This document shows, piece after piece, positions 1 through 32,000 of a stretch of DNA of 32,000 nucleotides; the stretch's first letter is position 1, and the number at the start of each line of letters is the position of its first letter. Both the position numbers and the translations under genes were made by a program. Source of the stretch: Candidatus Saccharimonadota bacterium (GTDB lineage Bacteria; Patescibacteriota; Microgenomatia; UBA1406; GWC2-37-13). Under the pieces are notes generated by a model. It made no database searches. It had not been told where the DNA came from and saw only the letters and a program-made list of their open reading frames with translations. The stretch is from NCBI GenBank assembly GCA_016700135.1, contig CP065004.1, positions 960,001 through 992,000 of the forward strand. The letters are read 5' to 3'.

Positions 1-375
1 CAAACATTTGAAAGGTTCCGGAAAAATATTGAAAATCATAAGAAGGCATTAATTGAGTTGTTAACGACAACCTTGAAAGGGAAATCAGTATATGGGTACG
101 GAGCATCAACAAAAGGAAATGTCATTCTTCAGTATGTCGGATTGACAGGAAAGGACATTCCCTTCATCATGGAAATCAATCCTGATAAATTCGGACGGGT
201 CACACCGGGCACCCATATTCCGATCATATCCGATGAAGAAGTAAGAAGAAAACCGCCTGAGTATTTCCTGGTCCTCCCCTGGCATTTCCGGGACACCATT
301 TTACGGAAAGAAACGTTTTACCGGAAACACGGAACACAATTTATTTTTCCGCTTCCGGAAATTGACATCGTATGA
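1..375 (+). CDS. C-terminal part of a sugar C-methyltransferase-type protein (5' end lies outside the window)
   Basis: Frame 1 is open from base 1: QTFERFRKNIENHKKALIELL precedes the tracked TTG at 58. GKSVYGYGASTKGNVILQYVGL...INPDKFGRVTPGTHIPIISDEE...PEYFLVLPWHFRDTI resembles, from memory, the C-terminal domain of NDP-hexose C-methyltransferases (TylCIII-like, Methyltransf_14). The stop overlaps the next ATG (ATGA at 372-375). Confidence 0.65.
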   Translation, partial: QTFERFRKNIENHKKALIELLTTTLKGKSVYGYGASTKGNVILQYVGLTGKDIPFIMEINPDKFGRVTPGTHIPIISDEEVRRKPPEYFLVLPWHFRDTILRKETFYRKHGTQFIFPLPEIDIV

Positions 376-1040
376 ATATTCCCACACTGCGCGCTGCTTT
401 ACGTGAACTTATCGTTCCCCGGTTGTATCCTCTTTTTGTCAGAAACGGCTCCGATACGTTTGAGTTTCAGGGAAAAACATATCCGTATCTCAGACATCCG
501 CACAATCGGACCTGGGTCAACGAGAGGATCATTGAAGTACCGTTGGGGCTTGATATGCTTGAGCAGTATAAGGGAAAACGGATTCTTGAAGTCGGTAATG
601 TGCTGTCAAATTACACGAAAAGAAATCATGAAGTTCTCGATAAATATGAAGTTGCACCCGGTGTCATGAACGAAGACATTGTTACATTTAATCCCGGTAA
701 AAAATATGATCTGATTCTGTGTATCTCAACTCTGGAGCATGTCGGCTGGGATGAGACACCGCGCGAACCCGATAAAGTTATTGATGCCGTCAGAAATATG
801 AAAAAACTGCTGGCACCGAAGGGATTATTACTCATTACAACTCCTTTCGGATACAACCCGTACCTTGATGTGCTGCTTCTTGAAGAAAAGCTTCCGGTTG
901 ATAAAACCTATTTTCTCGAAAGGAACAATTTTTGGAATGATTGGCATGAAATAAAAATGTCTGAACTATCAAAAACACATTATTCCTGGTCCATCATGCA
1001 TGCAAACACGGTTGGGGTAAGTTATTGCACATCTTCATGA
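372..1040 (+). CDS. putative class I SAM-dependent methyltransferase with a degenerate motif I
   Basis: The 222-aa ORF has KRILEVGNVLSNY in the motif I position (glycine-poor) and YDLILCISTLEHVGWDE as a typical post-motif segment. It is translationally coupled at both ends, with ATGA overlaps at 372-375 and 1037-1040. Confidence 0.5.
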   Translation: MNIPTLRAALRELIVPRLYPLFVRNGSDTFEFQGKTYPYLRHPHNRTWVNERIIEVPLGLDMLEQYKGKRILEVGNVLSNYTKRNHEVLDKYEVAPGVMNEDIVTFNPGKKYDLILCISTLEHVGWDETPREPDKVIDAVRNMKKLLAPKGLLLITTPFGYNPYLDVLLLEEKLPVDKTYFLERNNFWNDWHEIKMSELSKTHYSWSIMHANTVGVSYCTSS

Positions 1041-1963
1041 AACAGATTTCGATCTGTATTCCTACCTATAAACGTCGGGCATTTTTAGAACAGGCACTGT
1101 CCCCCATGCTTGATGAGGTTACAAAATACAAACTCGAATCATCTTTTGAAATCGTCATTTTCAATGACAACGGTCATGATGAAACGGATACCTTTATCCG
1201 TACGTTGCTTCACAAGTACCCTTTTATCACCTATGTTATGCAGAAAAAGCGAAGAGGACTTCGGAAAGCGATCGAATACCTTCCCGAAGTAGCATGCGGG
1301 AAATATATCTGGTTTTTTTCGGATGATGATGTCCCTGTCAAAGGAAGTCTGAAGTACGTGCTGGAGTTAATTCAACAAAAGAAACCGGGCATCATTTTCG
1401 GGAATGTCGATGATTTTAACGGAGAGAAAATCACCAGCCCGAATATGCTGCGGATGGATAAGGATATGGAACTTTCAACCAGAAAAGATTTTTTCCGGTT
1501 CCTCAGTACCAAATTCGGGAGGATTACGTACTTTACGTCATATATCTCAAACTTTATTATCAGGCGGGAACTCTATGAAAAATATTCTGATATTAACGCA
1601 AAATACGATTCCGAATTTAATATGACTCCCCTAGTTATCCCTTTTTTGTATTCGAAAATGGAATGTCCGATTATCATCACTAAAAAACCTATCGTGCTTC
1701 GCCGGACCGGTAATGAAAGCTGGGCTGATCCCGATCCTATCGCTCAAACCCTCAGGTCATATAAAATAAGCGGTTTTCATTTCGGGAATATCCAGAGGCT
1801 TAACTTTTGGGATATTCCGTTTGTACTGCATTTGTATTTCATCGCGCATACGGTGGAAAGGACACTGATTTCGATGGTCATACAAATCCCTTTCGGTCTG
1901 CAGCTAATCAGATTGTATTGGTCTCTTGAGAAGAAGATCTATTCCGTGGTTTTCTCAAAATGA
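1037..1963 (+). CDS. glycosyltransferase family 2 (GT-A fold)
   Basis: N-terminal ISICIPTYKRRAFLEQAL, then FEIVIFNDNGHDETD and a FFSDDDV DxD-type motif. I prefer the ATG at 1037 (ATGA overlap with the upstream stop) over the tracked 1025. Confidence 0.75.
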   Translation: MKQISICIPTYKRRAFLEQALSPMLDEVTKYKLESSFEIVIFNDNGHDETDTFIRTLLHKYPFITYVMQKKRRGLRKAIEYLPEVACGKYIWFFSDDDVPVKGSLKYVLELIQQKKPGIIFGNVDDFNGEKITSPNMLRMDKDMELSTRKDFFRFLSTKFGRITYFTSYISNFIIRRELYEKYSDINAKYDSEFNMTPLVIPFLYSKMECPIIITKKPIVLRRTGNESWADPDPIAQTLRSYKISGFHFGNIQRLNFWDIPFVLHLYFIAHTVERTLISMVIQIPFGLQLIRLYWSLEKKIYSVVFSK

Positions 1964-1983
1964 ATGGATGCTGAAAGACACTA

Positions 1984-2859
1984 TTATTTTAATTCTTCTG
2001 GTCTGAAAGCGAAATATACTGCACGTATCGTTACAGAAGCATGTCCCGGGTCTACCATAAGAAGAATTGCATATGAAATCAGTGCAATCGTAATTCTTAA
2101 GATACGTTCTATTCCGGAGAAATTTTTCAGCACGGTTCTCAAACGGTTTTTCCTGATATCAAATAAGTGGTCGGATTTTAAGACGTGCTTCTTATATGTC
2201 GATGAACCTTTGTGATAAACGAGACTGCTGTAGCAAACCATACATGTTCCTCCGTTTCGCTTTACTCTCAGACTGAGATCGACATCCTCATAATATCCCC
2301 GATACCATTCGTCAAAACCGCCCAGTTTCAGAAAAAATGATCTTTTGATCATGCAGGCAGTTCCGACGGTGTAGTCTACAGTTTTGCTTGTCACTCTCAT
2401 CATAGGTTTATTCCTTCCTATTCCGTATCCGCTTCCCCACCAACGATATTTCCCTCCGCGGTTGTCGACAACAGTCCGTTTATCGGAAAAAAGAATTTGC
2501 GGTTGGATAAATACTTTATTATTTCCCTCACAACACTGAATCAACTCTGAAATCCAATCAGGATCAACCTCCGTGTCATTGTTCAAAAAGATAATATATT
2601 CTCCTTTTGCATGTTTTGCACCGAGGTTGAAACCGCCGGTATAGAACAGGTTTTTTTCTGAACGGATATATGAGATTTGTTTATTTGTGCAGTACTCTTT
2701 CAGTTTGTCCGATGAGTCATTGGTTGAAGCGTTATCAACTACCAGAATGTCGAAATGGGGGTATCGGGTTTTCACGACTGACTGAATACATTTTTTTGTC
2801 AATGCAAATTCGTTGTAATGAAGAATGATGACCGTGATCCGCGGGAATTTTTCAGACAT
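1984..2859 (-). CDS. glycosyltransferase family 2
   Basis: ITVIILHYNEFALTKKCIQSV...ILVVDNASTNDSS...IIFLNNDTEV is a classic GT2 signature. The ATG at 2859 is preceded by GGAGGTG (minus strand AAGGATGGAGGTGGTTTATCC-ATG) and overlaps the upstream stop by 8 nt. The tracked start at 2973 is probably an over-extension. Confidence 0.8.
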   Translation of the reverse strand: MSEKFPRITVIILHYNEFALTKKCIQSVVKTRYPHFDILVVDNASTNDSSDKLKEYCTNKQISYIRSEKNLFYTGGFNLGAKHAKGEYIIFLNNDTEVDPDWISELIQCCEGNNKVFIQPQILFSDKRTVVDNRGGKYRWWGSGYGIGRNKPMMRVTSKTVDYTVGTACMIKRSFFLKLGGFDEWYRGYYEDVDLSLRVKRNGGTCMVCYSSLVYHKGSSTYKKHVLKSDHLFDIRKNRLRTVLKNFSGIERILRITIALISYAILLMVDPGHASVTIRAVYFAFRPEELK

Positions 2860-3835
2860 GGATAAACCACCTCCATCCTTTCTGTAAAAGTTTTCGAAAG
2901 GTGATCTTCCCGAAGACCTGAACGTCTTTTTTTCTGATGATCCGCTGCTTCTTTTCCAGAGTCCGATATCCATTCAACAGATTCCATCCCAGTCCTTTAT
3001 AGATTACAAAAGCCGATTGAAACTCACCTTGAAGAAACAGTTTCATTGAAAGTAAAATCCATCCAAGTATATGCAGCGGGACCATGTAAAGGGCAGTGTT
3101 TATCGGTGCATCTTTCAAAATATAATTCAGATTATTCTTTGATCCTTCAAAATACACCCGCTGTTTGGTTTGAGCTGTCATACTGCTTCTTTGACGGTGA
3201 TATACGACTGATCCCGGCAAGTAATTTATTTCATATCCGCCAAGCCATATGCGCCATGACAAATCCGTATCTTCCCCGTAAATCAAATAATCTTCATCAA
3301 AACCGCCGGCTTCTTCGAATACCTTTTTCCGGACAGCCATTCCTGCGGATTTTGCACCGAAAACCGGTGTAATCTTTCTGAATTTTTCAGGAGCTTCATT
3401 GACACCGAGCTCATACGGAAACCCGAAAATCGTCAAAAAATGGCCGATGCTGTCAAGTTTTTGATCTGATAATCTCAATTCACATTGGACGGCACCTGCC
3501 TGCAGATCCTTCATAAAAAACTTCCGTATTGTATAAAGGGTTTGATCCGTTATCTCCGTATCAACGTCAAGAAAAAACAGAATATCTCCTGATGCTTGTT
3601 GTGCCCCCTCGTTCCGTGACCGGGACGGTCCGATGTTGGTCTCATGAGAAATAAGACTCAGCTGCTTTTGCTTGTACTTTCTGATAAGGGCAGATGTTCT
3701 ATCCGTTGAGCCGTCATCAATCACCATGAGTTGATCCCCCGACAGAAGATTCGGAAGGACGGAATCAATACATTTTTGAATATACTTCTCAGCATTGAAA
3801 CACGGAATGATAATTGAGATATCAGCCTTTGACAT
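2852..3835 (-). CDS. glycosyltransferase family 2
   Basis: ISIIIPCFNAEKYIQKCIDSV...LMVIDDGSTDRTS...FFLDVDTE, with hydrophobic helices at the C-terminus. The tracked start at 3853 is a TTG, and the ATG at 3835 (MSKADISIII) is more natural. It overlaps the stop of the upstream gene at 3822. Confidence 0.8.
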   Translation of the reverse strand: MSKADISIIIPCFNAEKYIQKCIDSVLPNLLSGDQLMVIDDGSTDRTSALIRKYKQKQLSLISHETNIGPSRSRNEGAQQASGDILFFLDVDTEITDQTLYTIRKFFMKDLQAGAVQCELRLSDQKLDSIGHFLTIFGFPYELGVNEAPEKFRKITPVFGAKSAGMAVRKKVFEEAGGFDEDYLIYGEDTDLSWRIWLGGYEINYLPGSVVYHRQRSSMTAQTKQRVYFEGSKNNLNYILKDAPINTALYMVPLHILGWILLSMKLFLQGEFQSAFVIYKGLGWNLLNGYRTLEKKQRIIRKKDVQVFGKITFRKLLQKGWRWFIHV

Positions 3836-4835
3836 ATCGGATTGCTTTGTCAAGATAATGAGTAATAGGTTCCGAATTTCCGACTTTTTTCAGTAAATCT
3901 TCATCGGAGATAATTCGTAACCTTTGAATTTTTTTCCTTTCACGCAGGGTATCCGTGATATTCATAAAGTTCCATAATATACCCTGCACGAGTTCTCCTC
4001 CCGCTCTCAGATCAAACCGAAGCAATATTATGACTGCAAGCACAATCCAGATCCCGACCTGCACAGGTAAAGCATACCAGAGTCTTTTACCCTCAACATT
4101 TTTAATAACTGACCGGATGGTATTCCTGCATCCGCGGTACTTCGGCTGAAGCATGCTGTAATATTTTTTTGTTTTTTCGTAAGTCGGATCATTGTGAAAA
4201 ACGGTGATTGCAGGTTGGTACAGGACAGTGTATCCCGCCAGCCAATTACGGAAACAAAGGTCAGTATCCTCCACCAGCCATTCCATCTTTTCATCAAATC
4301 CTCCGATCCGTTCGAACTGCTTTTTCGGAATGATCATTGCGGCAGATTTTCCCGAAAAAACGAACGCTTCTTTTTCAAACTGGCCGGTATTGATTGCAGC
4401 TTTCGCACGGTCAATCAGAAGATAAAATGGTGTGAGCAATTCTCCCGCACTGTCAAATCTGTTTGAGTGAAAACGGAGAAGTTTGCAGAGCATAATTGCG
4501 TTCGAATTAGTTTTATACAGTTGCGGAACGGTTTCTCCCCAGCCGGGCTGTATTTCGGTATCAGAATCGAGAAAAAACAAATACGTTCCGCTGCTTTTTC
4601 TCACGGCATAGTTGCGTGCTGCGGCAGCTCCTTTTTTTGACTGAAAAGTGTAAAGCGTTATCATTTTCCGTCGTTCATATGTTTTGAGAATTTTCCCGGT
4701 ATCGTCATCTGAGGCATCATCAACCGCAATAATCTCATAGTTTTCCGTTTTTTCCGCAAGCAATGAATCAATGCAGGTTTTGATAAATTGTTCTGCATTT
4801 CTTACTGCGATAATAATTGAAATTTCAGGTTTCAT
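3822..4835 (-). CDS. glycosyltransferase family 2
   Basis: EISIIIAVRNAEQFIKTCIDSL...IIAVDDASDDDTG...LFFLDSDTE, with a C-terminal hydrophobic segment. The ATG at 4835 forms an ATGA overlap with the stop of the upstream gene (4832-4835). The tracked start at 4925 is an over-extension. Confidence 0.8.
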   Translation of the reverse strand: MKPEISIIIAVRNAEQFIKTCIDSLLAEKTENYEIIAVDDASDDDTGKILKTYERRKMITLYTFQSKKGAAAARNYAVRKSSGTYLFFLDSDTEIQPGWGETVPQLYKTNSNAIMLCKLLRFHSNRFDSAGELLTPFYLLIDRAKAAINTGQFEKEAFVFSGKSAAMIIPKKQFERIGGFDEKMEWLVEDTDLCFRNWLAGYTVLYQPAITVFHNDPTYEKTKKYYSMLQPKYRGCRNTIRSVIKNVEGKRLWYALPVQVGIWIVLAVIILLRFDLRAGGELVQGILWNFMNITDTLRERKKIQRLRIISDEDLLKKVGNSEPITHYLDKAIRYVKG

Positions 4836-5800
4836 ATCGGTCGGAATAATCCTACAATACTTCCGGGGATGGCGCCGAGAAGCTCCCGTTTCCCGGTTCT
4901 CATGAAAAGAAATATATAGTAGCAATTCTGTAGTAAAACATTGAAGAGAAACCGTAGTCGGGCTGATGAATCAGTTCTTGAAAGATGTTTTCGATAGAAG
5001 ATAATAAAATTTTGAATACGGTGATATGAGTCGACGCGGACATGAGCTGATTTCTGTACATTGTGAAAGACTTGAGCCTGCGGATTGAATACGTTCGTAT
5101 ACCCGGCTTCAGTGATTTTGCAGGCAACATCTGCTTCATGATATTCGGAAAGTCCCTGAGCAAAGGTGGGATCAAATCCGCCAAACTCTTCAAGAAGTGT
5201 CCGTCGTACGGCAAAGTTACAGGCTTCAAGATTATCAACTGATTTCGGTTCCCCGATTTTTTGAACCGATTCCTCAAAATTGGATCCGAGGGTAAAAGCA
5301 CCGCTACGGGTAAACAGGCTTACTTCCTTCATCTTCCCTTCATAAATAACATCCGTATACAAATACGAAAGAAGCTTCTTCAAAGGATTTGTTGATTTCT
5401 CAAAATCATTCAAAAACGCAAAAAGATCCCGGCCATCCATTAGTTTCTTTTTAATAATCGTGGGACCGGTCACTCCTCCTACCTTTTTATCTTCAAATGA
5501 TGTGAGAATAGCTTTGAGCCAGTTTTTATCAGCCACAATATCATCATCAATTCTGATAAAAATATCATCTTTTGCGTGATTTAAAGCCAGGTTTGCCGCA
5601 TGCAATAATCCCCGTTTCGGCTGAACCAAAAAAAGATAATCTTTGATATATTTTTTCAGAAGTTTTTTAATATGATCGTTGTCCGTGAGTGACACGGCAA
5701 TAACGGAAAAACGCTGATCGGACTGTTCTGACAAACTTTTAAGACAGTTTACCAGTTGTTCAGAATCTCTTGAAATCGGTATGAAGATATTCGCTTTCAT
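4832..5800 (-). CDS. GT2-like glycosyltransferase
   Basis: NIFIPISRDSEQLVNCLKSLSEQSD...IFIRIDDDIVADKNWL has GT-A-like N-terminal topology with a DDD motif. The start forms an ATGA overlap with the upstream gene at 5797-5800. Confidence 0.7.
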   Translation of the reverse strand: MKANIFIPISRDSEQLVNCLKSLSEQSDQRFSVIAVSLTDNDHIKKLLKKYIKDYLFLVQPKRGLLHAANLALNHAKDDIFIRIDDDIVADKNWLKAILTSFEDKKVGGVTGPTIIKKKLMDGRDLFAFLNDFEKSTNPLKKLLSYLYTDVIYEGKMKEVSLFTRSGAFTLGSNFEESVQKIGEPKSVDNLEACNFAVRRTLLEEFGGFDPTFAQGLSEYHEADVACKITEAGYTNVFNPQAQVFHNVQKSAHVRVDSYHRIQNFIIFYRKHLSRTDSSARLRFLFNVLLQNCYYIFLFMRTGKRELLGAIPGSIVGLFRPI

Positions 5801-6936
5801 AAGGCAAGAATGCGAGAATAATAGTTAAAATATTGTACGGCGGTATTCTCAGGATTCCGGCTTTTTGCAAGGTGAATAGTATTTTTGATGAGCATGTCTC
5901 TCAGTTTTCTATCATTGGTAATCATTTCAAATGCATCTGCCCAATGGTTATTATCAATAAGCATGCCGTTTTTCAGATGACTAATGTCTTCTTTCAGGTG
6001 ATCTACATCGGATGCCAAAATACAGGAGTGATATCCTCTTGCCTGATACAAAGGTCCGCTGGAGCCGACATTTATTAATGCAGGATTTATTACTGCATAT
6101 GCTTTTTCGTACAAGAAATCAAGTTCCGATTCGTCAATTATTTCACCGCGAAATTCAATGGCAGGACAGGGAGTAATCAGTTTTTTTATCGATTCAACAT
6201 ATGTTTCCTGACCCCGAATTGTTCCACCTGCAATTATGAACCGGTAGCCGGTATGTTTTTTCTGAAAATCCGAAAAAGCGGAAATCACGGTTTCCAGTCC
6301 TTTTCGCGGTGTGATGTATCCGAAATACAGAAAATACTTCTCAGGATTCCTGTTATGGACTTTCTTTTCGGGAATACATGCCGGAATGACATGGATCTTT
6401 TTTTTAGATACCCGGTATTGTTTTTCAAGTAAATGTACGGCTCTTTCGGTATGACAAACAATACCGTCAGTGGTTAGTCCGATAAACCACAGAATGAAGG
6501 TAAAAAACTTTCTGAGGAAAAACGGTTTTGCGAGAATCGACTTTAGATGAAAGGCAGAAACAAAATCATCGTTCATATTGTCCAAATCCAGGACGGCATG
6601 GATGGTCACAACAACTGGATAACCGAGCATCTTTAAAACGGCAAGAAACAGCGGGAACATGACCGCAGATACTGCTCCTCCGTACATCATAAACTCATGC
6701 TGGAGATGAATAATGTCTGGTTTTGTCTGAAGTATTTTTTTGAGAATCGGAACAAAAAAGAACGGACCTTTTTCCCAAACAGGAAATACGGTTCCGCAGC
6801 CCTGCAGCGTTTTATTTGCCGGATTTTTTTCAGCCGCAACAAAGACCTCTAAGTCGGAATTCCTGGTCAGGGAGTTTGTAAGTATTTGGGTATAATGACC
6901 GAACGGCTGAAGCGTCGAAACAATAAAAACTTTCAT
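5797..6936 (-). CDS. glycosyltransferase, GT-B fold (GT4/GT1 group-1 type)
   Basis: The C-terminal half reads FLYFGYITPRKGLETVISAF...FIIAGG...ELDFLYEKAYAVINPA...GPLYQARGYHSCILASD, which is typical of group-1 glycosyltransferases. It is the first gene of the minus-strand five-gene chain. Confidence 0.75.
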   Translation of the reverse strand: MKVFIVSTLQPFGHYTQILTNSLTRNSDLEVFVAAEKNPANKTLQGCGTVFPVWEKGPFFFVPILKKILQTKPDIIHLQHEFMMYGGAVSAVMFPLFLAVLKMLGYPVVVTIHAVLDLDNMNDDFVSAFHLKSILAKPFFLRKFFTFILWFIGLTTDGIVCHTERAVHLLEKQYRVSKKKIHVIPACIPEKKVHNRNPEKYFLYFGYITPRKGLETVISAFSDFQKKHTGYRFIIAGGTIRGQETYVESIKKLITPCPAIEFRGEIIDESELDFLYEKAYAVINPALINVGSSGPLYQARGYHSCILASDVDHLKEDISHLKNGMLIDNNHWADAFEMITNDRKLRDMLIKNTIHLAKSRNPENTAVQYFNYYSRILAL

Positions 6937-6988
6937 GTGTGGGTTCAGTTATTATACTCCATTTCATATGCGTAGTATAATGATTTCC

Positions 6989-8662
6989 ATGGGCAAAAAA
7001 AAATGGCGCAACAGAGAAAAAAAGATAAAAGAGGATGAAAAACCGAAATCAGAGGAGATGCAGAAAATTGAAAAATACATGTACCCTGCCATTATTACTC
7101 TTCTTGTCCTGATAACATATTTTAACGCATTCAATAACGCATTTGTATCGGACGACATCTATGGTATCGTTAACAATCCGGCGATCGGTCAGTGGAAAAA
7201 TGTGACTTCCCAAATACTTAAATTCTTTCAGCCGCTTCTTTACTTTTTGATTTATCAGATTGATCCCACAAACCCCACATTATTCAGAGTTTTCAACATA
7301 CTTGTTCATATGGGGGTTGCCAACCTTGTTTTCATTTTGGTCAAGCGGTTTGTCAATCCGATGGCTGCGTTTATTGCCGGAGCTTTATTTGCCGTACATC
7401 CGATCCTGGTCGAGTCAGTCTCTTGGATTTCAGGAGGAATTTATTCATGGTATACCTTTTTCTTTTTACTTTCATTCTATTACTATCTCGCAAGGGACCG
7501 TATCACATGGCGATATTACCTTTCCGTTTTTTTCTTCTGGATGTCACTTGTCGTCGGCGTTCCGGCAGTTGTCCTTTCGGGAGTTTTTATCTTGTATGAG
7601 TTGTCATTCGGGAATATTGTCAAAAAATGGATGTGGTCTCTCCCCTATTTTGTCCTGTCCGGCATATATGCCTTCCTCACGCTTAAAGGATACGGGACCC
7701 GGGTCCAATCGCTATCCGCAACCAATAATTCTGCTCCTGAAGTACTCAATCCGATGATACAGGTACCAGTTGCAATTAGTGAATATATCAGACTGTTTTT
7801 GTGGCCGGATTCTCTGACACTGTATCAGTCAGAATTGTCAGCGCCGCCTCTTGAATATACGGTGAGACTGATTGTTTTTCTGACGGTATTCGGTGTGACC
7901 GTTTATTCATTTTTTAAAAATAAACATGTATTTTTCGGGCTTTCGATTTTTTTCCTTGGATTGTTGCCGACTCTTACACCGATTTCCATCGCGTGGGTTG
8001 TTGCGGAGCGGTACGCATATTTCAGTATGATCGGATTGGTATATATTGTCGGATACGGGCTTACACGGATTCATAAACGGTATGACGGCATTGTTTACGG
8101 ACTGCTGGTTCTTGCCATCGTAGCGTTGTCGATCCGCACAATAGTCAGAAACAACGACTGGGACAATGAAGACAATCTTTGGATCGCCACTGTCAAAACG
8201 TCACCTTCGGATCCTAAATCTCACAACAATATGGGTGATGTGTATGCCCGTCACGATGATTTAGAAAATGCCGCCCGGGCATTTAATAATGCCATAAAAC
8301 TCAATCCCGGATATCCGGATGCACACCACAATCTCGGGAATATTTATATGAAGCAGGGAAAAACTGAAGAAGCCGAACAGTTATTTAAAAGAGCCATCGA
8401 ACTCAATCCTGGCCTCTGGCAGCCGCATCAAAATCTCGGAGCAATTTATTACAATCAGGGTAATTATCAAAAAGCGCTAGAAGAAAATTTGACAGTGCTC
8501 AAGATGAATCCCAATCAAGTCAGCGCTTATCTGAATGTCGGAGTGATTTATTTCCAGCTGGGTGAAAAGGAACAGGCACGTAGGTATTTTGAGATAGTTT
8601 TATCAGCCGATCCCAACAACCAAATGGCCCAGCAAGGTATCATTGAATTGAACAAACTCTGA
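6989..8662 (+). CDS. multi-TM GT-C-like glycosyltransferase fused to C-terminal TPR repeats (PMT/TMTC-like)
   Basis: A Lys-rich N-terminus is followed by about 10 hydrophobic helices. The first loop carries NAFVSDDIYGIVNN (DD at 7151-7156). The C-terminus has about four TPR units (NNMGDVYARHDDLENAARAFNNAIKLNPGYPDAHHNLGNIYMKQGK...). I prefer the ATG at 6989 because TATAAT (6976-6981) lies 7 nt upstream. The tracked start at 6935 would overlap the divergent gene's start. Confidence 0.7.
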   Translation: MGKKKWRNREKKIKEDEKPKSEEMQKIEKYMYPAIITLLVLITYFNAFNNAFVSDDIYGIVNNPAIGQWKNVTSQILKFFQPLLYFLIYQIDPTNPTLFRVFNILVHMGVANLVFILVKRFVNPMAAFIAGALFAVHPILVESVSWISGGIYSWYTFFFLLSFYYYLARDRITWRYYLSVFFFWMSLVVGVPAVVLSGVFILYELSFGNIVKKWMWSLPYFVLSGIYAFLTLKGYGTRVQSLSATNNSAPEVLNPMIQVPVAISEYIRLFLWPDSLTLYQSELSAPPLEYTVRLIVFLTVFGVTVYSFFKNKHVFFGLSIFFLGLLPTLTPISIAWVVAERYAYFSMIGLVYIVGYGLTRIHKRYDGIVYGLLVLAIVALSIRTIVRNNDWDNEDNLWIATVKTSPSDPKSHNNMGDVYARHDDLENAARAFNNAIKLNPGYPDAHHNLGNIYMKQGKTEEAEQLFKRAIELNPGLWQPHQNLGAIYYNQGNYQKALEENLTVLKMNPNQVSAYLNVGVIYFQLGEKEQARRYFEIVLSADPNNQMAQQGIIELNKL

Positions 8663-8703
8663 TTGTTGGTATACTGATTATACAATTACATTAGCTCCGC
8701 CTC

Positions 8704-10368
8704 ATGTCACAGATGAAACAAATGTCGGTTGCAATCGGATATCCTCCTCTTTCCTCAAAAAAAGGCGTTCCCCTACTGTCTCAGAACAGGCAGTTTCAGT
8801 ATTTTAATGCTCCCACGTATATTTATCCTATGGTCCCGGCCTATGCTGCTTCCAATCTGAAAAAGCACGGATATCCCGTTTTCTGGATGGACGGCATTGC
8901 CGAAAGAAAGACTGAGACCCAATGGTTTGCGGAACTGAAAGAACATAATCCGGATATTTTCCTTCTCGAAACGAAGTCTCCCGTTGTGAAAAAACACTGG
9001 AAGATCATTGCCAAAATGAAAAAGCTGCTTCCTGACATGAAAATTGTGTTGGTCGGAGACCATCCGAGTTATGTACCTTACGAGCAGTTCGAAAACAGCA
9101 AGGTAGATTATGTCATAAAAGGTGGTGATTATGATTTTGTTTTGGTGAATCTTTTGAATCATCTTGCAAAAGGTGAAAAACTGGAAGGCGGTTTGTACTG
9201 GCGCTCTACTGATAAAAGTATTCAGGCAGACAAGAAAGAAATCCGCAAGCAGAAACTCAAAAACGGCGAAGTAATTTATAATTCAGGACCGCCGTCACTG
9301 AAGCATGACTTAAACAAACTTCCTTTCGTGGATCGGGACCTTACCAAGTGGGAGCTTTATGCCTATGCAAACGGAAATTATAAATATACTCCCGCAACAT
9401 ATATGTACAGCGGAAGGGACTGCTGGTGGAATAAATGCACGTTCTGTGTTTGGGATCATACGATAAATCCGATCGGTTCGTATCGCAGCTTGACTCCGGA
9501 ACGGCTTTTTGCCGAAGTGAAACATGTAGTTGATAATTACGGTGTAAAGGAAATTTTTGATGATGCCGGTACGATGTTTGTCGGAAATAAATTGAAAAAA
9601 TTCTGTGAGCTGATGATCGAGAGCGGCTACAACAAAAAAGTCCGATACGGATGTAATATGAGATTTAATGCCATTCCGAATCAGGAGTTGTATGACCTGA
9701 TGGGAAAAGCAGGTTTCCGGTTCATCCTGTACGGTATGGAATCCGGAAACCAAAAGACGCTGGATCGTCTGGAGAAAGGAACGAAAGAACGCGATGCGAT
9801 CATGGGGCCGGCAATGGCCAGAAAAGCCGGTCTTGATCCGCATGTGACGATCATGCTCGGTTATCCGTGGGAAAGTTACGAAGATGCGAAACGTACCATT
9901 GAGACTGCTAAATTTGCTTTAAAAAAAGGATATTATGAAACCATTCAGGCAACGATCATCATGCCGTATCCCGGCACTCCTCTGTATCGTGAATGTAAAG
10001 AAAATGACTGGCTTCTGACTGATGACTACGAACGGTTTGATATGCGTGAACCGGTGATGAAAATTCCGTTTCCGAAAGAGAAATTACTGGAGCTTGAACA
10101 GGATCTCTACTCTACTTTTATGACACCTCAGTATATCGGACGCAAACTTCTCCGGCTTCGATCGCTGCATGACGTGAAGTATTTGTTTTATATGGCATAC
10201 AAGTTCCTGGGGCATATGCTTGACTTCGATCCGAATCAGACAGAAGTAAAGTTCACATCGCTGAAGTTTTGGCAGAATACCGTCAAACGATTATTCAGTC
10301 ACTTTACTACATCAAAAACGGCTGTTGACGAGGAGAAAGAACGGATTGCGGCAAGTGTGGGAAGATGA
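8704..10368 (+). CDS. B12-binding-domain radical SAM protein (class B-like)
   Basis: The N-terminal Rossmann-like region (IFLLETKSPVVKKHWKIIAKMKKLLPDMKIVLVGDHPS) is typical of cobalamin-binding radical SAM proteins. The cluster motif is CWWNKCTFC at 9421-9447. Downstream elements FILYGMESGNQ and TIMLGYPWE fit a radical SAM core. Alternative ATGs exist at 8713 and 8722. Confidence 0.8.
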   Translation: MSQMKQMSVAIGYPPLSSKKGVPLLSQNRQFQYFNAPTYIYPMVPAYAASNLKKHGYPVFWMDGIAERKTETQWFAELKEHNPDIFLLETKSPVVKKHWKIIAKMKKLLPDMKIVLVGDHPSYVPYEQFENSKVDYVIKGGDYDFVLVNLLNHLAKGEKLEGGLYWRSTDKSIQADKKEIRKQKLKNGEVIYNSGPPSLKHDLNKLPFVDRDLTKWELYAYANGNYKYTPATYMYSGRDCWWNKCTFCVWDHTINPIGSYRSLTPERLFAEVKHVVDNYGVKEIFDDAGTMFVGNKLKKFCELMIESGYNKKVRYGCNMRFNAIPNQELYDLMGKAGFRFILYGMESGNQKTLDRLEKGTKERDAIMGPAMARKAGLDPHVTIMLGYPWESYEDAKRTIETAKFALKKGYYETIQATIIMPYPGTPLYRECKENDWLLTDDYERFDMREPVMKIPFPKEKLLELEQDLYSTFMTPQYIGRKLLRLRSLHDVKYLFYMAYKFLGHMLDFDPNQTEVKFTSLKFWQNTVKRLFSHFTTSKTAVDEEKERIAASVGR

Positions 10369-10430
10369 TTTTTCAGCTCCGAACCTCCCAAGTCGCACAA
10401 AAAATTATATTTTCGCAAGTGCTATGCATC

Positions 10431-11465
10431 TCAGTCTCCATTATTTACTTTAGCGTCCTGGCGGTTTGTTACATTTGTCATTTTCTCTCTCACATACCCC
10501 ACAATAAACCAGAAGCCGTAGGTCACATGCGTGATCGGGATGACGAGTATTGCTCCGAGTGCGATAAGAAGATTTTCCGTCCGCAGATGCGTCTCAAAAA
10601 ATACATATGCTAACAGTCCGCAGTAAAGAAAAAACGGAATTGCAGCTGTGAAAAGATACGGACTTTTCAGTATAAAAAATACAAACAAGACCGCAAGATA
10701 CAAAGTAAAAAAAGCCGGTATGACATACATGAGATGAACCGAGTTTTGATCTCCTTGAGCCGCAAATTTTCCCCTCGTTTTTCCGTAGTTTTTATGCTGT
10801 GCCAGATGACCGGAAAGTGAATCCCTCCTGTGATGAAACACCTGTACGTCAGGGTGATACAAGATAAACTTCTGTTCTTTGACTATGAATTTGTTCAATA
10901 ATTTACTGTCCTCTCCCGGCCAGTGATGATTGTCAAAACCGCCGATACTTGCAAATATTTCTTTCCGAAGCATCAGATTCATTGCCGGATAATCGTCGAC
11001 GAACCGTTTCGGTTGCGGCTGAAAACGGTACACGTATGAGCCGCTTCCTACCCAGGTCCGAAGAACAGCATCAAATATCCTCTCCCAGAATGAGACTTTT
11101 TCTGGAAGTGTCCCGGGTCCTCCCAGTGCGGCAATTTCTGGCTCCTTTTGCAGAATTTTATGTGCCTGAAACAACCATTTCTTTGAAGGATATACGTCGT
11201 CATCGATAAATGCCAACACTTCTCCCTTAGCGTGCTTCGCTGCATAATCACGTTTATCTCCGGGCCTGTTTTTGGCACCGTTAGACAAAATCCGAAGCCA
11301 GGGATACTTCTGTGTTAGTTTCTGATCATCTTGTCCCGTAATATCCGAAACAATGATTACTTCAAATGATGTAAAGGTCTGATTTCCGATTGCAGGGAGT
11401 GTTTCATCGATAAGAATGCCGGATATTTTCCTTGTCGGAATTATTATGGTAAAAAAAAGAGACAT
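10431..11465 (-). CDS. membrane-anchored glycosyltransferase family 2 (GT-A domain plus C-terminal TM helices)
   Basis: FTIIIPTRKISG...FEVIIVSD...VLAFIDDDVYP forms the GT2 core. The last roughly 90 aa are hydrophobic helices (VIPAFFTLYLAVLFVFFIL..., LLIALGAILVIPITHVTYGFWFIVGY). Confidence 0.75.
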   Translation of the reverse strand: MSLFFTIIIPTRKISGILIDETLPAIGNQTFTSFEVIIVSDITGQDDQKLTQKYPWLRILSNGAKNRPGDKRDYAAKHAKGEVLAFIDDDVYPSKKWLFQAHKILQKEPEIAALGGPGTLPEKVSFWERIFDAVLRTWVGSGSYVYRFQPQPKRFVDDYPAMNLMLRKEIFASIGGFDNHHWPGEDSKLLNKFIVKEQKFILYHPDVQVFHHRRDSLSGHLAQHKNYGKTRGKFAAQGDQNSVHLMYVIPAFFTLYLAVLFVFFILKSPYLFTAAIPFFLYCGLLAYVFFETHLRTENLLIALGAILVIPITHVTYGFWFIVGYVREKMTNVTNRQDAKVNNGD

Positions 11466-11471
11466 TCTTCT

Positions 11472-11479
11472 AGTATAAT
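11472..11479. promoter_or_regulatory. overlapping divergent -10 boxes in the 40-nt gap between the GT2 gene and the PfkB kinase gene
   Basis: The plus strand has TAGTATAAT, with TATAAT at 11474-11479 and 26 nt to the ATG at 11506. The minus strand has TATACT at 11472-11477, with 6 nt to the ATG at 11465. Confidence 0.45.
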
Positions 11480-11505
11480 GTTATTTTAATAAGCTTAAAT
11501 TCAGT

Positions 11506-12447
11506 ATGCCCGATCTTACAAAATCTTCATGCATAATTGTAACAGGATCTATAGCATATGATGATATCATGAATTTCCCCGGTTATTTCAAAGATCACTT
11601 CCATCCGGAAAAACTTCACCAAATAAATATTTCGTTCGTTGTGGACCGTCTCGACAAACATTTAGGCGGAACCGCGACAAATATTGCTTTCAATATTACA
11701 CGTATAACCGGAAAAAAAACGGTCATACTTGGCGCCATGGGGAAAGATCACAAAAACCTGACTGATTTTTATGATGAATGCGGGATTGATTATTCAGGCT
11801 GCATTATTGATAAGAAGCTGTATACCTCTACGGGAAAAGTCATGACAGACCGTGCCGATAATCAGATTTGGAGTTATTATTACGGAGCGGGAGCACGGGG
11901 AAAAGACGTCCGCTTTGAAAAATTTGCTGAAAATTCCTTTGTCATACTTTCTGCCAATCATGCCGATGCGTTTTTACATGCACAAACATATTGTATAGAA
12001 CATTCAGTCCCCTATCTCTATGATCCCGGCATGTCACTGACCTGGATTGACGATGAGAGACTTGAGCAGGGAGTCAGACATGCGGCATTTGTTGTCGGGA
12101 ATGATTATGAAATTGCTCAGATGGAGCGCAGACTTAAAAAGCAGCTTATTGACGTAGTCCCGAAAGGCTGCGGTGTTATTACCACACTCGGTGCTGAAGG
12201 AGTTATGTATCAAAGTTCATCAGAAAAACATGAGGTTAAGGCTTTTACGATAAAAGGATTTGTTGATCCGACCGGTGCCGGTGATGCCTGGCGCGGAGGT
12301 TTTGTGGCGGCTCTTGCTGAAGGAAAAACGTTGAGGGAATCACTTTCATTCGGAAACGCTTTGGCAAGCTTTGCAGTGGAATCAGTCGGTACGGCTAATC
12401 ACCGTCCGGCACATGAACAGATCGTCCAAAGGGCAGCCAGTTTATAA
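11506..12447 (+). CDS. PfkB-family sugar/nucleoside kinase (possibly adenosine kinase)
   Basis: It has LGGTATNIAFN near the N-terminus and the PfkB signature DPTGAGDAWRGGFVAAL near the C-terminus. It sits directly upstream of ahcY. Confidence 0.8.
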   Translation: MPDLTKSSCIIVTGSIAYDDIMNFPGYFKDHFHPEKLHQINISFVVDRLDKHLGGTATNIAFNITRITGKKTVILGAMGKDHKNLTDFYDECGIDYSGCIIDKKLYTSTGKVMTDRADNQIWSYYYGAGARGKDVRFEKFAENSFVILSANHADAFLHAQTYCIEHSVPYLYDPGMSLTWIDDERLEQGVRHAAFVVGNDYEIAQMERRLKKQLIDVVPKGCGVITTLGAEGVMYQSSSEKHEVKAFTIKGFVDPTGAGDAWRGGFVAALAEGKTLRESLSFGNALASFAVESVGTANHRPAHEQIVQRAASL

Positions 12448-12461
12448 ATTTCATTAACAAT

Positions 12462-13715
12462 ATGAAATACGATGTAACCGATATCGGTTTAGCAAAAGAA
12501 GGAAAAAAACGTATTGAATGGGCGGAAAAGGATATGCCCGTTCTCAGACTCATTCGTGAGCAATTTAAGAAAGAAAAGCCGCTGAAAGGAGTAAAACTTG
12601 CAGCCTGTCTCCATGTCACGTCTGAAACGGCAAATCTGATGATCACACTGAAAGAAGGCGGTGCCGATGTGTATCTGACTGCCAGTAATCCACTTTCGAC
12701 TAACGATGCCGTTGCCGCATCACTTGTCAAAGATTTTGATGTACCTACTTTTGCAAAAAAAGGCGAAGACAATAAAACCTATTACAGTCATCTGTATTCA
12801 GTCCTTGATATTTATCCGAATCAGACAATGGATGACGGAGCGGATCTTGTCGGGCTTCTTCACACCAAATACAAAAAACAGATTCCCGAAGTAATTGGGT
12901 CGACAGAAGAAACGACAACGGGCGTGATTCGGTTGAAGGCAATGGAACAAAAAGGAGATCTTAAAATACCCGTGGTGGCAGTTAATGATAATCTGACGAA
13001 ACATTTGTTTGACAACAGATACGGAACAGGTCAATCGACGATTGACGCTTTGATGAGGTCTACCAATAAACTGATAGCCGGTAGTATTTTTGTCGTTTGC
13101 GGGTACGGATGGTGCGGACGAGGTGTTGCAATGCGGGCACGCGGCATGGGAGCACAGGTTGTGATCTGTGAAGTCGATCCCGTGAAAGCTCTGGAAGCCG
13201 TGATGGACGGATATCTGGTGATGCCTCTTGAGAAAGCAATTATGAATGCGGATTTTGTGGTATCGGTCACCGGCGGCAAGCACATCGTTGATGAAAAGCA
13301 TCTCAAAAAAGCAAAAGACGGAGTCATTCTTGCTCAGGCAGGACATTTTGATATAGAAATCAATAAGGTGGCTTTGAAAAAACTGGCCAAGAAAATGACA
13401 CGAGTGAGGCCTATGGTAGATGAATATGATTTCGGGAATCGTCGTGTATATCTCGTCGGAGAAGGACGATTGGTGAATTTAGCGGCAGCTGACGGGCATC
13501 CTGCCTCAGTTATGGATATGAGTTTCGCGGGACAGTCGCTTGCTGCCAAATACATTTGGGATCATGCAAAAACACTTGAGCCAAAAGTGTATGCACTCCC
13601 CTCCTTAATCGATGAAGAGATTGCGGCATTGAAGCTGGCAAGCAAAGGAATCAGTATTGATAAACTGTCAAAAGAACAAAAGCATTATCTGAATTCATGG
13701 GAAGAAGGAACCTGA
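12462..13715 (+). CDS. ahcY: adenosylhomocysteinase (S-adenosyl-L-homocysteine hydrolase)
   Basis: MKYDVTDIGLAKEGKKRIEWAEKDMPVL..., the NAD-binding VCGYGWCGRGVAMRARGMGA, and GRLVNLAAADGHPASVMDMSF are all hallmark SAHH segments. The 417 aa length matches the short type. Confidence 0.95.
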   Translation: MKYDVTDIGLAKEGKKRIEWAEKDMPVLRLIREQFKKEKPLKGVKLAACLHVTSETANLMITLKEGGADVYLTASNPLSTNDAVAASLVKDFDVPTFAKKGEDNKTYYSHLYSVLDIYPNQTMDDGADLVGLLHTKYKKQIPEVIGSTEETTTGVIRLKAMEQKGDLKIPVVAVNDNLTKHLFDNRYGTGQSTIDALMRSTNKLIAGSIFVVCGYGWCGRGVAMRARGMGAQVVICEVDPVKALEAVMDGYLVMPLEKAIMNADFVVSVTGGKHIVDEKHLKKAKDGVILAQAGHFDIEINKVALKKLAKKMTRVRPMVDEYDFGNRRVYLVGEGRLVNLAAADGHPASVMDMSFAGQSLAAKYIWDHAKTLEPKVYALPSLIDEEIAALKLASKGISIDKLSKEQKHYLNSWEEGT

Positions 13716-13782
13716 ATATAGCTGTTAATTTGTGCTGATAGTTTATGGCTTATAGGCAATGCTGTATTGAGTGCTTATTGAG

Positions 13783-13791
13783 TGTTATAAT
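13783..13791 (+). promoter_or_regulatory. extended -10 (TGTTATAAT) 5 nt upstream of the pyk ATG
   Basis: TG at 13783-13784, TATAAT at 13786-13791, ATG at 13797. No SD is present. Confidence 0.5.
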
Positions 13792-13796
13792 ATTAC

Positions 13797-15221
13797 ATGC
13801 AAAAACTAACAAAAATCATCGCAACAATCGGTCCTTCATCTGATTCTCCACAGATGATTGAAAAGCTGATTAAGGCAGGAGTCAATGTATTCCGCTTCAA
13901 CTTCAAGCACAGTGAGGTCGAATGGCACAGCGAACGCATCGAGCGTGTAAACAAAGTGGCAAAAAAACTGGGTGTTCATGTCGGTACTCTGATTGACCTT
14001 CAGGGGCCTGAAATCCGTATTAACATGCCTGAAGACAAGATCAAAATCAAAAAAGGAGAATTGCTTCTTTTTGGTGAGGAAGTCTATAAAGGCAAAGAGA
14101 AAGGTTTTTCCATCACTCATCCACAGATAATCGAACACTTAGCAGACGGACAGCTTATTCTTGCAGACGACGGTTATTATACATTCCGCGTTGTCAAGAC
14201 AGGCAAAAAGACATACCTGAGATCCGAAACGACAGGAGTACTTCCGACCAGAAAGTCCATGAATATCCCGGGAGCAGAGTTTCCGTTTCCCGTTCTTATT
14301 GACCGGGATTTTGAGGGGCTGAAACTTGCAGCAAGACACGCAATTGATTTCATAGCTCTTTCTATGGTCCGCAGTTCAAAAGATCTTCGGACGGTCCGAC
14401 GTGAAGCTAAAAAATACGGAGTGACGGGAAAGCTTGTTGCCAAAATTGAGACTCAAAAAGCATTGGATGATATTGAAAATATCGTTGATGCCAGTGATGG
14501 TATTATGATCGCACGAGGTGATTTGGGAGTCGAAATCCCGATTGAGAGGGTCCCGTATTTTCAGAAAATGATCATCAGGCAGTGTATGGTTCAGGGAAAA
14601 TTTGTAATTACCGCGACCCAGATGCTGCAGACTATGATTGATAACCCCTTCCCCACCCGTGCTGAGATTTCAGACATTGCAAATGCCGTGTATGATCTGA
14701 CAGACTGTATCATGCTTTCAGGAGAGACCGCAAGCGGTGAGCATCCTCTGGCAGCAGTACAGGTGATGGAGAAAACTGCAACTTTTTATGAACCTAAAAC
14801 GGATGATGATATCCGAAACAAGATCATGTTCTCAGTGCGGGATACTACCGCCCTTATTTGCGATGCGGCCTATGATCTCTATAGAGATTATGTGAAAGCA
14901 AATCAGGATGTGACGGGATTCATGGTATTTACCCAAACTGGACACACTGCAACACAACTTTCCAGATATCGTCCGAAAGTACCGATATTTACTTTCACTC
15001 CTACTTCGGGAGTATGTGAGGCTCTCAGTGTGAATTTTGCCGTTGAACCTACAGTGTTCAGCTTCAAAGATACTGCTGAAGTAACTCAAAAAGAGCTCGC
15101 GCGGGCTGTGTCACTTCTCAAAAAGAACGGCCACATCAAGGAACGCCGCGGGAAGCTTATCGTAGTCCACGGTGATCAATGGGGACGCGGAGCAGGAGCT
15201 ACTACTATAAGAATAATTTAA
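13797..15221 (+). CDS. pyk: pyruvate kinase
   Basis: TKIIATIGPSS, FRFNFKHS, IAKIETQKALDDIENI, IMIARGDLGVEIP and MLSGETASGEHP are canonical PK motifs. Confidence 0.95.
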   Translation: MQKLTKIIATIGPSSDSPQMIEKLIKAGVNVFRFNFKHSEVEWHSERIERVNKVAKKLGVHVGTLIDLQGPEIRINMPEDKIKIKKGELLLFGEEVYKGKEKGFSITHPQIIEHLADGQLILADDGYYTFRVVKTGKKTYLRSETTGVLPTRKSMNIPGAEFPFPVLIDRDFEGLKLAARHAIDFIALSMVRSSKDLRTVRREAKKYGVTGKLVAKIETQKALDDIENIVDASDGIMIARGDLGVEIPIERVPYFQKMIIRQCMVQGKFVITATQMLQTMIDNPFPTRAEISDIANAVYDLTDCIMLSGETASGEHPLAAVQVMEKTATFYEPKTDDDIRNKIMFSVRDTTALICDAAYDLYRDYVKANQDVTGFMVFTQTGHTATQLSRYRPKVPIFTFTPTSGVCEALSVNFAVEPTVFSFKDTAEVTQKELARAVSLLKKNGHIKERRGKLIVVHGDQWGRGAGATTIRII

Positions 15222-15271
15222 GGATTATTCACTGTCACCTATACGTATCCTATACATATTTTTTAACCTTC

Positions 15272-15280
15272 TGGTATAAT
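15272..15280 (+). promoter_or_regulatory. extended -10 (TGGTATAAT) 10 nt upstream of the 613-aa orphan
   Basis: TG at 15272-15273, TATAAT at 15275-15280, ATG at 15291. Confidence 0.5.
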
Positions 15281-15290
15281 ATTATAGGTT

Positions 15291-17132
15291 ATGGAACAAA
15301 CCCCCTCTCATACAAAAATAATCGGTCAGATCTTTGACGAAATGACAGGTGCCTTCCAGGAGGAAGTACCTTCCATTTTTCCCCGAAAAGACGTAGATCC
15401 TTATTCAATTTATGAAGAAGGAACACGCTTGGCCGGTGTTGATGTGGTGGATTTACCAGACGGAAGACAGATTCATGTATTCAGCAGTGTTGCAGCTTCA
15501 CCTCATACGCTTTTTCGAGTCCCCTATCAGGATTACGATCTTGATGTGGAAGAAAAAAATGAAGACGGGACAGTGTCTCCCAACCAAAAACGTTTAGAAG
15601 GTTTTAAATCCGTTTTTAAGCGTCATGCTGTTGAAGCGGGATATAGATCCGCTGAACTGGAAGATACACTTGAGAATGAACCGGTTATCATTGAAAAGGA
15701 TGGCCAAAACCAAAGTCCTGAGGCGGTACCTTTGGACATGCTTGTATGGACTATGATCAAAGACACCGACGGAACTCTAAAGCCGATTGATATCAATGAT
15801 TTTGCTTCACCTCTCACAGGAGACCAGCATATCGACAAATTCAGATTACAACTACGTGACGGTAAACTTGAGGAAGTGTACGGTCATGTCATCAAACGTA
15901 TGGATTTGGCAGCAAAAACACTTCTTGAACTTTACAATACGAACGTTCGGGCAGAGATTCCGTTTTTGCCTGAAAAATTTGAGCAGGATCTTCTTCAGGG
16001 AGTGGCCATAGGTTTTTATCGCGGCGATATAACTAAAATGCTCGGGCAATTTAAATTCGACGGATTGGGTAAGGGACCGATGTCGAACTCTTCCACCCAT
16101 TTCCGCACTACAGTCCATCTCGCAATGGACACGATTGATGAATTACGACAACTTCATCACAGAATATCCATGCAGGACGTTATTGATTTTATCCGTTATA
16201 AAGATGTAAACGGCACTCTCACCCGAAGTATCCATTTTGCGGAAAATATCCATATACACGAAACCAAAGACAGCAAAATGAAACGGGCACCCGGTTATAA
16301 ATCAGAGCCTGAGCTTCTCAGAGAACTTATCCAATCTAATAATATACCGCCGATCGAGCTGTTGAAGCTCATTGATCCGTATGCCTCAATTGCGCATGAT
16401 TTGATGTCAGAATGGCTTGCGGAAAAAATCCAGACGGAGTTCGGAGACTATGAAAATACCATTGAACTGTTTGCCCATCATGCAGGTAAAAATGAGCGGG
16501 CAATACGTGCTTCTGAAGGGGTGGAACTTACGCTTGTCTCTCATGAGCCTGAAGTTCGGGAAAAGGCGCTGGCGAGGATTACGCGCATTATCGGTGAATT
16601 TTTCTCACCGATGTGGGAAGATATAAAACTGTATGTACAGGAAAAATTACTAATGTCTCCTGATGAGCAGATTGCAAAGCTGCGGGAAATACAGAATGAA
16701 TACGGTCTTCCTGATAAGGTGATTGTTGCAATACAAAGACTTCTTCCGACAGAAAAACAGATTCAAAACGTTTTTGATTCAACAACCGATGAATCGATGA
16801 AACAAACAATACGATCTATTCAGCAAAAGTATGCACGTCTGAAATCAATTCGGGAAAGTCAGTATGCAGCGTGTAAAGCAAAGATTGATGCAGGACAAGG
16901 TACAACTGAAGATTTAACAAATATGATCAGTGCTCTCCAGACACTCCAACTCTTTAATGACTGGAACGAAGGATACAATATTCCCGGCGTGCCGAGCTTC
17001 GGAATAACATTCCACAAAGATAAAGAAAACAACACTCATGTTTTGCTTGGATGGCTGCTTTCTATGAAAGGACTGGCAGAGCTTTGGCTCGGTGCAATGG
17101 TTATTCGTGAAAAGCGCGATTCAGTCTCATAA
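15291..17132 (+). CDS. hypothetical protein, 613 aa, no recognisable domain
   Basis: A long uninterrupted ORF with protein-like composition and its own extended -10 (TGGTATAAT at 15272-15280). There is no signal peptide and I recognise no catalytic motif. The C-terminus has an amphipathic/hydrophobic segment, VLLGWLLSMKGLAELWLGAMVI. Confidence 0.6.
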   Translation: MEQTPSHTKIIGQIFDEMTGAFQEEVPSIFPRKDVDPYSIYEEGTRLAGVDVVDLPDGRQIHVFSSVAASPHTLFRVPYQDYDLDVEEKNEDGTVSPNQKRLEGFKSVFKRHAVEAGYRSAELEDTLENEPVIIEKDGQNQSPEAVPLDMLVWTMIKDTDGTLKPIDINDFASPLTGDQHIDKFRLQLRDGKLEEVYGHVIKRMDLAAKTLLELYNTNVRAEIPFLPEKFEQDLLQGVAIGFYRGDITKMLGQFKFDGLGKGPMSNSSTHFRTTVHLAMDTIDELRQLHHRISMQDVIDFIRYKDVNGTLTRSIHFAENIHIHETKDSKMKRAPGYKSEPELLRELIQSNNIPPIELLKLIDPYASIAHDLMSEWLAEKIQTEFGDYENTIELFAHHAGKNERAIRASEGVELTLVSHEPEVREKALARITRIIGEFFSPMWEDIKLYVQEKLLMSPDEQIAKLREIQNEYGLPDKVIVAIQRLLPTEKQIQNVFDSTTDESMKQTIRSIQQKYARLKSIRESQYAACKAKIDAGQGTTEDLTNMISALQTLQLFNDWNEGYNIPGVPSFGITFHKDKENNTHVLLGWLLSMKGLAELWLGAMVIREKRDSVS

Positions 17133-17144
17133 TAGGCTCCGCTA

Positions 17145-17153
17145 TGTTATCAT
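17145..17153 (+). promoter_or_regulatory. extended -10-like element (TGTTATCAT) 8 nt upstream of the lepA ATG
   Basis: TG at 17145-17146, TATCAT at 17148-17153, ATG at 17162. Confidence 0.4.
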
Positions 17154-17161
17154 AAGTATCT

Positions 17162-18895
17162 ATGAAACCTTCGATTAGAAACTTCGCAATCATAGCGCAC
17201 ATAGATCACGGCAAGTCTACACTTGCGGATCGTCTGATGGAAATGACGGGTACCGTTGAAAAAAACAGACATGAAGAACAAATGCTTGACCGCAATCCGA
17301 TTTCACGTGAACGCGGGATCACGATCAAACTAGCACCGGTCCGCATGAAGCACACAGTTGACGGTCAGGAAATCATTCTTAACCTTATTGATACTCCCGG
17401 TCATGTTGATTTTTCATATGAAGTTGACCGGACGTTAGCTTGTGTTGAGGGCGCTATTCTTCTTGTTGACGCCACGCAGGGAATTCAGGCACAGACGATT
17501 GCAAATACATACAAAGCACTTGATAAAAACCTGACTATCATCCCGGTCATCAATAAAATCGATATGCCCAGTGCTGAGGTTGAGAAAACGAAAATGCAGC
17601 TGATGGAGTTTCTGGGAGTTTCTGAGGATGAGATTATTTCGATATCAGCTAAAACGGGTGAAAATGTTGAAAAGATCCTCGAAACAATCATTACAAAAAT
17701 CCCCGAACCGCACTCATATGATGCGGAAGCCTCTCTTGAAGCTCTGATTTTTGATTCATATTTCGACACCCATAAGGGAGTCATTGCATTCGTAAGACTA
17801 TTTAACGGGACGGCAAAGGAACTGTCATCCATGAAGCTTGCAATCGGTGATGTCAGATTTGAATCTCCGGAAGTCGGGATGTTTACTCCTGAATTGAAAA
17901 GGACAAAAGAATTAGTCGCCGGCGAAATCGGATATATTGTCACAAATCTGAAAGACATTCACAATGTCAGGGTCGGAGACACGATCGTGCATCCTTCAAA
18001 TAACAAACCACTGCCAGGGTACCGGACGGTTCATCCCATGGTTTTTGCATCTCTCTTCCCTACTGATCCTGCTGATTATGAAAATCTCAAAAAAGCGCTT
18101 GATAAAATATACCTTACGGATTCGGCACTTGAATACAGTGCCATTTACAGTCAGGCTTTAGGAGCGGGTTTTAGAGTAGGATTCTTAGGTCTTTTGCATG
18201 CGGATGTGGTACGTGAACGGCTGGAGCGTGAATACAATCTCAGTCTGGTGCTCACACCTCCGCAGGTGGATTACCAGATCGAGCAGGAACAATACAAAGA
18301 ACCGATTGTCCATATTATGATCATTTCTCCTCAGGATTATGTCGGAAATGTCATGCAGCTTTGCGAAGATCATCGGGCGAAGTTCCTTACAATGGATAAT
18401 AAAAATCAGGTCACTCTCGAATACGAAATGCCTTTGTCTGAAATGATTTCCGGATTTTTCGACAGTCTTAAATCTGTGACTTCAGGCTATGCTTCTTTTG
18501 ATTGGGAGCTTCTCAGGTATGATTTTGTAGATGCGGACAAGTTATCACTTCTTCTAAACGGTGATGAAATTGAGGAGTTTTCTGAGATTGTTGTGAAGGA
18601 TCGTGCGATGGAACAGGCGCAGTTTCTGACAAAACGTCTAAAAGAACTTATCCCCCGCCAGCAATATGAAGTGAAAATCCAGGCGCAGTATAAAGGGCGT
18701 ATTATTGCATCAGAAAGACTTTCTGCATACCGCAAAGACGTACTGACAAAAAACAGTAAAACGGTCGGGGCCGGTGATGTCGGACGGAAAAAGAAGCTTC
18801 TCGAAAAGCAGAAAGAAGGAAAGAAGAAAATGAAGATGATAGGAAAAGTGGAAGTGCCGAAGGAGGCATTCATGAAACTCTTTAACGAAAAGTAG
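17162..18895 (+). CDS. lepA: translation elongation factor 4 (LepA)
   Basis: IRNFAIIAHIDHGKSTLADRL, LIDTPGHVDF, NKID and the LepA-specific C-terminal region (KLLEKQKEGKKKMK...VEVPKEAF). Confidence 0.95.
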   Translation: MKPSIRNFAIIAHIDHGKSTLADRLMEMTGTVEKNRHEEQMLDRNPISRERGITIKLAPVRMKHTVDGQEIILNLIDTPGHVDFSYEVDRTLACVEGAILLVDATQGIQAQTIANTYKALDKNLTIIPVINKIDMPSAEVEKTKMQLMEFLGVSEDEIISISAKTGENVEKILETIITKIPEPHSYDAEASLEALIFDSYFDTHKGVIAFVRLFNGTAKELSSMKLAIGDVRFESPEVGMFTPELKRTKELVAGEIGYIVTNLKDIHNVRVGDTIVHPSNNKPLPGYRTVHPMVFASLFPTDPADYENLKKALDKIYLTDSALEYSAIYSQALGAGFRVGFLGLLHADVVRERLEREYNLSLVLTPPQVDYQIEQEQYKEPIVHIMIISPQDYVGNVMQLCEDHRAKFLTMDNKNQVTLEYEMPLSEMISGFFDSLKSVTSGYASFDWELLRYDFVDADKLSLLLNGDEIEEFSEIVVKDRAMEQAQFLTKRLKELIPRQQYEVKIQAQYKGRIIASERLSAYRKDVLTKNSKTVGAGDVGRKKKLLEKQKEGKKKMKMIGKVEVPKEAFMKLFNEK

Positions 18896-18906
18896 AATAC
18901 TATTTC

Positions 18907-18940
18907 TTCACTTGTAACTGAAAATTTGTTCAGAAGTGAA
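18907..18940 (+). terminator. possible lepA terminator hairpin
   Basis: TTCACTT-GTAA-CTGAA-AATTTG-TTCAG-AAGTGAA gives 7+5 bp with a 4-nt bulge. CTCGCCTTTTATT follows, and the structure starts 12 nt after the lepA stop. Confidence 0.4.
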
Positions 18941-19136
18941 CTCGCCTTTTATTGTTAGCTCGAACATCCACTTCGTTCACAAACTTCGGTTACTGCGTTC
19001 AGAATTAGAGACTTTCACAGCATATCACTCGCTCGATACAGTATTTTTTTAATCATGTGGGCGTGCTCATTCCTGCACACTTCCCAAATTCGTTCAAGAC
19101 AGAGATCTACGCTCTGCAGGTTCAGACAAATACGTG

Positions 19137-21167
19137 TTACAAAGCCAATCCGAGGAGGATGAGTACAAACGGTATAAGTACTGCAATCGCTGGATTCATA
19201 CCCGGAGGCTGATCCTCGACTTCCAGTTTGGTCACCGGCGTAGCTGTGGGAGGAGGAGGTACGGGTGTAAATGTCGGTGTCGGCGGAATGGGTGTCGGGG
19301 TAGGAGGCACCGGAGTCGGTGTCGGTGTAAATGACGGTGTAGGTGTCGGTGAATGGGTCGGTGACGGGCTCGGAGTTTCAGAAGGAGAAGGTGACGGTGA
19401 AGGTGTTGGTGTATCTTCCGCCGGCTGTGTCGGTGTCGGAGTAGACTGCGGACAGGTTTGTGTTGCAGGATCGTATCCCGTACTGTTTTCAGAGATGGCA
19501 AAAGCATAACCGCCCGGCCACATTTCACCCGGAGGTACTGTGTTGGATGATTGCACGTTATGACATTCTATCGATTCTACCCCGTTGTTTTCAGTTCTGA
19601 CATCCATCTGGGCAGTCTTACAGGGGGTTTGTTCATACTCAAATGTCATGGATTGTCCGGGCTGCAGGACAATATTCCGCTTTGGCTGGCTGAAGTTTCC
19701 GTCCCATTCTCCCACAAAACAGCTTTCTGCACCGTCAGCGCAGGCGTTATCTCCTCCCTCACAGCGATAACTGCCGCGATACTGTTCTTTCCTTCCTGGT
19801 ACATACGTACATCTGAACAGATCAACTTCGATTTTATCGATAGGTTGTTCCGTACCGTTTTTAATCGTAATTCTATTTGAGTTGTAGGGATCAGGTCCCG
19901 AATCACACTCCAATACGCCGGAACGGTTATCATCATCATCGTCATCGCCTCCTCCGTCAGGAATCGTCATAGTCGGAGGTACGAGTACGATTGATTCATA
20001 GGGCTGGAATGCAATTTGTCTTTGGGCGTCAATAAGGGTAGTTGCACCGCGAATATTCGAATAGGTTTTATAACCTGCATAATTATGTTCAGGCAGCCGG
20101 ACAGTCGGAGTTTCGTCTGACACATTGAGAAGCATACCCATATATTCACCGTTCTTTTCAGTAAGGGTACCCATGATCGGCTTAAAGTTGTACTCAGATA
20201 CAAACGGATTATCCCACGGGTCCCCGTTTCCGCGGAATGCATCCGGCCACACAACTTGAGGACTGACAGCAAGCTGCTTTGCCACCAGTGACATTGTTGT
20301 TTTTTCAGCAACATTCATCGTATCAAAAACACCGCCGTTTACGAACTTTATCGGTGCCTTTTCAGGCTCAGTCTGTACATGGGTCACCATTGCAGAAACG
20401 AGTAATGAAAACCGCTTGATCTGATTCTGTACGATACTGCTCGGCATGGTGATCTCGGATAGTGAAAGCATTGAGTTCGGAGGGTATACTATTTTAGTAC
20501 TCGAATCCCCGCTTATCGATTTTGAAGCATCATACATGGTGTCGAACATTGTTTTGACATAACCCCAAATATTTTCATCACGATTCTCGAATTTGATGCT
20601 GATGGCATTGATAATCGGCGGCGGTGCCCTTTCAAGTAAATCTTTTACCTGTTCTCTTGGCCAGAAGGTAGCGACACCTGCATGAAATAGGATTTTATCG
20701 GGTTTTAATGCCTTTACTTCGTTTGTCTTCGCCACATCAAATGCATTGTAATCCATAAGCTCGACTACTATTTGATCCTGATATTTAGCGTAATAAGCCT
20801 GAACAACCGGAGTCATATTTTCGTAATTTGAGAATGAAAGATACCATTTGAAACCCGCAGTCTGTAAGCTGTCAAATTGGGTGCTTTGTATCATGGCAGC
20901 GGTCGGGTTCTTTATTTTGATGTAGACATTGCCGCCGGGGAAGTAATTTTTAAGCTCCTGAACGGTCGTGTCATTGGTAATATCATTTACCATAACCCCG
21001 AATTTTTGATCTATCGGTCCGCGCTTATCATAAAATTTGAGAGAGATAGTATCGCCTGCCGCTCTTGAGCTTGTCAGCACACGGTACTGCTGTATTGCAA
21101 GTGAAAAGAAGATAACTCCAAGGATAAAAAATGCAATTGAAAACAGTAAATACGCTCGGCGGTGCAT
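19137..21167 (-). CDS. secreted/cell-surface protein A: leader, ~360-aa globular domain, poly-Asp hinge, Cys-containing domain, Pro/Thr/Ser linker, PGMNP motif, C-terminal hydrophobic tail
   Basis: The N-terminus [36 protein letters not shown] has n- and h-regions and an S-R-A site. Also present are DDDDDD at aa 408-413, six or more Cys in aa 420-572, a PT-rich linker at aa ~575-645, and the tail PPGMNPAIAVLIPFVLILLGLAL-stop. TGCTAGACT lies 6 nt upstream of the ATG. Confidence 0.8.
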   Translation of the reverse strand: MHRRAYLLFSIAFFILGVIFFSLAIQQYRVLTSSRAAGDTISLKFYDKRGPIDQKFGVMVNDITNDTTVQELKNYFPGGNVYIKIKNPTAAMIQSTQFDSLQTAGFKWYLSFSNYENMTPVVQAYYAKYQDQIVVELMDYNAFDVAKTNEVKALKPDKILFHAGVATFWPREQVKDLLERAPPPIINAISIKFENRDENIWGYVKTMFDTMYDASKSISGDSSTKIVYPPNSMLSLSEITMPSSIVQNQIKRFSLLVSAMVTHVQTEPEKAPIKFVNGGVFDTMNVAEKTTMSLVAKQLAVSPQVVWPDAFRGNGDPWDNPFVSEYNFKPIMGTLTEKNGEYMGMLLNVSDETPTVRLPEHNYAGYKTYSNIRGATTLIDAQRQIAFQPYESIVLVPPTMTIPDGGGDDDDDDNRSGVLECDSGPDPYNSNRITIKNGTEQPIDKIEVDLFRCTYVPGRKEQYRGSYRCEGGDNACADGAESCFVGEWDGNFSQPKRNIVLQPGQSMTFEYEQTPCKTAQMDVRTENNGVESIECHNVQSSNTVPPGEMWPGGYAFAISENSTGYDPATQTCPQSTPTPTQPAEDTPTPSPSPSPSETPSPSPTHSPTPTPSFTPTPTPVPPTPTPIPPTPTFTPVPPPPTATPVTKLEVEDQPPGMNPAIAVLIPFVLILLGLAL
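19233..19445 (-). repeat. low-complexity Pro/Thr/Ser linker-coding region of protein A
   Basis: It encodes [69 protein letters not shown]. The plus strand is a run of ggtg/ggag/gtcgg-type units and yields Gly/Val-rich shadow ORFs. Confidence 0.85.
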
Positions 21168-21173
21168 ACCATA

Positions 21174-21182
21174 AGTCTAGCA
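21174..21182 (-). promoter_or_regulatory. extended -10 (TGCTAGACT) 6 nt upstream of the surface protein A ATG
   Basis: The minus strand reads TGCTAGACT-TATGGT-ATG. This implies an internal promoter between proteins B and A. Confidence 0.45.
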
Positions 21183-21209
21183 TAGACAGAAAGTAAATGT
21201 AATGAATGA

Positions 21210-22229
21210 TTACATTGCAAGACCAAGCAGTACGAGAGCAAACGGAATCAGGATAGCGAGAATCGGATTGAATCCCGGAGCCTGTTCGTTCACGGTCAGA
21301 TTCTGAACAGGTGTGGCAGTCGGTGCTTCAGCAATTACGACCGGCGTTGGTGCATCCTGTACTATGACTGTCGGGACAGGTGTGTTGCTCGGGACTGGAG
21401 TATCAGTGGGTACCGGTGTATCTGTCGGAACAGGAGTTTCAGACGGAGTAGGTGTCGGCGTTTCTGATGGTGTTGGAGTCGGAGTGTTTGACGGCGTCGG
21501 TGTAGGAGTCTCAGACGGTGTCGGCGTCGGTGAATGTGAAGGAGTGGGAGTAGGTGTCGGGGTCGGTTCATTTGGAGGTGTAGTCGGTGTTGGCTCATTA
21601 GGAGGAGTGGTAGGTGTCGGTTCGTTCGGCGGAGTCGTCGGGGTCGGTTCATTTGGAGGTGTAGTCGGCGTAGGCTGGTCACAGTTGTCGCCGAAACCTT
21701 CGGTACGTCCGGCATGGCTTACTCCCGGTGCATTAATCTGAACATCTACCTGCACCCTACCGCAGCTATTCCAGTTGGGGATGGTAAAATTCCATTCAAA
21801 TGAATTGTTAGTCGCATTCGGGTTTGTATCACTGAGAGAAAGAGACCCTACTGTTGAAGTGTTATGCACATTATCTTTCAGATCATTATCGCTTTCGGTA
21901 CATGATCCGCCGCTGCTTCCTGAACACCAGAACCAGGAAGTGTCATTAATATGATATACTCCTGAAGGACAATTTCCCGGTTCGCAAAGGAGCTGACAGC
22001 CGAATGTAGCTTTTGCGTTTCCGCTCCCGTCAACGTTAATATCTATGACGCTACAGCTGCCGCAGGGTTTATTGGAACCGTCCGCATTACATTGATTGAA
22101 TGTTCCTCCTTCGGCCCGTGAGCTGGTTAATAATTGATATTGAGTAATTGCGAGTGAAAAGAATATCACACCGATCCCGAACAATATCGAGGAGATAATG
22201 ATGTAAATAGTATTCTTTTGCAGTTTCAT
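21210..22229 (-). CDS. secreted/cell-surface protein B (shorter paralog-type): leader, Cys-rich domain, long repetitive Pro/Thr linker, PGFNP motif, C-terminal hydrophobic tail
   Basis: The N-terminus ...[25 protein letters not shown] aligns with protein A. It has 12 Cys in aa 47-183, PTPTTPPNE x4 plus TPTPTPSE and TPVPTD repeats, and the tail [23 protein letters not shown]-stop. Confidence 0.8.
21567..21674 (-). repeat. 4 x 27-bp in-frame tandem repeat encoding PTPTTPPNE
   Basis: Plus-strand units are ggttcatttggaggtgtagtcggtgtt / ggctcattaggaggagtggtaggtgtc / ggttcgttcggcggagtcgtcggggtc / ggttcatttggaggtgtagtcggcgta (phase offset 2 nt from these coordinates). The peptide is identical in all four units, while the DNA of units 2 and 3 differs at synonymous sites. 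Confidence 0.9.
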
Positions 22230-22246
22230 ATGGCAAGTTGCGTGAG

Positions 22247-22570
22247 TTAGGGTGACATAAAGAACTGTACATAGAGCCAGAAACTTAAGCCACTCAGACA
22301 GAATACAACGGAAACGATCGTAATCAAAATGTATTTATCAACTTTGAGAAAGGATAGCGACGGTTTGTAAACGATTGTTGCGACATGGGGATTGTTTGGA
22401 TCAGTTTTTTGCTTGTTTTCCTGTTTCTTGTCTTCTTTTACAGGTGCTTTTTCTTCTTTCTTTGCCTTTTTTTCTGTTTCCTTTTCCAGTTTCTTAACAT
22501 CGAGCGGAGTACTGTGCTCTTTTTCGGGATTATCCTCAACTTTTTTTACAAAGGGAAGCGTGAATGCCAT
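22247..22570 (-). CDS. small Lys/Glu-rich protein with a single C-terminal TM helix
   Basis: The 107-aa ORF has a charged N-terminal region ([30 protein letters not shown]) followed by [25 protein letters not shown]. It lies 17 nt upstream of protein B on the same strand. The low-complexity composition lowers confidence that it is expressed. Confidence 0.5.
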
Positions 22571-22598
22571 ATTTTTTTATTATTTCATCTTTTGCTAA

Positions 22599-22624
22599 GA
22601 AAAGCAATATAGAGATTGCTTTTC
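22599..22624 (-). terminator. hairpin overlapping the miaA stop codon (possible attenuator/terminator)
   Basis: GAAAAGCAAT-(6 nt)-ATTGCTTTTC forms a perfect 10-bp stem. On the minus strand the 3' arm ends in TTTTC followed by TT. Confidence 0.4.
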
Positions 22625-23538
22625 TATACCTTCTCCCACCTGATGTGTTGATCTTTTTTCATCAATGTCAGCTGTCGTTTGGCGTATTGCATTTCCTTCG
22701 AGATCCATCGTTCCTTCATTGTCTCCTTGTCTGTACTTCCTTCCAAATATTCGATAACTTGTGCGTACCCGATGGTTCTCATTCCGGGATCCTGCGCCTG
22801 AAATCCACTATCAAGCAGTGTTTTTACTTCATCAATGGCTCCTTGCTGCAGTCTCTTCTCTACTCTTTCCGTAATCCGTACTCTGAGATCTTCTTTATTT
22901 TCGTATATAAAACCGACTAAGGAAAAGTCATTTTCATTCCAAGGTTCATTTGGATTTCCTGCCGATCCGCCTTTCATATGTGTCTCAATCTCAATTTTTC
23001 TGATGAGTCGTTGAGGATTATGTTTTTCGCTGTTATTGAGAGACAAAAACAGATCCGGGTTTTTTTCCCTGAGAATTTTTTGCAGTTCATGAACCGTTTT
23101 TTCGTTAAGTTCAGAACGCAGCGTCTGATCAGGTTCTACCTGGAAATCGGAAGTCCCGTAAAGAAGCTGCTGAATATAGAAAAAAGTACCGCCGACAATA
23201 ATTGGCGTTTTACCCCGCTTTTGGATATCTTCAATGACCTGGGTTGCAAGTCCGACAAATTCAAAAGCAGAAAACGGTTTGTTCGGAGGAAGAATATCAT
23301 ACAGCCAGATCCGTGAACCGGCTTTTAATCCATAGTATCCGATATCCAAACCGTTGTACTGTTTATGCATGATAAATGTCCCGTCGGTCAGATCCAGATC
23401 TTTCCCAGTGATAATGTCAAGTCTCTTGTATATCTGCCTTGAGTCGGCATTGATGAGTTCACCGTCAAGCTTGCGCGCGAGCTCCAGTGCGTAGGCAGTT
23501 TTACCGGTCGCAGTTTGTCCCGTGATAATATGGATCAT
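22624..23538 (-). CDS. miaA: tRNA dimethylallyltransferase
   Basis: It has the P-loop-like IITGQTATGKTAYALELA, DSRQIYKRLDIITGK and GGTFFYIQQLL. The start forms an ATGA overlap with the folD stop (23535-23538). Confidence 0.9.
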   Translation of the reverse strand: MIHIITGQTATGKTAYALELARKLDGELINADSRQIYKRLDIITGKDLDLTDGTFIMHKQYNGLDIGYYGLKAGSRIWLYDILPPNKPFSAFEFVGLATQVIEDIQKRGKTPIIVGGTFFYIQQLLYGTSDFQVEPDQTLRSELNEKTVHELQKILREKNPDLFLSLNNSEKHNPQRLIRKIEIETHMKGGSAGNPNEPWNENDFSLVGFIYENKEDLRVRITERVEKRLQQGAIDEVKTLLDSGFQAQDPGMRTIGYAQVIEYLEGSTDKETMKERWISKEMQYAKRQLTLMKKDQHIRWEKV

Positions 23539-24407
23539 ACCTTGGCTGCTTCAATGACGTTCTTAAAAAGATACAGTACATCAAGCGGACCGAGTCCGCC
23601 GGGGGTCTGGGTATAATAAGATGCGATATTCCGTATTTCCTCTTCATCATAGTCCCCTTTCAGTTTACCGTTTTCTTTTCTGAGACCGACGTTCAGAAGG
23701 ATGACTCCCTCACGGAGATCAGAGGGTGTGATAATCTTTCTTCCCGTAGCGGTGATGATGATATCTGCGGATTTATATGCTTCCTGCGGATCGGGGGTTT
23801 GAGAGTGTGCGACGGTAAATGAAACGCCGATATCTTCCAGTGCTTTTGCAATCGGTGCTCCTCCCGTGATTCCCCGTCCGGCAATGACAATATTCTTATT
23901 CTGCAAAAATTGATAAAAGGAGTCTTTATCCTCGGAAAAATTGACCATAACCTCATGCGGATTATTCTCCCCTGCCTCTCTTGCGATAATATATTTCAGA
24001 CCGCTCAAAACTGCTATGCTGAGAGGAAAGTGAAAAGTCGATTCGGGGTGATGACCTTCGATTTCTTTTTTGGGAGGGATAAGCTGATAGATCTCTTTCG
24101 TGTTATAGCTTTCAGGAAACGGATGCTGAATGATGATTCCCGTCGTTTTCGGATCCCGTGCTTTTTCTGAAACGATGCGTTTGAAATCTTCAGCTGACGG
24201 TTCTTCGGCAAGGTGAACAAGTTCAAACTCCACTCCGATCTTTTCGCCGGTGCGTTTTTTAATATTAACAAATGAAAGTTGTTCGGGCTCAGAACCGACA
24301 AGAATCGTGACCAGTTTGGGAGATATGCCGGAATTTTTTAACGACTGCACTCTTTGAATAAGTTCTTCCTGAAGATGTTGTGCAATTTCGCCACAGGGTA
24401 TATTCAT
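23535..24407 (-). CDS. folD: bifunctional methylenetetrahydrofolate dehydrogenase/cyclohydrolase
   Basis: KLVTILVGSEPEQLSFVNIKKR, VIAGRGITGGAPIAKAL, ADIIITATG and TPGGLGPLDV. The ATG at 24407 (MNIPCGEIA...) lies 6 nt after a TATAAT. The tracked start at 24500 would run through the GC hairpin and into the upstream gene. Confidence 0.9.
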   Translation of the reverse strand: MNIPCGEIAQHLQEELIQRVQSLKNSGISPKLVTILVGSEPEQLSFVNIKKRTGEKIGVEFELVHLAEEPSAEDFKRIVSEKARDPKTTGIIIQHPFPESYNTKEIYQLIPPKKEIEGHHPESTFHFPLSIAVLSGLKYIIAREAGENNPHEVMVNFSEDKDSFYQFLQNKNIVIAGRGITGGAPIAKALEDIGVSFTVAHSQTPDPQEAYKSADIIITATGRKIITPSDLREGVILLNVGLRKENGKLKGDYDEEEIRNIASYYTQTPGGLGPLDVLYLFKNVIEAAKV

Positions 24408-24413
24408 TTGCTT

Positions 24414-24421
24414 ATTATACA
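24414..24421 (-). promoter_or_regulatory. -10 box (TGTATAAT) 6 nt upstream of the folD ATG
   Basis: The minus strand reads CTGTATAAT-AAGCAA-ATG, located just downstream of the GC hairpin. Confidence 0.45.
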
Positions 24422-24438
24422 GAAACTTTTGGGGTGTC

Positions 24439-24464
24439 GGGCGGGCGCAGAAATGCGCCCGCCC
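24439..24464 (-). terminator. perfect GC-rich hairpin between the acidic orphan and folD (terminator-like, no U-tract)
   Basis: GGGCGGGCGCA-GAAA-TGCGCCCGCCC has an 11-bp stem (10 of 11 pairs are G:C) with a GNRA-type loop. It lies 17 nt after the stop at 24482. No T-run follows on either strand, so an intrinsic-terminator function is uncertain. Confidence 0.45.
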
Positions 24465-24481
24465 TATCACCGTGTACTTGA

Positions 24482-24880
24482 CTAAAGATGTTCGCGCCAA
24501 TCGTAGCCCAGGAGCTCTATGGCTCGTTCAGTCGTTATGGGCGACCTCTCGCTGAAGACTGACTCGAATTCATCCGACCAGCCTCCCATGTACTCCACGT
24601 ATGCCCAAATTTCATTCAGGGCTTCATACACTGATGGTTGTGCTGACGCGCGGAGCAGTTTCACGAGAATTTCAGACGGAATGCTCATCCATGAGACCCA
24701 TCTCTCTTCTTCATTCTCACTATTACCTTCGGAGAGAACAATATACAGTTGGTTGTCCCCTGCAAGGCGAGTTGCAGCACATTCATTTTCGGATTTCACA
24801 ATGAGTACATCATCGTCTTTCACTGCACTTGCGAAGTGCACAAAGCTTGTGTCTGCGTTGTTGAGTTTGTGGATACTCAT
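24482..24880 (-). CDS. hypothetical small acidic protein (132 aa from the ATG at 24880)
   Basis: The ATG at 24880 is preceded by AAGAAAGAGGAGAGC (a GGAG Shine-Dalgarno). The translation is protein-like, with 24 Asp+Glu against 10 Lys+Arg by my count. The opposite-strand ORF (24519..24977) is Ser-rich and looks like a shadow frame. I recognise no family. Confidence 0.5.
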   Translation of the reverse strand: MSIHKLNNADTSFVHFASAVKDDDVLIVKSENECAATRLAGDNQLYIVLSEGNSENEEERWVSWMSIPSEILVKLLRASAQPSVYEALNEIWAYVEYMGGWSDEFESVFSERSPITTERAIELLGYDWREHL

Positions 24881-25017
24881 GCTCTCCTCTTTCTTGCAAA
24901 GTACTACAGCTTTTACGATTTGTGTACAGAAAGAACCCAAGCATATGGGCTGCTCTGATCCACAGGAGATATTATAGCCTATTTTCGGGGCTAAATCAAT
25001 ATTATAGGATAATTTTC

Positions 25018-27582
25018 TTAAATAAATGTTGCGCTTACAACCTTGTCATTCGGTTTTGAGAACCTCATCAGAATGACACCTTTTGCCGAACGGGAGTATG
25101 ACGGGATTGACTTTACATCAGTTTTTACTACCTGTCCGTGTTGACTGGTGATGATAATTGTATTATCTTCAGGTTCAATGATCTGGGCAAATGCGATTTG
25201 TCCCATTTTCTTGTCAGCAGGAGCAATTTTTACTCCTTTTCCGCCGCGGTGCTGGTCTTTGAAGTGCTTCATCTGTACCCGTTTGCCGATACCTTTTTCG
25301 CCCATAACGAGAATTGATTTCTTCAGATCCTCATTGGTAAACACATCAGCTGCGACTACCGTGTCGCCTTTCCCAAGATCAATACCCTTCACACCCCGTG
25401 AAGCACGTCCGGTTTCACGGACTTCCTTTTCTTTGAAAAGTATAGCTTTTCCGCCGCGACTGACAAGCATCACATTCATATTTCCGTCAGTCAGTTTGGA
25501 AGTCAAAAGCTCGTCATCGTCATTCAAGGTGATTGCAATAAGTCCGTTGCTTCGAATATTTGAGTATTTATCAAACTCAGTTTTTTTGACTAATCCAAGT
25601 TTAGTAAGCATCAGAATATTTGTTGAATCCTTTTTCTTTTGGAACTCTTCTTCATTGAATGAAAGGACAGATGTCACATTCTCATTCGGTCGGAGCGTAA
25701 GAAGGTTCACAATGGCTTTTCCTTTTGAAGTACGTGATCCCTGCGGAATTTCCCACACACGGTTTTTGAATACGCGACCTTGATTGGTGAAAAACAGCAT
25801 AAAATCATGAGTCATGGCTGTCGTGATATAGAAGATATCATCGCTCTCTTTCGTTGTCATGCCCGATACACCCTTTCCGCCGCGTTTCTGTACTTTGAAT
25901 GTTTCTCTCGGTACCTGTTTGATATATCCTTCTTTTGTGAGGACGACGATGACTTCTTTATTTGCAATAAGCATGTCTTCGGTGATTTCGCCGGGTTTAT
26001 TTTTCTGAACTTTCGTTCGACGTTTATCGCCAAACTTTTCTCTCAATTCCTTCAGTTCATCCTTGATGACACCGAGAATCTTGAATACATCTTTCAAAAG
26101 CTCTTCAAGATAATTGATGAGTTCACGGAGTTTTGCAAGTTCTTCTTCAATTTTGTCTCTTTCAAGACCTGTCAGTCTTTTAAGTTGCATGTCAAGAATA
26201 GCCTGAGACTGGATTTCAGAAAGACCGAATTTTTTCATCAAACTCTGTCGAGCGGTCGGCTCATCTTTTGATTTTCTGATAATCTCAATTACTTCATCAA
26301 TATTGTCGAGAGCGATGATATAACCTTCAAGAATGTGTGCCCGATGTTTTGCCTGAGCAAGTTCATACTCTGATCTTCTGCGAATGATATCAATACGATG
26401 TCGGATGTATAGTTCCAAAATCGTTTTGAGCGACAGAGTTTGCGGGACGCCTTCCACCAATACGACCATATTTACCGGAAAGGTTGTCTGAAGCTCCGTA
26501 TGTTTATACAGATTATTCAAAACCTTTTTGTAAACGGCATCTCTTTTGAGCTCGATGACAACCCGGATTCCGTCTCGATCAGATTCATCACGCAGATCTG
26601 AAATTCCGTTTATCTTTTTATCAATGACGAGCCGTGCAATTTTGGAAACAAGATTTGCTTTGTTTACCTGATACGGAAGTTCGGAAACGACGATTGCCAT
26701 TTTCCCTTTTCCGAGATCTTCCTCCTCAACGATTCCCCGTACCAGAATCTTTCCTCTCCCAGTCTGATATGCCTGTTTAATATCCTTTGAGCCGTATATG
26801 ATGCCTCCCGTCGGGAAATCAGGTCCCTGAATGTATTCCATAATCTGATCAAGATCAGCATCAAACATCAGTTTGTGATCGGTGGGTTTTGAAATTGCCG
26901 GTTCCGCTTTTACCGGATCGGATGTTTCTGTAGTTCCTTGAGTCACGGGAGCCGGAACTTCTGCAACCTCAGCAGTTTCAGGTGCAAATTTTGCATTATC
27001 AATAAGATGTACTACTGCATCGATTACCTCAGTAAGATTGTGGGTCGGGATTTTGGTCGCCATACCGACTGCAATTCCTTCCGCTCCCATCAGAAGAAGG
27101 TTCGGAAGCTTTGCCGGTACATAATGCGGTTCTTTTAGAGTTCCGTCAAAATTGTCGGTCCACGTAATCGTTTCTTTATCGATGTCAAACATCATCTCTT
27201 CCGCGATTTTGGTGAGTTTTACTTCCGTGTAACGCATGGCAGCCGGCGGATCACCGTCGATTGAACCGAAGTTCCCCTGGCCGTTTACGAGCGGATACCG
27301 CATCGAAAAATCCTGTGCAAGACGGACAAGTGCATCATATACGGAAGCATCACCGTGCGGATGATATTTTCCCAGAACCTCTCCGACTACTTTTGCTGAT
27401 TTAGAATATCGTCCTCCCGCAGATAATCCCATCTTGTACATAGCGTACAGAATGCGGCGATGGACAGGCTTCAGTCCGTCACGGACATCCGGCAAGGCAC
27501 GTGAGACGATAACTGACATAGCGTAATCAAGATACGCTTTTTTCATTTCTTCCGTAATCGGTGCGAGGTTGATGTTTGTCAT
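25018..27582 (-). CDS. gyrA: DNA gyrase subunit A
   Basis: [35 protein letters not shown], the AAMRYTE active-site Tyr region, GPDFPTGG, and a C-terminal beta-pinwheel repeat region. Confidence 0.97.
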
Positions 27583-27610
27583 AGATTCATGAATAAGTTA
27601 CAAGAACAAT

Positions 27611-27985
27611 TTATACTTTTACGACGTATGTATTGGCAATTTTGTCATGCCATCCCTGCTTTTTGCCGTCAAACAGAATCCAGATATATCCGAGAAGGAG
27701 CGGAATACCTGAGACGATATATCCGATATATCGGAGTCCTGCAGTCATCCAGTCCATCGGTTTTCCGTCAGTCCGGACTACTTTGATATGCATTGCTTTC
27801 TTGCCCAGAGTCTGGCCGTCCTGTTTGACCCAGAAAAAGATATAGTATGCAGCTCCAACAACCATACCCAAAGCACCTGATTCGGCTGTCTGACCGAGAA
27901 GGGCTCCGACAATACCGAGAATAATCGCATCAATAAGAAAAGAAACGAAACGGGCTCCCGAACCAGCAAGTTGTTGGTTTTCCAT
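27611..27985 (-). CDS. RDD-family membrane protein
   Basis: AGSGARFVSFLIDAIILGIVGALLG..., GQTLGKKAMHIKVVRTDG..., WHDKIANTYVV has the pattern and TM layout typical of RDD domains. Confidence 0.8.
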   Translation of the reverse strand: MENQQLAGSGARFVSFLIDAIILGIVGALLGQTAESGALGMVVGAAYYIFFWVKQDGQTLGKKAMHIKVVRTDGKPMDWMTAGLRYIGYIVSGIPLLLGYIWILFDGKKQGWHDKIANTYVVKV

Positions 27986-28004
27986 AAAAGTATGAAATTA
28001 ATAA

Positions 28005-28520
28005 TTATTTTTTAATACACTTCTCAATCTCTTTAAAGGCTTCTCCTTTACCGAGGAATGCTTTCGTTTTCACCCATTTTCCCGGTTCAAGTTCTTTATA
28101 ATGATCGAAAAAGTGTTTAATTTTCTTTTGAGTAGGCTCGTCAAGATCTGCCACGTCATCGATATGTGCATAAAACGGATCTACTTTGGTGGTCGGTACG
28201 GCAATAACTTTGGTATCGACACCGGCTTCGTCTTCCATCTCAAGCATACCGATAACCCGTACTGAGATGACAATTCCCACTGCAAGCGGTTGGGATGATA
28301 CGACCATGACATCGACCGGATCACCGTCATCAGCAAGAGTATTCGGGATAAAACCATAGTTGAAAGGATACGGCATTGCAGTGTAATGGAATCTGTCCGC
28401 AACAATAAAACCGGATTCTTTGTCAAGTTCGTACTTTACCAGTGATCCTTGGGGGATTTCCACGACGACATTTACTACTTCCGGCGGATTATCTCCGATT
28501 TTCAGTTTTTTAAGATCCAT
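28005..28520 (-). CDS. ppa: inorganic pyrophosphatase (family I)
   Basis: [43 protein letters not shown] and DDVADL...[14 protein letters not shown]. Confidence 0.95.
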
Positions 28521-28543
28521 ATGTATTTTAAAAATTATTAAAA

Positions 28544-30516
<1,973 letters not shown>

Positions 30517-30560
30517 TAATACCGCGTGGAATTGTAGCAGTCAAGGCTACAATTTCCCAT

Positions 30561-30592
30561 AAAAAAACCGTCCGTTTTTGTGAAACGGACGG
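30561..30592 (-). terminator. rho-independent terminator downstream of rplL
   Basis: The minus strand reads CCGTCCGTTT-CACAA-AAACGGACGG followed by TTTTTTT. This is a perfect 10-bp stem (30568-30577 / 30583-30592) with the U-tract at 30561-30567. Confidence 0.75.
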
Positions 30593-30724
30593 CTGGTCTT
30601 GTCATGCTGAATCTGTCACCAAGAAGGTGAGTTTCAACATTCTTTATTTGTCAGTTCCTGATACCTTATTGATCACTTCGTGACAAGTTCAGGATGACAA
30701 GAGGAATAGTTACTATCCCTCTTG

Positions 30725-31138
30725 TCATTTAAGTTCAACAGTTGCGCCTGCGGCTTCAAGTTTTGCTTTTGCTGCTTCGGCTTCTTCCTTTTTGACATCT
30801 GTCAAAAGTTCTGCTGGTGCTGATTCGACCATTTTCTTTGCATCCATAAGTCCGAGATCCTGTTTGATTTCGCGAACTGCTTTAATGACTGCAAGTTTCT
30901 GATCTCCTGCTGCTGTTATGACAACGTTGAATGTTGTTTTCTCTTCTGCAGGTGCTGCTTCAGCTGCTCCGGCTGCTGCAGGTGCTGCTGCCATCATAGG
31001 CATAGCTGAGACACCGAATTTTTCTTCAAGATATTTTGCAAGGTCTGCCATTTCGACGACTGTAAGTCCTTCGATACTGTCTGCAATCTTCTGAAGTTTG
31101 TCATTCAATGTTACTTCGTTTTTTGTTTCTTCTGCCAT
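30725..31138 (-). CDS. rplL: 50S ribosomal protein L7/L12 (bacterial type)
   Basis: [21 protein letters not shown], an Ala-rich hinge, and [11 protein letters not shown]...[13 protein letters not shown]...[18 protein letters not shown] strong SD, GAGAGGAGGTG, lies about 10 nt upstream of the ATG. Confidence 0.95.
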
Positions 31139-31189
31139 GTATTTCTTGCACCTCCTCTCAATGATATGAGTAAATAGTAAAAAATGCTG

Positions 31190-31726
31190 TTAGCCTTGTT
31201 TTGCTTTTGCGTTCAAAATATATACAAATTTCTGCATCGGATTCTTGATGGCACGGGTTGTGCGGACCATCGGGTTTTTCATAGCTCCGAGAAGCTTGGC
31301 AACAAGTTCATCCTTTCCGGGAAGCTGTGCCAGTTTCTTCAGACCCTCTGCATCATATGCATTGTTTTCAATAAGTCCGAACTTGAATGAAAATGATTCA
31401 TTCTCTTTTGAAGCGGTAAAATATGATTTAAGAGCGTCAGCCCAATCACCTTTAAACATAATGACGGCACTTGTAGCTTTCAGGGGAAAGTGCTTATCAC
31501 GGACTTCACGATATTCTTTACTTTCTTCGGAAAGCTTATTAACTGCTTTTTCGAATAAAGTGTTCTTCACTACCTGCAGTTTTGCGTCTTTCTTTTTCAG
31601 ATCCTTGCGAAGAGTTTCAAGATCTTTATGAGTAGTTTTTTCAAACTGGATAAGCGCAAAGTTATTTGCATTCTTGAGGACTTCGATCACAGAAGTAACG
31701 ATCCCTTTTTTCTGAGTGTTTACCAT
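31190..31726 (-). CDS. rplJ: 50S ribosomal protein L10
   Basis: MVNTQKKGIVTSVIEVLKNANNFALIQFEKTTHKDLETLRKDLKKKDAKLQVVKNTL aligns by eye with the L10 N-terminus (KQAIV...VVRNTL pattern). The tracked start at 31783 is a TTG lying inside the predicted leader. Confidence 0.9.
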   Translation of the reverse strand: MVNTQKKGIVTSVIEVLKNANNFALIQFEKTTHKDLETLRKDLKKKDAKLQVVKNTLFEKAVNKLSEESKEYREVRDKHFPLKATSAVIMFKGDWADALKSYFTASKENESFSFKFGLIENNAYDAEGLKKLAQLPGKDELVAKLLGAMKNPMVRTTRAIKNPMQKFVYILNAKAKQG

Positions 31727-31822
31727 ATGTGTATCACTTGTTCCCGATATGTATCGGGACCCTACCTGAGGATTTATGGTCAATTACTTGACGACCGCAG
31801 GTCCTGGTGACTTATAATTAGA
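31727..31822 (-). promoter_or_regulatory. structured rplJ 5' leader (candidate L10 autoregulatory leader)
   Basis: The ~95-nt untranslated leader contains TCCCGATA-CA-TATCGGGA (8-bp hairpin at 31742-31759) and a GGACCTG...CAGGTAGGGTCC pairing. There is no SD adjacent to the ATG. The functional assignment is by analogy only. Confidence 0.35.
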
Positions 31823-31828
31823 GTTCCT

Positions 31829-31857
31829 ATTCTAATAGACTTCTTGTCTATTTGCAA
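31829..31857 (-). promoter_or_regulatory. sigma70-type promoter for rplJ-rplL
   Basis: The minus strand reads TTGCAA (31852-31857), a 17-nt spacer, then TAGAAT (31829-31834). It starts immediately after the upstream ORF stop and lies about 100 nt upstream of the rplJ ATG. Confidence 0.55.
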
Positions 31858-31865
31858 GTCTATGC

Positions 31866-32000
31866 TTAAGCTTCGCTCAAAAGTTCTTTCAAACTTTTTG
31901 TTGAACGATCCTGAGTTCCTTGTTTTTTCGATTTCTTGGAAGCCATTTTTGCCTGATATTTCTTTGCTTCCTGTTGTTTCTTCAAGAATTTATCTACAGT
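31866..32000 (-). CDS. 3' end of an ORF running off the window; Lys-rich tail; possibly the end of rplA
   Basis: The minus-strand frame is open from the window edge: TVDKFLKKQQEAKKYQAKMASKKSKKQGTQDRSTKSLKELLSEA-TAA (stop at 31866-31868). The rplA suggestion rests only on the canonical rplK-rplA-rplJ-rplL order. Forty-five open codons could also occur by chance. Confidence 0.3.
   Translation of the reverse strand, partial: TVDKFLKKQQEAKKYQAKMASKKSKKQGTQDRSTKSLKELLSEA

Follow-up and report, generated by a model that had tools for sequence, protein, structure and literature searches.

The window, which comprises the whole analysed stretch of 32,000 nucleotides, begins with 11 consecutive glycan-type genes at nt 1–11465. 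This succession of eleven glycan-related genes, already described in an earlier note on the same DNA, was confirmed by the ORF map and Pfam scans, with the GT-C domain recognised by structure instead; the ORF coordinates agree with those given before within start-codon ambiguity. Seven genes in 11 kb carry glycosyltransferase (GT) domains, which is far above chance expectation. The first gene on the forward strand (nt 1–375) is the 3′ part of a C-methyltransferase of the NDP-sugar type (PF08484, E 1.9e-40). In a sibling contig, its full-length counterpart encodes 418 aa (L001:8748–10004), with Methyltransf_13, Methyltransf_23 and Methyltransf_14. It is followed on the same strand by a gene for a methyltransferase-like protein of 222 aa (nt 372–1040), whose Methyltransf_23 match is marginal (27.6 bits against a cut-off of 27) and whose relatives occur in many bacterial and archaeal genomes at 40–55% identity, and by a soluble GT2 (nt 1025–1963; PF00535, E 4.7e-21). 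Further GT2 genes with PF00535 matches are located on the reverse strand at nt 1984–2973 (E 1.1e-31), 2852–3853 (E 1e-28), 3822–4925 (E 3.9e-27) and 4832–5800 (E 4.6e-14). The ORF overlaps at nt 2852–2973 and 4832–4925 arise because the ORF caller picks the earliest in-frame start; judging by the sibling ORFs in L001 (291 and 337 aa), the real starts of the genes at nt 1984–2973 and 3822–4925 probably lie downstream of nt 2973 and 4925, respectively. Several GT2 genes in the window show weak matches to AglG. A reverse-strand GT4 gene with a GT-B fold (nt 5797–6936; Glycos_transf_1 and Glyco_transf_4) is divergent from the GT-C gene, their starts being approximately 45–50 bp apart.

To the right of the glycan genes come five housekeeping genes (pfkB, ahcY, pyk, an unknown gene and lepA), beyond which two secreted surface proteins are encoded on the reverse strand; the whole block shows conserved synteny. 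The larger protein (676 aa, nt 19137–21167) has an N-terminal anchor, a Pro/Thr/Ser linker (nt 19218–19487) and PGMNP with a hydrophobic C-terminal tail, and its sequence matches that of QQS43504.1 (Candidatus Roizmanbacteria) at 100% identity. The smaller one (339 aa, nt 21210–22229), whose relatives are P0131 and P0213–P0224, shares this N-terminal anchor and combines it with a Pro/Thr linker (nt 21360–21692) and a PGFNP tail. The tail family is tiny: a tail profile search yielded about 30 clusters among 1.84 billion proteins. The tails match neither the PGF-CTERM model nor any NCBIfam sorting-signal model, and a basic C-terminal cluster is absent. Both proteins are possible but unproven candidates for glycan acceptors.

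The GT-C+TPR transferase and the adjacent enzymes

A forward-strand gene at nt 6935/6980–8662 encodes a membrane domain followed by a TPR domain. The membrane domain (nt 6980–8167) has a cytoplasmic Lys/Arg-rich N-terminus and 11 predicted TM helices. It is unrecognised by Pfam, and its GT-C fold was assigned from AF2 models (pLDDT 93.6 and 82.1). When the N-terminal domain was compared with the PDB using Foldseek, the best match was ArnT (5f15, E 1.6e-4), and the next ones were STT3, AglB and PglB; AftA and Pmt1 were also found. PMT_2 was detected in 5 of 16 homologues, and some homologues bear the JGI label “protein O-mannosyl-transferase”. The motifs of the protein include an invariant DD (nt 7151–7156) and ERYxY (nt 8006–8020). 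With 11 TM helices and the N-terminus inside, the invariant residues D58 D59, H140 P141 E145 W149 and E343 R344 Y345 Y347 are all located on the outer side. The C-terminal TPR domain (nt 8168–8662) consists of approximately five repeats (TPR_1 and TPR_2, E about 1e-33). Its best PDB matches are TPR domains, that of OGT among them, and the region also weakly matches BcsC, PgaA and PilW models. On the 11-helix model, the TPR domain is predicted to face outward, and it can be regarded as a putative acceptor-binding module.

The next gene on the forward strand (nt 8704–10368) encodes a cytoplasmic B12-binding radical-SAM enzyme (PF04055 and PF02310) with an unusual CX4CX2C cluster motif, RDCWWNKCTFC (nt 9421–9447). 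Its best NCBIfam match, nearly full length, is HpnJ, with an E-value of 7e-43 and a score of 147 bits against a cut-off of 577.6 bits. The last gene, on the reverse strand (nt 10431–11465), encodes a membrane-anchored GT2, in which a GT-A domain (PF00535) is followed by three to four C-terminal TM helices in the hydropathy profile. It has the conserved motifs FIDDD, WPGED[ST]KL and HHRR. Sequence-level matches to GtrB, ArnC, DPMS or HpnI were not obtained, and the sole PDB matches are weak and to TarS. As a guess, this protein is a candidate lipid-phosphate glycosyltransferase that would prime the pathway.

The wider locus and its conservation in Patescibacteria

As the earlier note had stated, the window encodes no Wzx, Wzy, Wzz, ABC exporter or priming (initiating) phosphoglycosyltransferase according to the ORF and Pfam scans. 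The window cuts the locus, however, and Wzx is observed in relatives. In a sibling contig (L001/L062) with 93% nucleotide identity over nt 1–11031, the immediate left-hand neighbour of the C-methyltransferase gene, just beyond base 1, is a Wzx-type gene (PF01943). A further stretch of approximately 20 kb to the left encodes two GT2, a GT11, a GT10 and a 722-aa GT-C_AftD-like protein, as well as two DegT aminotransferases, two epimerases/dehydratases and one acetyltransferase. Pro/Thr-linker surface proteins are also found inside the sibling's locus (L001 4258–6318 and 6490–7368). The upstream region therein thus offers a Wzx flippase and NDP-sugar-modifying genes, and no Wzy, Wzz, ABC exporter or priming phosphoglycosyltransferase within the approximately 20 kb. 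An upstream GT2 of the source genome shares only 65% identity with its counterpart in the sibling, so the upstream parts of the two may differ.

The genes at nt 1–11465 are the right-hand part of a larger locus for a probably lipid-linked cell-surface glycan in an uncultured Candidatus Roizmanbacteria bacterium (Patescibacteria); in the closest sibling, this locus measures at least 30 kb. They can no longer be considered a self-contained 11.5-kb island: in the sibling, the locus runs at least 20 kb further left, with Wzx directly upstream, and the GC content of nt 1–11465 is close to that of the flanks. On the other side, synteny is conserved across the junction with pfkB-ahcY-pyk.

The GT-C+TPR module is widespread and is represented by at least 771 proteins and at least 345 metagenome stretches (345 of 346 were confirmed). 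Their neighbourhoods were compared in 25 non-redundant Patescibacteria loci with at least 6 kb on either side, using labels from a home-made ORF caller and phmmer. A GT2 was present near the GT-C+TPR gene in 24 of the 25 loci, and three or more GTs were present in 22. It was adjoined by the radical-SAM gene in 18/25 and by the membrane GT2 in 18/25, and these two genes are adjacent to each other in most loci; a methyltransferase was found in 17 and Wzx in 14, with 6 of 8 sampled Wzx-like ORFs matching Polysacc_synt. The usual gene order is GT2< GT2< GTC> rSAM< memGT2< GT2< Wzx<. The recurrent core in Patescibacteria is the GT-C+TPR gene, an HpnJ-like B12 radical-SAM enzyme, a membrane GT2 and a Wzx-type flippase, flanked by soluble GT2/GT4 genes and methyltransferases. 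PfkB and AhcY, which had been proposed to recycle SAH from the methyltransferases, occur near the module in only five and four of the 25 loci, respectively, so this coupling is not specific.

Comparison with known systems

The GT-C+TPR protein resembles the eukaryotic protein O-mannosyltransferases TMTC1–4 (GT-C/PMT clan), which combine a GT-C domain of approximately 11 TM helices with a non-cytoplasmic, lumenal C-terminal TPR domain, and which share a strictly conserved DD in the first outer loop, ERxxY in the loop before TM10 and “FAVHPI” in TM3 (PMC7801869). In contrast to TMTC, however, there is no Pfam DUF1736 match, SHKSYRP and KE(T/Q)xxT are unrecognisable, and the protein is bacterial, its gene belonging to an operon-like cluster that also contains Wzx, a radical-SAM gene and many cytoplasmic GTs. 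By architecture, it is also similar to the pilin D-arabinofuranosyl transferase TfpW of Pseudomonas aeruginosa, with 11 TM helices, a cytoplasmic N-terminus, DDX in an outer loop, a periplasmic C-terminal TPR domain, ArnT as the best template and OGT as the best TPR match (bioRxiv 10.1101/2020.04.19.049825). TfpW differs in its setting, since tfpW directly follows pilA, whereas no pilin gene adjoins the GT-C+TPR gene.

The core as a whole can be compared with three-component systems, in which a polyprenyl-phosphate GT2, a flippase and a GT-C enzyme cooperate (PMC11127046). As in Gtr, Arn, CsbB/GtcA/YfhO, GtrB/PgtC2 and PgfS/PgfM1, the membrane GT2, flippase and GT-C genes are co-located and co-conserved. 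GtrB/PgtC2 and PgfS/PgfM1 glycosylate Ser/Thr-rich disordered regions of extracytoplasmic proteins in streptococci (PMC12041528). Unlike in these systems, the flippase here is of the Wzx/MOP type and not the GtrA type, the membrane GT2 shows no detectable affiliation with the GtrB, ArnC or DPMS type, and there is an extra B12 radical-SAM enzyme. A further difference is the set of five or more soluble GTs and methyltransferases, suggestive of an oligosaccharide and not of a single sugar. In its Wzx-type flippase, its several cytoplasmic GTs and the sibling's NDP-sugar aminotransferase, epimerase and acetyltransferase genes, the locus is similar to Wzx/Wzy O-antigen and capsule loci and to en bloc O-glycosylation by PglL/PilO. 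However, Wzy, Wzz, WaaL/PglL (Wzy_C) and a priming phosphoglycosyltransferase are absent from the window and the sibling's approximately 20 kb, and the position of the final transferase is held by the GT-C+TPR enzyme.

A possible further parallel, to which the weak AglG matches of several GT2 genes point, is the Agl pathway of Haloferax volcanii. There, a GT2 starts a glycan on polyprenol monophosphate; the glycan is also methylated, and a Wzx-like protein flips it before a GT-C enzyme transfers it. Its client, the S-layer glycoprotein, has a Thr-rich region just before the PGF and hydrophobic C-terminal signal (PGF-CTERM). The tails described here differ from this signal in lacking both the basic cluster and a match to the model.

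Proposed mechanism and acceptor of the glycan

The skeleton of a lipid-linked glycan pathway can be accepted with good confidence, and the methylating, multi-glycosyltransferase pathway proposed earlier is supported by the gene content. Taken overall, the explanation that we favour, with somewhat better than even confidence, is a lipid-linked methylated glycan that Wzx flips and that the GT-C+TPR protein then transfers on the outside, probably to Ser/Thr-rich surface proteins. That a protein is the acceptor is more tentative, slightly short of an even chance. The individual steps are inferred from gene content, fold and conservation. The membrane GT2 would load the first sugar onto polyprenyl phosphate at the cytoplasmic face, and such priming would explain the absence of a phosphoglycosyltransferase. 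The soluble GT2 and GT4 enzymes would lengthen the glycan, which the SAM methyltransferases and the radical-SAM enzyme would tailor, and the Wzx-type protein would flip the lipid-linked product to the outer face. There, the GT-C+TPR protein, exposing the catalytic loops with DD and ERYxY together with the TPR domain, would transfer a sugar or an oligosaccharide to the acceptor that the TPR domain holds.

Among the alternatives, an ordinary surface-polysaccharide or cell-wall-glycopolymer locus survives best, and we consider it unlikely. Here, Wzx would flip a lipid-linked repeat, and the GT-C+TPR protein, likened to YfhO-, GacL- or Emb-type GT-C enzymes of Gram-positive walls, would polymerise the repeat, ligate it to the wall or decorate a polymer, the acceptor not being a protein. 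Wzx, many GTs and NDP-sugar-tailoring genes are indeed present, and the left part of the locus seems to vary between strains, as serotype loci do (65% identity at the protein level against 93% nucleotide identity elsewhere). Additionally, TPR domains are also found alongside polysaccharide machinery, the TPR region here weakly matches TPR proteins of polysaccharide export, and three-component GT-C systems often decorate glycans, not proteins (PMC11127046, PMC7389260). Nevertheless, neither the window nor the sibling's approximately 20 kb shows a Wzy, Wzz/PCP, LCP ligase, priming transferase or ABC exporter, and 11 TM helices with an outward TPR domain are the architecture of the protein-directed TMTC and TfpW. 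The same observations partly support the earlier proposal of transfer to protein rather than to LPS or capsule; a dedication to the two tail proteins was not supported.

Such dedication, in which the genes would supply glycan to the two adjacent PG(F/M)NP-tail proteins, is distinctly improbable. Pro/Thr linkers are the classic substrate type for O-glycosylation, and the module lies within 8–10 kb of tail proteins in the window, L072 and L104/L106 and on the same contig in L002 and L055. In streptococci, the Cnm and Pgf genes are reportedly neighbours as well. However, the association follows conserved housekeeping synteny, with five such genes intervening, and dozens of lineages carry the GT-C+TPR module with no tail protein within 10 kb. 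The tail is represented by approximately 30 clusters against hundreds for GT-C+TPR, and the L143 tail protein is encoded among tRNA-synthetase genes, with no GT gene nearby. Lower still is the probability of a TfpW-like system, in which sugars carried on polyprenyl phosphate would be transferred to type IV pilins, proteins that abound in Patescibacteria: the architecture shared with TfpW speaks for it, but the neighbours here are a GT4 and a radical-SAM gene, and none of the neighbouring ORFs in the window gives a pilin-type Pfam match. Very improbable is the tailoring of a membrane glycolipid, in which the membrane GT2 and the radical-SAM enzyme would act like HpnI/HpnJ of hopanoid side-chain biosynthesis, glycosylating a lipid and rearranging or methylating its sugar before Wzx flips the product; the HpnJ match and the pairing of the two genes agree with it, but the score is far under the cut-off, HpnI is unmatched, and the conserved GT-C+TPR gene and many soluble GTs would be left unexplained.

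Under the favoured reading of Wzx-flipped glycan transfer by the GT-C+TPR protein, the likeliest acceptors are the Ser/Thr-rich linkers of surface proteins generally, which would make this a system for general O-glycosylation. Such a system may serve the two neighbouring tail proteins among many other clients, without being dedicated to them.

A glycan locus that continues beyond the window

The locus probably encodes a Wzx-linked, GT-C-terminated extracytoplasmic glycosylation pathway, to which a radical-SAM enzyme and a TMTC/TfpW-like transferase are added, and it is conserved across Patescibacteria. In the window, which has a GC content of ~42% by base composition, the ORF map and Pfam bear out the eleven consecutive genes that an earlier note had placed at 1-11465, with coordinates that are correct save for start-codon ambiguity. 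The series begins at base 1 with the 3' end of a C-methyltransferase gene (PF08484, E 1.9e-40), followed by a methyltransferase-like gene with a marginal match. It includes five genes for soluble GT2 enzymes, one GT4 gene (minus strand, start 6936), a gene for a membrane protein with C-terminal TPR repeats (plus strand, start 6980-6989, end 8662; hereafter GT-C+TPR) and a B12-binding radical-SAM gene (8704-10368, plus strand). The last of the eleven encodes a GT2 with C-terminal transmembrane helices (10431-11465, minus strand; the membrane GT2). The GT4 and GT-C+TPR genes are divergent, and only ~45-50 bp separate their starts, so that their common control region would be very compact. The housekeeping genes of the window include gyrA/gyrB, L7/L12-L10, lepA, miaA, folD, pyk and ahcY.

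The same note called these 11.5 kb a glycan-assembly island, but they are not self-contained. The window edge falls within the locus, which continues to the left in L001 (CAZDDM010000005.1), a sibling contig found in a genome-collection scan, with 93% DNA identity to window positions 1-11031. Immediately to the left of the point that corresponds to base 1, L001 has a full C-methyltransferase (418 aa) and, divergent from it, a 425-aa Polysacc_synt flippase (PF01943, Wzx/MOP-type). Further left, L001 6490-7368 (minus strand) encodes an OmpL47-domain protein of 292 aa that has a Pro/Thr linker and is anchored at its C-terminus, and L001 4258-6318 (minus strand) an M23 peptidase of 686 aa that has a Pro/Thr tail; three genes without assigned identity come next. 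These are followed by two GT2 genes, an epimerase/dehydratase, GT11, DegT, GT10 and a 722-aa GT-C_AftD-like protein, and then by an acetyltransferase, a second DegT and a second epimerase. With these upstream genes, the locus in the sibling spans at least 30 kb, and a flippase and enzymes for NDP-sugar tailoring are among its products. As the M23 peptidase and the 292-aa protein are encoded between Wzx and more GT2 genes, linker-bearing surface proteins occur inside the glycan locus. Both are secreted and combine an OmpL47-type domain with Pro/Thr-rich stretches, and their genes are also present in the sibling contig L062. The gene content and closest proteins of L001 and of a further locus, L002, are Patescibacteria/Roizmanbacteria-like.

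The reported absence of Wzx, Wzy, Wzz, an ABC exporter and a priming transferase from the window is confirmed for the scanned ORFs. Upstream of base 1, where the note had proposed looking for a flippase, NDP-sugar synthesis genes and a priming enzyme, the sibling has a flippase and genes that tailor NDP-sugars. Neither Wzy, Wzz/PCP nor a priming phosphoglycosyltransferase is seen in the scanned window ORFs or in ~20 kb upstream in the sibling. No WaaL/PglL is seen in the sibling locus, and no ABC transporter domain (Wzm/Wzt-type exporter) in the window or in L001/L062. The left part of the locus may differ among strains, because P0141, the source-genome homologue of the sibling's leftmost GT2 (L001 542-1501), is just 65% identical to it, compared with 93% DNA identity over the common 11 kb. 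Such a difference suggests a segment that varies by strain, in the manner of serotype loci. Recent acquisition as a genomic island was considered and rejected: the GC content of 0.39-0.435 compares with 0.38-0.50 on either side, and the junctions keep their synteny in relatives whose GT-C is 48% identical.

The GT-C+TPR protein and its likeness to TMTC and TfpW

The membrane domain of GT-C+TPR is not recognized by Pfam, and sequence searches of the PDB gave nothing useful. Its relatives comprise at least 771 proteins, with source names Parcubacteria, Daviesbacteria, Levybacteria, Moranbacteria and Patescibacteria. PMT_2 is frequent among them (5 of the 16 homologue N-terminal domains scanned), and some are labelled "protein O-mannosyl-transferase" by JGI. 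The full-length AlphaFold model, built with 113 homologues in the alignment, reached a pLDDT of 93.6, and its Foldseek results were swamped by TPR matches. The N-terminal 396 residues were also modelled alone (AF2, pLDDT 82); the best PDB match was ArnT (5f15, E 1.6e-4, prob 1.0), followed by STT3, AglB, PglB, AftA, Pmt1 and ALG9. In structure, ArnT and the oligosaccharyltransferases match it almost equally well. According to the model, the membrane domain is thus a predicted GT-C fold of the ArnT/STT3/PMT class. Enzymes of the GT-C class take their sugar from a polyprenyl-phosphate- or polyprenyl-diphosphate-linked donor.

In the AF2 model, 11 membrane helices follow a Lys/Arg-rich N-terminus. 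D58 D59, invariant in both the 113 and the 16 homologues, stand just after TM1 and provide the acidic DD motif that GT-C enzymes carry in the first extracytoplasmic loop. E343 R344 Y345 Y347 are likewise invariant in two homologue alignments; the R344 region contains the conserved Arg that, in GT-C enzymes, precedes TM10 and makes contact with the phosphate of the donor, and the motif corresponds to M7 (ERxxY) of TMTC and to R375 of PglB (PMC7801869). In the model and alignments, all invariant polar residues are in loops on the side of the TPR domain. With the N-terminus inside, we infer that D58 D59, H140 P141 E145 W149, Y269 to E285, E343 R344 Y345 Y347 and the five-repeat TPR would all face outside, which gives a predicted topology of 11 TM with a non-cytoplasmic C-terminal TPR. 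In two metagenome loci, L101 and L131, two ORFs labelled GT-C occur in tandem (GTC> GTC>); unless they are the halves of a single split gene, they would represent a local duplication of the transferase.

The predicted arrangement of 11 TM and a C-terminal TPR on the non-cytoplasmic side resembles the TMTC family (GT105), whose hallmarks likewise include the first-loop DD, an ERxxY ahead of TM10 and a "FAVHPI" helix (PMC7801869). On the other hand, DUF1736 (PF08409), the TMTC loop between TM7 and TM8, was matched neither by the window protein nor by the 16 homologue N-terminal domains. In the alignments, the TMTC motifs M2 (SHKSYRP) and M4 (KE(T/Q)xxT) are missing from GT-C+TPR, with nothing SHKSYRP-like to be read; the EL3 position holds "SEKA" in many homologues and "VGVP" in the window protein. 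TfpW, a bacterial pilin arabinosyltransferase with 11 TM, a DDX motif, a periplasmic TPR and ArnT as its best template (bioRxiv 10.1101/2020.04.19.049825), has the same overall plan. The window gene lacks the TfpW-type placement just downstream of a major pilin gene: its neighbours are the GT4 and radical-SAM genes, and no pilin-type Pfam match was obtained among the window ORFs scanned. On these comparisons, GT-C+TPR is described as working like TMTC and TfpW and as probably belonging to neither family. As DUF1736, SHKSYRP and KE(T/Q)xxT are all lacking, the designation TMTC/TfpW-like refers to its working and not to family membership.

A conserved module and the neighbouring surface proteins

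The radical-SAM enzyme has the cluster motif CX4CX2C ("RDCWWNKCTFC", 9421-9447, aa 240-248) instead of the canonical CX3CX2C. Among 40 radical-SAM proteins encoded near GT-C+TPR in loci other than the window, 28 have the form RDCWWxxC[ST]FC, and an enzyme with such an unusual motif may perform new sugar chemistry. The best family match is HpnJ (NCBIfam TIGR03471), with a score of 147.1 bits where the cut-off is 577.6. HpnI/HpnJ-type lipid chemistry, to which this match would point, has a low probability given scores so far under the cut-offs, and by sequence the protein would not count as an HpnJ family member. The membrane GT2 shares with its orthologues the motifs FIDDD, WPGED[ST]KL and HHRR and 3-4 C-terminal TM helices. 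It did not match GtrB, ArnC or DPMS, and NCBIfam, PDB and phage tblastn searches gave weak generic GT2 matches.

In no relative's context examined was the GT-C+TPR gene found alone. A relative at 87% identity (L055) is fully syntenic with the window. At 48% (L056), the divergent GT4/GT2/methyltransferase block, radical-SAM, membrane GT2 and pfkB-ahcY-pyk are kept, and at 43% (L058) the divergent GT2/methyltransferase/GT4 block. When metagenomes were scanned with the GT-C alignment, 345 of 346 stretches were confirmed and 80 loci were obtained, the neighbour ORFs of which were labelled by phmmer against window and sibling proteins. Redundancy removal at 90% identity left 69 clusters, and neighbours within 8 genes of GT-C+TPR were counted in the 25 loci that extend 6 kb or more to each side. 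GT2 genes were found in 24 of these 25 loci and at least three GTs in 22; B12 radical-SAM and membrane GT2 were each present in 18, a methyltransferase in 17, a Wzx-like gene in 14 and GT4 in 6. The commonest gene order is GT2< GT2< GTC> rSAM< memGT2< (GT2<) Wzx<, and six of eight sampled Wzx-like ORFs gave a Polysacc_synt match. The window has the module in a rearranged form, in which Wzx is shifted beyond the GT block. PfkB and PK were each near GT-C+TPR in 5/25 loci and AhcY in 4/25; because PfkB and AhcY are so seldom near the module, the proposal that they recycle SAH as part of the system was given up as a specific coupling. The literature searched contained no description linking Patescibacteria with this gene combination.

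The two surface proteins at 19137-21167 and 21210-22229 (both minus strand) belong to a coherent, narrow family, and the first of them (676 aa) is 100% identical to QQS43504.1 of Candidatus Roizmanbacteria, which places the source genome in Patescibacteria (CPR). Members share two conserved targeting modules, of which one is an N-terminal anchor of 20 protein letters (not shown) and the other a C-terminal LxVxxQxPGx(N/T)P with ~18 hydrophobic residues after it and the end LLGL(A/L)L, without a basic tail. Ahead of the C-terminal module there is always a Pro/Thr/Ser linker. The genes are often tandem, and further members occur at L060 2887-8245, L104 18422-21243 and L072 8230-9411. A 39-position profile of the tail found 31 representatives among 1.84 billion proteins, 30 of them ending exactly at the protein C-terminus. 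No sorting-signal model (PGF-CTERM, PEP-CTERM, LPXTG and others) was matched by either tail in an NCBIfam scan with E up to 10, and in its sequence the tail resembles a signal of the sortase or exosortase type, one that would be undescribed.

Tail proteins are found within 10 kb of the GT-C+TPR module only where the housekeeping order is the same, namely in the window, L072 and L104/L106. The kept order is GT-C module-pfkB-ahcY-pyk-X-lepA-[tail proteins]-miaA-folD-gyrA, and L060 and L061 have the housekeeping order of the window. A 613-aa protein without a predicted membrane helix is encoded at 15291-17132 (plus strand) and has no Pfam or NCBIfam match; its position between pyk and lepA (or tail proteins) is kept in L055 (618 aa), L072 (624 aa) and L104 (601 aa). 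A regex scan of all retrieved loci matched tail proteins only where the housekeeping synteny is common, and most loci with the module are without a tail protein in their vicinity; in L143, a tail protein lies among tRNA-synthetase genes with no GT genes near. The adjacency therefore reflects lineage synteny and is no evidence of a dedicated partnership. The earlier interpretation is thus supported in part: it stands as regards a methylating glycan pathway with no Wzy or ABC set in the window or in ~20 kb of the sibling upstream, and falls as regards an island dedicated to the two adjacent tail proteins, which are plausible clients of a general system.

Proposed pathway, acceptor and significance

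Beyond the gene set, fold, motifs and conservation, which are demonstrated, the mechanism would follow the logic of lipid-linked glycan and three-component pathways (PMC11127046, PMC7389260, PMC12041528). The glycan would be started on polyprenyl phosphate by the membrane GT2, extended by the soluble GT2 and GT4 enzymes and tailored by the methyltransferases and the radical-SAM enzyme. Wzx would then flip the lipid-linked glycan, and GT-C+TPR would hand it over outside, as single sugars or en bloc, to an acceptor bound by the TPR. A membrane GT2 acting as primer would account for the absent phosphoglycosyltransferase, and GT-C+TPR in the slot of the last transferase for the absent Wzy and ligase. 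In three-component systems, the flippase is encoded with the GT-C; here, it is of the Wzx/MOP type and is seen in L001 and relatives, with none inside the window. Such systems also have a polyprenyl-phosphate glycosyltransferase of the GtrB, ArnC or DPM1 type, and the co-conserved membrane GT2 is a candidate for this part, although it gave no ArnC, GtrB or DPMS match in NCBIfam, the PDB or the phage collection.

Ser/Thr-rich linkers of proteins are tentatively favoured as acceptors. This preference is based on the match of the GT-C+TPR architecture to TMTC and TfpW, on streptococcal GT-C enzymes that glycosylate disordered Ser/Thr-rich regions (PMC12041528) and on the Pro/Thr-linker surface proteins inside the sibling's locus. 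A wall or surface polysaccharide as the acceptor is a serious rival, if a somewhat unlikely one; should the locus make an ordinary wall polysaccharide, it would be a matter of routine annotation. Returning to protein linkers, the joint reading goes furthest and is unlikely to hold in its entirety: GT-C+TPR, the CX4CX2C B12 radical-SAM enzyme, the membrane GT2 and Wzx would form a Patescibacteria-wide general protein O-glycosylation system, in which a radical-SAM-tailored, methylated lipid-linked glycan is transferred to Pro/Thr/Ser linkers of surface proteins. Its clients in this Roizmanbacteria lineage would include the undescribed PGx(N/T)P-signal family.

Patescibacteria (CPR) are tiny, mostly uncultured epibionts whose surface chemistry presumably mediates attachment to the host, and to our knowledge almost nothing has been learned of their glycoconjugates. 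A module with a TMTC/TfpW-like GT-C+TPR, kept in many lineages, is a concrete and testable candidate for surface glycosylation in Patescibacteria. It also provides a bacterial model of TMTC-type enzymes, which are poorly understood. The demonstration of protein O-glycosylation by this module would raise its importance greatly.

Follow-up and report, generated by a model that had tools for sequence, protein, structure and literature searches.

A TMTC-related GT-C membrane protein with C-terminal TPR units, encoded in a surface-glycan gene cluster of a Candidatus Saccharimonadota bacterium

The 32,000 nt stretch of DNA analysed here (the window), from a Candidatus Saccharimonadota bacterium, encodes a 557 aa TMTC-like protein (6989..8662, plus strand) in which a membrane domain is followed by C-terminal TPR units, and this raises the question of whether the protein is a glycosyltransferase and, if so, which donor and acceptor it would use. 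The open reading frame spans 6935..8662 on the plus strand, and the start at 6989 (MGKKKW) agrees with the N-termini of three orthologues (P0001–P0003, 85–89% identical), with orthologues being 85–98% identical and a confident AlphaFold model (pLDDT 90.9). An exact-sequence lookup of the protein in the assembly index returned no record. A search with the membrane-domain profile retrieved 59,594 representative clusters at E≤1e-10, and the features of the gene are therefore not due to chance; approximately 6,000 clusters, chiefly from Patescibacteria/CPR, were found at E≤1e-30. The family already carries the JGI label 'protein O-mannosyl-transferase', and the literature searched contained no paper on the function of any prokaryotic TMTC homologue. 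The architecture is a recognised one, annotated earlier by similarity, and the gene does not define a new kind of system.

The initial annotation had described the protein as a GT-C enzyme, and the fold of the membrane domain (residues 29–385; 7073..8143, plus strand) was examined by structural comparison. A Foldseek search of the PDB with the full-length model gave TPR proteins only (OGT, consensus TPR and APC/C), and because this search was uninformative on the membrane part, the membrane domain was modelled separately (pLDDT 86.5). The top 22 PDB matches of the membrane-only model were all GT-C proteins (STT3, ArnT, PglB, AglB, DPY19 and PimE), with probabilities of 0.98–1.0, TMq values of 0.40–0.55 and modest E-values (best 2e-3). 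On the basis of this model the membrane domain has a GT-C fold, in agreement with the initial annotation. At the sequence level, phmmer and the membrane-domain profile against PDB sequences gave nothing meaningful, and the Pfam GT-C models gave zero matches to the 557 aa protein even at E≤10, with the membrane domain alone likewise having none. An O-antigen ligase or polymerase identity was rejected, since neither sequence nor fold supports it: Wzy_C and WaaL were absent from the Pfam matches of the protein and 22 homologues, and from the 50 best fold matches, and the GT-C assignment thus survived comparison with these families.

Profile comparisons pointed to a closer relationship with TMTC1-4, the animal ER protein O-mannosyltransferases (CAZy GT105), which likewise consist of an 11-TM GT-C domain followed by TPRs on the non-cytoplasmic side. 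Alignment of the membrane domain with the animal TMTC N-terminal domain using hhalign gave a probability of 99.88% (E 3.9e-32, 362 columns), and hmmsearch with the family profile against 12 TMTC sequences gave E-values of 3e-28 to 1e-16, which on sequence comparison identifies the two domains as specific homologues and upholds the proposed TMTC-like combination of GT-C domain and TPRs. An experimental TMTC structure was not among the PDB matches in either the profile or the Foldseek searches.

Hydrophobicity and the AlphaFold helices, taken together, gave 11 TM segments, and the earlier description of a multi-span domain was thus correct, with its count of about ten helices being one too low. 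The distribution of lysine and arginine (K+R) was combined with hydrophobicity in 76 homologues, and showed 7.7 K+R in the 28 residues of short cytoplasmic loops and 1.55 in the 27 residues of short external loops, with 4.0 in the N-terminal flank. This bias agrees with a predicted topology of 11 TM helices with the N-terminus in the cytoplasm and the TPRs outside, as derived for TMTC (PMC7801869). [quoted passage not shown] The positive-inside rule and the register with the TMTC DD motif both predict the acidic loop to be extracytoplasmic, as the initial annotation had supposed.

The acidic pair noted earlier in loop 1 was confirmed as D55-D56 (7151..7156, plus strand; within NAFVSDDIYGIVNN), and both residues are invariant in the 76 homologues, making them the putative catalytic pair equivalent to TMTC motif M1. 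The TMTC DD is in register with D55/E56 of ArnT and D77/E78 of Pmt1 (PMC7801869). At the end of TM3 and extending into external loop 2 is the sequence LFAVHPILVE (7385..7414, plus strand), nearly identical to LFAVHPIHTE in TMTC and with invariant H137, P138 and E142, while external loop 4 contains the motif WPDSLTLYQSE (7805..7834, plus strand; P273, L276, Y279 and E282 invariant) where TMTC has the 'DW' motif of its DUF1736 loop. The residues E340-R341-Y342-A-Y344 (8006..8020, plus strand) form an invariant ERxxY motif aligning with AERVLY of TMTC (M7), of which the equivalent Arg contacts the donor phosphate in solved GT-C enzymes (PMC7801869). This motif is preceded by P327 and P331, giving a PxxxP spacing 9–13 residues ahead of it, where TMTC has PxxP in TM9 (M6). 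Invariance of DD, H137, E142, Y279, E282 and E340-R341-Y342 among homologues that are only 39–51% identical overall is the pattern expected of an active site.

Although the bacterial protein shares with TMTC the LFAVHPIxxE box, the ERxxY of loop 5 and, in loop 1, the DD pair as part of (Y)xNSLxxxFV(x)DD, it is not a canonical TMTC. TM9 is P-rich in both, with PxxxP in the window protein and PxxP in TMTC. Pfam DUF1736, which covers the TM7-TM8 loop and is detected in all human TMTCs at E<1e-30, did not match the 557 aa protein (E≤10) or any of the 22 homologues (E≤1), and the corresponding loop 4 is shorter (~52 residues versus ~75 in TMTC). Of the seven motifs that bind ligand in TMTC, four lack a counterpart: SHKSYRP (M2) is replaced by FFQPL in the window protein and FxRPL in the family consensus, RxD (M3) by WISGG in both, KE(T/Q)xxT (M4) by SEKA in most relatives and VGVPA in the clade of the window protein, and DW (M5) by YQSE, or Y(H/Q)SE in the family consensus. 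The loop-3 K/E motif (M4) is the proposed metal and phosphate binder of TMTC.

The C-terminal region (8213..8659, plus strand) matched Pfam TPR_1 (E 1e-33, four stretches) and TPR_2 (2e-33), and in Foldseek resembled OGT and consensus TPR proteins. Four helix pairs in the AlphaFold model (409–438, 443–472, 477–506 and 511–540) define four TPR units over residues 409–540, followed by a capping helix (545–556), which settles the earlier estimate of about four; unlike TMTC, the bacterial protein has only these four. The 11-TM topology would place the TPR domain on the outer face.

In sequence, other GT-C families were less well matched. The PMT_2/ArnT-type bacterial enzymes (PF13231, GT83 and relatives) are of the same fold class and have the acidic pair in loop 1, and ArnT was the second-best Foldseek PDB match (5f15, E 3.8e-3). 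PF13231 also matches 15 of the 22 homologues, which are 40–53% identical (best E 1.3e-7), and has no match in the window protein itself, while ArnT differs in having 13 TM helices, a periplasmic domain instead of TPRs and lipid A as substrate. Pmt1/Pmt2 and bacterial PMT (GT39) have the GT-C fold, 11 TM helices and acidic loop-1 pair in common with the window protein, and glycosylate protein Ser/Thr in Thr/Pro-rich regions. Their MIR domain is missing here, with no Pfam PMT or MIR match in the window protein and PMT in just one of 22 homologues (E 0.3), and Pmt1 ranked 43rd by Foldseek (E 1.2). The family profile detected neither the ArnT nor the Pmt1 sequence, and PMT/GT39 membership was rejected on the lack of a MIR domain and the failure of the profile to reach Pmt1. 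The DUF2723 model of TMEM260, another GT-C protein with TPRs, matched neither the window protein nor the 22 homologues.

The neighbourhood was surveyed in 81 GT-C/TPR loci. The most conserved neighbour (36/81 loci) encodes a B12-binding radical-SAM protein (8704..10368, plus strand; Pfam Radical_SAM and B12-binding), located 41 bp downstream of the GT-C gene in the same direction and 46–89% identical across the CPR. Its best NCBIfam match was HpnJ (147 bits, E 7e-43), far under the cut-off of 577, and its best PDB matches were the glutamine C-methyltransferase QCMT (9ccb), AprD4 and OxsB. A small ORF (10365..10613) matches in size the small ferredoxin preceding the radical-SAM gene in other lineages; it was rejected as a ferredoxin and is probably spurious. 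The membrane-anchored GT2 (10431..11465, minus strand) is found beside the GT-C gene in 35/81 loci, and has the architecture ascribed to it in the initial annotation, with a GT-A domain (PF00535 over residues 6–167, 49 bits), DxD, WPGED and HHRR motifs, and C-terminal TM helices (hydrophobic helices at ~244–325). Where radical-SAM, GT2 and GT-C genes occur together their linkage is kept, though gene order and orientation differ. The radical-SAM/GT2 pair is missing at 45/81 GT-C loci and is also found in loci without a GT-C/TPR gene, with the radical-SAM gene being the constant partner of the GT2, and the coupling of the GT-C gene to the pair is therefore facultative. A Wzx-like gene was present in 26/35 GT-C loci having the pair, versus 4/46 other loci.

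The GT-C/TPR gene itself belongs to a surface-glycan gene cluster. Upstream of it, Pfam and NCBIfam searches identified a methyltransferase (372..1040, plus strand), a GT2 (1025..1963, plus strand), four further GT2 genes (1984..5800, minus strand) and a GT4 gene divergent from the GT-C gene (5797..6936, minus strand). The genes at 372..6936 are syntenic in a related locus (L001), and just upstream of the point matching the start of the window this locus has genes for a sugar C-methyltransferase and a Wzx-like Polysacc_synt protein. Promoter and terminator signals between 6800 and 11600 were at the level of shuffled sequence, with nothing found between the GT-C and radical-SAM genes.

We consider it probable that this TMTC-lineage GT-C enzyme moves sugar from a polyprenyl-phosphate carrier onto an acceptor outside the cytoplasm that is bound by the TPRs. 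The polyprenyl-phosphate-linked donor would be located in the outer leaflet, with R341 holding its phosphate and D55 working at the acceptor, which would be gripped by the four TPR units; in a bacterial host this donor would be of the undecaprenyl type, in contrast to the dolichyl type of TMTC. By analogy with TMTC, the most likely acceptor would be Ser/Thr of a surface protein. A functional link between the GT2 and the GT-C enzyme is plausible, since the GT2 is a conserved neighbour, and the membrane GT2 and B12 radical-SAM enzyme, which accompany about 44% of relatives, probably synthesise or alter the lipid-linked sugar at the cytoplasmic face, with the adjoining Wzx-like protein as a potential flippase in those loci.

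A GT-C transferase, a flippase-like gene and a membrane GT2 are likewise associated with a cytoplasmic modifying enzyme in ArnC-ArnD-ArnT, GtrA/B/V and DPPR synthase/epimerase-Emb, pathways in which a lipid-linked sugar is made, sometimes modified, and then moved by a GT-C enzyme. The locus described here differs from these in that its GT2 falls outside the ArnC/GtrB/DPM1 type and the linkage is facultative, and to our knowledge the B12 radical-SAM class does not serve as modifying enzyme in any of them. In the hopanoid proteins HpnI-HpnJ a membrane GT2 is also paired with a B12 radical-SAM enzyme, the ring-contraction enzyme HpnJ, but hopanoid genes are absent here and the best PDB match of the radical-SAM protein is QCMT. 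It is conceivable, though we rate it as unlikely, that the genes together form an undescribed Patescibacteria route, in which the GT2 charges the lipid, the radical-SAM enzyme would rearrange or C-methylate the lipid-linked sugar at the cytoplasmic face, the Wzx-like protein flips it and the GT-C/TPR enzyme passes it to surface proteins; we know of no precedent for such a radical-SAM step in GT-C donor pathways.

An alternative to glycosylation of surface proteins, to which we give a modest chance, is that the same fold and chemistry serve a non-protein acceptor such as a cell-wall polymer, lipid or glycan, as for ArnT, EmbC/Aft and YfhO, with the TPRs docking partner proteins. Bacterial GT-C enzymes of known function mostly use lipids or polymers, the Foldseek matches include ArnT and AftA, and the cluster, which comprises methyltransferases, several GT2, GT4 and a Wzx-like flippase, is of a polysaccharide type. 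Furthermore, S/T/P-rich proteins are not linked to the GT-C gene, being encoded within 8 kb of it in only 6/81 loci. The specific sequence relatives, however, are the TMTC protein O-mannosyltransferases and not ArnT, and TPRs fused to glycosyltransferases (OGT, TMTC and TMEM260) bind protein substrates, which favours the surface-protein acceptor.

The initial annotation had paired the GT2, as a DPM1/GtrB/ArnC-type donor synthase, with a GT-C enzyme acting on the Thr/Pro linkers of proteins A (19137..21167) and B (21210..22229), and this model now appears doubtful. The GT2 does have the GT-A and C-terminal TM architecture described, its synteny with the GT-C gene is conserved, and both proteins have long T/P-rich linkers between N-terminal and C-terminal anchors. 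The pairing thus stands as a conserved association of neighbours, but the GT2 type does not: all 33 orthologues matched MftF, EpsD and AglG models, with ArnC- and PpgS-type models matching none of the 33. The PDB matches of the GT2 profile were led by GalT1, K4CP and TarS, with GtrB and ArnC missing and DPMS found at only 2e-4, after 19 other GT2 entries and confined to the N-terminal half. In its genomic context the first partner of the GT2 is the radical-SAM gene. Proteins A and B are located 10 kb from the GT-C gene, past housekeeping genes, match no NCBIfam sorting-signal family, and nothing ties them to the GT-C enzyme.

We regard as improbable a third possibility, that the GT-C protein transfers or polymerises a whole lipid-pyrophosphate oligosaccharide, built by the GT4 and GT2 enzymes and flipped by Wzx, thus acting as O-oligosaccharyltransferase or glycan polymerase. 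In structure the closest matches are oligosaccharyltransferases (STT3, PglB and AglB), the GT-C gene divergently adjoins the GT4 and four GT2 genes, the Wzx-like gene is enriched in related loci, and the cluster showed no candidate for Wzy or WaaL. On the other hand, sequence homology favours the monosaccharide-transferring TMTC lineage, the GT4 gene co-occurs in only ~10–15 of the 81 loci, and Pfam and NCBIfam searches of the window revealed no initiating phosphoglycosyltransferase. Finally, a non-catalytic scaffold that keeps the GT-C fold and acts through its TPR domain only would fit the loss of the TMTC loop-3 K/E and DW motifs in this clade, but is very hard to reconcile with the invariance of the putative active-site residues at 39–51% identity.

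The Patescibacteria are poorly understood, and this compact TMTC version of 557 aa with four TPR units is abundant in them. Its repeated association with a membrane GT2 and a highly conserved B12 radical-SAM enzyme provides a testable lead to their cell-surface chemistry. TMTC enzymes are important in animal development and disease, and since the bacterial protein keeps the DD, HP..E and ERxxY core in compact form, it could serve as a model for studies of structure and mechanism in this family.

The gene at 6989..8662 (+) encodes a TMTC-like GT-C glycosyltransferase with a predicted external TPR domain, TMTC being the animal protein O-mannosyltransferases. The open reading frame was listed as 6935..8662 on the + strand, and the ATG at 6989 was adopted as start (557 aa) because the resulting N-terminus, MGKKKW, also opens the closest orthologues. 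Pfam searches with the whole protein returned TPR families only (TPR_1, E 1e-33, four stretches), and residues 1–406 alone gave zero Pfam models at E ≤10 and zero PDB sequence matches. The full-length AlphaFold2 model (76 homologues as input, pLDDT 90.9, pTM 0.88) has a TPR domain of four helix-pair units (residues 409–540) followed by a capping helix, and together with a hydropathy scan it gave 11 hydrophobic helices in the membrane domain. The DD pair (D55-D56, nt 7151–7156, inside NAFVSDDIYGIVNN) and the TPR units of the initial annotation were thus confirmed, with 11 rather than about 10 TM helices. The K+R counts over 76 sequences are 7.7 in 28 residues for the short loops placed on the cytoplasmic side, 1.55 in 27 residues for the short external loops and 4.0 for the 25 residues preceding TM1; the N-terminus is therefore predicted to be inside, with the other conserved loops, the TPR domain and the DD loop outside, the latter as originally proposed. 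This predicted topology is like that of TMTC.

A fold search with the full-length model retrieved TPR proteins only, and residues 27–402 were therefore modelled separately (pLDDT 86.5). The best 22 PDB fold matches of this membrane-only model were without exception GT-C glycosyltransferases (probability 0.98–1.0, TMq 0.40–0.55), comprising STT3 (OST-A/B and yeast OST), ArnT (5f15, 5ezm), PglB, AglB, the C-mannosyltransferase DPY19 and PimE, with AftA, ALG9, ALG12 and Pmt1 further down. E-values were modest (2e-3 at best), but the list was uniform. The GT-C fold and architecture first assigned from the sequence are correct. The alternative of an O-antigen ligase or polymerase was checked, and no WaaL, Wzy or SEDS protein was present in the fold matches. 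Pfam PMT_2 matched 15 of 22 homologues (best 1.3e-7). The sugar donor is most likely polyprenyl-phosphate-linked and, by analogy, the acceptor is most likely a protein.

As defined by Eisenhaber et al. (PMC7801869), TMTC proteins cross the membrane with 11 TM helices from a cytoplasmic N-terminus and carry their TPR repeats on the lumenal side; a DUF1736 loop joins TM7 to TM8, and there are seven motifs, M1–M7. The same authors mention uncharacterised full-length prokaryotic homologues. Using the TMTC N-domain alignment in Additional file 1 of that paper (Z set to 1e6), our family profile matched all 12 TMTC sequences (human, fly and zebrafish TMTC1–4; E 3e-28 to 1e-16), with the human TMTC3 match covering profile positions 7–366 of 380, while ArnT (5EZM) and Pmt1 (6P25) from the same file gave no match. 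The single window sequence matched human TMTC3 at 6.7e-9, and hhalign aligned the family with the TMTC alignment over 362 columns (probability 99.88%, E 3.9e-32, 23% identity). Both share YxNSLxxxFVxDDxxxIxxN around the DD pair, LFAVHPIxxE(A/S)V and VVAER(V/Y)xY. However, DUF1736 was not matched in any of the 22 homologues checked, and several TMTC motifs are replaced: M2 (SHKSYRP) by FFQPL in the window protein and FxRPL in the family, M3 (RxD) by WISGG, M4 (KE(T/Q)xxT) by VGVPA in the window clade, at which position many relatives have SEKA and one subclade has SHPQMP, and M5 (DW) by Y-(H/Q)-S-E with invariant Y279 and E282, with a PxxxP spacing at the M6 position. Since DUF1736 is absent and M2–M5 are not kept, we treat the protein as a putative sister lineage of TMTC and not as a canonical TMTC.

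With the membrane part alone as query, 612 matches were found among the scored candidates, three at 85–89% identity and the remainder at approximately 40–50%, nearly all with C-terminal TPRs. The named matches are from Roizman-, Davies-, Levy- and Parcubacteria, and are annotated as 'tetratricopeptide repeat protein' (NCBI) or, for several, 'protein O-mannosyl-transferase' (JGI). When 1.84 billion cluster representatives were searched with a profile, 89,385 matched at E ≤1e-3, and the stricter cut-off of E ≤1e-30 left 6,066. Relatives are encoded at 207 loci of species-representative genomes, one of them (L002) at 98% identity, and the informatively named records among them are Patescibacteria, except for two Omnitrophota and one 'Clostridia' MAG. 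Loci L002, L003 and many others are titled 'uncultured Gammaproteobacteria/Bdellovibrionales/Pseudomonadales bacterium', and such titles look unreliable because informatively named records with the same gene families are almost all Patescibacteria. Residues invariant in 76 aligned sequences include D55, D56, H107, H137, P138, E142, W146, S148, Y266, P273, Y279, E282, E340, R341, Y342, Y344, R383 and R387. The subclade with SHPQMP in external loop 3 (L014, L017, L038, L041, L069 and others, without the radical-SAM gene described below) has a different set of conserved neighbours, namely a secreted LysM protein in 21 loci and a secreted Ig-like/Glucodextran_B protein in 14, either of which could be an acceptor.

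Upstream of the GT-C gene, and pointing away from it, are one GT4 and four GT2 genes (1984..6936, −). Downstream, after 41 bp, come a B12-binding radical-SAM gene (8704..10368, +), a convergent membrane GT2 gene (10431..11465, −) and then PfkB, AdoHcy hydrolase, pyruvate kinase and LepA genes. This order recurs in locus L001, where the stretch directly upstream of the point matching the window start encodes a sugar C-methyltransferase and a Wzx-like Polysacc_synt protein. The 613-aa protein at 15291–17132 (+) is conserved in position in L001, between pyruvate kinase and LepA, and matched nothing in Pfam or NCBIfam. In six-frame ORFs of 81 related loci, a radical-SAM homologue was located within 8 kb in 36 (score >200 in 35) and the membrane GT2 (score ≥100) in 35, with the start or end of the radical-SAM gene <130 bp from the GT-C gene in about 20. 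Their arrangement differs between loci: the two genes point the same way in the window clade and towards each other in most loci, the radical-SAM gene lies upstream of the GT-C gene in L048, and L005 has another order. That linkage persists despite such reshuffling in Moran-, Roizman-, Parcu- and Microgenomates lineages speaks for a functional connection between the GT-C gene and the radical-SAM/GT2 genes. Clustering of all ORFs placed a Wzx-like gene in 26 of the 35 loci with radical-SAM/GT2, versus 4 of the 46 others, and extra GT2 (15 loci), methyltransferase, C-methyltransferase, GT4 and NDP-sugar epimerase/dehydratase genes were also enriched there. A reverse survey seeded with three radical-SAM homologues yielded L082, in which the GT2 and radical-SAM genes are accompanied by a convergently encoded TPR protein, and L083 and L084, whose glycan clusters contain GT2, a small ferredoxin and the radical-SAM gene but lack a GT-C/TPR gene up to 7 kb away. 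The close pairing is therefore that of GT2 with radical SAM, to which the GT-C enzyme is a frequent, facultative addition. In all three loci AdoHcy hydrolase is an adjacent gene, accompanied by PfkB or MetK. The recurrence of a PfkB-family kinase and AdoHcy hydrolase (11506–13715, +, for the two in the window) and, elsewhere, of SAM synthetase beside radical-SAM/GT2/methyltransferase genes suggests a local SAM-recycling set.

The radical-SAM protein is 46–89% identical across CPR lineages, far above the conservation of the GT-C protein, and more than 6,000 homologues have generic names only. Its best NCBIfam match was HpnJ (147 bits, under the model cut-off), and its best PDB matches were the B12-dependent glutamine C-methyltransferase QCMT (9ccb), AprD4 and OxsB. 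The tight pairing of its gene with the membrane GT2 gene is very widespread among CPR bacteria, with a small ferredoxin between the two in other lineages; the 82-aa ORF at 10365–10613 (+), which overlaps the radical-SAM stop and is antisense to the GT2 gene, is not this ferredoxin and is probably spurious. In the membrane GT2, a GT-A domain in which D88 and D90 (DxD), W182-P-G-E-D186 and H211-H-R-R214 are invariant precedes C-terminal hydrophobic helices. The architecture proposed initially is real, but assignment of the protein to the DPM1/GtrB/ArnC type was not supported. All 33 orthologues matched NCBIfam MftF, EpsD and AglG (a Dol-P-glucose glucuronosyltransferase), and none reached the ArnC or PpgS model. 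The PDB matches of the GT2 profile, all limited to the nucleotide-binding half, were led by GalT1, chondroitin polymerase and TarS, with DPMS (5mlz) at only 2e-4 and GtrB and ArnC absent. The acceptor of this enzyme could be a lipid.

The adjacent paralogues A (19137..21167, −) and B (21210..22229, −) had been proposed as substrates. Both are of surface type: a long T/P/S-rich linker joins a conserved N-terminal anchor (FFSLAI.QY..LTSSRA.G) to a conserved hydrophobic C-terminal tail (PG(M/F)NP...LIPF(V/A)L(I/V)LLGLA(L/M)) resembling a PGF-CTERM-type sorting signal, and neither matched a Pfam or NCBIfam family. This tail also occurs at another CPR locus (L011:15422–16723, −). The proposal is reasonable in that O-glycosylation classically targets Thr/Pro linkers, but our data do not support it: A and B lie 10 kb from the GT-C gene, past housekeeping genes, just 1–2 of 81 loci have homologues of A or B close to that gene, and an S/T/P-rich protein occurs within 8 kb of it in only 6 of 81.

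The GT-C/TPR architecture was already known and annotated by similarity. Our literature search found no paper on the association that is new here: in Patescibacteria the GT-C/TPR gene recurs together with genes for a membrane GT2, a Wzx-like protein and a B12 radical-SAM enzyme.

Follow-up and report, generated by a model that had tools for sequence, protein, structure and literature searches.

In bacteria, a positively charged tail is a defining part of sortase signals. Sortase substrates do not typically have a membrane helix that is conserved in sequence and has an exact C-terminal end, and a housekeeping sortase with one to four clients encoded at a single locus would be unusual. We know of no sortase that accepts a Pro at the presumed P1 position. 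In archaea, PGF-CTERM is the archaeosortase A signal carried by S-layer glycoproteins. The envelopes of the CPR (Patescibacteria) are almost uncharacterized, and most of these lineages are uncultured. A sortase family is reported to be near-ubiquitous in Microgenomates (PMC6744442), and a complete Microgenomates genome encodes a sortase together with peptidoglycan synthesis (PMC7143001).

The window (i.e., the whole 32,000-nt stretch of contig CP065004.1 analyzed here) has a bacterial context, as noted in the original prediction; it carries the genes for L7/L12, L10, GyrA/B, LepA, MiaA, and FolD, and it contains no sortase, exosortase, or rhomboid gene. ORF A (19137..21167; 676 aa) and ORF B (21210..22229; 339 aa) lie on the minus strand, and their leader and tail peptides had been quoted exactly. 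ORF A comprises a leader, a GH30-like TIM barrel with a beta-sandwich, a Cys-rich beta domain, a Pro/Thr stalk, and the tail; ORF B comprises a leader, a Cys-rich Ig/FN3-like beta-sandwich, a Pro/Thr stalk, and the tail. A BLASTP comparison of the two yielded only two significant segments, namely, the leader (59% identity over 37 aa; E 2e-10) and the linker plus tail (52% identity over 71 aa; E 7e-16). The leader of A (residues 1 to 36; 21060..21167, minus strand) has a basic n-region and an approximately 20-aa hydrophobic helix followed by QQYRVLTSSRA; AF2 places a helix at residues 2 to 27, and Ala36 is invariant across the A family. In the leader of B (residues 1 to 39; 22113..22229, minus strand), Ala39 is nearly invariant in the B family. 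In both leaders, a basic n-region precedes a hydrophobic core, and an S/T-R/K-A site is conserved; the two were called as signal peptides by inspection. The leader of A would serve as a Sec signal peptide cleaved at S-R-A or, failing that, as a signal anchor.

The bodies of the two proteins have few relatives. Only 10 homologs of A were found in 5.8e9 proteins. Its body (residues ~40 to 400; 19968..21050, minus strand) was modeled as a (beta/alpha)8 barrel plus beta-sandwich of the GH30 or clan GH-A type (AF2 pLDDT of 74.7 for A), and Foldseek searches of the PDB returned GH30 xylanases (E 3e-11 to 1e-7; TM 0.57 to XynC), while Pfam gave SusG_C alone, below threshold. The head of A is predicted to adopt a GH30-like glycosidase fold. 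The C-terminal Cys-rich beta domain of A (residues ~415 to 572; 19452..19925, minus strand) carries the motif C-x3-Q-x-D-V, with AF2 strands over residues 419 to 561, and stands alone in a 534-aa protein at another locus (L056). For B, 29 cluster representatives were the only relatives in 1.84e9 proteins; its model has eight strands over residues 56 to 179 (pLDDT of ~90 there), with only weak Ig-like matches. A homologous Cys-containing domain had been proposed for A and B but is not confirmed: BLASTP gave an E value of 11, and hhalign profile-profile alignment recovered nothing beyond the 18-column motif C-x3-Q-x-D-V, without significance (E 0.057; probability of ~1%).

Pro/Thr linkers precede both tails, as originally described, and span ~73 aa in A and ~124 aa in B. 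The A stalk, which also contains Ser (residues ~573 to 646; 19230..19451, minus strand), has a pLDDT below 50 and short-period repeats at 19311-19363. The B stalk (residues ~186 to 309; 21303..21674, minus strand) contains tandem repeats of PTPTTPPNE (x4) and TPTPTPSE-like units (x4), which TRF reports as 27 bp x4.2 at 21556-21668 and 24 bp x4 at 21436-21530. The window holds a large glycosyltransferase cluster, and the gene of P0046, a related protein with an LPEAG tail, has UbiA and two PMT-family genes as its neighbors; both observations are consistent with glycosylated stalks.

The tail of A (19137..19229, minus strand) reads KLEVEDQPPG-MNPAIAVLIPFVLILLGLAL followed by a TAA stop, i.e., a juxtamembrane L-x-V-x-(D/E/N)-Q-x-P-G and a 20-residue uncharged helix with an invariant Pro at -11 and Gly at -4. 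The tail of B (21210..21302, minus strand) likewise ends in TAA. In both proteins the motif is followed by 20 uncharged, mostly hydrophobic residues, with AF2 helices at residues 659 to 675 of A and 322 to 338 of B. Over the last 31 codons, 59 of 93 nucleotides are identical; 15 of the last 22 residues are identical, and 10 of these 15 use different codons. Given this low nucleotide identity and the differing synonymous codons, the conserved entity is the peptide and not the DNA, in agreement with the earlier claim that the DNA had diverged while the peptide was kept. A degenerate codon pattern of the tail matched the window twice, at A and B, against 0.00 matches expected (100 shuffles). The stops of related tails are TAA (30), TAG (8), and TGA (4), and since all three are used and TGA also ends housekeeping genes in the window, these stop codons are genuine. 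Set against the generic criteria of Haft for tripartite C-terminal signals (10.1101/2023.06.07.544157), the tail lies at the extreme C terminus of proteins with a putative N-terminal signal peptide and ends at the stop in all cases; a terminal basic cluster is absent.

The 72 unique related tails that we assembled all come from Roizmanbacteria-like Microgenomates. In the core family, defined by an after-Gly length of 20 to 21 residues, the Gly, the mid-helix Pro at -11, and the Gly at -4 are invariant, and the proteins end 20 to 21 residues past the first Gly. No core-family member has a basic cluster after the helix, and at least the last 18 residues are uncharged; among relatives of the B body, only P0139 has a basic C-terminal tail. 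The motif is xQxPG in 49 of the 72 tails and [LIVMP]P.[TSA]G in 18, that of P0141 among them. L-x-V-x-(D/E/N)-Q-x-P-G is nearly invariant over the 49; Q-x-P-G, with L-x-V upstream, is nearly invariant within Roizmanbacteria, and across all lineages the Gly alone is invariant. The residue after PG, which had been taken to be fixed as F or M, is I, F, M, L, G, V, or S across the 72 tails. The invariant residues persist across lineages whose LepA proteins are just ~66 to 70% identical. Tail identity is 70.5% within genomes versus 52.5% between genomes (permutation p of ~2e-4), and no recent gene conversion between tails was found; such within-genome covariation matches the prediction of a shared trans-acting recognizer.

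All loci with enough flanking sequence (~55, i.e., 23 from GTDB and 32 from metagenomes) place these genes in a single syntenic slot between miaA and lepA, and no tail was found outside the slot at these loci. The slot encodes one to four tail proteins, usually together with a small conserved membrane protein; the tail occurs in two copies in the window and in one to four elsewhere, on unrelated bodies and always in tandem. The expectation that further proteins would carry the tail thus held for related genomes, but only in the form of positional paralogs and orthologs, and the tail is not a genome-wide signal but is confined to one to four tandem genes in one miaA-lepA slot. The small protein (107 aa; 22247..22570, minus strand) combines an N-terminal region rich in Lys with a single transmembrane helix at the C terminus and belongs to no Pfam or NCBIfam family. 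In many genomes its gene lies immediately upstream of the B-type gene; tblastn located it at L001, L010, L015, L022, L030, L035, L042, and ~19 metagenome loci. It is a possible membrane partner, not an enzyme. No sortase gene occurs within ~4 to 10 kb of the tail genes at ~65 slot loci inspected, and neither the window nor the annotated sequence flanking L001-L004 and L060-L067 encodes an EpsH-family or other nonsortase processing enzyme; the remaining slot loci show the same housekeeping neighbors only.

The tail is therefore a real, selected, and modular C-terminal element on unrelated bodies, as BLASTP, the folds, and the saturated synonymous sites attest; it follows an N-terminal leader and a Pro/Thr stalk, is restricted to the slot, and is positionally equivalent to LPXTG-like motifs. 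The last point comes from distant orthologs in the slot, whose LPVTG, LPPTG, LPQSG, IPSAG, or PPV(S/T)G motif coincides precisely with the position of the invariant Gly. Among B-body relatives collected by exhaustive HMMER searches, P0141 ends in LPVTG-DIPPW-YIFAIPALIIILGVAL, P0147 carries LPPTG, P0137 carries LPQSG, P0139 carries TPKTG with a basic tail, and P0134 and P0149 carry PPVSG...PW. P0141 is homologous to P0005 (PPVSG; E 1e-26); its contig spans 2 kb only, without miaA or lepA, and its neighbors resemble the L002 slot as judged by eye. The only NCBIfam families surfacing for any related tail are sortase-signal models, all slightly under the cutoff: with LPXTG_anchor (TIGR01167), distant orthologs scored 14.0, 13.6, and 9.9 bits against a cutoff of 15.9, and EF0750_LPXTG and Microco_LAVTG also surfaced. 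As a control, the LPKTG tail of P0120, which has basic residues, scored 19.9 bits with LPXTG_anchor. The window tails gave no match to sorting-signal HMMs even at E<=10, and their motifs, EDQPPG (A) and NEQAPG (B), lack the LPXTG pentapeptide, with Leu-Pro and Thr missing. Because slot orthologs show LPXTG-like motifs where the tail has its invariant Gly, we regard the tail as most probably a diverged signal of the LPXTG type, and an evolutionary tie to a known class of sorting signals, as first supposed, is upheld.

Our preferred reading, to which we assign a probability of about 45%, is that the tail would be a diverged LPXTG-type anchoring module, cleaved by a sortase, on the one to four secreted cell-envelope proteins that Roizmanbacteria-like Microgenomates (CPR) encode between miaA and lepA, A and B being two of them. 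These proteins would share a Sec-type leader, a variable functional head, a Pro/Thr-rich stalk that is probably O-glycosylated and wall-spanning, and the conserved C-terminal module. Derived from an LPXTG-type cell wall sorting signal, the module would have lost its positively charged tail; its membrane helix would have become constrained in sequence (Pro at -11 and Gly at -4), the end of the protein would have been fixed exactly 20 to 21 residues after the motif Gly, and in the clade of the window the pentapeptide would have drifted to (E/D)Q(P/A)PG. After Sec export, the helix would keep the precursor in the membrane, where the housekeeping sortase of the lineage may read the juxtamembrane motif, cut beside the invariant Gly, and pass the stalked protein to peptidoglycan precursors. 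Such cleavage and transfer by a sortase is, we infer, the most likely mechanism.

The conserved helix and its exact end suggest intramembrane recognition or helix packing instead. We consider it possible, if short of probable, that the tail is a permanent C-terminal membrane anchor, i.e., an LPXTG descendant no longer processed that tethers the stalked proteins to the cytoplasmic membrane, with Pro, Gly, and exact length serving helix packing (mutual or with the small slot membrane protein). The pentapeptide is degenerate in the clade of the window, the tails lack a basic end and an HMM match, conservation is strong within the helix and not just in the cleavage motif, a small single-transmembrane protein is conserved beside B-type genes, and restriction to one locus fits a dedicated membrane complex; C-terminal transmembrane anchors on secreted CPR envelope proteins also have a precedent in the Pam pilus chaperones (10.64898/2026.03.03.709456). 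However, the near-invariance of L-x-V-x-(D/E/N)-Q-x-P-G in 49 tails exceeds the needs of a plain anchor, a stop-transfer helix lacking cytoplasmic positive charge is a poor topological determinant, and orthologs retain canonical LPVTG or LPPTG.

Intramembrane recognition could also take a bolder form, which we judge unlikely: the xQxPG-(T/N)P(W)-...P...G-x3-COOH tail would represent an undescribed CPR sorting or anchoring system, read inside the membrane not by a classical sortase but by a novel enzyme or by the small single-transmembrane protein of the slot, with the charge-less, length-exact C terminus as the key determinant and the slot encoding the principal S-layer-like envelope glycoproteins of Roizmanbacteria.

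The original prediction, a PGF-CTERM-like signal, or more broadly an exosortase, archaeosortase, rhombosortase, or CPBP-type signal cut by a nonsortase intramembrane enzyme, now appears improbable. PGF occurs literally in B, the Thr/Pro stalk, motif, and helix recall archaeal S-layer glycoproteins, and conserved residues within the helix, such as the DP of JDVT-CTERM (10.1101/2023.06.07.544157), are commoner in intramembrane-protease than in sortase signals. Nevertheless, TIGR04126, searched with full proteins and with isolated tails, and all other CTERM models, the PEP-CTERM, GlyGly-CTERM, and MYXO-type models of NCBIfam included, gave no match at E<=10; the residue after PG varies, an Arg/Lys cluster is missing, the tail does not occur genome-wide, the window and the annotated flanks listed above hold no such enzyme, and the orthologous motifs are LPXTG-like rather than PGF- or PEP-like. 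Neither exosortase nor archaeosortase was named in the top-ranked literature matching these enzymes and CPR terms. PGF-CTERM identity is unsupported, given the missing HMM match, the variable Phe, the missing basic cluster, and the LPXTG-like orthologs. Finally, the adjacency of A and B and the greater likeness of tails within than between genomes might recall leftovers of a recent tandem duplication or gene conversion between neighboring paralogs without a functional signal, a reading that we give almost no credence and that is effectively refuted by the codon analysis (saturated synonymous sites, with 10 of 15 codons different and nucleotide identity of 62 to 63%), the invariant residues being kept across lineages with LepA ~66 to 70% identical and the bodies being unrelated folds.

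These results pin down a conserved envelope protein slot in Roizmanbacteria and give the anchoring module of its proteins a sequence definition, one tied to sortase-type signals and yet breaking two textbook rules (no charged tail and, in the clade of the window, no LPXT). If a sortase still processes the tails, current LPXTG models miss sortase substrates across much of the bacterial tree, and the known specificity would broaden; if not, the tail would exemplify the decay of a sorting signal to a dedicated membrane anchor. In both cases, it offers a convenient way to find proteins exposed on the surface of these organisms, the GH30-like enzyme included.

Among known systems, the GH30 glucuronoxylanases (e.g., Bacillus subtilis XynC; PDB 3KL0) share with the head of A a (beta/alpha)8 barrel with an attached beta-sandwich, but sequence identity is only 8 to 10%, there is no Pfam match, and the catalytic Glu pair was not identified. 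PGF-CTERM (TIGR04126) proteins resemble A and B in their Thr/Pro-rich, probably glycosylated stalk, Pro-Gly motif, terminal helix, and placement on major envelope proteins, but the present host is a CPR bacterium, the window and slot flanks showed no archaeosortase, and the Phe is not conserved. The other tripartite signals (PEP-CTERM/exosortase, GlyGly-CTERM/rhombosortase, and MYXO-, JDVT-, Synerg-, and CGP-CTERM/myxosortases) share the extreme C-terminal site, the motif followed by a transmembrane helix, modularity on unrelated proteins, and a conserved residue inside the helix (cf. the DP of JDVT-CTERM), whereas the tail has no Arg cluster, no invariant Cys, no model match, and very few clients per genome. 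From LPXTG/sortase signals (TIGR01167; class A/E-type), the tail differs in lacking positive charge, in its sequence-conserved helix (Pro at -11, Gly at -4) and fixed length to the C terminus, in the (E/D/N)Q(P/A/K)PG motif of the window's clade, where Pro replaces Thr ahead of Gly, and, across the family, in scores under the model cutoff and one to four clients per genome at a single locus. Like these LPXTG signals, however, it is C-terminal, comes after a signal peptide and a wall-spanning Pro/Thr stalk, and consists of a short motif ending in Gly and then a hydrophobic helix.

The two adjacent minus-strand genes encode secreted proteins of 676 amino acids (aa) (A; positions 19137 to 21167) and 339 aa (B; positions 21210 to 22229), and the ORF listing reproduced exactly the leader and tail peptides quoted in the original prediction. 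The claim that A and B align at both ends was upheld by BLASTP, which returned just two significant segments: the signal-like leader (E value, 2e-10) and the Pro/Thr-rich linker, or stalk, together with the C-terminal tail of about 30 residues (E value, 7e-16). The tail peptide is kept while its DNA differs, as had also been noted. The last 31 codons are identical at 59 of 93 nucleotides (nt), and 10 of the 15 identical residues among the last 22 are encoded by different codons. A degenerate-codon pattern of the tail matched the window only at the ends of A and B (0.00 matches expected from shuffles). A Cys-containing domain common to both proteins, proposed earlier, was rejected as demonstrable homology (BLASTP E value, 11; hhalign E value, 0.057, with a probability of about 1%); hhalign found only an 18-column C-x3-Q-x-D-V motif in common.

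Relatives of A number only 10 in 5.8 billion proteins. Its AF2 model (pLDDT, 74.7) contains a (beta/alpha)8 barrel plus a beta-sandwich at residues 40 to 400 and a beta domain at residues 419 to 561, and Foldseek matched it to GH30 xylanases (E values, 3e-11 to 1e-7; TM score, about 0.57) and to further clan GH-A or GH13 enzymes (8 to 10% identity). The leader and body of B are represented by only 29 clusters in 1.84 billion proteins, and the exact B sequence has no record in public assemblies; B was modeled as a Cys-rich Ig/FN3-like sandwich of eight strands, and the structural neighbors found for it are only weak. In these models, the heads of A and B are unrelated folds, so the ends that they share are modular. 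A related protein, P0131 (618 aa), has a GH30-like A-type body with neither stalk nor tail and ends in ...NGDDDLQILINNFGRNVLPG (dockerin-like by eye), so that head and anchoring module are separable.

Searches with B found proteins of Roizmanbacteria, Gottesmanbacteria, and the "Patescibacteria group" with different bodies and related tails. An alignment of 17 tails has three invariant positions: the Gly in "PG," a Pro that follows it by 10 residues, and a Gly four residues before the end. Because the tail is short and compositionally biased, a tail-only HMM reached no significance in the set of 5.8 billion proteins (a single match; E value, 0.69), and relatives were gathered by degenerate-codon DNA scans instead. 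Among 185,579 GTDB species genomes, the scan yielded 55 stretches, about the chance expectation, of which about 30 are genuine tails in about 18 Roizmanbacteria-like metagenome-assembled genomes (MAGs), the rest being junk ORFs in other phyla. A second, "PW"-anchored pattern identified 41 loci with genuine tails in JGI metagenomes. Altogether, 72 unique tails were compiled, with motifs of the types xQxPG (49 tails), [LIVMP]P.[TSA]G (18 tails), and other (5 tails). The motif Gly is followed by 20 or 21 residues in the core family and by 24 to 26 in the most distant, LPXTG-like relatives. A and B had been remarked upon for having no basic residues after the helix; across the whole set, a terminal basic cluster is missing from every tail. 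Related tails stop at TAA (30), TAG (8), or TGA (4), and TGA is an ordinary stop in the housekeeping genes of the window; the stops are therefore genuine, and recoding or readthrough hiding a basic tail was rejected. Three metagenome loci (L090, L110, and L132) encode membrane proteins of 73 to 87 aa ending in ...(R/W)PWLLL(F/L)(V/I)P(G/S)LP(L/I)VLG(I/F)F(L/F/V)-stop, an unrelated family that fits the tail pattern by convergence.

A tblastn search with housekeeping proteins of the window placed all GTDB loci with a genuine tail in one chromosomal slot, between miaA and lepA. All metagenome loci with enough flank (32 of 32) lie in this slot; nine others had too little sequence to be placed, and no locus could be shown to lie outside it. 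The gene order L7/L12-GyrB-PPase-GyrA-FolD-MiaA-[slot]-LepA-PK is retained even where LepA is only about 68% identical. Each slot holds one to four tail-bearing genes, with A-type bodies (30 to 40% identity), B-type bodies (35 to 65% identity), and further ones (e.g., a weak GH28-like body in locus L001). The 940-kb contig of Roizmanbacteria UBA1450 contains only three pattern matches, all within the slot. Thus, the search for the tail beyond A and B was successful in related genomes, but the tail is confined to this slot and is not a genome-wide sorting signal.

Directly upstream of B-type genes, a small protein with one TM helix (107 aa; positions 22247 to 22570, minus strand) is conserved. 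It carries the motifs F(I/V)KKVE..EK.H.TP(L/I)D.KKL, and its C-terminal TM helix finishes in ...GLGFWIYVNYFMS; as in the tails, charged residues are absent from the end. In the clade of the window, about 26 aa rich in Lys and Glu are inserted. In L001, a JGI contig, gyrB (positions 285 to 2212) is divided among three ORF calls (362, 64, and 189 aa) but is one 642-aa gene in the window; a frameshift in the assembly could be responsible, or the gene could be interrupted.

Pfam annotation assigned positions 1 to 11465 of the window to a glycosyltransferase cluster (i.e., a C-methyltransferase fragment, a methyltransferase, seven GT2/GT4 genes, a membrane/TPR protein, and a B12-binding radical-SAM protein [positions 8704 to 10368]), which could be the glycan source for the stalks of A and B. 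The membrane/TPR protein (575 aa; positions 6935 to 8662) has TPR repeats at its C terminus and about 420 unannotated N-terminal residues. A metabolic block comprises PfkB, AdoHcy hydrolase, pyruvate kinase, a 613-aa protein, and LepA; beyond the surface-protein genes lie the 107-aa membrane protein, MiaA, FolD, GyrA, an RDD protein, pyrophosphatase, GyrB, L7/L12, and L10. The 613-aa protein (positions 15291 to 17132, plus strand), between lepA and pyk, has no family in Pfam or NCBIfam but is conserved in many Roizmanbacteria-like loci (32 to 91% identity), and its L001 counterpart is split into ORFs of 422 and 153 aa. A 152-aa ORF without a family (positions 24482 to 24940, minus strand) overlaps by 19 nt the TTG-started FolD ORF (positions 23535 to 24500, minus strand), in which homology begins at about residue 15 to 30, so FolD itself probably begins farther downstream than the TTG of the ORF listing.

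The nearest public DNA is in MAG contigs CAZDDM010000028.1 and CAYMVU010000002.1 (98% and 91% identity for A and 98% and 93% for LepA, respectively), and the LepA of the window shares 91% identity with its counterpart in "Candidatus Roizmanbacteria" UBA1450. The window thus stems from a Roizmanbacteria-like bacterium within the Microgenomates (CPR). A miaA-lepA slot of the CPR type, accompanied by LepA and GyrA that are Roizmanbacteria-like, is present in MAG records labeled "Weeksellaceae" (L007 and L039; JBGSBR01) and in TPA assemblies labeled "uncultured Gammaproteobacteria" (L011, L015, L034, L035, L038, L040, L041, L049, L055, L056, and L059). These GTDB/GenBank labels therefore look wrong, through either mislabeled bins or contaminating contigs.

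Tail types follow the genome: paralogs in the clade of the window are all of the "NP" type, and those elsewhere are of the "TPW" type. Tail identity is 70.5% within genomes versus 52.5% between genomes (permutation P value, about 2e-4). Recent gene conversion was rejected as the cause, since tail nucleotide identity is only about 60 to 70% and most identical residues are encoded by different codons. Such covariation fits a shared trans-acting partner that recognizes the tails, which could be an enzyme or a membrane protein.

The tails of the window matched no NCBIfam or Pfam sorting-signal model, even at an E value of ≤10. Distant relatives of the B body end differently: P0141 in LPVTG-DIPPW-YIFAIPALIIILGVAL, P0147 in LPPTG..., P0137 in LPQSG-VPAP...GLAF, P0140 in IVPSG..., P0139 in TPKTG...KKYWA, and P0134 and P0149 in PPVSG...PW.... 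Further tails carry IPSAG-(K/R)..PW (L046 and P0030), PPVTG (P0018), and LPEAG or LPQSG (P0046 and P0095). P0141 is homologous to P0005 (PPVSG; E value, 1e-26), and its 2-kb contig, without miaA or lepA, has neighbors similar, by eye, to those of the slot in locus L002. A single leader group includes both LPQSG (P0137) and KQPPG (P0136). The distant B-body relatives thus decide the matter: the invariant tail Gly is the positional equivalent of the LPXTG Gly. When variant tails were scanned, only sortase-signal models surfaced, all slightly below threshold: LPXTG_anchor (14.0, 13.6, and 9.9 bits versus a cutoff of 15.9), EF0750_LPXTG, and Microco_LAVTG. A control tail with basic residues passed LPXTG_anchor (19.9 bits). 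P0046, a distant B relative with an LPEAG tail from another CPR lineage, lies in a different operon (L060, JGI Ga0326864_10000662; positions 7209 to 15222) in which MurJ, PilN-like, and PilO genes come first, followed by those for a 90-aa protein and a 441-aa Big_13 protein (tail, MPVAG+TM), then P0046 itself, and finally a UbiA prenyltransferase and two glycosyltransferases of the PMT family. This gene content suggests a surface-glycoprotein assembly cluster.

We favor, at slightly short of even odds (roughly 0.45), an anchoring module that would derive from an LPXTG-type signal and would still be processed by the lineage's own sortase. A candidate enzyme is known from the literature: a sortase family is reported to be nearly ubiquitous among Microgenomates (PMC6744442), and a closed Microgenomates genome encodes a sortase along with complete peptidoglycan synthesis (PMC7143001). 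As originally stated, no sortase or exosortase is annotated by Pfam in the window, nor is a rhomboid or CPBP protein; none of the four was found in the annotated flanks of L001 to L004 and L060 to L067, and the sortase TLxTC signature is absent from all loci fetched. The main rival, somewhat less likely, is that the LPXTG-derived module has decayed to a permanent membrane anchor, possibly packed against the small TM protein of the slot. This reading is favored by the unusual conservation within the helix and by the exact C terminus, as well as by the fact that the charged tail and the L-P/T residues have both been lost. A PGF-CTERM/archaeosortase system, as in the original prediction, or another exosortase-like one is very improbable, with LPXTG-like ends among the B-body relatives and no positive evidence found for it. 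That the tail similarity is a mere duplication remnant is contradicted by the codon data and barely credible.

Literature searches did not find LPXTG together with Microgenomates, found Roizmanbacteria and sortase together only in an unrelated preprint, and, for exosortase or archaeosortase with CPR terms, ranked at the top papers naming neither enzyme; envelope proteins are not a topic of the Roizmanbacteria genome paper. We found no description of the tail in the literature and model libraries searchable here. The slot defines an envelope-protein locus in a major uncultured lineage, and the tail is a putative atypical, charge-less sortase-type signal there. Compared with the tripartite signals defined by Haft (10.1101/2023.06.07.544157), the module agrees in its position at the C terminus, in the signal peptide (by inspection), in the hydrophobic segment, and in its occurrence on unrelated proteins but lacks the basic cluster and is marginal in copy number and signature residues. 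The feature is real; it is a variant within an established class of signals and does not form a category of its own.
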